A DNA stretch of 64,000 nt from the NCBI GenBank assembly GCA_001938485.1, contig MQRK01209170.1, positions 4,329-68,328 on the forward strand. The letters are read 5' to 3'. Below the pieces are notes generated by a model, which saw only the letters and a list, made by a program, of their open reading frames with translations, was not told the DNA's origin and made no database searches. Origin of the DNA: Girardia tigrina (taxonomy: Eukaryota). The position numbers and the translations under genes are program-made. How positions within the stretch are numbered: the stretch's first letter is position 1; every line of letters starts with the position of its first letter. Shown here piece by piece: positions 1 through 64,000 of the stretch.

Positions 1-134
1 GCGACCGTAACTAAGGTAATCGCGACCGTTGCTATGGTAACCGCGACCGTTGCCATGGTAACCGCGACCGTTGCTATGGTAATCGCGACCGTTGCCATGG
101 TAACCACGATAACCTATACTGTTGCCATGGTTAC
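1..134. repeat. 21-bp tandem array (GCGACCGTTGCYATGGTAAYC) containing palindromic RFX X-box-like motifs; open at window start
   Basis: Units at 1-21, 22-42, 43-63, 64-84 and 85-105, plus a lone core GTTGCCATGGTTAC at 121-134. Confidence 0.9.
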
Positions 135-238
135 GGCTAGGGGGGGGTGTAGGCCGAATGCCCATTTTCTCCCTACTTAAATCAATTAATTATTAATACA
201 ATAATATTTTTATAAACTTAAGAATTAAAATATTATAG

Positions 239-2213
239 ATGGAAAGATTTTTAAAACGGAAAGCAGCAGAAGCCGTATCCGACAACTCGGAATCAAGTTG
301 TAGTGGTGATGAGTCTGAATCAGCGACCACGGCATCAGACTTCTCAGTGACAAAAACTAAAAAGAAAACCGTTGCCAGAAAATGGAATGATGACTATATC
401 AAATATGGGTTTTATTTAACGGAGGAAGAAAAAACAAAGCCGAGTCCGAGACCTACCTGCATAATATGTATTAATACATCGTTAGCCAACCAAGCAATGG
501 TGACAAATAAGCTGAATCGTCATCTAACAAAAAAACATCCTGGACTTCAGTTCAAGCAGAAATCATATTTCATGACAATGAAGCAAAACATTCAAAAAGA
601 AGCCAAAACAATGGTAGGACCTGGCAGAAATGCACCTCTAGTTCGTGCATCGTTTCGAATTGCTCACCTGCTAGCACTTAATAAAAAACCATTTACTGAA
701 GCCGAGGATATGGTTGGCCCAGCACTGCAGATAGCTGCAGAGGAACTTCTTGGCAAAACTGCTCTCTCTAAAGTTAGAGAAATTTCTTTGTCCAACGACA
801 CAATGACCAGGAGAGTGGATATGATAGCTGACGACCTTGAGAATCAACTTATGACCAAGATCTGCTCAAGTCCTTGGTATAGTATTCAGTTCGACGAATC
901 TACGGATGTTACAAATAGAGCACAGTTAATTGGTTTCGTGCGTTTTTTAGATTTTGAAAAGGAAGACATTATCGAAGATTTCTTGTTTTGTGAAGATGTT
1001 GGTGTCGACAAAACTGGGGAGGCAATTTCTAAGACTATTTTGAAGATTCTTGTGGATAATCAAATACCCTTGAATAATTGTTCCAGAATAACCACAGATG
1101 GAGCTGCTGCCATGACAGGGATTCGAAATGGTGCTGTTTCAAAAATCAAGAAACTGGCACCAAACTGTGAAGGAACTCATTGTGACCTTCATCGGGAAAA
1201 TCTGGCAAGTAAACCATTGAATTCAGGAGAAAAAGGTCCATTTGACAAGGTGATGGAAGAGTGCGTCAAAGCAATAAATGAAATCAAAGCCAAAGCAAAA
1301 AGGTCAAGCATGTTCACACTGTTATGTGAAGAAATGGGGGAAAGTAACCGAACGCTTTTGTATCACTGTGATGTTCGTTGGCTTTCAAGAGGTGTTGCAT
1401 TGATGAGACTTTTTGCGTTACGTAAAGCTGTTTTGGCTTTTTTCAGGGAACAAAAGCATGATCTTGCTAATAAGTTTTCTGATAATTCCTGGCTTGCAAA
1501 ATTGGTCTATTTGGCAGATATTTTCTCAAAATTAAATGAGCTTAATCGCGGTCTTCAGGGCAGGGACATGGACATTTTCGCAGCAACTGACAAAATCGAG
1601 GCTTTCAAATTGAAAATATTTCTTTGGAAATCGCATGTAGAAAAAAAGTGATGTCACTGACTTTCCAAATCTAAAAACTGCCCTGTCAGAAGCAACCGAT
1701 GCAGATGAAACTGTTGATCGTCTTGCCGAAACTACACTCAGTCTTGCTTTGGAACATTTGAATGTTCTTTCTTAGAATTTTGATCGTTACTTTCCTTCGA
1801 TGTCTGAAGCTGATATTCAGAAAACAAGATGGATATTAAATCCGTTTCTCAAAGATAACGTCAATGGTACAAATTTGACAAACAGTAAACAAGAAGTTCT
1901 CATTGAGATGCACTGAGACTCACACATGAGAGATATGTTCAAACAATATCATCGTACGAAATTCTGGGCAAAGGCTTTTACAGAGGAACATTAAAAATCA
2001 GTGGCCACTAAAGCAATAAAAGAACTAGTTTTGTTTCACAGTTCATATCTATGCGAGCAAGGCTTTTCACAAATGATAATTGTAAAAAATAAGAAGCGCA
2101 ACAAACTAGGTGGTGCGAAACTAACATCTTGCCTCAGGATTGCACTAACAAAAACAGTTGAGCCTTGTTTCTATATGCTTAAGAAAAACATTCAAGGGCA
2201 GCCATCTCATTGA
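239..2213 (+). pseudogene. hAT (Buster/ZBED8/SCAND3-like) transposase, disrupted
   Basis: BED-like CxxC..H..H, QFDESTD, TTDGA, HCDLHRENLA, HCDVRWLS and C-terminal SSYLCEQGFS. Frameshift in the A-run near 1645 and in-frame stops near 1773 and 1991. Confidence 0.93.
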
Positions 2214-3090
2214 AATGATAATTATATTGGAAATTGTTTACAACATTTTACAATTTTCATTTTAGATTTTTAGCCCTAAAAAGTCTATTATAAAATAATT
2301 TTACTTTTAATTAATTTTTTAAATTTTGAAACTCAAAACTCTTTTGTGTTGTAACTGTGAACTTGTGAACTTGAGTAACTTGTGACTAGAATCACTAGAG
2401 TCACTTGACTAGAGTCTAGAATTAATACTTTGAAAACCTCAAAGTTACATAATAACTTCGCTTGATAACAGGTGTGTCACAAAATTTCATGTATTGTGTC
2501 GAGTGTGTCATTCGGAAAAAAAGGTTGAGAACCTTAGATCTAGATTAACACTAGTATAAGAAGCCAATAGATTCAAAAGTGTACCATTAAATCGTTCAAC
2601 TAAACCATTTGTTTGTGGATGATAAGCTGTTGTATTTAACTTTTCAATTTCAAAAATTTCTGCGGTCTCTTTCATCATTTCATTCATAAAATTTACTCCT
2701 TGGTCTGTTAATAGTTTTCGTGGAGCTCCATATTTAAAGATAATCTCTTCCACAAATATTTTTACAATCGTATTAGTTTTCTGATCAGGGATAGGAAACG
2801 CTTCTGACCACTTCGATAGATAATCACAAAAAGCTAAAATATATTTATTTTCATTTTTGCTTTCTGGTAGTGGTCCTACGACATCCATCGATACAAATTC
2901 CATTGGTGCTGACGATACTGGCATCGGCCTTAATGGTACTTTAAATTTATTTCCAGTATTTTTTCTTCTTAAGCAGATTTTACAACTTTGACACCATTGT
3001 TTGACATCTTTCTCAATTGTTGGCCAGAAATATTTTTGTTCAATCTTGAAAAAGTTTTTCTGGCAGACAAATGACCTCCTAATGTACCAT

Positions 3091-4507
3091 TGGACAGGAA
3101 ACCATGTCTCCACGATATTTTAGGAAGAGAATTGTTTCTCATTTTACATGTCGGTTGAAAGGTGCCTTTCATTTTATTAAACAAAAATTCAGCGTGATCC
3201 CATCTCGTTTACACAGTTCAAATTCACAATAGTCTTCACTAACACATACAGTCTTAGTATCGCTGGAAATTGTTAAATCGATTTTTACGGAATTATTTTG
3301 GTCATCAGAATCTTTTACATTCTCAGTATCTTCACAACATGCAATAATATCGATATTTGTTAGATTATTTTATTTACGATAATTACTGTTTTTAAATTTA
3401 TCGTCATTGATACTTATATAATTCTCAACGAGGCAATATAAAAGGTTGTGAGGGTAATAAGTTGCACCGGCGCTCAATAACAGTTGAAAAATTCGATAGT
3501 TTCCATAAGAAACCGCAAGATCTAATGGTGTGAGGCCAGTTTCTTTATCGACAAAATTTATTTCACAATTTTTATTCACTAATGATTGAACTATTTGCTC
3601 GTTCTGATTCCAAACCGCCCACCACAACGGTCTCCGGTGGTGCATGCCATCAGAATTAAGATCGGCACCCTTTCCAATCAGAAAGTTGACAGCAGAGACA
3701 TTATTTTTCTCACAAAACACATGCAAAAGATAAGACACGTCGGAATAATATATTTTTGTTTCCTTTGCAATTTTATCGGTAACCTTTAAACGTTTAAGAA
3801 TATGATCAATTTCTTTTGAATTTAATACCAATGACATTTATATTTTTTTACAACGCCTTTTTTTATCCAAAATTCAAATTGATTGTTCAAAAAAGAGCAA
3901 TAACGAAACGACCATTTTATTTTTAAATTGTTTTTAATTGGAATTGAAAAATTGTGATTAAAATTCACAATTACAATAAAATATAACACATATACTTTAA
4001 CACACATTCAACCAATCAACACATTTACATATACACACACAAACACACTTACATTACAAGAGAAAAGATTCATTATATAATTATATTGAATCAAAATGAA
4101 AAAAAACAATGAGGCTCAACATTAATTATTTACATTTTCAAATCTCGATTGTACATTTTTGATTTCGATAGCCAAGATTACATAACCACACACACCACCA
4201 TTCGAATTGCAGTTCAAATTGATTAAAACTGCAAATTTGACAGCTTTAATAAAGAATCCCAACAACACTCGAAAAATTCAATGTTGGACTAAAGATTTTT
4301 ATGCTCAACCATTCACTTAATTATTTATTATCAATTATTTAATCTATATATTTTTTTTATTTAATTTATTTATTTTCTTTTATTTAATTTAATTAATTTA
4401 TTTAATTATTTTAATTTATTAATTTAATTATTTAATTATATATTTTATTTTATATACTGAAACTGGCAAAATAAATGTTCGGTCAAAATTGGCAATTCTC
4501 CGCTCCA
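3091..4507 (-). mobile_element. 1417-bp insertion with TG..CA ends (TGGA..TCCA) and 5-bp TSD ACCAT; solo-LTR-like, carries an ankyrin ORF
   Basis: ACCAT at 3086-3090 and 4508-4512. Removing the insert and one TSD copy rejoins the integrase reading HYHDG-TLGGHLSARKTF. Confidence 0.85.
3370..3837 (-). CDS. Ankyrin-repeat protein (about 3 repeats); frame stays open 66 codons past the TAA, to a TGA at 3171-3169
   Basis: LLHVFCEKNNVSAVNFLIGKGADLN, RPLWWAVWNQNEQIVQSLVNKNCEIN and GLTPLDLAVSYGNYRIFQLLLSAGA fit the ankyrin consensus. Confidence 0.8.
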   Translation of the reverse strand: MSLVLNSKEIDHILKRLKVTDKIAKETKIYYSDVSYLLHVFCEKNNVSAVNFLIGKGADLNSDGMHHRRPLWWAVWNQNEQIVQSLVNKNCEINFVDKETGLTPLDLAVSYGNYRIFQLLLSAGATYYPHNLLYCLVENYISINDDKFKNSNYRK

Positions 4508-5985
4508 ACCATCATGATAGTGTAATAGTAATGTTTATCGAGAATTCTTTGGTATCACTAATAATTCGTTTTTGCCATCATAATATTTGAGTACATCTTG
4601 ATATACAAAATACTTTTTTCCTTGTTCGATTAAATATTTTAAATGTTTCATTTTAGATATAGGTGTTGCACGATTTTTAATATCTTGAATACTCTCGTCT
4701 AAATCTTGATCTGTTTTAAACTTTTCAAAGTCTGTTAATTCTCGAATTGCACTAATTACATTGTTTTTTATTGGTATACTGGTTTCAAAACTATTGTTTG
4801 GTTCATTTTAACCTTGATAGTGCATCTGCATTAGCATTGGCTTTACCGGTACGATAACGAATTTGAATATTATATTCTTGGAGTTTCAGTGCCCATCGAA
4901 TTAATTTCCTGGCGGAATCTCTGTGACTCATTAACTACTGAAGAGGGCTATGATCTGTGTAAAGAATGATTTTTTTCCATAAATATATTGTCGAAACTCA
5001 GTAACTGCAAAAATCATTGCTAAAGCTTCTTTTTCAATCGTTGCATAACTTTTTTCATGAGGTTTTAAGGTTCGACTCGCATACGCTATTACATGATCTT
5101 TTTCTCCATCTTTTTGTTGATCTAGGACTGCGCCAAGTGCATAACCACTTGCATCAGTCATCAATATAAAAGGTTTTGACGTATCGGGACAACGTAAAAT
5201 TGGTTCATTAATTAACTTTTGTTTTAATGTTTCAAACGCAATTTTTTGCTCATCATTCCAAATAAATTTAATATTTTTTCTTAATAACATATTAAGAGGA
5301 TTTGCAATATGAGCAAAATTTTTTATAAATCGTCAGTAGTATCCAGCAAGTCCTACAAACTGTTGAAGTTCTTTAATATTCTTTGGTGGTGGAAATTCTT
5401 TCACTTTTTTAATATTATCATAGCTGGGTTTTAATTGATTTTTTGATATAATATGTCCAACATATACTACTTGTGTTCTTCCAAAACTGCATTTTGTTGG
5501 TTTAATTTTTAATCCCGCCATTGCTAATCTTTCCAATACAAGTTCGACATCTATTTCATGTTCTTCATAAGTTTCTAAAAAATAATAATATCATCAATAT
5601 AGACTATAACATGATTAATGTCCATTAAAGTAAAATCCATCGATCTTTGAAAAAATGCAGGTGCTCTGGTTAAACCGAAAGGTAAAACATTAAACTCATA
5701 TAATCCTTTGCCATCTGTAAATGCAGTTTTCATTTTATCTGCTTCTTTTATTCCAAATTGCCAATATCCACAATGTAAATCAATTGTCGTAAAGATTTCA
5801 GCATTTCCCATTTTATCATACATTGTATTGATTAATGGTAAAGGATAAGTGTCATTTCTCGTCGCTGTATTTAATTTTCTATAATCTACATAAAATCTTT
5901 GCGATCCATCTGTCTTTTTCACCAGCACAATTAATTCACCATGGTGACGTCCATGGTGAGAAACTGGGTCGGATAATATCAAACT

Positions 5986-7227
5986 TTAACATTCCTTTAA
6001 TTTGTTTTTGAGTTTCATCCTGTAACGCATATGGGATTCTCTAAAGCTTTGCTTGATCGGAGTTTCATCCAACAATGGTATTTCATATTCAATAATATGA
6101 GTTCTTCCTAAATCATATTCATGTTTTGCGAATACTTTATCATATTTTCTAATTAACGGAGTGAACCTAGCTTTCTGACTTTCCGTTAAATTTGGAATTG
6201 TTACCACCGGTGGATCATATCTTTTTACATCTGGAGGAATACTTTTTGGAACTTTTACTTCCTGTACTAAAGATACAGTTCCAATTCTCGTTTGTGGTTG
6301 TATGATTTTCGGTTTTACATCAAAATTAACAAACCTGACTGGTATCAATTTTTGTGAGACTGATACTATTTCGCTACACATTTGAATATCATATTTCTTC
6401 ATAAACTCCTCATTTGGTTGAAAAAGTAGATCTCCTTTGATGTGACTGACTACATCTGCATGATATACTAATTCTGCTTGATAAAGAATTTCTAAATTTT
6501 CACTGATAAACACATCGGTTACTCTATGTAAGATTTTTCCATCAGGTATCGATACCAAATTTCCACTTTTTAAATCTAAAGAAATACCTTCTAACTGTTG
6601 CAAAACATCCATACCAAGCAATAATGATTCTGGGCAACTTTTTGAAATTAATACGTTTGTTATAATATTCTTGCCACCAATTTTTATTGACATTTGAACA
6701 GTTCCTTCAATCGCTAGATAATGACATGTAACTGATTGTAATTTTTCAATACAAGGTGCCAGATTTAACTTTTCAGATTCCAGAAGCATCTTTTCATCGA
6801 CAATTGTGACCGCTGAACCAGTATCAACTAAAGTTGTAAGATATCTATCATTTAATAAAAAAGTTATTGTTAATATTTTACCGAATTTAGTTCTCACAGC
6901 AAAAACATAATTACTTAGTAAAACCAATTGATTTCTTATTTCAACTTCTCTTTTTTGTTTTTCCTCTGAATTTAAAGTTTCCAGTTTTGGATCGATAGGT
7001 TTAATTTCCTTAAGTTGTAAGAATGGATAGTAATTCGGTAATGATCTAAAACTTGTCAGATTGAATGGTGCATTTGAATTTAACGTTTCTTGATTCTTTA
7101 TCATTTGTAGCTGATTCTCGTAATCTTTCGACTCGCTCTTCCAGACGATGGAAGATCGTAGTTCGGTCGTTTGTGACAAAACGGCAACGGGTTGCCGTGC
7201 TTGCTTCTGTTGGAGAGGCGGCTTCAT
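5986..7227 (-). CDS. Gypsy gag tail, aspartic protease and linker ORF
   Basis: LVDTGSAVTIV and LLLGMDVL retropepsin motifs; DLGRTHIIEYEI..TPIKQ RT leader. Confidence 0.8.
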   Translation of the reverse strand: MKPPLQQKQARQPVAVLSQTTELRSSIVWKSESKDYENQLQMIKNQETLNSNAPFNLTSFRSLPNYYPFLQLKEIKPIDPKLETLNSEEKQKREVEIRNQLVLLSNYVFAVRTKFGKILTITFLLNDRYLTTLVDTGSAVTIVDEKMLLESEKLNLAPCIEKLQSVTCHYLAIEGTVQMSIKIGGKNIITNVLISKSCPESLLLGMDVLQQLEGISLDLKSGNLVSIPDGKILHRVTDVFISENLEILYQAELVYHADVVSHIKGDLLFQPNEEFMKKYDIQMCSEIVSVSQKLIPVRFVNFDVKPKIIQPQTRIGTVSLVQEVKVPKSIPPDVKRYDPPVVTIPNLTESQKARFTPLIRKYDKVFAKHEYDLGRTHIIEYEIPLLDETPIKQSFRESHMRYRMKLKNKLKEC

Positions 7228-8019
7228 GAGTAACCCATGTGCCGCGTGTCAAGGACCATGTGCGTGTCCGTGTGAGTAATTCTGGTGTTTGAACTGACTC
7301 GACAAAACAGAGTTAGGAGACATGGATATGTTCCGTGCCGCCTGGAAGGGATTCCTTTCAATTCATATACCAATAATTCATGAGTTCCTCATTATTCAAG
7401 ATCGGTAAATCTTTCTCTCTTGGTCACCGATTTTTAGCCATCGCGAATGATCCGGGATTCGTATTCAATCCCGCGCAAATGCGCCATTTAAACCGCCGGT
7501 CAAATCGTTTTGATTCCATCTGATGACAGCAGCGATCGATGATGGATGAAAAGCGCTCGTATATGCGCTATTGACTTGCGAACTTTCCGAAGAGAAATTG
7601 ATCAACGAATTTCCGTTATTTTGACGGATATTCGCGTTCGATTTATCATTAGTCGAATAATTTTCACCCATTAGAATTGAAAATTAAAGTTTCATAATAT
7701 TTATTAACTTCATTGATTTAATAAAACAAATTTATAAATTTACAAATTACTGTTAATTGTTTTTTTATACATTAGAAATTATTGGGAAACGAAAATCCAA
7801 TGTTTCACGGTAATGTTTTTATTGATCATTCAAAAATTTTTTTATTGTTTTAAAATTTTTTTAATGCGCATCTGAATTTTTCAGTATTAAAAATTTCAGG
7901 GTTCGCAAATCCAATTAAAATTTTTTTTTCAAAATTAAAAATCAAAAAATTAAATTACATATCACTTAAAAAAACTCTTAATTGGTTGCTACTGCTGATG
8001 CGATTTAGTGAACACTACA
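7130..8019 (-). repeat. Probable truncated 5' LTR of Gypsy 1
   Basis: Starts TGTAGTG on the minus strand at 8019, as does the LTR at 12086, and has the same AT-rich then GC-rich layout. Inner boundary is approximate. Confidence 0.55.
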
Positions 8020-8028
8020 AATATCACT

Positions 8029-8120
8029 AAGGCTGTTGTCTGGGCAACACTCCTATATGGATGCGAGAGTTGGACAATAAATCAGAACAGTATGGATAGG
8101 CTTAAAGCGTTTGAAATGAA
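8029..8120 (+). mobile_element. RTE-clade LINE reverse transcriptase C-terminal fragment
   Basis: Translates KAVVWATLLYGCESWTINQNSMDRLKAFEM, matching the RTE LYGCESWT..LxAFEM motif. Confidence 0.75.
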
Positions 8121-9703
8121 GTCGACACCAGATCCGCCGTTTCCATTATTCCTCACACTTTCATGTTTCACTTGAAGCGACTCCCGCAGTACTTCAGCTC
8201 CGCTAACGGGACCACCGTTAACACGTACGGCACTGTACAGCTCACGATCACGTTGTACCATTTGGGAAATCAGTTCACTTGGACATTCACCATTGCAGGG
8301 GTGACACAACCCATCCTCGGAGCCGATTTTTTGGAACACTTCAAGATCTTGGTCGACTGCAGCACTCAAAATCTCGTGGCCAAGGTAAATCACAACATCG
8401 ACAACAACTTCCGACAGGAATCATGAGTCCCGCCGATGACCACAACAGAACGTTCGATCAACATCCTTGACGCCGACACTACCTGACAGATTCGCGAGCA
8501 ATTTCCAAACCTGCTGGATGATGCAAATGCCGCCAAACCTACAACTTGTGTATCAACACACGTAATCTCCACCACAAACTGTGCTCCAGTTCACCAACGG
8601 CGTAGAGAACTATCACAAGCGATCCGAACCCAAGCTGCCGAAGAATTTTGGAAATTAGAGGCAGCTGGTATCATCCGGCGCTCCTCCTCTCAGTGGGCTG
8701 CTTCACTCCAAATAATCAAAAAGAAGGATGGATCACTTAGGATCTGCAGGGACTACTTTGGAGTCAACAAGGTCACTATACCTGACTCATACCCCATGCC
8801 GTTGATAACTGACAAAACACTGACAAAACACAAAAAACACTTATTCGAAGTTCTGACGAGGCTTCATGATCACAACCTTCGCATTAAGCTCGACAAATAT
8901 CAATTCTTCCAGCCAAAGGTGGAGTTCCTGGGCCACAGCATTTCCAGAGATAGGGTCAGGCCACTGGAAAGCCGAATAAAAGCCATTCGAGACTTTCGTC
9001 GTCCAGAGACCGTCATGGCTCTCCGTAGTTTTTTAGGAATGATTAATTATGTCAGACGATTCATACCGAACCCATCCGGAATACTTGCCCCACTTACCAC
9101 ACTTTCTACTGGTCCGAAAGATCTAAAACAGCCTGGTCACGCGAAGCTGACACCGCATTCCAACAGGTCAAGGAGGATATGCTCGCGACAAACTCATTAC
9201 ATTTTCCCGACAGCAATCTCCCGGTAACAATGACAACCGATGCGTCGAACATTGTCATCGGTGCAGTGCTCATGCAGTTTCGTGGATACAAACCAGAACC
9301 GATAGAGTTCTTTTCACACAAGCTGTCTCCACCGCAGACGCGGTACTCGGCCTTCGATCGCGAACTATTAAAGTTGTACCTGTCCGTTTGTCACTTCAAG
9401 CATTTCATCATCGCCCAACTGACTACTGTCTACACGGATCACAAACCGCTAACGTTCTATCTAACGATGAAAAATCCATCTCAACCACAACAACACCAAA
9501 TGAGTTACCTGTCCCAGTTCAACAACAACGTACAACATATCAAAGGTGCCGAAAATGTGGTGGCAGATTGCCTTTCTAGAGCTGACATAATGAGTCTCGA
9601 CTTCAAGCCGTTGTTCACCGCAGAGGTATTGAAATACTATCCACCCACCTTGAAAGATCTCAGCTACTTCAAAATACCGCCAATCAAAAAAGGAAATGTG
9701 TAT

Positions 9704-10544
9704 TGTTGGAGTTCTTTTTGGTGAACTTTAAATTTTTGATATTTTTAAATTTTTGATATTTTTAAAAATCATGTTTGTATTTTAAATAAATTAAAATTAA
9801 TGTTCGATTACTTAAAATGAAATAATTCTTTAAAATAAAAACCTTTTAAATTCTTAAAAAAAGAACAAACTCATTCTTTAAATTTTTGGAAATAATTAAT
9901 TGTTATAAATAATCTCTAAAATAAAAAAATATTTAAAATCAAAAGTTTTTAAACAGTTATTAGTAAAAAATATCTTAATTAATTTTAGAAAGCTAATTTC
10001 ATAAATAATTGAATTTTAATTGTTTTGCATTTATTTTAAGAGTTATTCGGAAGAATTTTTTGTTAAAATTTTTGTTGTCAGAAATGTAATAAAAAAGATA
10101 ATTTAAAGTTAAAAGGCAGTTGGAAATTCTGCAAATTAAAATTCGATAAATAATAAATAATATATATATATATATATATATATATTAAACATTTTATAAT
10201 GAATGAATCTCTATTTTAATAATAATAAATTTAAATATTGCTAAATATTTTTGTATTTTAAATTTGTAAGTTATTTTTGCAATTTTATTAAAAACAAATC
10301 TAAGGTTTTTATTAAAAAGAAATAATTGAATTTTTAAAATATTTTTAAAGATCTAAATTTATGCAAAATTGAATAAAATAACATATTTATATATTAATCG
10401 ATATTATTATTTATATTTAGAATTTTGAGATCTGGATTATGTAATTAAAATATTGTTCATCATAAATTTGTTTCAATAATGAAAATTTTAGTAGAAATAA
10501 AGTTTACAAAATTATGACTTCATATTGTAATCACGAACCTAATA
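9704..10544 (+). mobile_element. AT-rich solo-LTR-like insertion, 5-bp TSD TGTAT (family copy 1)
   Basis: TGTAT at 9699-9703 and 10545-10549. Ends TGTTGGAGTTC and GAACCTAATA. Excision restores pol GNVYYDTS. Confidence 0.8.
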
Positions 10545-12085
10545 TGTATTATGACACGTCGCTCCTGGGATGCCTCCGGTCAGTGCTTGATCAGGATCTA
10601 CAGGTTCAGGCCTTCGAGGCAATTTACAACTCATTAAAGGCAACCTACCAGCTGATAAGAAACAAAGTCATTTGACCGTTCATGCGGAAAGACATTACTC
10701 TTTGGTCTCGCACCTGTTTCCAGTGCCAGAAGAATAAGGTCACGAAGCACACCAAAACGCCATTACTGACCTTCTCCACCGGCAGCTGTTTCGACACGGT
10801 GCATATGGACATTGTCGGAACACTTCCTATGTCACATGGCTACCAGTACATCTTTACCATCTTAGACAAGAACACGAGGTGACCCTAGGAGTTCCCAATC
10901 AGATCACTAGCCACTGACACCATTATTGAAATATTCGTCAATCACTGGATTTCTCGTTTCGGCATTCCGAAGAGGTTCATAACAGATCAGGGGTGACAAT
11001 TCGAGTCAGAGTTATTCAGCGACCTCACAAAACGACTGGGCATCCAAAAATCACGACCACCGCGTACCACCCACAAATCAACTGCCTGATAGAACGATTC
11101 CACCGTACCCTGAAGAACTCATTCAGAACGTTAGCACAGAAACACGATTGTGCGAAGCAGTTACCACTCATTTTGCTAGGCTGGAGAAACATTCCCCATA
11201 GCAGATATGGTACCTCGTCCGCACAAATGTTCTTCGGCTCAAACACCTCCTTAAACAACGAACTATTCTTCAATGAGGCACCAAAAAACGATGAGATGTT
11301 AATGGCGGCACGTGAACACTTTTTGCAAGCCGACAGAACACCACCAAACCAGAGGGACAGCACATCTTCATCGCGAAATAACTTGCGACCTCAAAATTTG
11401 TTTGGCGCCAAAAGGAAGCCGCGAACTCTCTAGAAAGTCGCCACACCGGACCACATAAGCTCCTAACCGTCGCATTAGATAACAACACAGTTAAAATTTT
11501 GGTACATGGCAAGGAGATCACCGTGAATATTTGCAAGCCTTGCCTGCACTTGGAAGATTCCATCCAGGACGAAACCAAGCAAAAGCCGGACAACAACAAC
11601 TCCCCCAAAAAGAAAGCTAGAACGTCAAAGAGCATATTAGCCACGAAAACAACAAGAAAACCATCTCAAAGGAAGATCATACGACCGGCACGTTTCCATG
11701 ACTACACCAAGTAACGCGTAACGACCTCACACCCTCAACACAACTACAACACACGCTCACAACATCACACAGCAACAGATCACGCACAAACCACAAACCC
11801 CCACAACAACAACAACACGCAACTCCCCACCTTCACACCTCTACAACACAATACACCACACCCAAACAACCAACACGTCAAACAAAACCCTCACCGACAC
11901 AGCAACAATGCAATCATACCCCCACAACCCAATACATCACACGCAAACAGACATAAAAAAAACCAACATGAACAACACTGCAACACACCTTGTTTCAAGG
12001 AATATTCATTCTCGCACCCCTCCTACTTCCAGCAGCCCTCCACAATGCAACAACCACTATGCTCCGCATTCTTCAGCGGGGCTCG

Positions 12086-12953
12086 TGTAGTGATCTTCTC
12101 AATCAACCAAAAAAATCCGATTCGAAAAAATCGGATTAGAAATTAAAAATAATGACTGTTAGAAATTCAACCTTTTTTTAAATAATTAGAATTAATGTTA
12201 GAAATTTGAATTAATAAATGCTTAAGATGATGAATACTTTTTGTCTCTATGTTAATTTATTAATGTTAAATTATTCATAACATTCTATGCTATTTTCAAA
12301 CAACATTCCTACCGCGAAGATCTACCGCGCGGACCTTTGCACCCGGTGTCGCTCCACTTCACGGTCGCTGTCCACTGCGGTCGCACTGGTCCATTCCATC
12401 GGATTCTGGTCGTTAGTCTCAGAAAACAGGTCGGTCCCTACCGATACTCGGACTTCGCATCGGATTTGCGCGCTCCGTCTCTGGTGGTTCACCCGATCGC
12501 CAAACCAACCAGAGTGCTCCCCTCGACAATCGGCATCGATCGGATCGATGCGCTATCGGGGATTGAGAGCCCCACGCAACAGTCGACAGGAAAGTCGACC
12601 GACGGTGTCGTCACTCCTAAGGGTGGAGCCAATCGAACGAATGAACCGATGATGAACCGGCTGCACCGAAGACTCGTGTCGAGCGGCAAGACGCGCGTTG
12701 GTCCAGCCTTGCTTTTAACGTTTGAGTGGCTGGAAATCCAGCGACTTCCGTTGGATGCCAGACCCACAATTGGAATCGAACTCCAGATAGTGATTAGACA
12801 TTATTTCAAAATTTTATTTCGATACAAATTTCTGTTTTTTTATGCGAATTTCCGAGGAACATTATATTCTATTTTTAAAACATTTATAAATAAAAAAGAT
12901 GTGATATAAACATGAATACTTTAAAATTTTAATTAAAATTTTACAACATCACA
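12086..12953 (+). repeat. 3' LTR of Gypsy 2
   Basis: CAGCGGGGCTCG PPT followed by TGTAGTG; AATAAA near 12888; ends CATCACA. Right boundary is tentative. Confidence 0.65.
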
Positions 12954-13559
12954 ATTTTTAAATTTACTGTTTCATAATTTTAAATTATAACGTTAAAAAT
13001 ATTCGTGAGCTTAAAAACCCTAACAGTAATATTAAAGGTTTTGTTCTGATATATAATGTATTTTTAATTTGAAAAATGATGTTTAAATCTCAAATCTTTT
13101 CAAACTATTTGTTAGGTATATTAAAAAAATATAAATTAAAAATATTTAAAATTAAAAGTATTTTGTTTTAATTAATGGATAAAATAAAACTTTATTTAAA
13201 ACTTAACAGAATTTAAATTAAATAAATAAGGAAGATTAATATTTAAATAGGAGGTACTATAAAAAGGAAAGAGGTTTAGAAAGACACATATAAAAAGGAA
13301 AAAGAACTACAAGAGATCCTAATTAAGACCTGTAATTAATTAACTATTTAAAAGGTCAAAATAATTATATTTGCCAAGATCATTGAAAAGAATTTGTCAT
13401 TCTGAAGAATTTGTATTAATTATCTCACATGGAGATAATTAGATTCACAAAGAGTTCATATAAAAAGGCGATGTTTTATTGTGAAAAAAACTAGAGTAAC
13501 TAGAAGTACGAGCCGATCATTCATATATCAATATATATTTACTTAACATATCTTTATAT

Positions 13560-14110
13560 ACCTTTTTTATTAAATTACTTGTGGGCAAGAGCATTTCCTC
13601 TTCACACGCTATCTAAACTATAAATTCGTAAATAGGATAGGTTCTCTTAAATATTTGGGAAACAATTTTTAATATTGTAAATAAGAAATAAATATTTTTA
13701 AACAAATTCTTGTTTTACTTTCATTTATAATCGTTCTTTAAATCACGTATATCCCAACATATTGGTGAATTTATTTCATTTCCGTTTGGAGAATATGATA
13801 ATGGGGATATGTTACTAAATTTAGCTCATATTTTCCATTCGAATTCATCTAATGTAGAGTCAAGTTTTAACATTAAAGTGAGATATCATTTTGAAAGGAC
13901 GCACGAATAAATATTATTTTTGGAAGTTAGTGTCAAAAGAAAAATATCCATTATTAATGCCAGTTTTATATAAATTATGCGACTTATTTATGTAAAGCAG
14001 TATTTTCACAAATGAAAACAATTAAATCGCAATTTAGAAGTTTTCTAACCGAAAATGTAACCACTTGATGACATATATCAAACTAAGTATGTGTGAATAC
14101 GAACAACATA
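13560..14110 (+). mobile_element. Decayed hAT transposase (dimerisation domain)
   Basis: TYLCKAVFSQMKTIKSQFRSFLT near 13982-14050. Confidence 0.6.
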
Positions 14111-15273
14111 ATAAGACTCATAAAGTGGAGTGTATTATGTTTTTTTCATATCTGAAAGACTCAATCGCATTTAACTAGTGAACAATTTAGTCTATCATTC
14201 AACTTTGACGTGTACATACCCATGATCATTTGAATATAGAACCGATTAATATATTTCATCTTTAACATTTTCTACACCTTTAGTTTTTAAAAAATAACAA
14301 TACAGTGACCAAAAAATTAATTATGGTAATAAACAAAATTTGGTTTATTGGATTATTTTTTGTAAAAATGAAATACACAATTTCAAAATATCTTTACTTG
14401 TTGTAAATCTCGTTTTTCTGTGGGTGAATTATATTGAAAGAAATCCCGTCAACGAATTCACTGATGTTGGTGAATTTGCGTGAGACGAGAAGCCGCTCAG
14501 TAAGAGGTGAGTGTGAGTGTGAATGGGGCACAAGCGGTCAAATATTGCTACAATAAGATTAGTTATTCAGTGGAAATTCGTTAATCATTGCGAACTCCAT
14601 CTGATAAATCGATCGTCCTTTCGGTTGTATCAGCTGGTCGTCAAGCGCCATCAATCTCATTTGACAGAGGTGGTGGTCACCTCTATGAAGAACGAGCCAA
14701 CGGTGCCGTACCACCACTAGAAGTCAGATTTCCAATTACCGTACTCGGTTCCTTTCTTTATTTTTAGAAACCGGTACCCATCACACCCTTTCTATGATAA
14801 CCTTCCAAAGTACATCATAACACTCAAGGTCACACGAACAACCAAAAGAGGCCACATGTTCCTCATTATTGCTGTATACCTTTTGTTTTAACATTATGTT
14901 CTTGTTTTCTGAAAATTAACACACCTATATTTGTATTTTTTCATTAAAAAAGGTTTATTAACTTTTTATACACATTTTATTTATATTTTGTTTAGTCTTG
15001 CACAATTTCAATCAAAGAGTTTAAGAGGTGCTTAAGTATGATTAAATTGAATTTCAAGTGTGTCATTAGTTCATTAAAAAATAATCAGTTTAACTTCAAA
15101 TGAGAAGAAAATAAATTTTCTTAGAGAAATATTCTCAAAATTTGGATGTACATTAATAAAAGTTTCGTGGTACGATTTTTTGCAGCTGATGTAATTCATA
15201 TCAACTAGTTTAACTAAATGTCAACTTAATATAGATTAATAATCAAAGACTCAAAACAATGATAATTAATCCT

Positions 15274-15409
15274 TTATACAGATTCATTAGTTGCTTTTCT
15301 AACATTTTCGTTTTCCGGTTCTATCTTAAGATGTATCTTGCACAAATGATCAATAATACCAGCTCCAAGAGCATCACCGTAAACATTAATTGATGTTCGA
15401 AGGCGATCT
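15274..15409 (-). CDS. slc1a: EAAT gene A exon 9 (TM8, stop)
   Basis: [24 protein letters not shown]...NESV*; acceptor AG at 15411-15410. Confidence 0.92.
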
Positions 15410-18400
15410 CTAAATGAATGATTATCAATACAAAATGATTATTTAAAGAAATTAAAACAACTAGACATCACCAAATTTTCATTTACAAAGGATCAATGAA
15501 AAAAAACAGAAAGTAAGAAAATGTCGAGTTACAAAAATATTGAAATTAATTTTAAAATAAATATACGACATTTTATGCTGAATAAAACAAATTATCTTTA
15601 CGAGATGTTTATTATTATTATGGGTTACTAAAATTTTCAATTCATCAAATAAATTTTTGTGTGAAATTATGACTTCTAATCAAACTTTGAATCAAATAAT
15701 ATCGAAGATAATGTCAATGCTACTGACAATAATAAAACATATTTTTAATCAGATATTCGCTACGATATAAAATTTTCGTCCTGATTTCATAATGAAATCT
15801 TTGTTCTTTGTAATACCTAAATTGCAATCCGTAAATGTATTGTCCTATACATGTTCGTTTGATGATGGATGTGCATAATTGTTTGTTCATTTTTTTATGG
15901 CGTGCTTGTGATTTTTGTTTTATATATTACTTATAGCGAGGGAAGAATTTTTATGTTGATGTTGTCTTTTTTTAATCTGTCTTATTGCGATTATCGGAAT
16001 CAGTTTTTTGATTAATGTTTGGTTGGAATCTCTCAATACCGATGATACTGAAATGCAAAAAAAACAAAATTCAGATAGATAAAATTATATTTTCACAGTT
16101 TGATTCAGCAAAAGAGAATCATTTTTGATTTAGCGGCTTCCATACGGACCACTCGTTTCTTGTCACTCACTAACTTATTCAATGTTGATTTGATTGCAGC
16201 AAAGTACTTCACCGTGTTGTAATTTGGGAAGGACAGCACAAACCAACCGATCACCTTTGCCAAAAACTAGCGATCTTTCTAATAGAGATAAATAAATGAG
16301 AACCTATATTCGAAACTCGAAATAATATACTGGTTCAGGAGAACTTCTAAAATCACACAGTGCAAATATATTTTCGGCTATGTCTTCAATATATTGTGAC
16401 AATCGGTTGTCTTGAGAGTGCAGATTACAAATGGCTTTCAATACATCCAGACGCAATGAAATTTTTTTTATTGTCAAGCCAAAAGAACCATTGACTCACG
16501 ATGTCTATTATCTATAGAAATGAACATATTAACCCTATCAAGACATCTCCTTCATAACTTTACCGCATCAACAGAAAACTCTTTGATATGTTTCGAATAA
16601 CTCTTAATAAGCTTCAAATAGATCTCCGTTGAAATATATCGTTATTTGATTTTAAATTTTAATAATATGGTCAATGATCGCTTAGCGATCACAAAATCAA
16701 TAAATTAATTTGATGAAGATTTAATTTGGCATATGTTATACATATATTTTTTTATCCTAGACTGTTTATGTGTGACAGAGGTTATATATTTTTGTGTGTT
16801 GATTTAAAATTTATTGTCTATTTGAATTTAGTTTTGTTTATTTTTTTAATAATAAATTTCACGATTAAATCGCACTACTTCGTTTTCGTTCATATTATTT
16901 AATTATACTGATAAAATTACACTATATTCTATAATTTAAATTTTTATTTAAAACAAATTTCTAGATATGAGGTGTGTTCCAGATTTGAATTAACCCTTTA
17001 CTGACTATTGATGCCATATGGAATCATAATATATATCAGACTTGTATAGCCATCTATGAATGAATAGGGATAACATTTTTTATTTAGATCGATAAGAAGA
17101 TATATTTGTTGTCAATTAAATTTTTACTCTAATTACTTTACTGCTTTCGCATATATTTTACTACATACTTTTGGTGTGTTTAAATTGATATTCTTAATTC
17201 AGCCAGGAAAGGGTTAATAAAAAAAATTAAAGAAATAATTAACATTGAAATTGGAATTTTGCATTCCAATTTCAAGTCATTAAAATTATATAATATATAT
17301 TTATATATGTATATGTATATACATTATTGAGAAGTTAAATTTTTTATGGTTTAAAAATTCGTTTGTTTAAACGAATTATTATAATTAATGTTAGTTTTGA
17401 TATCTAATAAAGATAGTTCAATATCGATTTTTTGTTAATTAGAATTAATAGAAAAATATTAAAACGAATTACTTATTAAAAGATTGATAGAAACATTGAT
17501 TTTTGGAATTATAAGTAAATTATATTTGAAATGGATGATGGATTGAACATAAAATCGAGACAAGATTATTCGTACGATTATCCGATTTTGGACGAATGTG
17601 CCAATTATTGTCTAACTGGAATCATTCAATTTCTACAAAACGAATGGACGAAAATCGAAATCAAACCGTTCAATGGGAAGTGAATGGGAACGAGCTGAAT
17701 TTCAGGCAAAAATAAATTATTTACAAGGCGAAAGAAAATGTCAGGAGAGTGAAATGTGATTTGATTCGACGAATAAAAATGTTGGAATATGCACTGAAAC
17801 AAGAGCGAAATAAACTGAGCGCATTGACGGGCGACAGCGACAACTCGATAAACATTGTGATCTTCGAGAACACTCTGAACAATGACGAAAAAGCCGAATT
17901 CGATGACGCCGATATCTATTTGGAGTTCTCGAAAAATAATCAGAAAATCAATGATGAAAATATCAAATGGAAAGGCGAAAGAAATACGGTCCTCTTCAGG
18001 GCCAAAAATCTTGATTGGAAAGTGGAGACGGATTCGACAAAAACAAGGTGTAAGTAATAAGTTTTTGCATGTCAAGCTACATGTTAATAAACAATAAATA
18101 TTTTTAAATGGCTTTTATTTTATTAAGCTACGATGCTTACATATAGTTTATGGAATTGCAATTACAAAAGTAGCCTAACGCCGCAGTAGAGCATTGGGAG
18201 GCTTCATGTAGCTTGAAGGAATGATGCTACTTCACGTTGCATTGCTTTTGAGTGCTTTGCAGAATTTAGATATGGTCAATGCCAGCTGGATAACGAGGCT
18301 CATTTTGTAAAAGCTACCAAGAGGAAGATGCACAAGTGACTATTGCACAATTAGAGGTAACCATCAGAATCTCATCGATATAAATCCTCCCTATCCTACT

Positions 18401-21400
18401 TAACAAACACAGCCTCTGGATGGTTTGTCCCCGTTGGGTCACACATTGACCTACTAAAAACAAAAGGCGCCTGAATCAATTGGTGTCGCATGATGCTCTC
18501 TACGATTGATGGTTAGCGGTTCCACAGTGCTTAAAAGATGCTAAATGTTGACGAATTTAGACAAAATTTACAGTTATGACAAGGAAATTAACTAGCAGCC
18601 AGGGTAGTTCGGGCAAGCGCCCAGTGTGAATAAGCAGATAGTGGCGTTTTTGTGGTCAGAGATGATCATGTGACATGCAACGACTTTAGATCATCAATTG
18701 AGGAATTCTGCTGTATCAAGAGAATTCCAATGTCCATCTATCCATTATACAAGTCGAATGGTATAATGGATTTTCGTACCCGAGAATGCAATAAAAAAGT
18801 CAGCCACCTATCCTACAGTCAGAACCTGGTACATGCGACTGCTTCGCGTTTCCAAATGTGAAGTGGATTATGCAGGGATTCACTACGAGTTTATAGAAGA
18901 TGCGGTCAAGATATTCACAAAACTTTTTGAAGGGTAACCTGATTCAGCATTGTTATTTGTTGGAATAAGTAGTTAACAGGATTAAACTTTGCGTTGAAAC
19001 AAATTTTGAATATTTTGAAACGTTGTAGAGCTTAATAAATATTTTGGAATAATACTTTTTCGACATCCGGAAACTTATTGCTCACCTTTCGTTCATATTA
19101 AGTAAACTATTACAATCTTTAGAAAGATACCGGACGAGTTTTAAATTCTTATTTTCACGAGAAGTTTATTTACTTATTGTCTTTATCCTTTATCAAGATA
19201 CTTATAATTCATGTAATATAGTACAATTAAATACACTAGTTTTCTGGGATTCCGTTTAGGATTCTCTTAAAAACACGAAATTTAAAAATTTTCTGGAATC
19301 ACGGAAAATAAGAAATTTCTTTAAATGCTTTTAGAGTGCTTGATCCAAATCAGCTTATCCTCTTGCGCAGCGATTTATGTCACTATGCCGACATTCTAAG
19401 TTTTGTTGACTCCAGAATGCCTGATCTATCGAAAAATGATGAAAGAAATGCATGGGAAAAATTGTGATGATACTCTAGCCTTTTAGTGCGGGATTTATGA
19501 CAGGAATCAACTACTAACAAGCACTGCTGGGCTTTTTGTTTCTGTTCCTGTCAATTCTGGACGCATCGAGCAGGGGTTCCGAGCTTACAAATTTTTGTGA
19601 CTGACAAATGTTAGTAAAACATTAGTAAAAGCATTTTGTTGGGTTTTATTTTAAATTTTTTATTCGGTAATACAATTTAAATTTCAATATGTTTATAAAA
19701 ACGAATGTTCTTGAAAGTCCGTTTTTTAACTTTTACTGTAAAACTCCAAAATTTTATGTTAGTCATATTTATAGATTAGCCTCTTCTGAAATTATTTTTC
19801 TAAAATTTATTAGTGAAATTTTAGTTTTTTTAATGGAAAAAATATTTAACCATCGAAGAAAAGTATTGTCTTAAATCATCAATATTTACCAATAAGTTTC
19901 AATACAAACCGAAGTTTAAATTCTAAAATTTCCATAATTTAAGACTGATTAGAAAACATTTAACTTAATTCTAAGTTTAGAAATACGGCAATTTCACACT
20001 GGACTGTAGTAACCATCGACAACATTGAGAAAAAGGGAATAACTTTCTTTGTTGATTTCGGTTATTCTGCTAAACCTAATTAATCAAAAAAACTCAATAA
20101 TCCGGTTGAGACTGATGTTTGAACATTTAATTTCGGTCAACGCGATTTAATTATCAATATTTCAAGTGACACACACTCCCAATAACTATCAAAACGCTTA
20201 CATAGAATCTTAAATTATCAATATTAATATCACATTTACATTTTTTCATATGCTCAGCAATATTACTCTTAACATATTTTATTTTTGCATTTATTAACAG
20301 TTAAATCAAATAATTAGTCAATGACCTGAAAATGACGGTTCATTCTTCTCGAATATATTGTTTATTAAAAATATTTTTTCAAATATGTAACTTTTTTTAT
20401 CATATTGCAGGTTTTTCAAAACTCCCTGTAAATTTCATCCATCGATTATTAAAAGAACAATAAAACACGATTTTTGAAAATTTATGATTTGATAATTTTG
20501 ATTATTAAAACAACAAAAGTTGTTTTAAAATCTTTTTTTCATAATTAAAAATAATATTTTTTAATTTAAGTAAATGCAGTTTACACTCCCCAATCGATAA
20601 AGTTTTCTGAAGAGATGCTTTAATGTGTATTGGTTAAATCCATCTTGTTCTTTATTGAGAAAGGGATGCTGTTCTTTTCCAATTTCATATGATCGAATTT
20701 GTAAAAATTATTTAAAATAATTATTAATAAATATAAAAAATATCAACAATTTAATTCATATGGCGTCTAAAATGTCTTGAAAACAATTTTTTGAGGACTT
20801 AAGAATGGAAATCTGAATTAATATGTTACTTTAGGAGTTGTTGTGTGAAGGAAACTTCAGTATTAGTAGGTAGACAATAAATAAGCACTTTATATATTAA
20901 AAAACGTTTAATTTATTTTTAACATGATAAAAACTTTATTGTGACAGCTTAAAATTGATTAATTTAATTACTAATTAAAGCTTTTTACCAACTAAAGAAA
21001 CGGTAGCAAAACAATCTACCTTTCGATTCTCTTTGTACACTGAAAACATGAGAAGTAAAGCAGGAACCAAAATTATCAGTAATTTGAAAATTGTAGGAGG
21101 AAATAGAGCTTTATCGTGTTTTTTCGTTTTCCGATGGATTAATTAAATTCAAGTAGGAAAAGACAATCGTTTGAAGTTGTTCAAAAATCGGACCTCAAAC
21201 AACAATTTAAAGCATCCAAAATGTTGAAATCACAAAGCAGATGCTTGAGCAAATTTTAAAAAAAATTCAAGAAACCCTACAGCTTCTCATATTGATTGTT
21301 TTGAAAAATATTTGCCCTTGAAGTGACCGACATAGGTGAAACCATTGATTCCCATCGTTGCATTACCATTCTTAAAACAAAATTGCAAAATGTTTGAAAT

Positions 21401-24400
21401 ATTGGAATAATAAACTTTTACAACATGGACTTAATTCATTTCATGACAATGTGCGTCCTTATTTATCCCATGAAAATTTACTTTCTTAATTAATCTATTT
21501 TAGCAAAAATTTTTCATCTAATTTTAATGATTTTGACCGATTGGAGTTTAAATTCTTTAAAAGACACCTAGGACAAGATATATTTATTAAGAAGGATGAT
21601 GTTACAGGTACTATGTCCAGCATATTGAAGAGCATACCTAATGATGGATTCAATTATGAACTGAAAGGACTTAATATTCATTGCCAAGCAGCAATTGATG
21701 TAACTGGCGATTATATGGAATTATAAGTTAGTGTCATTTATAAAAAATGTGTTGGATACTTTTAAATAAATACAATTTCATCACTTTCTGGGCGCATTAA
21801 GAACTTATATAGACATATTTTAAACATTTAGTCATTTAGTTCATTTATCGGAAAATTATTGTCTCATCAAGTTAAAAAATAAGCTTTTAAATAAATTGCA
21901 ACAATCAAATTACAATAGTTTGTATAGGGTTTTTAAATTTGAGAAAAAAAACAACATTTGAGTACTATCTTTAAATTAGTCAGCGTACGAAAATTTTACT
22001 TATTATGAAAGGAATATCATGATTCTAAATGATTATTATATTTAAAATATTATTTATAAAAAGTTGAATTTACTAACAAAAGCCAATCAACAGTAAAAAT
22101 CAGCGAGACATCATTCGTTGGCACTCCGATTGATGAAAGTACTAAAAGCAAGGTTACTAATCCTGCACTAGGCACAGCTGCTGCACTTACAGCCGCTAAT
22201 GTGGCCGTGATACTAAATAATTAAAAAAGATTATTTTCATAAAGCGACTTTTGCAAATAAAAAAAGTTAAAGATTGATCTAATACCTTTTAAGATACTGA
22301 AAACGGTGACCGGTCGTTTCGACCAACAGTCATGAATAACTTGACTAGTTTATACCTTTTGTATGAATTTATATAATTTACATATGGTTTTATAGCAAAA
22401 AATGACAAAATTTCTTTTATTCTGACTGTTCTTAAGAACAATATTTTTTTATAAAAATAACTTGTGATTATTTTAAGATAAAATTAAAATATAAAAAATT
22501 TTAGAGATTATTTCTGGAAGATATTAATGTTTAGAAAAATTTATACTTTATTCATTATTTCTTCTATTCTTAAAAATGGGTATAAGACCACAAAAATGTT
22601 TTTCAAAATCAAAAAAATATTTAAAGACTTAATTTAGTCGAAATCAAATTTGAGGAAATTTTTTTCCTGTATATACAAGGAAGAAAACAAAACACATTTG
22701 AAATTTTTTATGATAAATTCAAAATGAACAATTCTATTTTAAGAATTCAAGCCAAAAAACATGACCAAAGGGGGAAGGAATGTGGCCGATATACTATATA
22801 ATTAAAAAAGATTATTTTCATAACACGACTTTTGAAATTAAAAAAAATTAAAAGTTGACCTAATACTTTTTAAGGTACTGAGACAATGACCTGTCTTTAG
22901 GAATAACGGTCATGGATAACTTGGATAGTTTACATCTTGCGTATTTTTAAAAATCCAGAAATAATGAAAAAAATATAAATTTTTTTAGACGATAATATCT
23001 TCCAGAAAGAGTGTCAAAAAATTTGTATAAATATTTTAATTGTATCTTAAAATAAATTATATTTTTGAATGATGTTTATTGTGTATGTTGTTTGGTATGC
23101 TGTTTTAGGATTGTGTTTCTCCCACCCAGATGGAAGATTGATATTTAAATTTAAGTTGTTTTGAGAATAAATTTTCAATGTGCTTTGTTTACTTCTAAAT
23201 TTTATCTTACAAAATTATTTTTGGTAGATATTTTTAATTGATTTTTTGACATATTTGTTTTAACTCTTAGTGTAAAACATTTCCATTTTAAATGCAAACT
23301 GTGCTCGAATAACTATTAATCACGAACATCCAAAATACCAATTTTTCATATAGGTTGGAGAAACACATTTTCAATGACTAAACTCAACATACCAAATTAA
23401 AAATATTCCTCACAAGAATAATTATGTCTGCTGCAGTCGTATTATTAAACAAATAATACAGGAAAGCAAAGGCTTTTTAAATTTTAAAACAAGCTTTTTA
23501 ATTAATTTTACAGGAATATAAAAATGTATAATTGTCTAATTAAATCAAATTCACAGTCAATTACAGTCTGGTTCGATCAATACGCAAGGCAAAGAAGGTC
23601 AATATTTTCTATCGCTGTACATTGCTCTTTAATGTAAACCAGACTTAAGATATAAATATGAAAATATGAAACAGAATGGGGTGTTCGACATGTAATTTTT
23701 TATTAAGTCGAGGTTTTTATTTTATAGAGTGTAAAGTAAATGCTCGTTAAATCGGGGTTTTCGTTAACATAGGGTTCGTTAAAACAGGATTCGACTGTAT
23801 ATGCGTGTTTTTTTTCAAAAACTATTTTTATATTTTACTTGTTTATGAAATGTATGTTTAAATAGATAATGATTTTAGATTTATTTCATTTTTGTCTGAG
23901 TCAGCTGCTTTCGTTTGATACGAATATTTTTTTTCGTTAGAAAATATCAATGATTTTTATCTGTCGGTTCTTTTTCTCCTGTTTGAGAAAAAAAAGATGT
24001 GGAATCTACCTTATAGTAAATTTATTCATGTGCAGTTTTTGAAGAAGAATTCGGATGACGGTTAGTGGAATAGCTTTAAGTTTGCTGCAAACTCATTTAT
24101 TTTCAAAAATCTGTCAGATAGAACATAATATAAGGGATATAGTGTCTATAAAGATCACCTCTACAGGTCGACCAGAGGGATCATCGTCATCAAGTGTTTC
24201 TCGTTCCAGTTTAAATAATTTAGTCCACTCCATGATCTGTGAATATGATAGGGAAGTCTCTTCAAATACCCTGTCTAATTGATGTTTGATTATTGAGGGA
24301 AAATGAACTTCTTTGATCAAAAATATGAGTATACTCAATTTTATATACTCAATTTTAAATATCTAAAAACATAGAATATTTCATCATAAAATTAGTGAAA

Positions 24401-27400
24401 CAATTGAACTTATAAAAATAAACTTTTGTTTACACAAAATGAATAATAACGATGTTAAGTCAAACGATAAGCAAAGTTGGAACCAATCATGATAATCTCA
24501 AGTTAGTCAAAGTAGAAAACTTTGGACCTGTTTAAGTATTAAATTTATTTTTTTTTCATTTTACCAAATGTAGTTTATTTTTATTTTTGTTAAGATATTT
24601 TCGATGCCATTTTCAATTATGGAATCATTGAATTAAATAAATAATTTAAAATCAAAATTAAGGTTCTGTTATAGTTTATAATATTCTAATATTTTATTTT
24701 ACATCTAATAATACAAACCTTATTGTAACAATTTGGCCAAAATTAAGATTGATCTCATTCATTTGAGCTATAAAAATTGCAGCAACTGCCTCATACAGAG
24801 CAGTTCCGTCCATATTTACTGTAACTCCAAGTGGAAGTATAAATCTTGTCACTCTTTTATCCACACCAAGATTTTCTTCTAGACATCTGAAAAATATAAA
24901 ACACCCTCTTATCACATAAAAATAATATTTCTTTTTCCTTTCTATTATTCTAAATAAACAAATGTAGAATTTTAGTATTTTACGCATAATTCTTGTAAAG
25001 TTTAGGTGCAATAGGATATTTTTCATAGCAAAATGTTAAGAGCTGATAACTGGCTTAGGAAATAATAATCGGAAGATATTAAATCAAATCATTAGGGAAG
25101 GTAGAAGAGTAGAGGAAGACAACAATCATTAATTAATTACAATATCAGCCAACTAGTGTAAATGAGTACATTATCGTTCAAATAGTATAATTAACTGACT
25201 CTGCTCTTACTTCTAAGCTTTCTGGTCTGTTGCCCGAGCCTAGAATTATAATCTGTTGTAAAAATCAAAATGTCAAAGTTAGCATCGATCACGTCTTTTG
25301 CATCTCAAAACGTAAGAAACATGACATATTTTGTGTCAAGTAGACGATCACATCTTACTAAAAGACTATTGTCCTTATAGACACCACTCGTGAGACTCTT
25401 AAGACTTAATTCCAAATGACACGAACAATGATAATAGCTCATGAAAGTACTAGGGGTAAAGTTCTACAAAAGCAGTTAAGTAGAAATTCAGCAAGGAAAT
25501 AAAGCTATTAGAGGTGTAAAAAAAGCAACTTCATTACCATCTTGAAAATGTCGAAAAAAAATCTCGGGTCAGTCGCCTAAAAATCATGAATTGAGTGTAC
25601 AGAATTTTAAAATTTTGAGAATCTATAAATCTCTTACAATTTTCAACATTACAAATACCTTTATTATAACAGTGATTCTATATTGAGTGAAACCAATAAT
25701 ATACACACGAGATCTGAAATCTAAAATTTACATCCAAACAGCACTCTCTATAACTTGATTATTAGTTATTAAATGATATAATGATGAAGTATTGATTGTA
25801 AAATATCTAACTACATCATATATGAAATTTACTGTTTAAAAATTATCTATTCTGCTTGCGAGGACTGTTTTGAATTGTTTGTTATTTTATATTGTGCATG
25901 TTGTATGTTGATTCGGATTGTGTCTTTCCTACCCAGATGACTGATTGGTATTTTCTTTGAATCCTACTTATTGAAAATAATTTAATTTAATTTTGAAGTA
26001 AAAAGATTTAAAATATTTTTCGAATATAATATTTAATTTTTAATGTAATTTAAAATTTTAATATATTAATTTAATTGGTACTTTTTTTAAATGTTTAGAT
26101 TTAATTTAAACCAATTAGAATCTTGATAATTAATTAATATTAATAAATATTTTAATTTATTTTAAAAAGTAGGATGAAACTCAGAAATATATATTAATCA
26201 GGAAAAATGTCGAGTAGCGAAAGTGGTTTGAATAATTATTGTAATGACAATTCTGCTTGTGATATTAATAAATGTTCAAAAAATTATATTGATGTTGTTA
26301 AGACTGCTGATGATTATTAACCCTTTCGCAGCGGCTTTCCGTTTTAAGTTATAGATAATTTTTGTTAAATATATATTGTTTATTCCGGTCTGAAATTTAT
26401 TATTTAAAAGTTTTTTTTGGAAATTTATTCAGGGGCGGGCTGGGGAGGTTGGGACAAATATATCCCATTCGTCTTTTATGATGGGTCATATATGTCCCAA
26501 CAGCCTTTTTAAACATTCACTGGGACATATGTGTCCCAGCAGCTGCGAAAGGGTTAAACCATCAAAATTAATAAACAAAAAAATAACTTTAGTTCTAATT
26601 GGCCTAGTGAGAAATGTTTAAATGTTGTATGTGCTTAAATAGTAAATATTAATTTTGGAATGTCTCTCAGTGACCCGAAAAAATAGCTGCAATTTTCCCT
26701 ACAAAATATCGCCGATAATTATTTTTTTTATTTCAGTTTAAAATTTATTTAAATAATACACATCAGGGATGTGATTGTTGAATTATAAAAAGAAATGATA
26801 AATAACTCCAATTTTCCCGACAAAATAATTTTTATTTTTATTTACAAATTGTAAATTACAACAAATATTTTTTTAGAATTAGAAATTTTTAGGATAAATT
26901 AAAAATTATTTTCATAATACAATTTGTTGAGAAATCAAGACACATAATCATGCAGTGAAAAGTACGTTTATTCGTTAAAATGCTGCTAGGTATTTTATTT
27001 ATTCCCCCTGTTTTTATAAAAAAATGCCTTTGAAGAACCGAATGATGTTGTTGAAAATTTGTATGACTACTGGGATGACAATTATACCGGTCGCTGAAGA
27101 CGAAACCACAAAGTTAGTCCGAGATTTCAGGTAACATTGTCGATCATTCGAGATCGAGTACAGGACAATTTACCACAAACAAACAAGTCAGTGGAGTAAT
27201 GGCCCCATGCTTTTTAGATGTTTATTGGTCGTCACTACCCTTGTACAATTTAGCTTTTAAATAATTCTTTTTGGTTTTAAATAAATAAATATACTTATAT
27301 CTATAAACTAGAAAAACACCCATCATGTATGACGGGGGAGTTAAATTTTCATCTTTGAAAGTTTCTGTTTTAATTTATAAATAGTAGTTATAAGTTATTA

Positions 27401-30400
27401 TTTATTGTTTCAAATTGGTTGTTTAATTTTTCAATTTTTTTCATTTTAATTTTTTTTAATTAAAATTTTTTATAATAAATAAAAAGAAACTATAAGAATA
27501 ATAGTAATAATAATACAAATAATAAGCGATAATAACTCCATAGCATCATGGAAAGGGGGTTAAAATAGCAAGAAAAACATTTTAAACATTTGTAGATAAT
27601 CGTAAAACGATTTTTGCCAAAAAATTGTAAGTAGATAATTTAATCATCTACTTACAATTGTAAGTAAATAATATGAGCTTTCCGCACAGAATCAGTCAAT
27701 CATTCAATCAGCTACAGAATGGGACTATTGTATATTTGATAAATTGTGTTGAGTTTTTGCGTGATTGGTTCAAAAGGGTCAAGTTTCAATTATGTTTAGA
27801 ATTTTCTTTAATAAAAAAGAAAAAAATGAAAAATATTTTAATGTTATTCCATCAGCATAAAATGCATCGGTTCTCGAAGCGACGAATTCTTGGAAGGCAT
27901 TTTGAGCATCATTTTGGTTTTTAAAAATTTTTTCACGTAGGAAGTTGTACAAATACCTGAAAAAGTAAAATCGTTTTTATTGCGAAGATGATTGGCAGAA
28001 CAAATTTCATAACGTCAGTTCTTTTCATTTTCATTCAAATCATGTGGAACCCATTTATCAAGTTTCTTGATTTTTCCAAGTTGTTTGAAATGATCCAGGA
28101 CTGTTGAATGACTAATGCCTAACCCATCTGCAAGTTCTCTGATTGTTTTACGGGGATCGGTTTCAACCATTGTCCTCAAATTGTCGTTGTTCACAGTAAC
28201 TGGACGACCACAAACTTCTTCATCTACAAGATTTTCATCTCCATCAGAAAATTTTCAGAACCATCGTTACACTGTGCACTCAGAAGCTGTTCCCTTTCCA
28301 AACGCTTTATTGATATTGTGAGCCGTTTCTGCTGCTTTACGACCCAGTTTAAATTCGTACAAGAAAATTGCTCGAATTTTAATTTTTTCCATTATTAATT
28401 TAGTACCGTAAATATTNNNNNNNNNNNNNNNNNNNNNNNNNNNNNNNNNNNNNNNNNNNNNNNNNNTAGGCATAAGATTTCAAATAATATCTAACACTAA
28501 TGCATTTAAACTTATATACATATCAAAGTAGATAAACAAAGTATAAAGCTCAAAAACCGCCATTATTTCTCGACCAACCTAATATTAATCAATTCGAATG
28601 AGTCTAACTTACGAGAGTTTTGTTAATAATTACTCTGAGGAAAAATCAATTTGTAACATTAATGTTGTTACGTTGTGGTTTTTTTACGAAAATTAATTTT
28701 GTATAATATATCTTTTAGTACCTCTAATATCCTCACATTCATCTAGTTCAGCGTATTTTAAACTGGGTTTTATTTATTTTTAGTTTTTTTACCTTTTAAT
28801 TTGTATTTTAAATATTCATATTGTAATATAAAATAAAAAAATATTTACTAAAAGTAATAATGTCTCATAAATAATGAAAGCGTTGAAGAAGAATTTTTAT
28901 TTTGTCGAACTTTGATAGAACATACAAGAAGAGAAGATATTTACGGTAAAGTTGACAAATTTTTTAAAAGTGATAGTTTAGATTGGAAAAATTGCTACGG
29001 AATATGCACAGATGATGCGAAATCAATGACGGGTGAAAATATCGGTTTCAAATCATTTGTTAAAGCTGCTAATAAGTATAACATTTACACACTGTCTTCT
29101 TCATAGAGAGGCACTTGCAGCAAAAAAATAACACCAGAATTAAACGAAGTCTTTCATAATGTGTAAAAATTATAAACTTTATTAGAAGTCGTGACATAAA
29201 CAGTCGCTTACCTTCCGAGTTCATTGTTCTAACTGATATTCTGTAAACCTGTATTCTGTATTCTGTAAATTAATGTTTTATATTTTTTTTAAATGATCAT
29301 TCTTTTGTTGATTTCTTACACGTTATTTATTTTAGAACACATAATATTCTCATTTATTTTATTCTAAAATGCCAAATATTAATTTATTATTTAACTTTCA
29401 GTTAATAAGTATTCAGCTTAAAACAAACGAATAAACTCCGAAAGGCGCTTATTGATTTATCAATTCAGTTTTCGTCAGTAGACATATCGAATACATAAAG
29501 TAAACAATATTAAATAGTGGAAGTTATGTGGAAAGTTAACCAAAGTAAAAGGTAAACTCTGAAGGATGTTTATCAACTTTGGTAAGTATTCAATTTGGAA
29601 GGATTTTTTCTTCAAAGTCTGAAAATAAGTGTGCCTCCATGAATATAATTTATCTCAAAAATTACTAGTACTTTTCGTAAGTTTCATAATTTTACAAAAT
29701 CCAATTTGAAATCGTACAGTAGCATATCCCTTTTGGTGCAAACTCTCAACTAGTATCTAATTTTGTAAAATATGCGATGCAACTATAAAGTCTTTAGACT
29801 CTTAAAAAGATAAGGAATACATGGAAACCAAATTGTATATTTACAAAATTATTTATATGCTACAGATATAAAATAAGTTTTATTTAATTGTTATAAATTT
29901 GGTTTAAAATTAGAGGTGAACATCTGTTGGGGCCTCCATTAAGAAAAAGATTTTTTAAAAGTTTCTTTTGAGTTTTTTAGCAAAAAGACTTTGTTACCCT
30001 TTCGAAGTGATCTGTCTAATCTAAAATACATATTTGTATTTATATTAAACACTATATACTTTATTTATATTTTTCTCATTGTTTTCTTTCTCTCTCTCTT
30101 TATTCTTGAATCTCTGGCTATGTATATTAATTATAAATATAAACATATAGGATTTAAGATTATATATTAAAAGAATCGATAATAAAATAACGTTTTTGAG
30201 TCACTATATAATTTTTATCACTTTACATTATTTTAATTTAAAAAATATTTTACTTTTCATTCAATTGAATCCTCCGAAATATTGGGAAAATGAAATAGTT
30301 ATGTCATAATTTTTAAATTGAAATGTGTTTTAAACAGTGATAAAAATTTTGGTGTATAAGTTGTATATGTGGATTTATGATTCACTGTTTTTAGACCTTT

Positions 30401-33400
30401 TATATATGTATTGTTGAGGTTATGTTTTAAAAATATATATCTATATAAAAAAAATAAAAAACAAAAGATGTCTGAGGCTCCTCTTTCGGTCATTCCTGGG
30501 AATGAGGAACTATTTCGCCTCATTCCCCGGGATGGCTCCGAGTTTGGAAGCCCGTCAGTATTAAAAAATTTTATACAAAAAATATATATAAAATAAATGT
30601 AAATATAAAAAATAATAATAATTCTACCTTACTTATTTTTGGAGAAATGAGAATTTCTGGGGAATATTCCCTTTTGAAAAGAAATAAAAGTCGACATCAG
30701 TCGACTAATCAAAATTAACCATTAGGCCATTCATCAATTTGAAATATTATCGGCCTAATGGCCTATTTGATTTATTCGCTGGCCTTAATGGCCTGATTAA
30801 AAAATTTTTTAAAAATATATTTTAAAATATTATGTATATAATAAATAAATTTAAAAAATATATTTTATATGTATTGTAGCTCTAGTATAAATAGAGCAAT
30901 ATTTTTATACAAAAAAATAATATAAAAAAGCGAAAAATTTGCAAATTTATAAAAACAAAAATTCCTGTATAGGATTTAGAATTATTTTAGATTCTTCTAT
31001 ACTGTATAGCATCTTATAATCTCGCCTCCATTCATTCAAAGGTTATACAAACCTTTGCTCAAGACTGTAATTGTATATTGAAATAAACGATTATTGAAGA
31101 AGCTTTGTTATTTATTGGAGTCAAGAGTTCATCAAGTTTAAACGTTGGGTCAGATAAATGAGCGCCGAACACCAAACAAATCATTCTGATTTCTGTGTTC
31201 AAAATCAAATTCAAATTAAATACCCAACAGTATGCATCTATATTTCTGTATATTTAAGTGCATGCATTAAACTTATGATAAGAGGTTTTAAACAGTGAAA
31301 GAATATTCTATTTTTAGATACAATTAAATATAGCGGGTTTTAAAGATTGATAAAGTCGACTTAACACATTGCAAGCAACACATAGTCGTTGGAATTTAAT
31401 GTCTTCAGAAACTGCGAAGTTGGAGATACACAAGAATTTACAAAGCATATCTTAATCTTTGGATTGACAAGCAGAGTTCTGTCAACTGCAGGTGCTGACT
31501 GTGCTCAATGTACTAAATAACCATTTTTCCTTCATGTCGGCATTTATCGGTAACTTTATTGTTGAAAATTTTCTTAATTTGGAGTCAGATATTTGAATTA
31601 AGATAAGTACAATTTAATTTGAATATTCGAATAATAATTATGTATATATTCATTCAATCTTGAATCGATGCTAACGATTTTTAAAGTCTCTTTAAATAGT
31701 TATCATTTCCTATTATTTCAGATTTCAGTGCATCAGAAATGTATAAAAGTCAGTTACAATCCAAAATAAATTCGATGATATTTTGATGTTTAATTGTAAA
31801 ACTTCGGATAGTTCGATTAATTCTTCTAAAAAATAATTATTTAAAAAATTTTATATTTCTTGTTTTACTGTGTTAAAAATTTAAGTATGTTTTTCAGTAT
31901 ATAAACTCAATTTTCATGCAATTCCTCATTGTGTTCCGATACCCTCTCTTTTAATCTAAACTGCAATACCGTATTTATGAGAATCAGCAGGAGGCAACAA
32001 GAAATTGGTCTCTCGGTTTAATATGTGATCTCAAACGACAATTGTTATCTGAGCTAACTGTAAATCTAATTTGAACATTTTGATCAAATATAAATTTGTT
32101 CAATTAATTCAAATGTTACCCCTATATTATTGTTGAAATTTTTTTTGATTTGGAGTCAGATATTTGAATTAAGGTAAGTACAATTTAATTTGAATATTCG
32201 AATAACCAAAATTTCTTGACATATATTTTTTAGAAAAAATTAATTAGTATTCAATATTAACTTTATTTCGTTAATTAAATCAAAATTTAAAATTGGTTAT
32301 ATTTTTATATTTGGCGAAATTACTATTAAATTATACATTAATATCTGAAAATGAATAAAACTGATTCTTACTTAATTGTAATTGGCAAAGTCGCAGAACT
32401 AGATGCCGTTCCTAATGCAGTTATAAAAGCTTGTAACATTCCATAAAAGAATTTGAAAGGATTCTTTTTGGTAAATAAGAAATAGATAAGATTTAAAATA
32501 ATTCCACCATGAATTATTAATCCAATTAGTACAGTTAACATATAAAATCCTAGAGACGATGCAGTAACTAGCAAATCATCAATTTCAAGAATCTTCCCAG
32601 TTATAAGAAAAAAGATGCCTATCGGTGAATACCTATAAAAATTTTGTAAATATATATTACAAATTCAATTATTGAACAATTTTCATGTAAGAGATTAACT
32701 TAATTTATCTATTACCATCAAGTTTTTTTTTTGTAATAAAAATATTTACTACTACTAACAAACTTTAACCTCTTTCTTACGTAGTCTAGTGAACATTAAT
32801 TTGATATTATTTGAATAAATATTGGAAAAAGCAAACATTATACAACCAATCGTTTTGATACTCATTGATCATCATTAGGAATTACTTTTTTTAACATTAA
32901 ATAAGTTAAATAAGATAAAAGATATAATCATTACAAATTATGATAAGGTCTCGTAAAACGGACAAATTCTATAAATTAAAATAGAAAAAATATATCATAC
33001 ATAATCATAATGAAAAGAATTTTAACAAATTATTGAAACGTATACTAAGAAATAAAATCATCGATGAAGAGGTTACCATAATCATTCAGTGCCAATGGTC
33101 TCAACCAGCGAGGTCGTATCAATTAATCAAAGCACTAAAAACTAACTATTTCTTTTGTCATTTTTTCCTTGATATATACATCCCTGTATAGAGTTGTGAA
33201 AATTCTTAACTCTTATTAATCCCTCTGATTTCCAATTCTTTTGAAATTAAGCATAGTTTCGATTTTAAGGACTTTGTTCAGAATCGAATTACATTGGTGA
33301 ATACTGAATGCATGGTTTTATTTGATGTCTCGATTCTATTGACGAATGCACTCATCGATTAAATCGTTCGATTGGCTATGGAATTATGTGAAAGAAAACC

Positions 33401-36400
33401 CAACTCTAGGAACAAGAAATATATGTATCCAAAGGCTCTGTTCGAACTGCTGACTTTTTGTTTAAAGTTGTTTTGTGTCTGTTGTTTTTGGTGAACTTTA
33501 AATTTGTGAAAATTTTTAAATTGAAAATCATATTTATATTTAAGTTAAAATAATTTTACACAAGTTTTTGAAAATCAAATTAAAGTCTAATTAAAATGAA
33601 TGTGTATAATTTAAGTTCAAAATCAAAATAAAAATAATTTTTTTTACCAAAAATTAATTTTCAGAAATCTATATTTAAACAATAACAGCAATGTTTGACT
33701 AATTAAAATGGATTAAAAATTTTGATTACATTAATTTACAATAGATTAAAGAATATTTTTTGTATAAAATGAAGTTTTAAAAAAATTATAATGTTTTATT
33801 GAAATTAATTGTAAACTGGAATTTATTAAAAAATAATTTATCATTGAAATATTTCCCATTAAAATATTTTTCAAGATCTAAAATCCTATTTAAGTTTAAT
33901 AAACATTGTAAAAAAATAATTTATACAAAACTTAATAAAAACGCATTTAGGTATATCGATATTTATATTTAGAAATTTAAAATCTGGTTTGTGCAAACTG
34001 AAAATATTGTTCCTCATAAATTTGTTTATATAATGAACGTTGTAATATAAATAAAATTTAATCATGAACCTTGATCTTAATCACGAACCCAATAGTGTTT
34101 ATTAAATGAAAAATTTTACATTGTAGCAATGGTTAACTTGCTCCAGTGCTGGTATCAATCTTCATGCAGTTGATGGAAGGGAACTGTCATTCCAACAACG
34201 GCAAAGAACGATTTATTTTCACGATCAAAACGATTACAATACAATTTTCAAAACATTCGATAAAAAGTGAATATTAAAATAACAATTTTAATTTCACCCT
34301 CAAACAACATGAAAAATAATGTCTCATTATACATGGACCTCGTAAAGAACGCAAACAAGTTAATAAAATTTATTATATAAAATATTGATCGGGGTTTGCT
34401 AACCAATTAAACTTGGAAATCTTCTCCTTTTTATATTAAGGCAATATTATATAATATTATGTAAAATGCCCCGGGGTCAGTTGATGCAATTGAAATTGAC
34501 CTTGTAATTGCACATTCCCGTGATGTCATGACACAAAATCACGGGAATTCGAACTCTAGTAATGTCATGAGATTTGAAATCATTGAAGTTCAATATTACT
34601 GAATGTGGTGAGGAATGACATCACCACAGACCTATTTACTGCAGAATAACCATATTTTTATAAAAGGAATGTGGATAGTTTATTTTTAGTTTTCCATGAC
34701 GAATTTTGAATTTCATGTTCATTCATAATTATATTGATTTTGCAAGAGAATTGAAGGTTAATAATAATCTTCCATTCCAGGATTTCCATGTAAAAGAACG
34801 AATGGTAAATAATAAAAGGAATGGTAAAGTTAAACATCAGAAGTATGAATTTATACACTATCAAAAATTTTAATAATTTTTAACAGGCTTTTAAATAAAA
34901 ATTACAGCGAATGTTTAAACAAAATTTTTGACCAAAGTAAGAATAAATTTTGTATATAAAAATATCCAAAAAACGATGTTCAAATACGTATGACAAGAGA
35001 AATGTATTTCATCATGGATGTATCAGATATACGTAAAATGAATAAAGTTATAAATCACTCTTTCCAGACCTTTTTTAAGAATCGCCCACATGGTTTTCAT
35101 CACGACTTCTATAGATGGACGAATGAGTTTTTCTGCAATAGTATGTGGCTTCCCTACTTTTGCAATTAGACCAGATATCTCGTAACTGGCTAGAAGTCCT
35201 GCTTGTGACATTGAAACATGCGATTTGAAGATGGAGGAAATAGTTGAACGAGCTTCGAAAATGGAAAGTAGCTTGTTGAAAAATTGAACATTGGAATTTT
35301 CTTTATCTGGATGCACCCTCTTCAGATGTTCCTTCATTCGTGAAGGCTTCATTGCCTCGTTTGAAAATGATTTCTGGCAAAGGAGGCAAAGTGGAATCCG
35401 ATCATCTTGCGGGAACTTCGTAAAACCGTACTTTTGATACTCCACGTTATATAGACGCGCGACTGCTTTTGTTTTCCTATCTATTTTTGAAATTTTCGCA
35501 CGACTTTCTGTCATGTTGTAATATTTGTCTTTTTTGATTTTAAGTAAAATTTAAATTACAAAACACAAAAAAATATTATAACAAAATAAAGTAATTTTCA
35601 ATTTAATAAAACGATGTAAATTTTAAATTACTTAAATATATAGATCAGAATTTTAATATTAAATAAAATGTTAAAAAATTAAATAGAATTTTTCGTTAGA
35701 ACTGTCGTAACATTTTCAATAAATTAACAAATTATAAATGTTGAATTATGAAATTACATATCGCCCACTAATTCTACATTCACTATTCATCACTCATACA
35801 TTATTTTTGATCGCCCAGGTTGGGAAACACTGTTTTAAATTGTCCTCAATTCATTAAATTTATGAAGTATAGAAAAATGGGAAATTACCTCCTCTTAAAG
35901 ATGCGTCTATCTAAAGTTTCTCATTAAAGATGACCATATTGGAAAAATGTCTGATATTCTTTGTTTCTGATTCTCAAACAGCCAAATTGAATGTACTTCC
36001 AAAAGTAAAAAAATATAGAATTTATATTTCGTACTCTACAGTATAATACTGCAAAATATATAGATATGCAATTGAAACCTTTATCAAAGTATACCTTTAT
36101 GCTTTTATATAGGACGTAATTGATTACTATGCTAAGGATCACAACGCAAATCAATAGTTTCCTGTAACAGAACATTTGCAAACAGACTTGATACATCAAA
36201 AGAAACCATAAAGTCATACTTTGATTGAATTTCAAAGCTAGACTTAGAATTAAAAATTTAAACTATTCTGACAAGTAAAATTCTTAAGAATTAAAGGTTT
36301 CAATTGCATTTCCGGGTCAATCCTAATTTAAACTTAAACACACCAACATCATATAAATAAGAAAACGATTCCGACAAAAGATTTTTATTTAATGATATAT

Positions 36401-39400
36401 TACTGATCAAAATGAGCTCATTCCACATGACAATTTGCAAGTTTTTAAATTCATTGTTTTTAATTTATTTAGTTTAGTGAAGCAAATTTTTACAATTTGT
36501 AATATTAAATAGTTATTCTTTAAAAAAATCTTTTTTTGGTTGTTAATGATAGAAGAGACTACTAATCATCTCTACATACGAGTCCAAAAGCGCGCTAATA
36601 GAGGTTGAAAGATAAAATAAAAACATAATATTGCTGAGCACAGAAGAACTTATAAATGTAACTTGAGTATAAATGATTCCGAAATTCTGTGCAAGAATTT
36701 TAAAATTATTGGGAGAGTGTCATGTGAAGCATTGTTAATAAGATCTCGTAATCCGCAAATCAATGTTTAATTGGAATAGAAAACAAATTCGTCAAATTCA
36801 TCAAACAAATTCTTTTTAATTAATATATTACATAATCATCAATTTCACATTAAATAATCAATAAAATACTCAAAATCAGTGATCCCAAGATGATGGTAAA
36901 ACCAAGGAAAAATATTTTATTTAAATATATTTAAAAATGGCGTTGTTATTGCTATCTCAAAAAATTGCCATTATTTTTTACAAATTATTTAAAATTATAA
37001 ATAAATAAATCAATATTAAAACGAATTTTCGTTATTTTATAATTTATTTTTAAGAAAATATTTGGGAAAGTTAAAAAAAATATTTTAAAATAATAGAAAA
37101 TCACACAAAAATATGATTTTCGATGTTGAAAAGTATGTATTTTATTTAAGAAATTGAATATAAAATAATTAAAAAAAACAGATATAAAATAATTAAAATT
37201 AATTTCATTATTTTTATAAAAATAATAGAATTGAATATCTTACCACATTATCATCATGACTAATTTCATGACTACTCTATTTAAAATAGAAAAAAATTCT
37301 ATCATAATTTGTGCTTCCATACCCAATTTTCGGAGGATCAACCCAAACACAATTGAAAATGATAACAAACCTAGATTTTTATTAATAAATAAATGTATTT
37401 TTCAAAATTACCTAAAACGTTAGTCCCTTCTTTCTTAATGATGATAAACTGAGTCTCATTTGTATACATCTTGGTTGAATTTTCATAATAGTATTTCTTG
37501 ACGACTTTAGTACCTGTCGCAACTTGTTGAAAGCACATCTCAACAAGATTTGATGGAAAGATATTCCTAATAAAATTTTAATACTTCAAAAACGTGAAGA
37601 TTACATTAAACACATTAACACCTAGCGAAAAAATGATAAAAACAATTGAATACATTAAACTTCAGTGAAGAATACACTCTTAGAATATTATTACAAAATA
37701 AAACCAAATTAATTTGTTTGTCCCGAAAACACAGTTAAAATCATGAAAAAACTAGTAAATCAAAAATAATTTTATATCCATTCTTTATGTGGGTAGAACT
37801 CTATTTGGCCAACAGATTTTTTTGTTATCTTTTACAAAAGGGAAAATTTCATACAAAAATTTTTACAACTCCATTTTTCAATTAAATAGTTATTAATAAC
37901 ATAATAAATTTAAAATATTATAAAGCATGAAAGGAAAAAACCAAAACATTTCTATTTAATGCAGTATAAACATTTGTGGATAATCATAAAACGTTTTTTG
38001 AAAAAAAATTTTGATTTCCTTGTTTGAGCAAATTTTCGAATTATCATTTATTGTCATCGAAAATGAGTGAGTGTACAAAGTATGGAGAAAATTGATTCAG
38101 TAAAAACCCTTCAAAAATAGGTCACTAAATTATATATATATATATATATATNNNNNNNNNNNNNNNNNNNNNNNNNNNNNNNNNNNNNNNNNNNNNNNNN
38201 NATATATATATATATATAAAGCAAGATAAAAAAAAAGAATGTAAAAAATCAAATTTCAGGCGTATGATTATTTAATGAAACGTAACCCTTTTTTACTGCC
38301 AGCGTTAAAGGGTGAAACATTTATAAATAACCATAGAATTTAGAAACCTATTTTTGAAGGCCTCTTACTTAATCAATTTTCTACAAACTTAGCACACTTA
38401 CTCATTTTCGATGACAATAAATGATAATATGAAAATTTGATCAAAAAAAGCTTTTTAATTGAAAAACGGCCCAATCGGAGTTCCTAAACAATATTAGCAT
38501 AAAAAACTCTACTTATAAATTATGAGTAGTTTATATTACGGAAAAAAAATAATTGAAAAATAAATAAAGTCCAGTAAACCGATTTAAAGTCTAACTAGTA
38601 AATGAAAAATTATTTTTTTATATCTGCTTGGCCAACATAATTTTTAATTTTTTATTGTTTTTCTTAATAAAAATTTTGTTGGCCAAGTAGAGTTCTGTCT
38701 GTACAAAGAATGGATACAAATTTTTTTTATGATTTACTAGTTTAAAAAATCAATTTTTTTGAAAATGACGGTTAATTCGTCGAAATTAATAAATAGTTTC
38801 AAACATTTTAATTGAAATATACTTTACTACTTCAAAGCCTTTATCTTTCATCACCAGAATCACCATATCACCAATGTTGTTCTAGTGTCATTGACAAAGT
38901 TCAATCAAGAACACGTATTAAGTGCAAAATATATTTTGGATCCCTTGCTTTACTAAAAAATTCACACCCTATAAGTGATTTCTCTTGGTGTAAAGACTGG
39001 GCAAAAAATGTGCTACGTCAATGTGAGAGAGAATTTATGGTTATTATGGATTGTAGAAATTCAAATTGGTAGTTATGGATAATGTGATAATAGATTCCAT
39101 AATAAATTTCAATAAACCATCTGAATATTCCATGCCAGTTTTTCATTTCAATCAGCGCTTAAACAGATGGCAAAATAAATAAATGATGTCCACAAAATAA
39201 TAAAATTTATTTTTGTAAGTTTTTTAATTTTTAAAAGTTTTCCGGTTTTTTAGTACTTTTTTAAACATAACCAATAGTATATTTTGTAAGTTTGTGAAAA
39301 AATTATAATTTTTTATAATAAATTGATCGAGTTTTGATTATTTTAAATCGAATGTCCAATACTAATTTGTACGGGTATGTCCATCTACAAAGGGGTATTG

Positions 39401-39855
39401 TTTTATAGAGGGGTATAGTTTTTATCGAGGGATATATTAGTAAATAGCCAATTTTTTCCATTGTTATGACTTTTTTGAACAAGATGTATGTAGCTAAACT
39501 CTCAAGCTTTAGTCAATATTTTCTTTTTATATTTATTTTTTTTATATTCTTTATAATTTATCCAAGATAATTTTTTTGTTATCTTTTGTAGAAGGGAAAA
39601 TTACTATTACATTTACTTTTTTATCTTTACTTTTTATTGCGTAATATATTATTTATAACTATTTATAATTTATAAGCAGATCTTTTTAGACTAATTTTGA
39701 TCAAGAACTCAGATTTGACCGGTTTTTCCCATAAAAGCTTTTTTTCATCAAATTTTCACATAATCATTTATTGTCATCAAAAATGAGTAAGTGTTCAAAG
39801 TTTGGAGAACATTGATTGAGTAAAGACTTCAAAAATAGGTTTCTAAATTCCATGG

Positions 39856-39896
<41 letters not shown>

Positions 39897-41147
39897 TAAA
39901 TAATAAAAAGAATGGATAGGCAAATGATAATTATGTTTTTCAATAATAAATAAAAATGTTATGTTCAAGCGACACAGTTATCCCTTTATTCAAAATATTT
40001 TTGTAATAATAATGTAAAAAAACATAAATACAAAGAGATAAAATATTTGCTACTTCAAAAAAATTTGCTATTTCAATGGTGTTTGTATTTGTATAAAACT
40101 ACCTTACCATTATTCTTTAAACTTATTGTTCAATTGTCGGTATATTTAATTATAATAATTTATTTTTTGTACAATACTTTGAATCAGACTTATGGGATTA
40201 AATGTTTCGGTATTAAATGTCATAATATTAACTGTTGCAGGGAGTAAGTCTAGCTGTTAAGTGTCACCAAACCATGCTATGTACTTTTGAATTTATAAAA
40301 GATTACATTAGAACTAAAACATAATCAAGATTACAAACCTTAACATATCGAGAAAGGCATCTAGAGTATTTATATGAATTGTTTTGGTCATATCTCCTTC
40401 TCCAAGTTGGTCTTTAATGGTTTTAGTTCCTGGATGTATAGAAACAACAAGAATTATTCCTAAAATAACAGCCAGTAGCGTTGTTATTATAAAATATGCT
40501 ATTGTGTAAAGACAGATTCTACCAGTAGTTTTTACATCCAGATCAGATAATGCTGATATTAAATAAAAATCATATGTTAGAACAAATTACATAAACTACA
40601 TTTAACAATTATAATAAAGAATATTCATAAAAAAGTGGAATTATTAAATAAAGAATATTGTGATTAAAACGAACAAACGTATTAGAATGTTCTAAAATAT
40701 CATAATTAACATGTAAGTGTAAATAACAGATATAACATTTACAAAAAGTAATCAAAAGGGGTAATCATATTCCCTAGAATTTTAGGTTTGTAAATATAAG
40801 TAAACATACATAATTATCTAGTAATGTCAAAGTCCCTTCTTCATCAGACTAATTACCATTACCTGTTCTACTTTGATACCAAAGTTAGGATTAAGCAGTC
40901 AATAATCTCATTACGTGGTATTCGAAAATGTTTAGCTAAAAAGATGAGTTTGAGGTTTAAATATTAATTTCTAAATCAAGTGATATTACTAATGAAACCT
41001 CACACATCATTATTTAACCTGATTCATTGGCTTTTGCATGTCCTTCTGGGGTGTAAGTATTTGTTAACGGAAATTGATCAACAAAGTTCTGGTTGATTAA
41101 TATATTTCTACTATTTTCTTTCTGTACAAGTGTGTAAACACACACAC

Positions 41148-41205
<58 letters not shown>

Positions 41206-41255
41206 NNNNNNNNNNNNNNNNNNNNNNNNNNNNNNNNNNNNNNNNNNNNNNNNNN

Positions 41256-41297
<42 letters not shown>

Positions 41298-44200
41298 TGT
41301 CGTCTTAACCAAATTTCCCGACCAATCGTGTCCTGACCAATTTACCACGATCAATTGACGTGCCCATAACATTCAGTCCATTGTAGTAGGACGAAAACAG
41401 ATCATGCCAATTTTTTGATCCAATACGGCAAATGTTCAGCAATTTGAATGAACATAAATTAAGCACAAAAACACAATCCAAGGCACAAAATTCATCAGTG
41501 TTTGGTGATCCGCCGCAGGTGTTTTTTTATTATGACTTCATTAACCTGGTTCGTGGATCACAGGATATGTTTTCTGCAACCACTTGGAAGATATGATGTG
41601 GAAACTCAAAGAAAGACAGCTGCGTTTGGAAAACGGGTCGACTCTCATCTTGCTTTACGACAAAACAAACCACATATTGAACCCAAGACCCGGATAGAAA
41701 TACAGGAACTTGAGTTGAAACTTATGTAGCATCCTCCATACTCACCAGATCTAGACTCAACTGACTACCATTTTTTCTTTAATTTAAACAAATTTTTGAT
41801 AGAAAAAAAATTCAATTCCGATGATGCTCTAAAAATGACCTTCCAGGAATTTATAGATTCTCACAAACTAAATTTTTATTCAAATGGCCTCAACAAGCCG
41901 CCGCTCAAATGGCAAAAATCGTATCGATAATATGAGTGCATACTGTGACGAATGACATGCAGCTGTCGTCAAAAAATTAGCGTATTTAGCGAAATTAAGA
42001 AAAATAACAAAATTCTCAAGATATTTCGGAATATAAAACAGGCACAGAACAATTTATTGAAGTTCAATATTTTAATTGGTAGTAAGTAGAACTCATTATT
42101 TTGAATGGTGTCCCTTATTTTTTAAGACCTCTTGATTCCGACGAGACATGCTGTTAGACAGAACATTATAAAAGGCAGACTGACCAAACTTTTCGGATGA
42201 TCTCCATCAGATTGTTCACGTTAAAAGGCTTCTCCATTGAAAGTCTGTGTTTCATTTTCAGCCAAATATTCTCAATGAGGTTTAGATCTGGGTTTTGTTC
42301 TGGCCACAACCACACCTCGATATCTTCAACGGTCAACCAGTTTGACACAACTCTGGCTTTCTAACAAGGTACACCATCATGCTGAATATAATTGCAAACA
42401 AGTCGTTCCATTGATGGTTGCTGATGCTGCTGTAAAACATCATGAATATAATTTACCACATTTATCGTTGTATTCCTGGGTAAGAAGTACAAATCATACG
42501 CCTTACTTTCACAGAAACACCCCAAAAATGAGGGAAAGTTGATGTTGCACCGTTACCAATGTGTACTTGAGCTTTTGATGTATATTTTTTGAACGGCGAA
42601 TATATATATGTAAACTATTGATTTGAAAAAATTGACTTTCATAGAAAAATGACCCACGGTTCCACATCTCTGACGTCAAAGAGCCATTTACTTCCTAAAA
42701 AAGGCAATATGATCCTTTATATTCTTGTGAGAGAGAAGGAGTTTTTCGATTGGCCTGCACCCTATAAAGCCCCAGAATTTTGAAGGCGGCGTTATATTGG
42801 ACGATCAGATAGGGAATTTGGTACTTCTCCTTAAATTTTTTTGGCAGATCACATTAGATGGACCGTTTTATCTCTTTATGTGGATATCACACTGGGCCTT
42901 CCACATCGCATAGCTGATGGAAAAATTGCCACATTCTCAGTAATTCTTCAAAGTAAGGGATACAACTGACTGGTTTACTCGCTCAGCACGAGAAATATCC
43001 ATTTGCTTCGAGCAACAGTGTTCGTAAGCAACAATTTTGGCCCTGATTTCGGTGGTAACCTCTGGTTTTCGGGACATAAATAATGAATACGATTCGTGTG
43101 ACCTTCAATTATCAGAAATCTATTAATACGATTAAAATAATTGGTTGACATAAAGTAATTATGCAAACCATTAAATATACTGTTAGTATACTGTAACTAT
43201 ACTTGTAAATAGAGTAACGAATTTCGCAAATCGGCGATTTTTATGAATATGTTAAACTTTTGGCGGCACCTGTAAATATTTCTTTTGGTAAATTTTCAAT
43301 AAATTTTGAACTAAGTTCTAAAAATTTCAAACTTTACAACTTACTAATGTATACTGGGTTGAGTCAAAAGTTATTCATGTTTTTTATTGAATTAATTTTT
43401 CTGTACTACCAGATCATTTAAGTTTAAAATTTATGCGCAACATTTGGTATCATTTAAAAGCCCATAAAAAGTTTAATTAAAATATTATTTAAAAGTTAAA
43501 TCTTTAAACTTTATTCCACTTTTATTTAGATTTTAGAATGATTGAAGAAAAAACAGTAATTTGTGTCTTATTTTGTCATTATTGGAAAAACGGCCTAAGA
43601 GCAGCAGCTGCAACTCGAGAAATCTGTAACTAGGAAGGTAAGAATGTACTTAATGAAAATACAGTCATTTTAATCATTGAAATAGGAGTCTTGAAAATCA
43701 GGAACGTTCAGGTTGATCATCAGTTGTAAATAAAGAGGCGTTTCATGCCATGGTGGAGCAGCAGCTGTGTACTAGCACCCGCAGGCTGCTCGAGCATCTC
43801 GACTATTCTCAAAACACCATTGTCCGTCATTTACATAACTTAGGTTTTGTAAATAAAAATCCACTCCGACTTTCCCACGAGTAGACAAATGTTCAAGCCC
43901 AGCGTCGAATTGATCTTTGCCGCGAACTACTCAATAACCACACATACAGTCGTTTTTGAAGCAATATTACTATAAGAAATGAACAGTGGATTTTTTCAGT
44001 AATTCTAGCGGAGGTAAACAATGGCTTCAGTATGATAAAGCAACTCAGCAAGTTGTTCGTTAAGGTCGAATCGGAAAGAAGGTGATGTTGTGCTTTTAGT
44101 GGAATTATGAGGGAGCTGTGCACTGGAAACTTGTTCCTAATGGTCGGAGTCGTCAATGGTAACCTGTATGCTGAATAATTACAATGAGTTTATGATGCTT

Positions 44201-47200
44201 TGAGTACTCGCTATCCAGTCATACATCATGAAGGATGAAGCAGAAAATTCAGGAACTGCAAGGTATCGATGTCATTTTCCACCCAGCGTATTGATTGACC
44301 TTTCTGATTATCATCTGTTTCGGTCCTTTTCACATTTCTTACACGAGAGACACTTTGCTTCAGAGGAAGTCAAAACTGGAATCGCCAAATATTTTTCCCT
44401 CTAAGACTCCATGTGATTGAGCAATAGGCAGAAAGATGGCTTTGAGTCACTGAAAATGATGGACTGTATTTCGAGGAATAATATAATCAGTGTCAAAAGT
44501 TTCTACAAATATAATATTCCCAAAACAACATGAATAACCTGGTATATATATACCGTATTACTTCGATTTAACGCCGCCCTCTTATAAACGCCGCTTTAAA
44601 GAATATAATTGTACAATCAGTCATAATTTATAATATAATATATCTAAAAGTAAGATTGTGTTTCAAGCACCAGTATAATTTTATTAAATAAAAAGTATTA
44701 TATCACTCCTATTTCTATCTCATCCGCGTCATCAATTTCATCATTCCCATCATCGTCTTCATCTTCGTCTTCGCACATGTATGGTATAGTTTCTTGCACT
44801 GGCTAGATGAGTTCATCTCGAGCTGATTCTGCAACTTTGCCTTTTCTAGTACAACTGTTGACGTCAGTATCGGAAGAAGTGATGCCACACACTTTGAAAG
44901 ACTTGATAATTATTTCTTGTGACACGTTATTCCACTCTTCCTTTATCCATTTTACCATATCAGCTTTGCAGAGGCGCGAGGATTTCCTGCAGGTGTACAA
45001 CTAGCTGGTCGACTTTTATCTTGTAACAAATTTTCAAAAAATTCGCGATACTTGTCTTTGAACGGCTCTTTCCATGACACATCCGCTGGTTGAAGAAGCT
45101 TCGTGCAACCACCGGGAATGCATGCCATTGTTGTCTTTGAAGCTTTCAGAGCAGTACGTGCCTCAGTGGTTAAATGGCAACGGAATGAGTCCCATACAAA
45201 GAGTCTCTGATGAAAGGCAAAGTTACCCCACACCTTGTTAATCCACGTCATAGTGTTGTAAGGCTTCATCCAACCATTGTCAGACATTTCATTATTCGTA
45301 TTCCTACTAACTCTGTCGGCATTCTTTTTCCTTTAAACACGACAGACGGAGGTAATTTACGTCCATCAGCCATAGCTGACAGACACACTGTGATGCGACT
45401 TTTTTCATGTCCAGTCGTAAGCATGGGAACATGCTGTACTCCACGAATATCCACTATTGCATCTCCGGGCACATCCGCCCATATTGCGGTTTCGTCCATG
45501 TTGCCAATATTTTCTGGCCGCAGTAGATGTTGGCATCGTTGCTCTTTGCAATAGCAGACGAATTCCACTACCTTCTTTGCCAACTCTGGTGAAAGTCGTT
45601 GCCCAGTTGTTGTTTTACTATGGAGGACGAAATTATGACGCTCCATAAACTTTTCTACCCATCCACGGCTTGCTTGGAAATTGGGGTCGTTGGCTAGAGC
45701 AATAGCCTTGCTGTATATAGATTTGCGTGTAACTCGATGATAGAGTGAGCGCTCATCTAAAATCCATTGTCGTATTTTAAGTTCCATTTCTTCATTATTA
45801 ACTTTACGACCACCGCCAGTTTTGAGACTTTGCATGCTCCAATTGATGCATCCAGATCTGAAAACTTTCCAGCGGCTTCATGTTGTCTGCACGCACGAAT
45901 CCATTTTTCGTCAATATGAAGCTACACTGTTGCTGGACGATTTCCTTTCATTTTTACTAGGTCGACAGCTCTCTGTTTGAAAGTTAGGTCATAAGATCGT
46001 TTGCTCGGCATTCTTTTCTATAAAAAATAACCAAATATATTGTGTATTTTTTAAAAAAATATTTTTGATTTGAATAAAGTTTTTTTAATTTTATTTTTTT
46101 TAATTTCTGAAATAAACGCCCTCGATTTATCACCGCACCTTCGATTCAGCATTTGAAATAAAAACCGCGGCGTTAAATCGAAGTAATACGATACATGTTA
46201 TTGTTTTGTTATTTTATTTAAATAAATTTAATATTTGTCGCAGTGTTCTCTCTTTGAAAACTGTGAAACAGTGGTGTAAAATGGGGGATCGAGGGGTTGA
46301 CGGGTGCCACGTCTGTGAGGGGCGGCATTTTTCAATGGCTAAAAAAATTACAAAAAAAATAAAATTAATAAAATTCCAACAAGAATTCAGATTCTGAAAT
46401 GTTGGCCATTACGGAATGTTTAAAACGAAAGAAAAAGACGGGAACGAAGGACCTTTAAAACTTTTGAGTTTCATACAGAGATATCATATTGGGAACTCAA
46501 TTCCTATTAATGTAATCTTGCTGCGCATCTTTCTTACCCAGCCTTTTAGCGTTGCTACCTGCGAACGCTCATTTTCAGAACTAAAGCTCATAAAGAACTA
46601 CAATGATCTACAATGAGTCAATCAATGCTTACAGACTTAGCAGTCTGTTCTATATAAAGGCAGCTTGCAGTTGAACTGAATTTTGATACTGTTATCAATA
46701 AATTTGCAGAAATGAAAGCGCGACAAGTTTGCTTGGAAATTGTAAATAAAATTATAAATTTTGAAACTACTTCGTAAATTTTATTATTAAAATACGATTA
46801 TTGAAAGACGAAAATGAAATGAAAGTCAAAGTTTAAGACTGGCGATTACAGCACTCTATTTAATTCTTAGCATAGACAGTCATTGAGGGTTGCCGATAAT
46901 GATGGGGGCGGAAAATCTTAGGACCGCCCGGGTGCAAATAACAGTTGCTATGTCACTGCTGTGAGATCAAAGATTCAGTACTCAACATGGATATCCACAA
47001 TAAAATTTTAATAAAATCGACAAAATATTGATTCAATGAAAGAATCATTAAGGAAATCGAACCGGTAATTAAGCTGGATATCACCAAGGGAATGATGAGC
47101 ATTTTAAACATATTCATCATCAATTCTCCTGGAAATCCAACCAACTTAGCTTGTCTGTACGTTACCGAAGTTACAGATCTCAACACCAGTCCGATCGATA

Positions 47201-47355
47201 AACTAAGGATAACGGATAAAATAGTTAAGAGTACCAATGCATTATCCGGTTTTTTTAGGAACTTCTACATCATGTTTTATTCACATATTTCAATATTAAA
47301 TACCACAGTAAAAAGCATTTCAAAGAGTCACCTTTGTTGATGTAACGATTTGCAT
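15274..47355 (-). CDS. slc1a: SLC1A/EAAT Na+/glutamate transporter, gene A; 9 coding exons, 1422 nt, 473 aa
   Basis: Exons 47355-47332, 47264-47063, 40552-40339, 37566-37412, 37370-37244, 32632-32372, 24886-24719, 22212-22078 and 15409-15274. All introns GT-AG with matching phases. Motifs [49 protein letters not shown]. Confidence 0.92.
16994..17213. mobile_element. piggyBac-like MITE
   Basis: TTAA|CCCTTTACTG ... CAGGAAAGGG|TTAA. Confidence 0.7.
17531..18048 (+). pseudogene. STRN: Striatin-family N-terminal fragment (frameshifted), antisense within intron 8 of gene A
   Basis: [46 protein letters not shown] and [21 protein letters not shown] spread across frames; GTAAGT donor at 18049. Confidence 0.85.
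18120..19092 (+). mobile_element. Decayed mariner element
   Basis: Remnants of RWVPH and HPPYSPDL-like motifs; mariner-like end AAACTTATTGCTCACCTTTCGT. Confidence 0.55.
20090..20210 (-). mobile_element. Penelope-like GIY-YIG C-terminal relic
   Basis: [30 protein letters not shown]; similar to 36690-36770. Confidence 0.45.
21040..21810 (+). mobile_element. Decayed mariner fragment
   Basis: HDNVRP and C-terminal [11 protein letters not shown] remnants. Confidence 0.5.
22078..22212 (-). CDS. slc1a: EAAT gene A exon 8 (HP2)
   Basis: [44 protein letters not shown]; 135 nt, same length as the equivalent exon of gene B. Confidence 0.92.
22779..22940. repeat. Local direct duplication of 22198-22360 (exon 8 acceptor region)
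   Basis: AATGTGGCCG..TACTA..TAATTAAAAAAGATTATTTTCATAA..CGACTTTTG is shared by both copies. Confidence 0.85.
24040..24350 (-). mobile_element. Mariner transposase N-terminal fragment
   Basis: [21 protein letters not shown] (HTH and GRP linker). Confidence 0.6.
24719..24886 (-). CDS. slc1a: EAAT gene A exon 7 (TM7, NMDGT)
   Basis: [43 protein letters not shown]. Confidence 0.95.
26321..26553. mobile_element. piggyBac-like MITE, 233 bp
   Basis: TTAA TSDs, TIR CCCTTTCGCAGC, and three internal palindromes of the form TGGGACATATRTGTCCCA. Confidence 0.85.
27000..27250 (+). mobile_element. MULE transposase C-terminal relic
   Basis: [20 protein letters not shown] resembles the LPRTNNxxEGWHxxF motif. 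Confidence 0.5.
27840..28582 (-). mobile_element. Mariner (Hsmar1/cecropia-like TIR), 5' part
   Basis: TIR TTAGGTTGGTCGAGAAATAATGGCGGTTTTT; [32 protein letters not shown]; WVPH remnant. Confidence 0.85.
28870..29215 (+). mobile_element. hAT (ZBED/SCAND3-like) transposase fragment
   Basis: [19 protein letters not shown] and [13 protein letters not shown] across a frameshift. Confidence 0.7.
32372..32632 (-). CDS. slc1a: EAAT gene A exon 6 (TM5-6, HP1)
   Basis: [16 protein letters not shown]...[22 protein letters not shown]. Confidence 0.95.
33480..34094 (+). mobile_element. AT-rich solo-LTR-like insertion (family copy 2)
   Basis: TGTTGTTTTTGGTGAACTTTAAATT ... AATCACGAACCCAATA; flanks GTGTC and GTGTT. 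Confidence 0.7.
35023..35832 (-). mobile_element. hAT/Buster 5' half with BED-type transposase N-terminus
   Basis: TIR CAGTGTTTCCCAACCTGGGCG at 35832; [40 protein letters not shown]. Confidence 0.8.
35890..36780. mobile_element. Penelope-like retroelement relics in opposite orientations
   Basis: Minus strand [14 protein letters not shown] (RT) near 36170-36230; plus strand [15 protein letters not shown] (GIY-YIG tail) near 36720-36770. Confidence 0.55.
37244..37370 (-). CDS. slc1a: EAAT gene A exon 5
   Basis: [43 protein letters not shown]. Confidence 0.93.
37412..37566 (-). CDS. slc1a: EAAT gene A exon 4 (extracellular loop with NST and NET sequons)
   Basis: [14 protein letters not shown]...ENSTK..TNETQ...EGTNVLG. 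Confidence 0.93.
37735..38760. repeat. About 1-kb imperfect inverted repeat (foldback) around a (TA)n/N gap; third partial copy at about 39560-39850
   Basis: TCATTTATTGTCATCGAAAATGAGT (about 38045) pairs with ACTCATTTTCGATGACAATAAATGA (about 38400); AGAACTCTATTTGGCCAACA pairs with TGTTGGCCAAGTAGAGTTCT. Confidence 0.8.
40339..40552 (-). CDS. slc1a: EAAT gene A exon 3
   Basis: [41 protein letters not shown]...DAFLDML. Confidence 0.93.
41400..41960 (+). mobile_element. Mariner transposase C-terminal relic
   Basis: [16 protein letters not shown] motif. Confidence 0.7.
42060..43010 (-). mobile_element. Tc1-like transposase relic
   Basis: [15 protein letters not shown] (Tc1 WPxxSPDLNPIENxW). Confidence 0.75.
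43351..44546 (+). mobile_element. Decayed mariner element
   Basis: [23 protein letters not shown] and [12 protein letters not shown] remnants; terminal GTTATTCATGTT pairs with AACATGAATAAC. Confidence 0.7.
44553..46191 (-). mobile_element. pogo-superfamily (POGK-like: Brinker DBD, CENP-B HTH, DDE_1) transposon, full length but disrupted
   Basis: 25-bp TIR CCGTATTACTTCGATTTAACGCCGC with TA TSDs; ATG at 46011 ([12 protein letters not shown]); [27 protein letters not shown]. Confidence 0.92.
46269..46958 (+). mobile_element. Internally deleted hAT element
   Basis: Ends CAGTGGTGTA and TATGTCACTG; 8-bp TSD CTGTGAAA/CTGTGAGA; [18 protein letters not shown]. Confidence 0.8.
47063..47264 (-). CDS. 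slc1a: EAAT gene A exon 2 (TM1-2)
   Basis: [20 protein letters not shown]...[25 protein letters not shown]. Confidence 0.9.
47332..47355 (-). CDS. slc1a: EAAT gene A putative first coding exon (MQIVTSTK)
   Basis: ATG, 8 codons, AAG|GTGACT donor, and a 67-nt intron in phase 0 with exon 2. Confidence 0.65.
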
Positions 47356-47820
47356 TTTTGAAAATGGTAATATTAATGTTTCAAATGAATCTCACTATAA
47401 TATACAAACAATATATTTAATATTAATTAATTAAAAGTTATAAAATTTATAAATCGATTTTAGTCATTTTGTTGAAATGCAAATTTAAATGGATTATAAG
47501 AAGCATTAACAAATATTACCAAGTAAATACCAAATATTTTCTTTGGGAATATTGGTAAAGTTAAAATTGAAAAATATAAAAGATTAATCTACATTTATTA
47601 AACAATCTTCTAATGACATTAGAAAATTATAAATTTATTTATTGAAAAAAAATATATTACATTCGTTTCAGGGGAGATAGATTAACACATAATATTATCA
47701 ACCACACACATACACAGACTGATATCGTTAAGGATTTTGTGGTCATGTAAAATACGGCTTACATATTGTTTATTATTTTTAACAAGGACAATTAGACACA
47801 GAAACTACAATGTATTCTAC

Positions 47821-49295
47821 GGTACGCCGACTTTACCGCGCCGACTTTACCGCGCCGACTTTACCACGGGCGACTTTATCGCGGACGACTTTACCACGGG
47901 TGACTTTACACCGGGTGACTTTACCGCGGAAAATTTACAACAAAATTATCAAAAAGTAAACAATGTCATCTAAAATATATATAAAAAATTTTAATTATGT
48001 AATCATAAAACAATGAATCATAATTAGGTTTTAATTTGAAAACATAAATGGATAGAAAATTTCAGATGGACATGACATTTAATTATTCTTTTTAATAAAA
48101 AAAATAAACAAACAACATACGAAAAATTAGTAAATTCCTAATTTAAAAAATTCAAATAACGCAAAAAATGTGATGTGTAAATTGAAGAAAGATACAAAAA
48201 CATTAAACTGTTTCTTTTATTTTTTTCCAAATTGATTGGCTCAGGTAAAAAAATCAGCCTTTAACAGTAGCAATACAAAATACAATGGAAACATCTTTCA
48301 TTGCTCCTTTTCAAAATCTATCATAATAGTTTGTAGATTTAAATTTGGTTGTTGTCTTAAAAGCTTTTCAAACATACGAGTGTAATTTAATTGAGTTTTA
48401 TTGGTCATCAATGCATAAACAGGAGGGAATACTTTGTTTGATTTTAAAGCATGTATAGTATAAACTTGGTAAAATAATCGAGGGGCGACAGAGAATGTCC
48501 CATCCATAAACCAATTTTCACAAGAAGTCATCAGATTTATGTTTGCAGTTGTACTGAAGAGCATTATCCGGTTGGCATCATTAGATCCAGAATCGAGTAT
48601 CAAAAAAGATTCATTTCTAGTTGTAAACCTCAAATTTTCAGGAACATTTATATCTGAAAGATGATTTTGATTTGGCCAAGGAACATTCTCTTGTTTTCTT
48701 TTTCGTTGAATTGTACGTTGACTAGAGTGATAACTTGGAAGAAATATTGCAACGTCAAGTGGAATCCCAGTCTTAGATTTCTGAATAATTTGCCTCGGGG
48801 CCTCTACTGTCTGCGATGCAGGAGTTGCAACCCCCTGAGCAATTTGCCTAGCGACAACTTTACCTAGCTAAGGAGCGTGATTATACTCAGAAGGGCGACC
48901 TAAAATAATAGATGCCTCGTTGTTGTTTGAAGTATGAATTTTTCCTTTACATTTATGTTGTTCATAAGCAACAACAGCGCCAGAATATTCCATCTAGGGA
49001 TTTTAAATCATAATCAAAGCGATAAGAATAACCTGCATACGCAACAATCGGATTTCCAGATTTTGAAGTAAAGAATTGAAGATTCATGCTGAAAAAACAG
49101 GGAGAGAAAAATTTAAAGAAATTTATAATATTTTAAGATATATTTTTAAACGTAAATGGAAAATTTTATTATAATTATTATATTTTAATAAAGCATTATT
49201 CGGTAATAATGGCAAAAAATATCTTAATTAAAAATCTGAAAAAATCCGCGATAAAGTCGCCTGCGGTAAAGTCGCCGCGGTAAAGTCGCCTCACC
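47821..49295 (-). mobile_element. MULE/Mutator element with tandem-repeat TIRs, internally deleted
   Basis: Perfect 9-bp TSD GTATTCTAC at 47812-47820 and 49296-49304; repeats of CGACTTTACCGCG at both ends; WFMDGTF..FYQVYTIH..MIDFE. Confidence 0.92.
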
Positions 49296-50184
49296 GTATT
49301 CTACAAACATTGTAAGGAATAAAGAATTTAATAACAACAATTTATATTAAAAAGTTCAATCTTCTTTGGGATTGACAAAGTTCTTCCAGTACCTTATTTT
49401 TATTTTACAGTTGAAGCTGCCTAATATCAGGATCATTAATTTTACAAGCTGTATAATTATTAACAAAAATTTGGAAAAAATCATAGCTTTTATAGAATAA
49501 AAACTCCATAATTTCGCATTTTTCTTATTTCACATTTTTTAAAAGTTAGAAATTAGACTAAATTTGAATAAAAATTGCAGTAAATTAGAAATTTTAGTTA
49601 ATATGAATTTATAAATCATTTGTGTACATTTTTGCACATTTATTAAATAATATAGAATGAATCATAATTTTACAAGTCAAAATTCAATTCATTGTCTCCT
49701 TCAAGAATGAAAAGATTGACCTAGAAAATGTTTTTCAACTCAAAATTAACAGTTTATAACAAGGATAATAATGCTAACAATGAGTTTCAGTCAAACGTAG
49801 GTTCTATAAGTTCACTGGAAATCCAGACCCAAAAACGGAAAAAAAGGATAATGAATCATTAACTAATAAGATTAAACTAGCATTAATTTATTTTGTAGAA
49901 AAACATCGCAGGCTGAAACAAGAAGAAATTGAAAAATATGTGTTTAGAAAGTGTAATAAAACTATGAATAGAACAACTCTATCGACGATAATAAAGGATC
50001 GTCATAAAGTTTTACAACTTGGTGTTTTGAATAAAGAGTATAAGAGATGTCAGCTTTCCAAAACTGTATAAAAATCTTATTAACTTAGTTTATAAACAAC
50101 GAATGAAAATTTTCAAATTTTTCAAAAATTTTCGAACGAATGAAAAAAAAATTGTTTGGAAAAAAAGACGACGACAAAAAAGAC

Positions 50185-51308
50185 GACGTTCGATATCAGA
50201 ATTAGAATTCTGTGAAAATGTGAAATAAGATAGCAAAACAATTTATTAATATAACAATTATAAATTTTTTAAACAAATTTTGAGGAACAATTTTCTTAAT
50301 TATTATACGAACCAGATTTAAACCAAATTTAATAAAATATAATTTCAATATTTATATAGTATTAATATTATGATTTTAAATCATTAGTTTTAAATTTAAT
50401 TTCGTTCGGTTAATTTTTATTTTTAAATTAACTCACAATTTCCAATTTTAAATAATTTCTTATATTCAATTCCTAATTTCATTTTGTTTCTTCTTATTTC
50501 CAACATTATTTATACTACAAAATTTATAACTTACAATTTACAATTTATTCTTCACAATTTACATTCCATAAATTATAATCTACAATTTTTCAAATTTTTA
50601 AATTCATAATTTGAAATCTATAACCCATAATTTATCATTTACAATTTGCAATTTTTTTAAATTCATAATTTGCAATTTATAACCCATAATTTATAATTTA
50701 CAAGTTACCATTTATTATTTTATTTAACCTTACTTTTCCTTTATATTCAATTTTAATTAAATTTCAAACATTTTATATTACAATTTTAAGTACCAGTCGT
50801 CGATCCGAATGCTGCTTCGATAAGAGAGTCAGAAGAGATTCCTTTAGAAACCCATCTTGACTACCGCCTTACAGATCTAACTGTGAGAGAAACCTTCAGA
50901 TGTCCGTTTCGCGGATGTGTAAGGTCCACGTACACAGTCAAAGGGATGCAGAATCATGGGACTACTATCCATGACTGGTCGTTTCTGACTGGATTGCCAA
51001 AGCGTGCGCGGAAGTGACGTCCCTGTAGGAGGCCTATCGGGGAGCTTATACACTTAATTGGGTTGGGTGGACCATCTAAAGAGCCTATAGGCTCAATACC
51101 ATTATTGAAAGAGATGGGAGGCCCAAAAATATTACAATTAATTTTCAATGTTATTCTAAACTTTAATTTCTATTATCTTGTAAATTATTTTATTATATGA
51201 TTTGGAAATCTATTTTAAATAGTCTTAATTGTTAATTAATTTTAAAATATTTTATTGATGTAATTCTTTTTTTAGTTCAAATATCTAAGAGTTATTTCAA
51301 TCCTTACA
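50185..51308 (-). mobile_element. Long member (copy 4) of the AT-rich insertion family, with a GC-richer cargo segment
   Basis: AAACAAATTTTGAGGAACAA..AACCAGAT block matches 57770-57820; right end resembles 58285-58326; no TSD recognised. Confidence 0.5.
50791..51017 (+). CDS. Putative exon encoding one C2H2 zinc finger and a basic NLS-like tail (no ATG)
   Basis: FRCPFRGCVRSTYTVKGMQNHGTTIH is C-x4-C-x12-H-x4-H; ends PKRARK*; preceded by TTTTAAG. Confidence 0.55.
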
Positions 51309-52639
51309 AGTACAAAGAAAGAATTACCATTGGATGAAGCTATAATGCATTTGGAGCTGAAAAATTTTATTATATTTTATTTTATTTTATAGAAAAATTA
51401 ATGCAAATAAAGTTTTAGTATATTTAGTTAATTCTAGTAAAAATAATTTAAATATAATTCTAAAAAAACGAAAAGTAACATTACTTTTAGATCATTAACC
51501 TTCATAATTTAGTTTGTGATTATTTTTTTAATAAAAATGTGTGGATGAATGCTGCAATTTTCAGGATTTGTATAAATAAATAGGTTTATAATTTAAGAAA
51601 ACCTCCAAATTACCAAACAAACTGTTGATATGCACCATGCTACAGTACAAAATGACTTAAACCTTATCAAATTTAAATTATAATTCCTATCATCACATAT
51701 GACATCTAAGATGCAGCTCCTAGTTACAGAAATTATTTTATCATTTAAAGGAAGATATAAAAAACATTTGATAAAAAAGGTTTTAAAAAATTTCTAAATA
51801 ATCCTGAATTCCAAGTAAAACTATTTCTAATAGAATATTTTAGACATGTGTTGGATACGTTGGATGCTTATGTTTCATAAGAGGTTATTAAAATTGTTGG
51901 ATACATACAAAATTGATATCAAAATCTGGAATTGCAGTTATTTCAAGAAATGATGAAGAAAATGAATTATTCAATAGTTTAATTACGAAATTTGACATTA
52001 TTGATCCAAAATCTTTTGAAGATTATATATTTATCGAAGATTAAATGGATGAGGATTGTGAGGATAATAATGATGAAAATAATGAAAATGAGATAGAGGA
52101 TTATTGCATTATTTTAAAAAGTGGTGAATGATCAGAGAGAAAAATATATCAGCTGGGGAGGCTAATTCCAACATTAAAATTATATTTTTTTTGTCGTTTT
52201 TTAGATCCAGAAAGTGTGAAACTAGAGTTCACTGTATTTCAAATTGAATAAAATTATCAATATTTAAATAAATTATTTCTTTTAGATAAAATTCCAAATT
52301 ATTAATGGGTATTTTATTAAAATCAAGAATTTTATTAAATAGAAAAATTTTAATGAAAATATAGTTGTAGTATATTTAGTGAACATTATTAAATTTTTTG
52401 AAAATATTTCGGTGGGGGGGGGTTTGATCCTCTATATCCCCTCCCCCTTAACTACACCCCTGATTACATATAAATTATTTTATAATTCAAAATTTATAAT
52501 TCTTATGATTTTTTTTCATTAAACTATATTGTGATTAAAAAGTAATTCTTTTTAATAAAATAACTGTAATTTATAATTAAAATATAAATTATACGTTTAA
52601 TAAATATGCAAAGAATATATTATACATGGAATTTATTTA

Positions 52640-53200
52640 AATTTTAATATATACACCATCATTTGCCATCAGATTCTCAAGTCGACCAGAACTGCAGAAA
52701 CTATTATCACAAAAAAACTCCTGCAAAATGAAGGCCATAACTCCACGTATTTGGTATGGTTGAGTAGAATTACTCTTTCCAATAACCCAATAGAAAAAAG
52801 TCACAGTGTTAAGTCAGGACTTCTGGTTGGCCATTCTAACGAACCTCAAAGTCTTTCTTCCAGGTAATTTAGCTCATTTCCTGGAAGATAGATTAAGTTT
52901 ATTTTTAACTCTACTCGTATACACCAAAAGGACACTATGGCTACGGGAATACATTTCTTGAACAATTTTCACTATTTCAGGGTCTCTGCTTGGAAGGGGG
53001 ACTGCTTCTTCGTGTAACAGCCACATATCCTGTTAACATGAGTTATTCATTACAATTATTGATCATGTTTCGGTTAATTTGAGCATGTTTCCCTTATTGG
53101 TTCTCCACCATCTTTGCCATTCACCAATGGATCTCCGAAATTTGCAATGTTCTACTATCTGGGCACGTTCCAGCGGTGAAAGACTTCCAACCATTTTTTA
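52640..53200 (-). mobile_element. Tc1/mariner (rosa/DD41D-like) relic
   Basis: EWPTRSPDLT-CDFF-W motif. Confidence 0.55.
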
Positions 53201-53536
53201 AGGTTTTGAAATTTTAAACAAATTAATTAAAACAAATTCATGTAATGGATCTAAAAAGGAAACGAGAACATAGCTTAAATATTTATTCGTTAAGTAAGGT
53301 ATACTCAAACGTTTAGCAACATATTACCACATTTGAATTAAATTGTAGGTATTTTAAAATAGGGAGCTTCTTTTCAGCAACCTTGCATTTGAACTAAAGA
53401 TTTTAACAATTATTTTCCTCGTATAACTGTCGCATCTATTCTATACTTTCAGAGATATTTATGCGTGTCCTTGTTAAGTATATTACAATAAATAAAAATA
53501 CATTGATTAAAACTTTGTTTTTTATTAGTATTTTAA

Positions 53537-53606
53537 CCCTTTCAGTCCTAGCGGTACAAATATGTACCACAAGATTATAGAATATTTGTATTTAGGACAG
53601 AAAGGG
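53537..53606. mobile_element. 70-bp piggyBac-like micro-MITE
   Basis: TTAA|CCCTTTCAGTCCTA ... TAGGACAGAAAGGG|TTAA. Confidence 0.8.
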
Positions 53607-55922
53607 TTAAGTAAAAATACTTTTCTAAAAATATAAAAATTGCTATGGTAAATAGCTATGAAAAGCCCTTTGTCAGGTTAACCTTTTCGTTCATTCTATT
53701 ACTGATAATATTAGTGTACACTGACACTACTTGGAAATGAATTCTCTTTAATTCAATAGAAAGTTAACCGAACCAGGAACAAATTATACACAAGTTTGAC
53801 GAATAAGCAATATTTGATGAGCAATACTGCAATATAATCTAAAATAATCTTTTATTCCAGCTAATAGACAATTACTATATTTTTAACAATTGTTTTTTTC
53901 AATGAATTTGCAGTTTAAGGAATTATTAGTTTTCTAGTCTACCTCAAATACACTATGGGTAACACTTGATTTACGCAGTACTTGATTAATGCAGTTTTGG
54001 AAGAATGAAGTTGATATTTTGTGACTAGTTTTGATTCACATGGTCTAAGTTTTGGAATAGAGCGCATTCTACTTTTTTTATAAATCTTAACATTTTTATG
54101 TAAATTGTATAGAATTAAAGTGTAGCAAGAAATTTATTATTGTAATTATTTCTCAGTTAATGTGGGTATATAAAATGAAACCGATCTCTACAATTTGATC
54201 ATGATTGAGAGCTGAACTTCAATGAATTAGAATTGAAACATTGACTCACACTAAGATGCTTAAGGGGAAACGACAATCCTTGGAGAAAAAAAGTATGAAG
54301 CAAACAAAGGAGATCAGAAACAGGCTTTACTAAAGATTACCGATAAAATTTCCTTTACAACGGGAAGGAGAAGTAGAAAGTGGCACAATGATCAATGATA
54401 TCAGTCACTGGTTAATTATATCCGTTGAAATGATAATATGATCGGATGACACTTGCAAGCGCATAAAAGATTTGCAGCTAAAATCTTCTGTAAATGAACT
54501 AAAAAAGGCAAAAAAAGAGAACAGAAGACAGGAATTAAAGAGTATACCAACATTGGTCTCAATAAAGAAAGATATATATGAGCCGACCATTCCTGAGAAA
54601 CCAGGTGCAAACCTCTGTCTTATTAAAGATAATCAAGATAATGCTACTGAAAATATGAATGCATCGAGTAAAAAACTAAGGGTCCAAGTTAATTACCAGT
54701 TCATTCGAGAAATCAAAAAACACAATGAACCAGATTCAGGATATGTAAGGGAGAAAACCAGTTCAGTACTGTTGACAACAAATTTAAAGAACCAATGATA
54801 GAACCAGATATTCTCAGGAAAAGTTAGTTCCATAGAATAGAGAAGCTGAATGTTGAAATGAATAAATGAGGAGATATTCGACCTGGAATTGTAAGAAATT
54901 AAATGGTATGAGGAAGTGAATCTAATTTGTTATTGTTATCCAACTATAATATAAAATTTACATTTTGTCTAAATTGTGGATGTTAGATTTTCTTGGAACA
55001 TCCTCGGAATTATTGTTAAAAGTTACTTCCGACATCCATATTTTATTATAATACAAAACCAATAATTAATATTAATATTTAAACAAAATTATTATTTTTT
55101 TGAGAAAAATTTATTTTATAAATCTTAAAACGGTATAAATAAAATAAGTTATAATTTTAATATTTGATTTATTTTAATTTTATAAATTTTTACTTTAATA
55201 AATATTATCAATTTTAAATTACGATAACATTATCAAATACTTAATCATTTTGTGAAATTTTATTAATTAAAAAATCTTTATTATAATTCTGTAATAATTA
55301 TCTTTAATTTTATAATTTTAAATTATAAAAGCATTTACTATAATTAAATAGTTTCGTTCAATTTTATTAATTTTTAAAATTTTATATAACAATCAGTAAA
55401 TATTTAAAAATTTCTACATTTTAATTTGTATACTTAATTTTAATTTATTTCAAATATTTTGATAATATTTCTTAATTCCTAACAGTGGAATTCATAAAAT
55501 TTGGATAAAACATTAACTAAAATTGGAGGGTGGCCAAATTTAGAGGTTCTGCTGTACATTGCTCAATTTCTTAATTATTTTCTTTATTCTATTCATAAAG
55601 ATTCTTTATAAACTCTAAAAATTTTATTAATTTTGCAATATTTTAAAGGAAAAGTTAATGTAAAGATCCCTTTAGATTGACTTTGTTATGGGGAATAAAA
55701 GACACTAGAATATTATTACAAATAAATTCACAATAGAAAATATATATTCAAACATGAGAACAAGTCTATCTTTAGCTAAATTCACCAATTTTCAAAATAA
55801 ATATTAGATATATTTAACACAAAACAATTACATTTATAATTTAATAAAATTTTAAATATAATGTTTGTTTTCTAATATCATTGACTTTTTATTAATCATT
55901 AAAAGCTCTTCTATGTAATGAC

Positions 55923-56079
55923 TTATAGACGCGCAGATTTTGTTTCACCTGGCTCAATGTTTGCCATCTCATTTACTTCAGTTCCAGTGATAGCCCCAAG
56001 ATGACCTTTGCAAAGATGGTCAACAATACCGGCTCCGATGGCATCTCCAAGAACATTAATTGATGTCCGGACTCGGTCT
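55923..56079 (-). CDS. slc1a: EAAT gene B last exon
   Basis: DRVRTSINVLGDAIGAGIVDHLCKGHLG...KSARL*; AATAAA about 30 nt after the stop. Confidence 0.92.
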
Positions 56080-57702
56080 CTATATAGAAAATGTTAATAT
56101 AAAATTATACATATAATTAATAAAAATATTAGGTCTCTCAATGTTGCAATCTGTGAACCTATAGAAAGTTTAAAATCTTTAAGAATTTTATAAAAGCAAA
56201 TAAAATATTTAGAAAAGCCAACACGAATTGATCACCTTTCTATCTAAAAGAAAAATGACAAAAAAATTAAAATTTTTATTTATTATTTAATTGATTTTGA
56301 AAGTATACTTTGAAGAAAAATTTTAACGCATTGCTATATCCTGATCTTTCCAATAATACAGACTCAAAAGTACTAAATACGTCAACTTTATAAAACATGG
56401 GGATGCTTTGGAAAGTTTACCAAATGACAAAGAAAATCTGTTTGTGAAATATGCTTTATTTTTCTGAAAATATATTAGTTTTTTTCTTTAAGTTTAATGC
56501 ATTTTTTCCAATAAAAACGTGATTCTTTAAGTCCTCAAAATTAGTCATCGACATCTTAGAGTTTTTCTTCGGTGGAAAAATTTGTGGTCATGGGAGTAAG
56601 TGAGAGGTAAAATAAGTAAAAGTTATTAAATAAGGTGAGTGTTGCAACAGACTGAACTTTAATTCATTGAATTTTTAATTACTACCACACTTACATTATC
56701 TTGATGGAAAAGATCTTCTTCTTTCGCAAGCCAGATCTTTTTTCGTGACTTTTTATTCATTTTTTAATTGACATCACAACTCGAATTGCTTCCGACACAA
56801 TTCTCCACAAAACTTTTGTAGCTAGACATCGTTCTTGATTGATAAATTTAAATTCTATTTCTAAACCTCTAATTATTCGAAAAAATTTAAATTACAATTT
56901 AAATTAAAAAGGAATTTACAATTTTAAGTTAAAAATAATTTAAAATTATTTTCAAAAATATTTTAATTTATTGTAAATATATTATTTATGATTAAAATAT
57001 TGTTATATATTTATTGCAAAAAAGTTAATTATTGTAATTTTTAAATTTTTATTTTCCAAATAACCCCAAGGTTCAAAACATTCAAAATATCAATCTAACA
57101 TCGGGGTGGAAGAAACACAATACTAAAACACAATTCCACATATTAGCCTTGAAATCGGGAATTCCTAAGCGAATCCCTCTAACCTGGGTATCATCTTTGT
57201 CAAATCACAGTTAACAACGAAAACTAGAAACTTATTTCTTGCATAAAAATCCTATTCTATCTTCAATGGTATAACTAAACGTTTCCCCATTATATTACTC
57301 CTTAATGTGTTAAAATATGGCATTTTAATATTACAAAATGTAAATAATAAATGTGATGTGAGATCTGTTTATATTTTCAATTGTGCCATCATCGCATTGT
57401 TATATTATAATACTTGTTATATGATGATACTTGTACAAGTGAAAATAAGGTGACTTCCTTCTTATTTGGATAGTTTATATAATAAATGACGTCTTTATTC
57501 TACATGTGTTTTTATACGTATAATTGAAAATCTGTATCCACATTATCATTATTTATTTATATTTTCGTAGCATATATTTTCTTGACAAAAATATTTTTAT
57601 TTAATAATTATCACATTAATTAATTACTTCTAAATGCAAAATAAAGTCCCTGAACATTTACGGTTTAAGATGATTATTTACTTTTAAGCTTTACTTATGT
57701 GT

Positions 57703-58326
57703 TGTTAGGTTCGTGACCAATAACAGAATTCATAACGCTAAAATTTATTTCTATAACAATTAACTATTTTTTAAACAAATTTCTGAGGAACGACGTTTTA
57801 TTATTTTGCACAAACCAGATATAAATAAAAATACTAAATATAAATTTTAATTTAACAAATTTATGTCTTTAGTTTTAAAATTAATTTTATTACTTTGTCG
57901 CACTTTTTTGTTAAATTTTATTATGTCTTTCATTTTCAATTTATTATAATTTTTTATTAACGTAAAATTTACTTTTATTGTCACTCATAATAAAACATTA
58001 AATTTCATATATTCGATTTTATTTTCCTAACGCTTAATCTTAATTTTAAATATTAAATTGCAATATTTGATTTTGTTCTTTCATTAAATCAAATTAAATA
58101 CAATACGATTTTAATTTATTAATCCTATATATTTTTTATAAAATTAAATTACAGTATAGTTTTTAATTTTTTAATTGCTAAATATTATATTCACTTGAAA
58201 CTAAATACAATATGATTTTCACTTAATTTGTTTTAATCCTTAATTATTTCATTTTAATCTTTAAAAAGTTTTAAGTCTTACGTTTTTTAAAATTCAAAAA
58301 TTTACGAGCTCACTAAAATCTTAATA
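57703..58326 (-). mobile_element. AT-rich solo-LTR-like insertion (family copy 3), 5-bp TSD TGTGT
   Basis: TGTGT at 57698-57702 and 58327-58331; element ends TCACGAACCTAACA in family orientation. Confidence 0.75.
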
Positions 58327-58680
58327 TGTGTCATTATCATTTTTATAAGTTACATTTGAAGATTGAATATTAATTTTCAAGATTTTCATTTCAGTTTATT
58401 AAAAAATTGTAAAAGAAAAACACCTGGGACCACCGAGTTTGTAACTAAAAAAATCAATTATTGTTAGAAAAAATGAAATAATAATTTATTAATTTTAAAA
58501 ATGAAATAAAAATTTTTAAATATGCTAAAATTTATATTTTCAAATAATACTCTCCTTTTATCTAGAGATTATATTTTAATATTTTACCAAAATGTAATTT
58601 CATTTTTTTAAACCTTTAGATGTCCCGAGATGTTAGTATGGTCGTCCAACAGATGTATCATTCAAAGAGATGTTAATTTA

Positions 58681-58943
58681 GGCATTTTTACTAGCTAAGA
58701 TCGAATATTTTGAATGATATATCATGCTTCTCAAATATAAGAAATATAATTAATATAAGACATCCCCCGTATTAGACCTAGTCCAAAAATTAAAGAATTT
58801 TTTTGGGAATATTAATATAAGACATATGCTAGTATAAGTCATACCGGTAATTTTTCCATCAAAATTAATATGAGACAATGTCTTATATTTCGAGAAACAC
58901 GGTATATCATTAAAAATATTCGATCTTAGCTAGTAAAAATGCC
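58681..58943. repeat. 40-bp inverted repeat enclosing a pogo/Tc2-like MITE
   Basis: GGCATTTTTACTAGCTAAGATCGAATATTTT pairs with AAAATATTCGATCTTAGCTAGTAAAAATGCC; inner ATAAGACA repeats and CGAGAAACACGGTA end. Confidence 0.7.
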
Positions 58944-59702
58944 AAAGTACTGCGAGTTAACTCACTTAAAATGATTAAAATATTTTAAGATTTATTACTG
59001 AAAAATTATGCGTAAATCTTTAGTCGAACGACGATCTTAAAGTACAATAATTGAATATTTTATATAATATTTCTAATAAATCCAATATTAATTCTATTTA
59101 ATATTTTAGTCACATATGCTACTGTTAAAATATCAAGAATAAGTTTATAATTTTTTTTCAAAATACTTAATTAATTTATTTTTTTCAGTATTTTAATTCT
59201 GTTAACAAGATTTATGTTTTACAATAATTGTTTCTTAACAATAGTCAAATAATTACATTTTTATCTTAATTTTAATAATTGTGAATTTAATCAATTTAAT
59301 TTATTTTAATTTTTTAATTTAATCTATTTAATTTAATCAATTTTATTTTTGTAAATACCGAACAACTGAATTTTCTCTTAAGGTTGAACTGTACGAATAT
59401 ATTATAACAACATTATATTTCTGAAGAAAATTAACAATATTATCAGAAAGGTCTTTGTTAATAATAATAATAATAATTGTGAGGAGAATTATAATCAAAA
59501 CTAATAAATGCATGTTACGTAATGTATGTATGGAATGTTCTAGGTGTGATCTTTGTATTGTTGTGTAATAGAATTTTTACTTAAACGTTGTTATTCTAAC
59601 TAGGAAAAAGGATCCTTAAGGAACCTAAAGCTTGTTAATATTAACTTTGTTATGTTCATAAGTTCCTACATATTTTGATTACAATTAAATAAAATCACTT
59701 AC

Positions 59703-59837
59703 AAAAGCCAATCGACAGCTAAAATTAATGTTATATCGTTTATAGGTAATCCAACAGACGTCAAGACTAAAATCATGGTTACCAATCCCGCGCTAGGAAC
59801 ACTTGCGGCTCCAATCGCAGCTAAAGTTGCTGTAACG
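59703..59837 (-). CDS. slc1a: EAAT gene B penultimate exon (HP2)
   Basis: [44 protein letters not shown]; AG and GT boundaries. Confidence 0.93.
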
Positions 59838-60053
59838 CTGAAATAATAAAAAATATAAATTAATAATATAAAAGTTATAAAACCCATTTTAAGATAGTCT
59901 TGAAATATTTTTATGACTTTAATGATTTCAATCTGATAGAAGATCAAAATTTCTTATTTCAATGAAGGACATCATGACGATATATGTTTTCCGGATTTCT
60001 TGAATTTAAGAAATGAAAAAGAACATTAAAATTGTAATTCTGAATTCAAATTT

Positions 60054-60085
<32 letters not shown>

Positions 60086-61382
60086 NNNNNNNNNNNNNNN
60101 NNNNNNNNNNNNNNNNNNNNNNNNNNNNNNNNNNNNNNNNNNNNNNNNNNNNNNNNNNNNNNNNNNNNNNNNNNNNNNNNNNNNNNNNNNNNNNNNNNNN
60201 NNNNNNNNNNNNNNNNNNNNNNNNNNNNNNNNNNNNNNNNNNNNNNNNNNNNNNNNNNNNNNNNNNNNNNNNNNNNNNNNNNNNNNNNNNNNNNNNNNNN
60301 NNNNNNNNNNNNNNNNNNNNNNNNNNNNNNNNNNNNNNNNNNNNNNNNNNNNNNNNNNNNNNNNNNNNNNNNNNNNNNNNNNNNNNNNNNNNNNNNNNNN
60401 NNNNNNNNNNNNNNNNNNNNNNNNNNNNNNNNNNNNNNNNNNNNNNNNNNNNNNNNNNNNNNNNNNNNNNNNNNNNNNNNNNNNNNNNNNNNNNNNNNNN
60501 NNNNNNNNNNNNNNNNNNNNNNNNNNNNNNNNNNNNNNNNNNNNNNNNNNNNNNNNNNNNNNNNNNNNNNNNNNNNNNNNNNNNNNNNNNNNNNNNNNNN
60601 NNNNNNNNNNNNNNNNNNNNNNNNNNNNNNNNNNNNNNNNNNNNNNNNNNNNNNNNNNNNNNNNNNNNNNNNNNNNNNNNNNNNNNNNNNNNNNNNNNNN
60701 NNNNNNNNNNNNNNNNNNNNNNNNNNNNNNNNNNNNNNNNNNNNNNNNNNNNNNNNNNNNNNNNNNNNNNNNNNNNNNNNNNNNNNNNNNNNNNNNNNNN
60801 NNNNNNNNNNNNNNNNNNNNNNNNNNNNNNNNNNNNNNNNNNNNNNNNNNNNNNNNNNNNNNNNNNNNNNNNNNNNNNNNNNNNNNNNNNNNNNNNNNNN
60901 NNNNNNNNNNNNNNNNNNNNNNNNNNNNNNNNNNNNNNNNNNNNNNNNNNTACGGGGATCTGTTTCCACCATTGTCCTCAAATTGTCGTTGTTCACAGCA
61001 ACTGGACGACCACGACCTTCTTCATCTTCAAGGTTTTCATCTCCATCAGAAAATTTTCAAAACCATCGTTGCACTGTGCGCTCAGAAGCTATTCCCTTGC
61101 CAAACGCTTTATTGATATTGCGAGCCGTTTCTGCTGCTTTATGACCCAGTTTAAACTCGTACAAGAAAATTGCTCGAATTTTAATTTTTTCCATTATTAA
61201 TTTAGCACCGTAAATATTCTAAAAAATAACAGCAATATGTTAATAATGGCTATAGGAATATACAGCTAAGCATAAGATTTCAAATAATATCTAACACTAA
61301 TGCATTTCAACTTATATACATATCAAAGTAGATAAACAAAGTATAAAGCTCAAAAACCGCCATTATTTTTCGACCAACCTAA
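60086..61382 (-). mobile_element. Mariner, same family as 27840-28582; 3' part probably inside the 865-N gap
   Basis: Same TIR and N-terminus as the other copy. TIR to gap start is 1297 bp, a typical mariner length. Confidence 0.75.
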
Positions 61383-61391
61383 TATATATAA

Positions 61392-63491
61392 CACCTAACG
61401 ACAAAAATAATTTCTATTCAATAAATTTATTAAATATATTTTTTTGTTTTATCACATTAAATTACAGCAAAAGTAACAATTACGGTAAGTATGGATAATA
61501 TGACATATATTTTACTGAATTTAACAATCAATCAAGTTTGGCATCAAAATATTTTAGAGCAAATTGTCAAAGCATATGGTAAATTCATCCATTTAATTCA
61601 TGTATCTCTCGAGAATAAATGCGAAATAATGGGGCTTTTCAAAAATAATACGAGTAAAATAGAAATTTCTCGTATAATGGGAATTAGTCATATCACAGTG
61701 AAAAAAGAATTAAAGAACGTAAAGAAACTGGCAGTTATGAGTGCAAAAAAGGAAGAAGAAAGGCTGTTTCGCAACGGGATGGGAATCATTTAAGATGTTT
61801 ATTCGTGGCAGAACCTTTTAAACGTGCAACAAAACTGCACAGTGAGGTAGTAAAATCTTAACTAAAGCTATGCAGCGTTCTTACGGTACAACATACTTTA
61901 AATAAGATGGACCTGGAGTCACGGAAACCTGCAAGGAAACCAATGTTCACACAAACAATGAGGTCTAGTAGTCTATTATGGAGTCAATAGCACGTCAATT
62001 GGACATTCGATGATTGGAAAAGAGACATCTTCTTAGATGAATCAAAATTTAATTTATTTGGTCCGGATGGTACATTACGATTGAGGTGGTAGGATAGCGA
62101 GCAATATAGTGCTGAGAAGACACTCGGCACTATATGACATTCTCCATATGTGATGATATTATAATGCATCAAGTTTACAGAAGTTGGGTCCATAATTATC
62201 TTGAGGTCATACGTGAACACCATAAAATATGTTGGCATCATTAATGAAGGTGTTGCTTACCTGTAGAAGAGGTTTTAGTTGAGTATGATGTGCCGGATTG
62301 ATTAATTTAAATGTATAATTTTTAATTTAATTAAAAAAAATATTTTAAGTTTTGTTAAGTTTGATATCTGGAATATTCCAGAAATTCCATTGTCTAAATA
62401 ATATCGATAAACTGTAAATAATTTTCGAATAAAATTTATTAGAATAAACGTTTGTTGGATTTTCTTTTCCTTTTTTCAAATTGAATGGACGTATAAATTT
62501 GAAATTAATAATAAGGATAAAAAAAGTGATAATGAGAATTCTCTGAACGATAATGTAACAACTGGAACGATAGTTCTAATCGATTGCGCTAAACTTTTGC
62601 GCAATAAACGAGTATTACAGGCAACCGGATACGAACTCATCGAATCCCTGGTTCGCGGTGATCATTGAGACTTGTTTATCGGCCATTGGGAACAAAGCGA
62701 TAATCTCCGATAAAGATCATTTTGCTATCGCTTTCTTTCGAGTAAAAACTCCAAAAGAAGTTATCATGTTTATTCATGACGACAATCCGTACTCAATCGA
62801 TTCGATAACTGATGCACGCGACAGAGTCGGCGATCAATCGTCCTTTGAGCCAGAAAGGTTCTGCTGGATGGTTGTATCTGACTGCGATTCCGTCATTGCA
62901 ACCTCTGCTGCGAGCGATAATTGAGGTTATTAGCAGACATCTGCGACACTGGTTCATCTAAGTGATCCAACCTCTCGTCTAAAGGATCTAATGACTGGAA
63001 CTGGGCATGGGCAGCATCACCGGAAGAGAGCAATCTCGCACTTTCTTCTGGTGCTCGGAGATGGATTGTCGATCGATGTGGCAGTGTATAATCCGGTTTG
63101 AAAAACGTTGAATACATCTTATGTTCCATTGGACCGTCAAACAAATATCAAGCAATGCGTCAACATATGATGATGTTATATTTCAGAATGATTTTGTAAG
63201 TTGCCTTCGAACCAAAGCAATCAGTAATTTTTACAAATCTTCTATATTTAATTGTTTTAACTGGAATATCTTTAATTAATATCTTCTAGGTTCTAAATCA
63301 CAAGGAAAAGTTGGGCATAAAGTCTCTTTCTTGAACGTTTTAGTTAATATTTTGACCAAAAAAATAGAAAATTGAGGATTTTAATATTAAACTTTAATAT
63401 ATGATGAAATGTTTTACTTATAATTTGATATCTTAATTGTAAAACTTGAAATATTCCAAAACCAAAGTGGAAACATTTTTGTCGTTAGGTA
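61392..63491 (+). mobile_element. Tc1-like element, decayed, with a probable internal insertion at about 62290-63300
   Basis: TIR ACCTAACGACAAAAA at both ends; RKPARKP and WKRDIFLDESKFNLFGPDG motifs. Confidence 0.75.
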
Positions 63492-63498
63492 TATATAT

Positions 63499-64000
63499 AG
63501 AGGGTGGCCCAATGGGTACGCATGTACTAATTTTTGCATATTCAGAATTTACTCATCAAGACGAACATTTTGGTATATAACATGTAGGGTCTAAAAGTCT
63601 CGCATCATTGCGTAATTACACAATAAAGGTCAAATAACGTAGAATTACGTAATTTCGAATTAAGTAATAAAATTGGTCTCATTTTGTGGATATTTTTATG
63701 CGGATTAAGAATATGCGATTTATTTTGAAATATCTTTTATCGTTATCAAGCTATTAAAAATAAATTTTTTTAAATTCAAAATTTTTATTGAATAAATATT
63801 ATTTAATTATTTAAGAATTATTAAAAAGATAAATTAAATACATTGTCAATTAACGAGGTTTTCGAAATGTTCTCCACCTGCAGTTATAACTTGTTGAAGA
63901 CGGTATTCAAAATTTCCAATAGTTTTCGCAATTATTTATTGATCAATATCTCTAACTTCGCGTTCTATGGCCAATTTAAGTTCCTCTAATGATTCTGGTT
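63499..64000 (-). mobile_element. Tc1/mariner (rosa-like) 3' end
   Basis: PESLEELKLAIEREV..RLQQVITAGGEHFENL*. Confidence 0.6.

Follow-up and report, generated by a model that had tools for sequence, protein, structure and literature searches.

X-box-like palindromes at 21-bp pitch in a putative Maverick-type terminal repeat beside a broken hAT transposase of Girardia tigrina

The window analyzed here, a stretch of 64,000 nucleotides (64 kb) from the planarian Girardia tigrina, opens with a series of 21-bp repeats built around palindromic cores, which resemble the X-box bound by RFX/DAF-19 factors, and continues with the reading frame of a hAT transposase. This arrangement raises the question of which mobile element owns the repeats, and which protein would bind them. 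The original prediction took the array for a possible RFX enhancer carried by a transposon, with the hAT as its natural owner, and allowed for a separate nested element as a second reading.

The array and its outer boundary

The array is real and non-random. A tandem repeat with a period of 21, 5.2 copies, 88% matches and no indels was delineated by TRF at 1-109, and as the array starts before position 1 of the window, this interval is its visible part only. The cores at 28-41, 49-62 and 91-104 match the sequence GTTGCYATGGYAAC exactly, and those at 70-83 and 121-134 deviate by one mismatch each, as had been read from the sequence originally. With up to two mismatches allowed, 10 strand-matches to GTTGCYATGGYAAC are present in the window, compared with 0.60 expected, and none of 100 shuffles reached 10. 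The five predicted 21-bp units are found at 1-105, where the first core is degenerate; the core at 121-134, which had been counted among them, starts 30 bp after position 91 and thus falls outside the 21-bp register. No second copy of 1-180 was found within the 64-kb window, and the exact 14-mer core was not found in a literature search.

The proposed likeness to the X-box, an imperfect 14-bp inverted repeat (PMC5838959 and PMC2873420, in excerpt), holds for most of the cores. Four of the six fit the mammalian pattern, which has one such site in the other 63.8 kb, and five of the six fit the C. elegans pattern, which has five. Promoters of ciliary genes typically contain a single X-box or a few (same excerpts), whereas here the sites form an array of 21-bp pitch in the putative end of a mobile element. 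Variation among the units is confined to the cores (5/14 columns vary) and spares the spacer (0/7); if RFX sites alone were under selection, the reverse pattern would be expected.

The right-hand limit of the array segment is sharp. GC content drops from 43-63% over 1-180 to 7-10% over 181-240; the changepoint is placed best at 176, followed by 173, 177, 174 and 178. At this step, positions 172-177 read CCTACT (AGTAGG inwards), a documented variant of the Maverick end motif, and any given 10 bases of the window have a ~0.4% chance of containing a hexamer of Maverick type. The common Maverick end motifs are (AGT)2//(ACT)2 and (AG)3//(CT)3, accompanied by a 6-bp target-site duplication (TSD), and are believed to permit jumping-back when replication is protein-primed (PMC8097293, in excerpt); CCTACT matches (AGT)2 at five of six bases. 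The vertebrate table of that source gives 712 occurrences of ACTACT, 339 of AGAGAG, 41 of CCTACT and 37 of AGTAGG, and AGTAGG is paired with CCTACT in six of the rows listed, all from the tuatara. The AGTAGG variant is documented in the excerpted text only in vertebrates, in contrast to the flatworm host considered here. Maverick terminal inverted repeats (TIRs) span 46-1447 bp according to the same excerpts, a range that the visible 177 bp of the window fits.

Very probably, then, 1-177 is part of an element separate from the hAT, and its terminal sequence makes it reasonably likely that this element is of Maverick type. It would represent the outer part of a TIR of a Maverick/Polinton, or of a non-autonomous derivative, inserted into the 5' leader of the hAT. 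The assignment is made from one end; the opposite one, along with the partner of the predicted TSD TAAATC, would lie upstream of the window, and the body with any pPolB, rve integrase, ATPase, protease and capsid genes would likewise fall outside it. Neither the window nor the comparator contig described below showed a pPolB, integrase or capsid gene of the element, a second TIR or a TSD partner.

Several other properties of the segment were considered. The CCATNTT string at 162-168 is a YY1-like core. A terminal hairpin in the window is unsupported (z +0.5 to +1.4), and a structured RNA was rejected, the Rfam match being sub-threshold (E 0.2, 19.5 vs 110 gathering bits). The open frame 1-177 was discarded both as a gene and as a probe for further copies, having 0 matches in 1.84 billion representatives and Atlas matches of at most 0.82 with low recognition. 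Comparison of 1-180 with plasmids and phages by BLASTN gave no match.

Table 1. Features of the array segment, the neighbouring hAT and its Gypsy-type host, in window coordinates
Position	Strand	Feature	Remarks
1-105		five 21-bp tandem units (7-bp spacer + 14-bp palindromic core)	open at window start
7-20		first core, degenerate	fits neither consensus tested
28-41		X-box core	both consensus patterns matched on both strands
49-62		X-box core	12/14 positions self-complementary
70-83		X-box-like core, last base T	C. elegans pattern only, minus strand
91-104		X-box core	self-complementary at 12/14 positions
121-134	-	outermost X-box	full minus-strand match to both patterns; ends 43 bp from putative terminus
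135-171		terminal segment	G8 run (140-147), CCATNTT (162-168), no significant hairpin
172-177	+	CCTACT, putative Maverick/Polinton-type end motif (inward AGTAGG)	at GC-to-AT step
178-183	+	TAAATC, predicted 6-bp target-site duplication	
178-238	+	AT-rich leader, 7-10% GC	putatively assigned to hAT
239-2213	+	broken hAT transposase, ZBED5/SCAND3 type	80% and 78% identity to P0001 over two frames
2473-2537	-	hAT right end: three GTGTC subterminal motifs + TIR	followed by ATCTAGAT at 2538-2545
2508-7248	-	broken Gypsy-type retrotransposon	integrase, RNase H, RT, protease-like ORFs

A second end with the same core and pitch

A search of GTDB for pairs of X-boxes separated by 3-20 bp returned four loci, with ~0.005 expected under uniform base use. 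One of them, L002 (WPAE01000165.1), is a repeat-rich contig of 2254 bp with 40% GC and a longest ORF of 112 codons, which looks like eukaryotic contamination of an Ignavibacteria MAG; the bin is probably contaminated, because another protein of such a MAG, P0253, is a member of the L002 repeat family. In L002, four YY1-like repeats of 15 bp and a partial core are followed by three cores spaced by 21 and 21 bp, a hairpin containing three E-box and two CRE-like motifs, and finally ACTACT, 112 bp outward of the cores. Its terminal hairpin is strong (z ~ -6) vs none in the window, and no hAT match was found in L002. The end motif is (ACT)2, the commonest one of Mavericks/Polintons (PMC8097293, in excerpt). 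The spacers of L002 are unlike those of the window, and between the two loci the core is better conserved than the spacer. The 21-bp period is weak evidence by itself, since among the 26 periods between 10 and 35 there are 5 that deviate from a whole helical turn by no more than 0.5 bp, and it gains weight only because L002 shares the pitch despite its different spacers.

When the reading frame at the L002 end was used as a query, 26 of 28 candidates turned out to be spurious ORFs from further copies of the family. The cores are reached by 14 of these 26, and all 14 in-frame core intervals measure 7 codons, while three cross-frame intervals measure 20 bp, not 21. These copies are of common ancestry and the query was in phase, hence the pitch is stable in one family, which does not amount to independent selection. 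Some copies, as read from their frames, contain the half-site GTAACC, which is also present at 121-134 of the window and which stays within the RFX degeneracy GTNRCC. In 12 of the 26 ORFs the inner module occurs without X-box cores, several of them running into other sequence. The L002-type end is crossed by four, all diverging at the first residue after the ACTACT-encoded ones (S, K, T and G, compared with C or P, depending on frame, in L002). Thus all five ends (L002 and these 4/26 ORFs) combine a fixed (ACT)2 terminus with a free flank, at codon-level resolution, which excludes TTAA, TA and TWA targets in the L002 family. Read inward from the sixth base, the ends of L002 and of the window resemble each other in an anchored test (score reached in 11-23 of 2000 shuffles), which was chosen after the sequences had been inspected; the unanchored similarity is not significant (53/500).

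The motif and spacing shared by L002 and the window hint, at the level of sequence, that such elements recruit host RFX factors. If the end is of Maverick type, we give a little better than an even chance to host RFX binding the array and mattering for the element. It is unlikely that such an end carries an X-box fit that is incidental, its repeats being bound by an element-encoded protein (the integrase, the terminal protein and an uncharacterised ORF are candidates) or having arisen by neutral amplification. The invariant spacer and variable core of the window agree with this alternative, as does the single core in one of the 26 L002-family ORFs (P0246), which spans the inner region up to the end. 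On the other hand, most of the variation falls on positions at which the RFX motif is itself degenerate, two families with different spacers have the core and the pitch in common, and the L002 end packs four YY1-like, three E-box and two CRE-like motifs together, as would be expected of a platform for host factors.

The remaining three GTDB loci are bacterial, with pitches of 20, 31 and 32, and were set aside as being of non-comparable origin; nevertheless they count against the specificity of the motif, and palindrome pairs beside a MarR gene exemplify a use other than by RFX, in favour of an incidental fit. Bacteria lack RFX (PMC2873420, in excerpt), and as they use the same palindrome, other winged-helix proteins can use X-box-like sequence. 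Two perfect GTTGCCATGGCAAC palindromes 31-32 bp apart are found in Myceligenerans at L003 4001-4045 and L004 4001-4046. The L003 pair is flanked on one side by a MarR gene and on the other by a divergent FAD monooxygenase, and its palindromes are probably MarR operators. In a Methylobacterium MAG, two perfect palindromes 20 bp apart (L001 4001-4034) precede a ferredoxin-reductase-like ORF.

Cut-and-paste elements and the neighbouring hAT

Equally improbable is a nested cut-and-paste element (MULE/foldback, PIF/Harbinger, Academ or a TTAA family) in which the repeats would be transposase-binding sites. It is favoured by the neighbouring cuts at 173, 175, 176 and 177, which fit known signatures of such elements. 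A cut at 173 gives GGGAG inward and is MULE/foldback-like, with one end visible, GGG together with TA or a 9-bp TSD being a signature of MULE or Tc1-like elements; a cut at 175 fits TAG, that of Academ, and one at 176 yields TTAA with the inward end GTAGGG. Known ends beside TTAA are CC in piggyBac, RR in Kolobok and GAG in Sola3, and the inward GT at the TTAA cut fits none of them. The Maverick-type cut at 177 would also give an AG terminus and a TAA target, which is PIF/Harbinger-like (TSD TAA/TTA; PMC3014272, in excerpt), again with one end visible. The L002 family, however, keeps ACTACT with a free flank in 5/5 ends. The separate nested element that had been considered as a second reading probably exists, while a MITE with a TTAA target is not its best description, because the cut at 177 gives the Maverick motif.

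Subterminal arrays are a frequent property of cut-and-paste elements. According to excerpts of PMC5225508, 10 of 12 long-TIR MULE families of Aedes have subterminal repeats of 9-15 bp, and the TIRs of the foldback-type Muta1 consist of a short motif at the terminus and, behind it, a subterminal tandem array. The window itself contains a MULE at 47821-49295 with GG...CC ends and a 9-bp TSD GTATTCTAC (47812, 49296); each of its ends has a GC-rich tandem array of 14/15-bp units, and an ORF with the MULE domain lies at 48298-48867 on the minus strand. In both cases, however, the units are shorter and head-to-tail, and those of the MULE in the window are not palindromes. Muta1 (same excerpts) differs further by its 8-9-bp TSD and its units of 9-15 bp, as opposed to the 21-bp unit, the palindromic core and the Maverick-type hexamer at 1-177.

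The transposase downstream is a pseudogene: its frame is shifted near 1641-1648, and three further stops follow. Pfam and PDB searches gave no match for it, and Pfam none for P0001, hence its family assignment is based on names and precomputed domains. The ZBED5/SCAND3-type transposases make up the Buster family, whose target is nnnTAnnn, which ATCTAGAT fits. The adjacent ORF, the right TIR and the ATCTAGAT flank belong to such a Buster hAT, which was inserted at 2538-2545 into the integrase ORF of the Gypsy element on the minus strand; an rve match at 2511-3119 belongs to the Gypsy fragment. The array, in contrast, lacks the subterminal motif of the hAT: GACAC/GTGTC occurs 0 times in 1-238 vs 3 times in 2213-2537. 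Within 1-238 the best match to the left TIR is 9/15 at position 11, a score equalled or exceeded in 140 of 245 control stretches, and ATCTAGAT is absent. The candidate left TIR at position 11, with a 7-base match to the right TIR, was rejected because of its background score, its flank in the array and the TSD mismatch. Since 1-238 contains neither GTGTC nor a left TIR above background, the array is not a transposase-binding repeat of the hAT. That a mobile element carries the array is supported; ownership by the hAT is not.

An RFX enhancer belonging to the hAT itself, which would serve expression in testis or ciliated cells and spread X-boxes as the hAT moves, is very hard to sustain: the last core lies 105 bp from the ATG (134 vs 239, close to the 100 bp of the original prediction), a distance in the usual range of 100-250 bp for ciliary genes of C. 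elegans (PMC2873420, in excerpt), and the left TIR of the hAT must lie upstream of the window, which formally places the array inside it, but the sharp compositional step ends on a known end motif, GACAC/GTGTC and an above-background TIR match are missing from 1-238, L002 has such an array with no hAT match, and the hAT copy is broken. The postulated specificity for testis or ciliated cells is likewise unsupported, most human RFX1-3, 5, 7 TSSs being broadly expressed (PMC5838959, in excerpt).

The window contains a number of further elements and genes. Between the Gypsy integrase and RT fragments lies an ORF for 155 amino acids of ankyrin repeats (3370-3837, minus strand), possibly a cargo or another insertion, and fragments of a second Gypsy-like element are found at 8115-11714 on the plus strand. 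Additional hAT fragments occur at 28867-29210 and 35023-35550, two mariner-like copies that are 84% identical at 28149-28585 and 60951-61385, and a pogo-like element at 44952-45877. Exons of an SLC1 glutamate transporter extend over 15307-59848 on the minus strand, forming one gene from ~47264 downward, and C-terminal SLC1 exons at 59848 and 56078 indicate a tandem paralogue upstream. Among the 120 matches listed of 303 for a glutamate-transporter exon, the highest identity, 78%, is with a protein of Schmidtea mediterranea, which points to a triclad flatworm as the probable host. The ORF at 17716-18057 on the plus strand, judged from its translation, resembles the N-terminal coiled coil of striatin.

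A possible role of host RFX at a protein-primed end

We return to the Maverick-type end with host-RFX sites, which would imply a nested order of insertions: the Maverick-type end in the Buster-type hAT, and the hAT in the Gypsy integrase. Dimers of host RFX would bind the palindromes, and the 21-bp pitch would align consecutive dimers along the same side of the helix, adjoining, from 43 bp onwards, the terminal bases where protein-primed replication is predicted to start. The array might thereby act as a terminal enhancer of inward transcription, as an auxiliary origin, or as both, and any effect on the hAT ORF 105 bp away would be incidental, the hAT copy being dead. To this account as a whole, i.e. 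a Maverick-type TIR in the hAT leader whose phased host-RFX sites serve as enhancer or auxiliary origin, we assign a probability of roughly 0.4.

The idea of a terminal platform for host RFX was derived by analogy with the host-factor sites in the adenovirus inverted terminal repeat, where sites for host NFI and Oct-1 lie just inside the end, the Oct-1 site reportedly stimulating replication. Adenovirus also replicates by protein priming (PMC5033970, in excerpt), and the proposed logic, host-factor sites inside a protein-primed end, would be common to both; the putative element differs in its factor (RFX), in the tandem arrangement of its sites and in being integrated. By this analogy, the end in the window most likely functions in the manner of a viral terminal repeat that is packed with sites for host factors.

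Such an arrangement appears to be new among the sources covered. The Maverick passages of PMC8097293 describe no X-box arrays, and no X-box core was found in the supplements of PMC8097293, PMC8502044, PMC10748475, PMC11131425 and PMC11296320, which may hold no animal Maverick TIR DNA. A literature search combining RFX, X-box, transposon and terminal inverted repeat found no paper, and a search of mainly openly available papers brought up none that describes X-box or RFX sites at the ends of Mavericks or TIR elements; one paper naming both RFX and Polintons does so in an unrelated context.

A broader claim, that animal Mavericks/Polintons of distant hosts keep X-box arrays with a pitch of two helical turns inside their protein-primed ends, along with YY1-like and other host-factor sites, so that the array is an origin and enhancer dependent on host factors, is a speculation that we regard as rather unlikely. 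If either the Maverick assignment or RFX binding fails, what remains is an ordinary subterminal repeat array. If the broader claim is true, RFX would play for these endogenous viruses the part that NFI and Oct-1 play for adenovirus, it would contribute to setting where Mavericks wake, for instance in an RFX-rich germ line or in multiciliated epithelia, and each insertion would bring a ready RFX enhancer to its neighbours. For the annotation of this locus, the array is probably to be corrected from a hAT promoter to a foreign insertion. Mavericks/Polintons are known mainly from sequence; if a specific host factor has phased sites at their ends, their activation and replication in animal cells would become testable.

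What the first reader, a model, noticed from the sequence alone, without database searches (positions are those of the whole stretch)
3086..4512. Integrase-type 1.4-kb mobile unit carrying an ankyrin-repeat cargo gene
Seen: perfect 5-bp TSD ACCAT, TGGA..TCCA termini, no transposase or RT, and one intronless ankyrin ORF downstream of an AT-rich promoter-like tract. Precise excision restores the host integrase zinc finger. Known: TG..CA ends with a 5-bp TSD are the signature of retroviral-like integrases (solo LTRs, Ginger-like elements), and LTRs rarely contain protein genes. Short ankyrin-only proteins are used by some viruses as IkB-like host modulators. Inference: a solo LTR or non-autonomous element that spreads an accessory effector gene.
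Basis: partly seen in the sequence, partly recalled or inferred. Interest (0 to 1): 0.75.

Follow-up and report, generated by a model that had tools for sequence, protein, structure and literature searches.

The report
Ankyrin gene inside probable solo LTR
A 1.4-kb piece of DNA carrying a now-broken three-repeat ankyrin gene sits inside a dead retrotransposon in this animal genome; it is likely the leftover terminal repeat of another retrotransposon, which would be an unusual place for a protein gene, and nothing found here shows what the protein did.

Summary
The insertion is real. A 1,417-bp unit (3091-4507) flanked by ACCAT/ACCAT interrupts the integrase zinc-binding region of a dead Ty3/gypsy element. 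A second natural copy (protein P0007, 14 differences in 214 codons) matches the window up to the proposed end and then diverges, which supports the boundary independently. Eight of 24 listed sequencing runs hold 21-36% of its words.

Three corrections. (1) The 155-aa ORF is truncated: the frame continues past a stop at codon 156, where P0007 reads on. (2) The differences between the two copies look neutral, and 8 of 14 fall in the ankyrin repeats, so no selection is shown. (3) The ends are only a 4-bp perfect inverted repeat, and the junction can also be read as a 3-bp duplication with TTGGA..TCCAA ends.

The protein is a generic three-repeat ankyrin with an unassigned tail; no IkB or vankyrin link appeared. 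Best reading: a solo LTR whose LTR encodes an ankyrin adaptor (0.5). Main rival: a non-autonomous DNA element with a captured gene (0.3). Without the genome, paired LTRs could not be looked for. New variant of a known kind; moderate interest.

The parts
3086..3090 (+). Left copy of the 5-bp target-site duplication, ACCAT (or CCA at 3087-3089 under the 3-bp parse)
3091..4507 (-). 1,417-bp inserted unit, probable solo LTR; TGGA..TCCA ends, 4-bp perfect inverted repeat, no internal direct repeat
3370..3837 (-). Ankyrin ORF up to its premature stop (155 aa, P0001); three ankyrin repeats at about residues 35-126 (about 3735-3460), preceded by two short predicted helices
3169..3369 (-). In-frame continuation after the stop (66 codons); acidic, cysteine-containing tail of no known family, matched by P0007 to about its residue 214
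3091..3184 (-). 3' end of the unit; in another frame it matches P0007 residues 219-251 (27 of 33 identical, the last aligned codon ending at 3089), after which P0007 diverges
3838..4507 (-). 670-bp non-coding leader, including an AT-rich low-complexity tract at about 4317-4453 (15% GC over 4301-4507); promoter role untested
4508..4512 (+). Right copy of the target-site duplication, ACCAT
2511..3085 (-). Host Ty3/gypsy integrase, downstream part (rest of the H2C2 zinc-binding domain and the rve core); frameshifted and cut off near 2535
4513..7248 (-). Host Ty3/gypsy pol, upstream part (protease, RT, RNase H, start of integrase), broken by several stops and frameshifts

Best explanation
The 1,417-bp unit carries a broken three-repeat ankyrin gene and interrupts a dead Ty3/gypsy integrase; it is likely a solo LTR, left when a second LTR retrotransposon inserted here and its two LTRs later recombined. 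Shown: the insertion, the duplicated target, the shared end with a second copy, the ankyrin ORF and its decay. Inferred: a retroviral-type integrase made the 5-bp staggered cut; LTR-LTR recombination removed gag-pol; the family's LTR encodes its own 222-274-codon gene, probably transcribed from the AT-rich leader in the same LTR. The product would be a small binding adaptor (three ankyrin repeats plus an acidic tail) that, in active copies, bound a host or element protein to the element's benefit. Its partner is unknown, and this copy no longer makes the full protein.
For: 5-bp duplication with TG..CA ends at the point where integrase homology breaks, 1 such pair among 9 five-mer matches in 3,600 position pairs. 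Only a 4-bp terminal inverted repeat and no terminal direct repeat, as expected of a single LTR rather than a TIR element. Most LTR elements have 5-bp TSDs and TG..CA ends (PMC6839031, passages). P0007 matches to window 3089 and then reads 23 unrelated residues, so the end is shared and the flank differs. 8 of 24 listed runs hold 21-36% of the words. The neighbouring Gypsy carries an 841-bp ORF-less insert with a 5-bp duplication and a TGTTGG end, so such nested solo-LTR-like inserts occur here. Precedents: an ORF in the MMTV LTR (titles in the reference list of PMC2191387) and ankyrin repeats in planarian Burro gypsy polyproteins (PMC6431247, passages).
Against: No paired LTR, primer-binding site, polypurine tract or internal region was seen: no genome is held, the window has no second copy, and collection scans found no DNA copy (with 44, 41, 98, 99). 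The end TGG departs from the TGTNR pattern of most Gypsy LTRs (PMC2836005). P0007 also shares the base just outside the proposed end (its codon 251 needs it), which fits a TTGGA..TCCAA element with a 3-bp duplication somewhat better than chance would. No sign of selection: 14 of 214 codons differ, mean BLOSUM62 -0.38 against a neutral -0.24 to -0.43 (P 0.49-0.65), and 8 of the 14 lie in the ankyrin repeats. No related protein between P0007 and generic ankyrins was found.
Confidence: 0.5

Rival explanations
1. A non-autonomous cut-and-paste element (Pack-TIR-like) with very short or eroded inverted ends that captured an ankyrin gene and is moved in trans by a DDE transposase or integrase.
For: Ends match 8 of 11 in inverted orientation (background 0.56%), and the best inverted local alignment of the end regions beat 96% of 300 shuffles. 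The 3-bp parse gives a 5-bp perfect inverted repeat and agrees with P0007's next base. Gene-carrying TIR elements exist in animals (PMC8277862, abstract). The size and a single central gene fit.
Against: No TIR beyond 11 bp (10 of 30), whereas Ginger TIRs are 40-297 bp and GingerRoot TIRs 100-150 bp. No autonomous partner sharing the ends was found.
Confidence: 0.3
2. A deletion remnant of a larger integrase-encoding element (a Burro-like giant gypsy, or a virus-like element): the two outer ends were joined around an accessory ankyrin gene and then copied in trans.
For: Burro polyproteins carry ankyrin repeats and accessory ORFs (PMC6431247). P0007's frame runs to and past the unit's end, and the two copies differ in frame near codons 215-219, so the original stop is not fixed.
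Against: No fused or longer relative among 226 candidates of 481-2,000 aa for residues 100-251 (weak evidence). None of the best 150 hits other than P0007 exceeds 41% identity. Both copies start at the same methionine, which in the window directly follows an in-frame stop.
Confidence: 0.12
3. A tyrosine-recombinase (Crypton-like) non-autonomous element whose 5-bp direct repeat is a fixed crossover sequence rather than a target duplication.
For: No real TIR; some Cryptons have 5-6-bp terminal direct repeats, CryptonS with TATGG (PMC3212892, passages), which resembles ATGGT on the ORF strand.
Against: P0007's residues after the shared end are incompatible with ATGGT, so the repeat is not fixed between copies. 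The same paper found no terminal repeats in animal Cryptons.
Confidence: 0.04
4. Not a transposed unit: a one-off DNA repair insertion or retrocopy of a host ankyrin gene with a chance direct repeat.
For: Only one DNA copy was seen directly; P0007 could be the orthologous parent.
Against: Duplicated target plus inverted ends plus a second copy that diverges at the same end. No poly(A) tail after the ORF.
Confidence: 0.04

Closest known systems
Solo LTRs of LTR retrotransposons (Ty3/gypsy, copia, BEL)
   Same: 5-bp TSD, TG..CA ends, very short inverted ends, no coding for its own mobility, nested in dead retroelement DNA.
   Different: Carries a 222-274-codon ankyrin gene; begins TGG rather than TGTNR; no paired or internal copy seen.
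MMTV sag, the ORF in the LTR of mouse mammary tumour virus
   Same: A protein gene held wholly inside a 1.3-1.4-kb LTR (ORF location from reference titles in PMC2191387; LTR length recalled).
   Different: Unrelated protein; sag has a proven host-modulating role, while here no function, expression or selection is shown.
Burro/GYPSM1 giant gypsy elements of planarians
   Same: LTR retrotransposons with ankyrin repeats as accessory domains (PMC6431247, passages).
   Different: There the ankyrin repeats sit in a 4,873-aa polyprotein in the internal region; here a stand-alone ORF in a 1.4-kb unit. The host of this window was not identified, and no Burro sequence was compared.
Ginger1/Ginger2-TDD DNA transposons and Pack-TIRs
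   Same: TG..CA ends; TDD-4/5 make 5-bp TSDs; Pack-TIRs carry captured genes in animals.
   Different: No 40-297-bp TIR, no TGTNR end, no transposase partner found.
Polydnavirus ank/vankyrin IkB mimics
   Same: Short proteins built on an ankyrin domain, carried by mobile DNA (PMC3359993, passages).
   Different: Those consist of the ankyrin domain alone and bind Rel dimers; this has three repeats plus a tail of about 90 residues, and no IkB or vankyrin was named among the listed top hits.

Membership tests
Solo LTR of an LTR retrotransposon | 4-6-bp target-site duplication | tested here: met
   5-bp ACCAT on both sides; 3- and 4-bp parses also possible
Solo LTR of an LTR retrotransposon | TG..CA ends with a short inverted repeat | tested here: met
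   TGGA..TCCA, 8 of 11; third base departs from TGTNR
Solo LTR of an LTR retrotransposon | Same sequence found in pairs around an internal region with primer-binding site and polypurine tract | not testable with these tools
   No genome held; no DNA copy in the collections
Solo LTR of an LTR retrotransposon | Multiple dispersed copies sharing the same ends | tested here: inconclusive
   One further copy known only as protein shares one end; 8 of 24 runs hold 21-36% of words, none laid
Ginger1/Ginger2-TDD | TIRs of 40 bp or more | tested here: not met
   10 of 30 matches against 40-297 bp
Ginger1/Ginger2-TDD | TGTNR termini | tested here: not met
   TGGAC and TGGAG
Ginger1/Ginger2-TDD | Integrase-like transposase in the element or in a partner sharing its ends | tested here: inconclusive
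   None in the insert; partner not searchable without the genome
Crypton-like element | Fixed terminal direct repeat shared by all copies | tested here: not met
   P0007's flank is incompatible with the window's repeat; inferred from protein only
IkB-like viral ankyrin (vankyrin) | Specific similarity to IkB/Cactus ankyrin repeats | tested here: not met
   None named among the best 60 of 300 PDB sequence hits or the fold hits listed down to rank 50 in PDB and BFVD (many BFVD rows unnamed); no phylogeny was built
IkB-like viral ankyrin (vankyrin) | Binding to Rel/NF-kB dimers | not tested
   Host Rel protein not available; needs an experiment
Ankyrin repeat proteins (PF12796, PF00023) | Tandem 33-residue helix-turn-helix repeats | tested here: met
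   Three repeats above the Pfam cut-off; model pLDDT 79-96 over residues 41-130, 1-2 A rmsd to DARPins

The most novel reading that the evidence does not exclude
An undescribed animal LTR-retrotransposon family encodes, inside its LTR, a selected DARPin-sized ankyrin adaptor, so that every solo LTR left by recombination is a self-contained expression cassette for a host-modulating binder, spread across several species.
Probability: 0.22. Interest if true: 0.7.

Novelty: new variant of a known kind. Interest (0 to 1): 0.4.

Why it matters
LTRs are usually annotated as non-coding. An ankyrin gene inside one would be an invertebrate parallel to MMTV sag and a direct handle on how retrotransposons might counter host silencing or immunity: a small binder whose partner can be pulled down. 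It would also give a route for lineage-specific ankyrin gene expansions. If the unit is instead a Pack-type DNA element, or the gene is passive cargo, it is an ordinary case of gene capture by a transposon. As it stands this copy is a decaying pseudogene in a nest of dead transposons.

Tried and rejected
No whole genome is held, so copy number and pairing were not measured. No reads or contigs were laid on the locus, so empty sites, loose ends and expression remain open.

Sequencing runs: 12 of the 20 holding rows have shares under 0.2 (coded organisms C-F, two unlabelled rows and two leaf-litter metatranscriptomes). The four organism-B rows are one sample and only guessed to be RNA.

DNA copies: P0007 scans gave 0 confirmed of 134 (metagenomes), 0 of 8 (viral) and 0 of 111 (genomes). 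Host integrase in viral contigs: 0 of 13. End patterns: 0 in viral contigs and genomes; 32 metagenome matches, all chance (5-18 of the next 42 bases, no BLASTN hit).

Protein: one search gave 1 generic hit of 29 candidates; one search gave P0007 itself plus 10 generic ankyrins of 415 candidates; one search gave 0 of 226. The top-150 list is crowded by long ankyrin arrays, so relatives at 40-60% identity could be hidden. Atlas: generic Ank clusters at 0.98; nothing at 0.9 or above for the tail. PHROGs: two unknown-function families over the repeats only. The single-sequence fold was unusable (pLDDT 34); the aligned fold used a rough 13-row alignment of generic ankyrins and leans towards that fold.

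RNA and DNA structure: no Rfam match near a gathering score, so no hammerhead; terminal hairpins are not significant (z -1.2 to 0.95), so Helitron-like and Penelope-like readings were dropped.

Literature: no paper describing an ankyrin ORF inside an LTR or a 1.4-kb ankyrin cassette turned up in searches (listings only, except the papers named as read). The Burro primary paper is not held; Repbase and supplements were not seen. Earlier scan findings: nothing by sequence or place.

Full report
Setting. The window is AT-rich animal DNA with assembly gaps, holding exons of a dicarboxylate/glutamate transporter, a striatin fragment and many dead transposons. The host species was not identified and no whole genome is held. 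The finding lies in a nest: a hAT-like transposase at 239-2213 (family recognised by eye; no Pfam hit), a dead Ty3/gypsy pol on the minus strand at about 2511-7248, and a second dead Gypsy on the plus strand from about 8100.

The insertion. ACCAT lies at 3086-3090 and 4508-4512 around 1,417 bp that begin TGGA and end TCCA. In 60-nt zones around both junctions, 9 of 3,600 position pairs share a 5-mer and 1 of these has TG..CA ends. The break falls in the integrase zinc-binding domain: the lower flank starts at about model position 16 (weak alone), the frame below matches positions 24-58 and the rve core (PFV and Ty3 integrases), and the upper flank holds the first histidine by eye but matched nothing alone. 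The host is broken in several other places. The ends match 4 of 4, 8 of 11 and 10 of 30 in inverted orientation; there is no terminal direct repeat. Because the duplication starts with A and ends with T, the junction also reads as a 3-bp duplication with TTGGA..TCCAA ends, or a 4-bp one with asymmetric ends.

A second copy. A scan of 1.84 billion representatives returned one close relative, P0007, 274 aa, 94% identical over residues 1-155; the other 149 listed hits are long ankyrin arrays at 26-41%. It is a singleton from a 1,634-bp JGI contig whose DNA I could not obtain. It matches the window in frame to about codon 214, then in a second frame over residues 219-251, ending at window 3089; after that it reads 23 residues unrelated to the host integrase. 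So homology stops within about two bases of the proposed end, and the flank differs: independent support for a mobile unit with that boundary. It also shares the base just outside TCCA, which chance would give roughly one time in three and which leaves the 3-bp parse open. Public runs hold related DNA: 20 of 24 listed rows, 8 of them at shares of 0.21-0.36 from 4 studies, in coded organisms A and B and one unlabelled sample; none reaches 0.5 and none was laid. If full length, those shares mean about 95-97% identity.

The gene. The ORF starts at 3837 and stops at codon 156, but the frame stays open to 3169, 78 bp inside the unit's end. P0007 reads through that position, so the 155-aa product is a truncation. 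The two copies also differ in frame near codons 215-219; which frame is original cannot be told. Over 214 codons there are 14 differences (13 missense and the stop), each explicable by one base. Their mean BLOSUM62 score is -0.38 against -0.24 to -0.43 for neutral single-base changes (P 0.49-0.65); 0 fall in residues 1-34, 8 in the repeats (35-126) and 6 in the tail; the implied DNA divergence is about 3%. That is decay after insertion. It neither shows nor excludes selection on the source element. The protein has three ankyrin repeats, modelled at pLDDT 79-96 over residues 41-130, with low-confidence helices before and a low-confidence tail after residue 133. Best structural matches are designed three-repeat DARPins and giant-virus and poxvirus ankyrins at 16-34% identity, that is, generic. 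No IkB, Cactus or vankyrin is named in the listed hits. The tail has no family.

Mechanism. Shown: a duplicated target, short inverted ends, a shared end in a second copy, no mobility gene, a decayed ankyrin gene. Inferred: insertion by a retroviral-type integrase; loss of the internal region by LTR-LTR recombination; transcription of the gene from the 670-bp leader; a role as a small binding adaptor. I put the solo-LTR reading at 0.5: a 5-bp duplication with TG..CA ends is typical of LTR elements (PMC6839031, passages), real TIRs are missing, and the neighbouring Gypsy holds an ordinary-looking 841-bp solo-LTR-like insert. Against it, TGG is not the usual TGTNR end (PMC2836005, passages) and the defining paired arrangement is untested. 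A non-autonomous DNA element with a captured gene gets 0.3, a deletion remnant of a larger element 0.12, a Crypton-like element 0.04 (PMC3212892, passages; the repeat is not fixed in P0007) and a one-off insertion 0.04.

Comparison with what is known. It works like a solo LTR with an LTR-encoded accessory gene, as MMTV sag is (reference titles only, PMC2191387). Accessory ORFs are common in invertebrate LTR elements but usually lie in the internal region (PMC5408684, passages); ankyrin repeats occur in planarian Burro polyproteins (PMC6431247, passages). LTR elements and TIR elements both capture host genes in animals (PMC5131818 and PMC8277862, abstracts). Polydnavirus Ank proteins bind Rel dimers and consist of the ankyrin domain alone (PMC3359993, passages); nothing ties this protein to them. 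It fails the Ginger tests for TIR length and end motif. My searches found no description of an ankyrin ORF inside an LTR; Repbase, subscription papers and supplements were not seen. Earlier notes of this scan report other ORFs inside LTRs in other genomes; these are unchecked leads that make the layout look less rare.

Verdict. Observation largely right, with the ORF broken and the ends weaker than implied. Interpretation partly supported: mobile yes, class open, effector role unsupported. New variant of a known kind; interest 0.4, rising to about 0.7 if paired LTRs and purifying selection are shown.

Noticed in passing
window 9699-10549: An 841-bp, 15%-GC insert (9704-10544) without a long ORF interrupts the second Gypsy's pol; 5-bp duplication TGTAT, 5' end TGTTGG, decayed 3' end. 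Looks like an ordinary solo LTR.
   Followed up: partly
window 239-2535: Decayed hAT-like (Buster/ZBED-type by eye) transposase on the plus strand; its right end near 2535 cuts off the host Gypsy integrase.
   Followed up: no
window 1-109: 21-bp tandem repeat, 5.2 copies, upstream of the hAT-like transposase.
   Followed up: no
window 8115-12900: Second dead Gypsy on the plus strand (RT, RNase H, integrase pieces) with a purine-rich tract at about 12075-12085 followed by TGTAGT, a probable 3' LTR start; a 217-codon stop-free frame at 12256-12909 inside that probable LTR has no Pfam match.
   Followed up: no
window 17716-18057: Degenerate striatin N-terminal fragment on the plus strand, probably within an intron of the transporter gene; possibly a retrocopy.
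   Followed up: no
window 15328-47264 and 55998-56085: Exons of a sodium:dicarboxylate (EAAT-type) transporter on the minus strand with introns of several kb; 15328-15415 has a 75%-identical copy at 55998-56085, suggesting a tandem paralogue.
   Followed up: no
window 35023-35550, 44952-45877, 48298-48867, 28123-28585, 60951-61385: Further DNA-transposon debris: BED-finger hAT piece, pogo/Tc5-type, MULE, and two 94-97%-identical copies of a mariner-like fragment.
   Followed up: no
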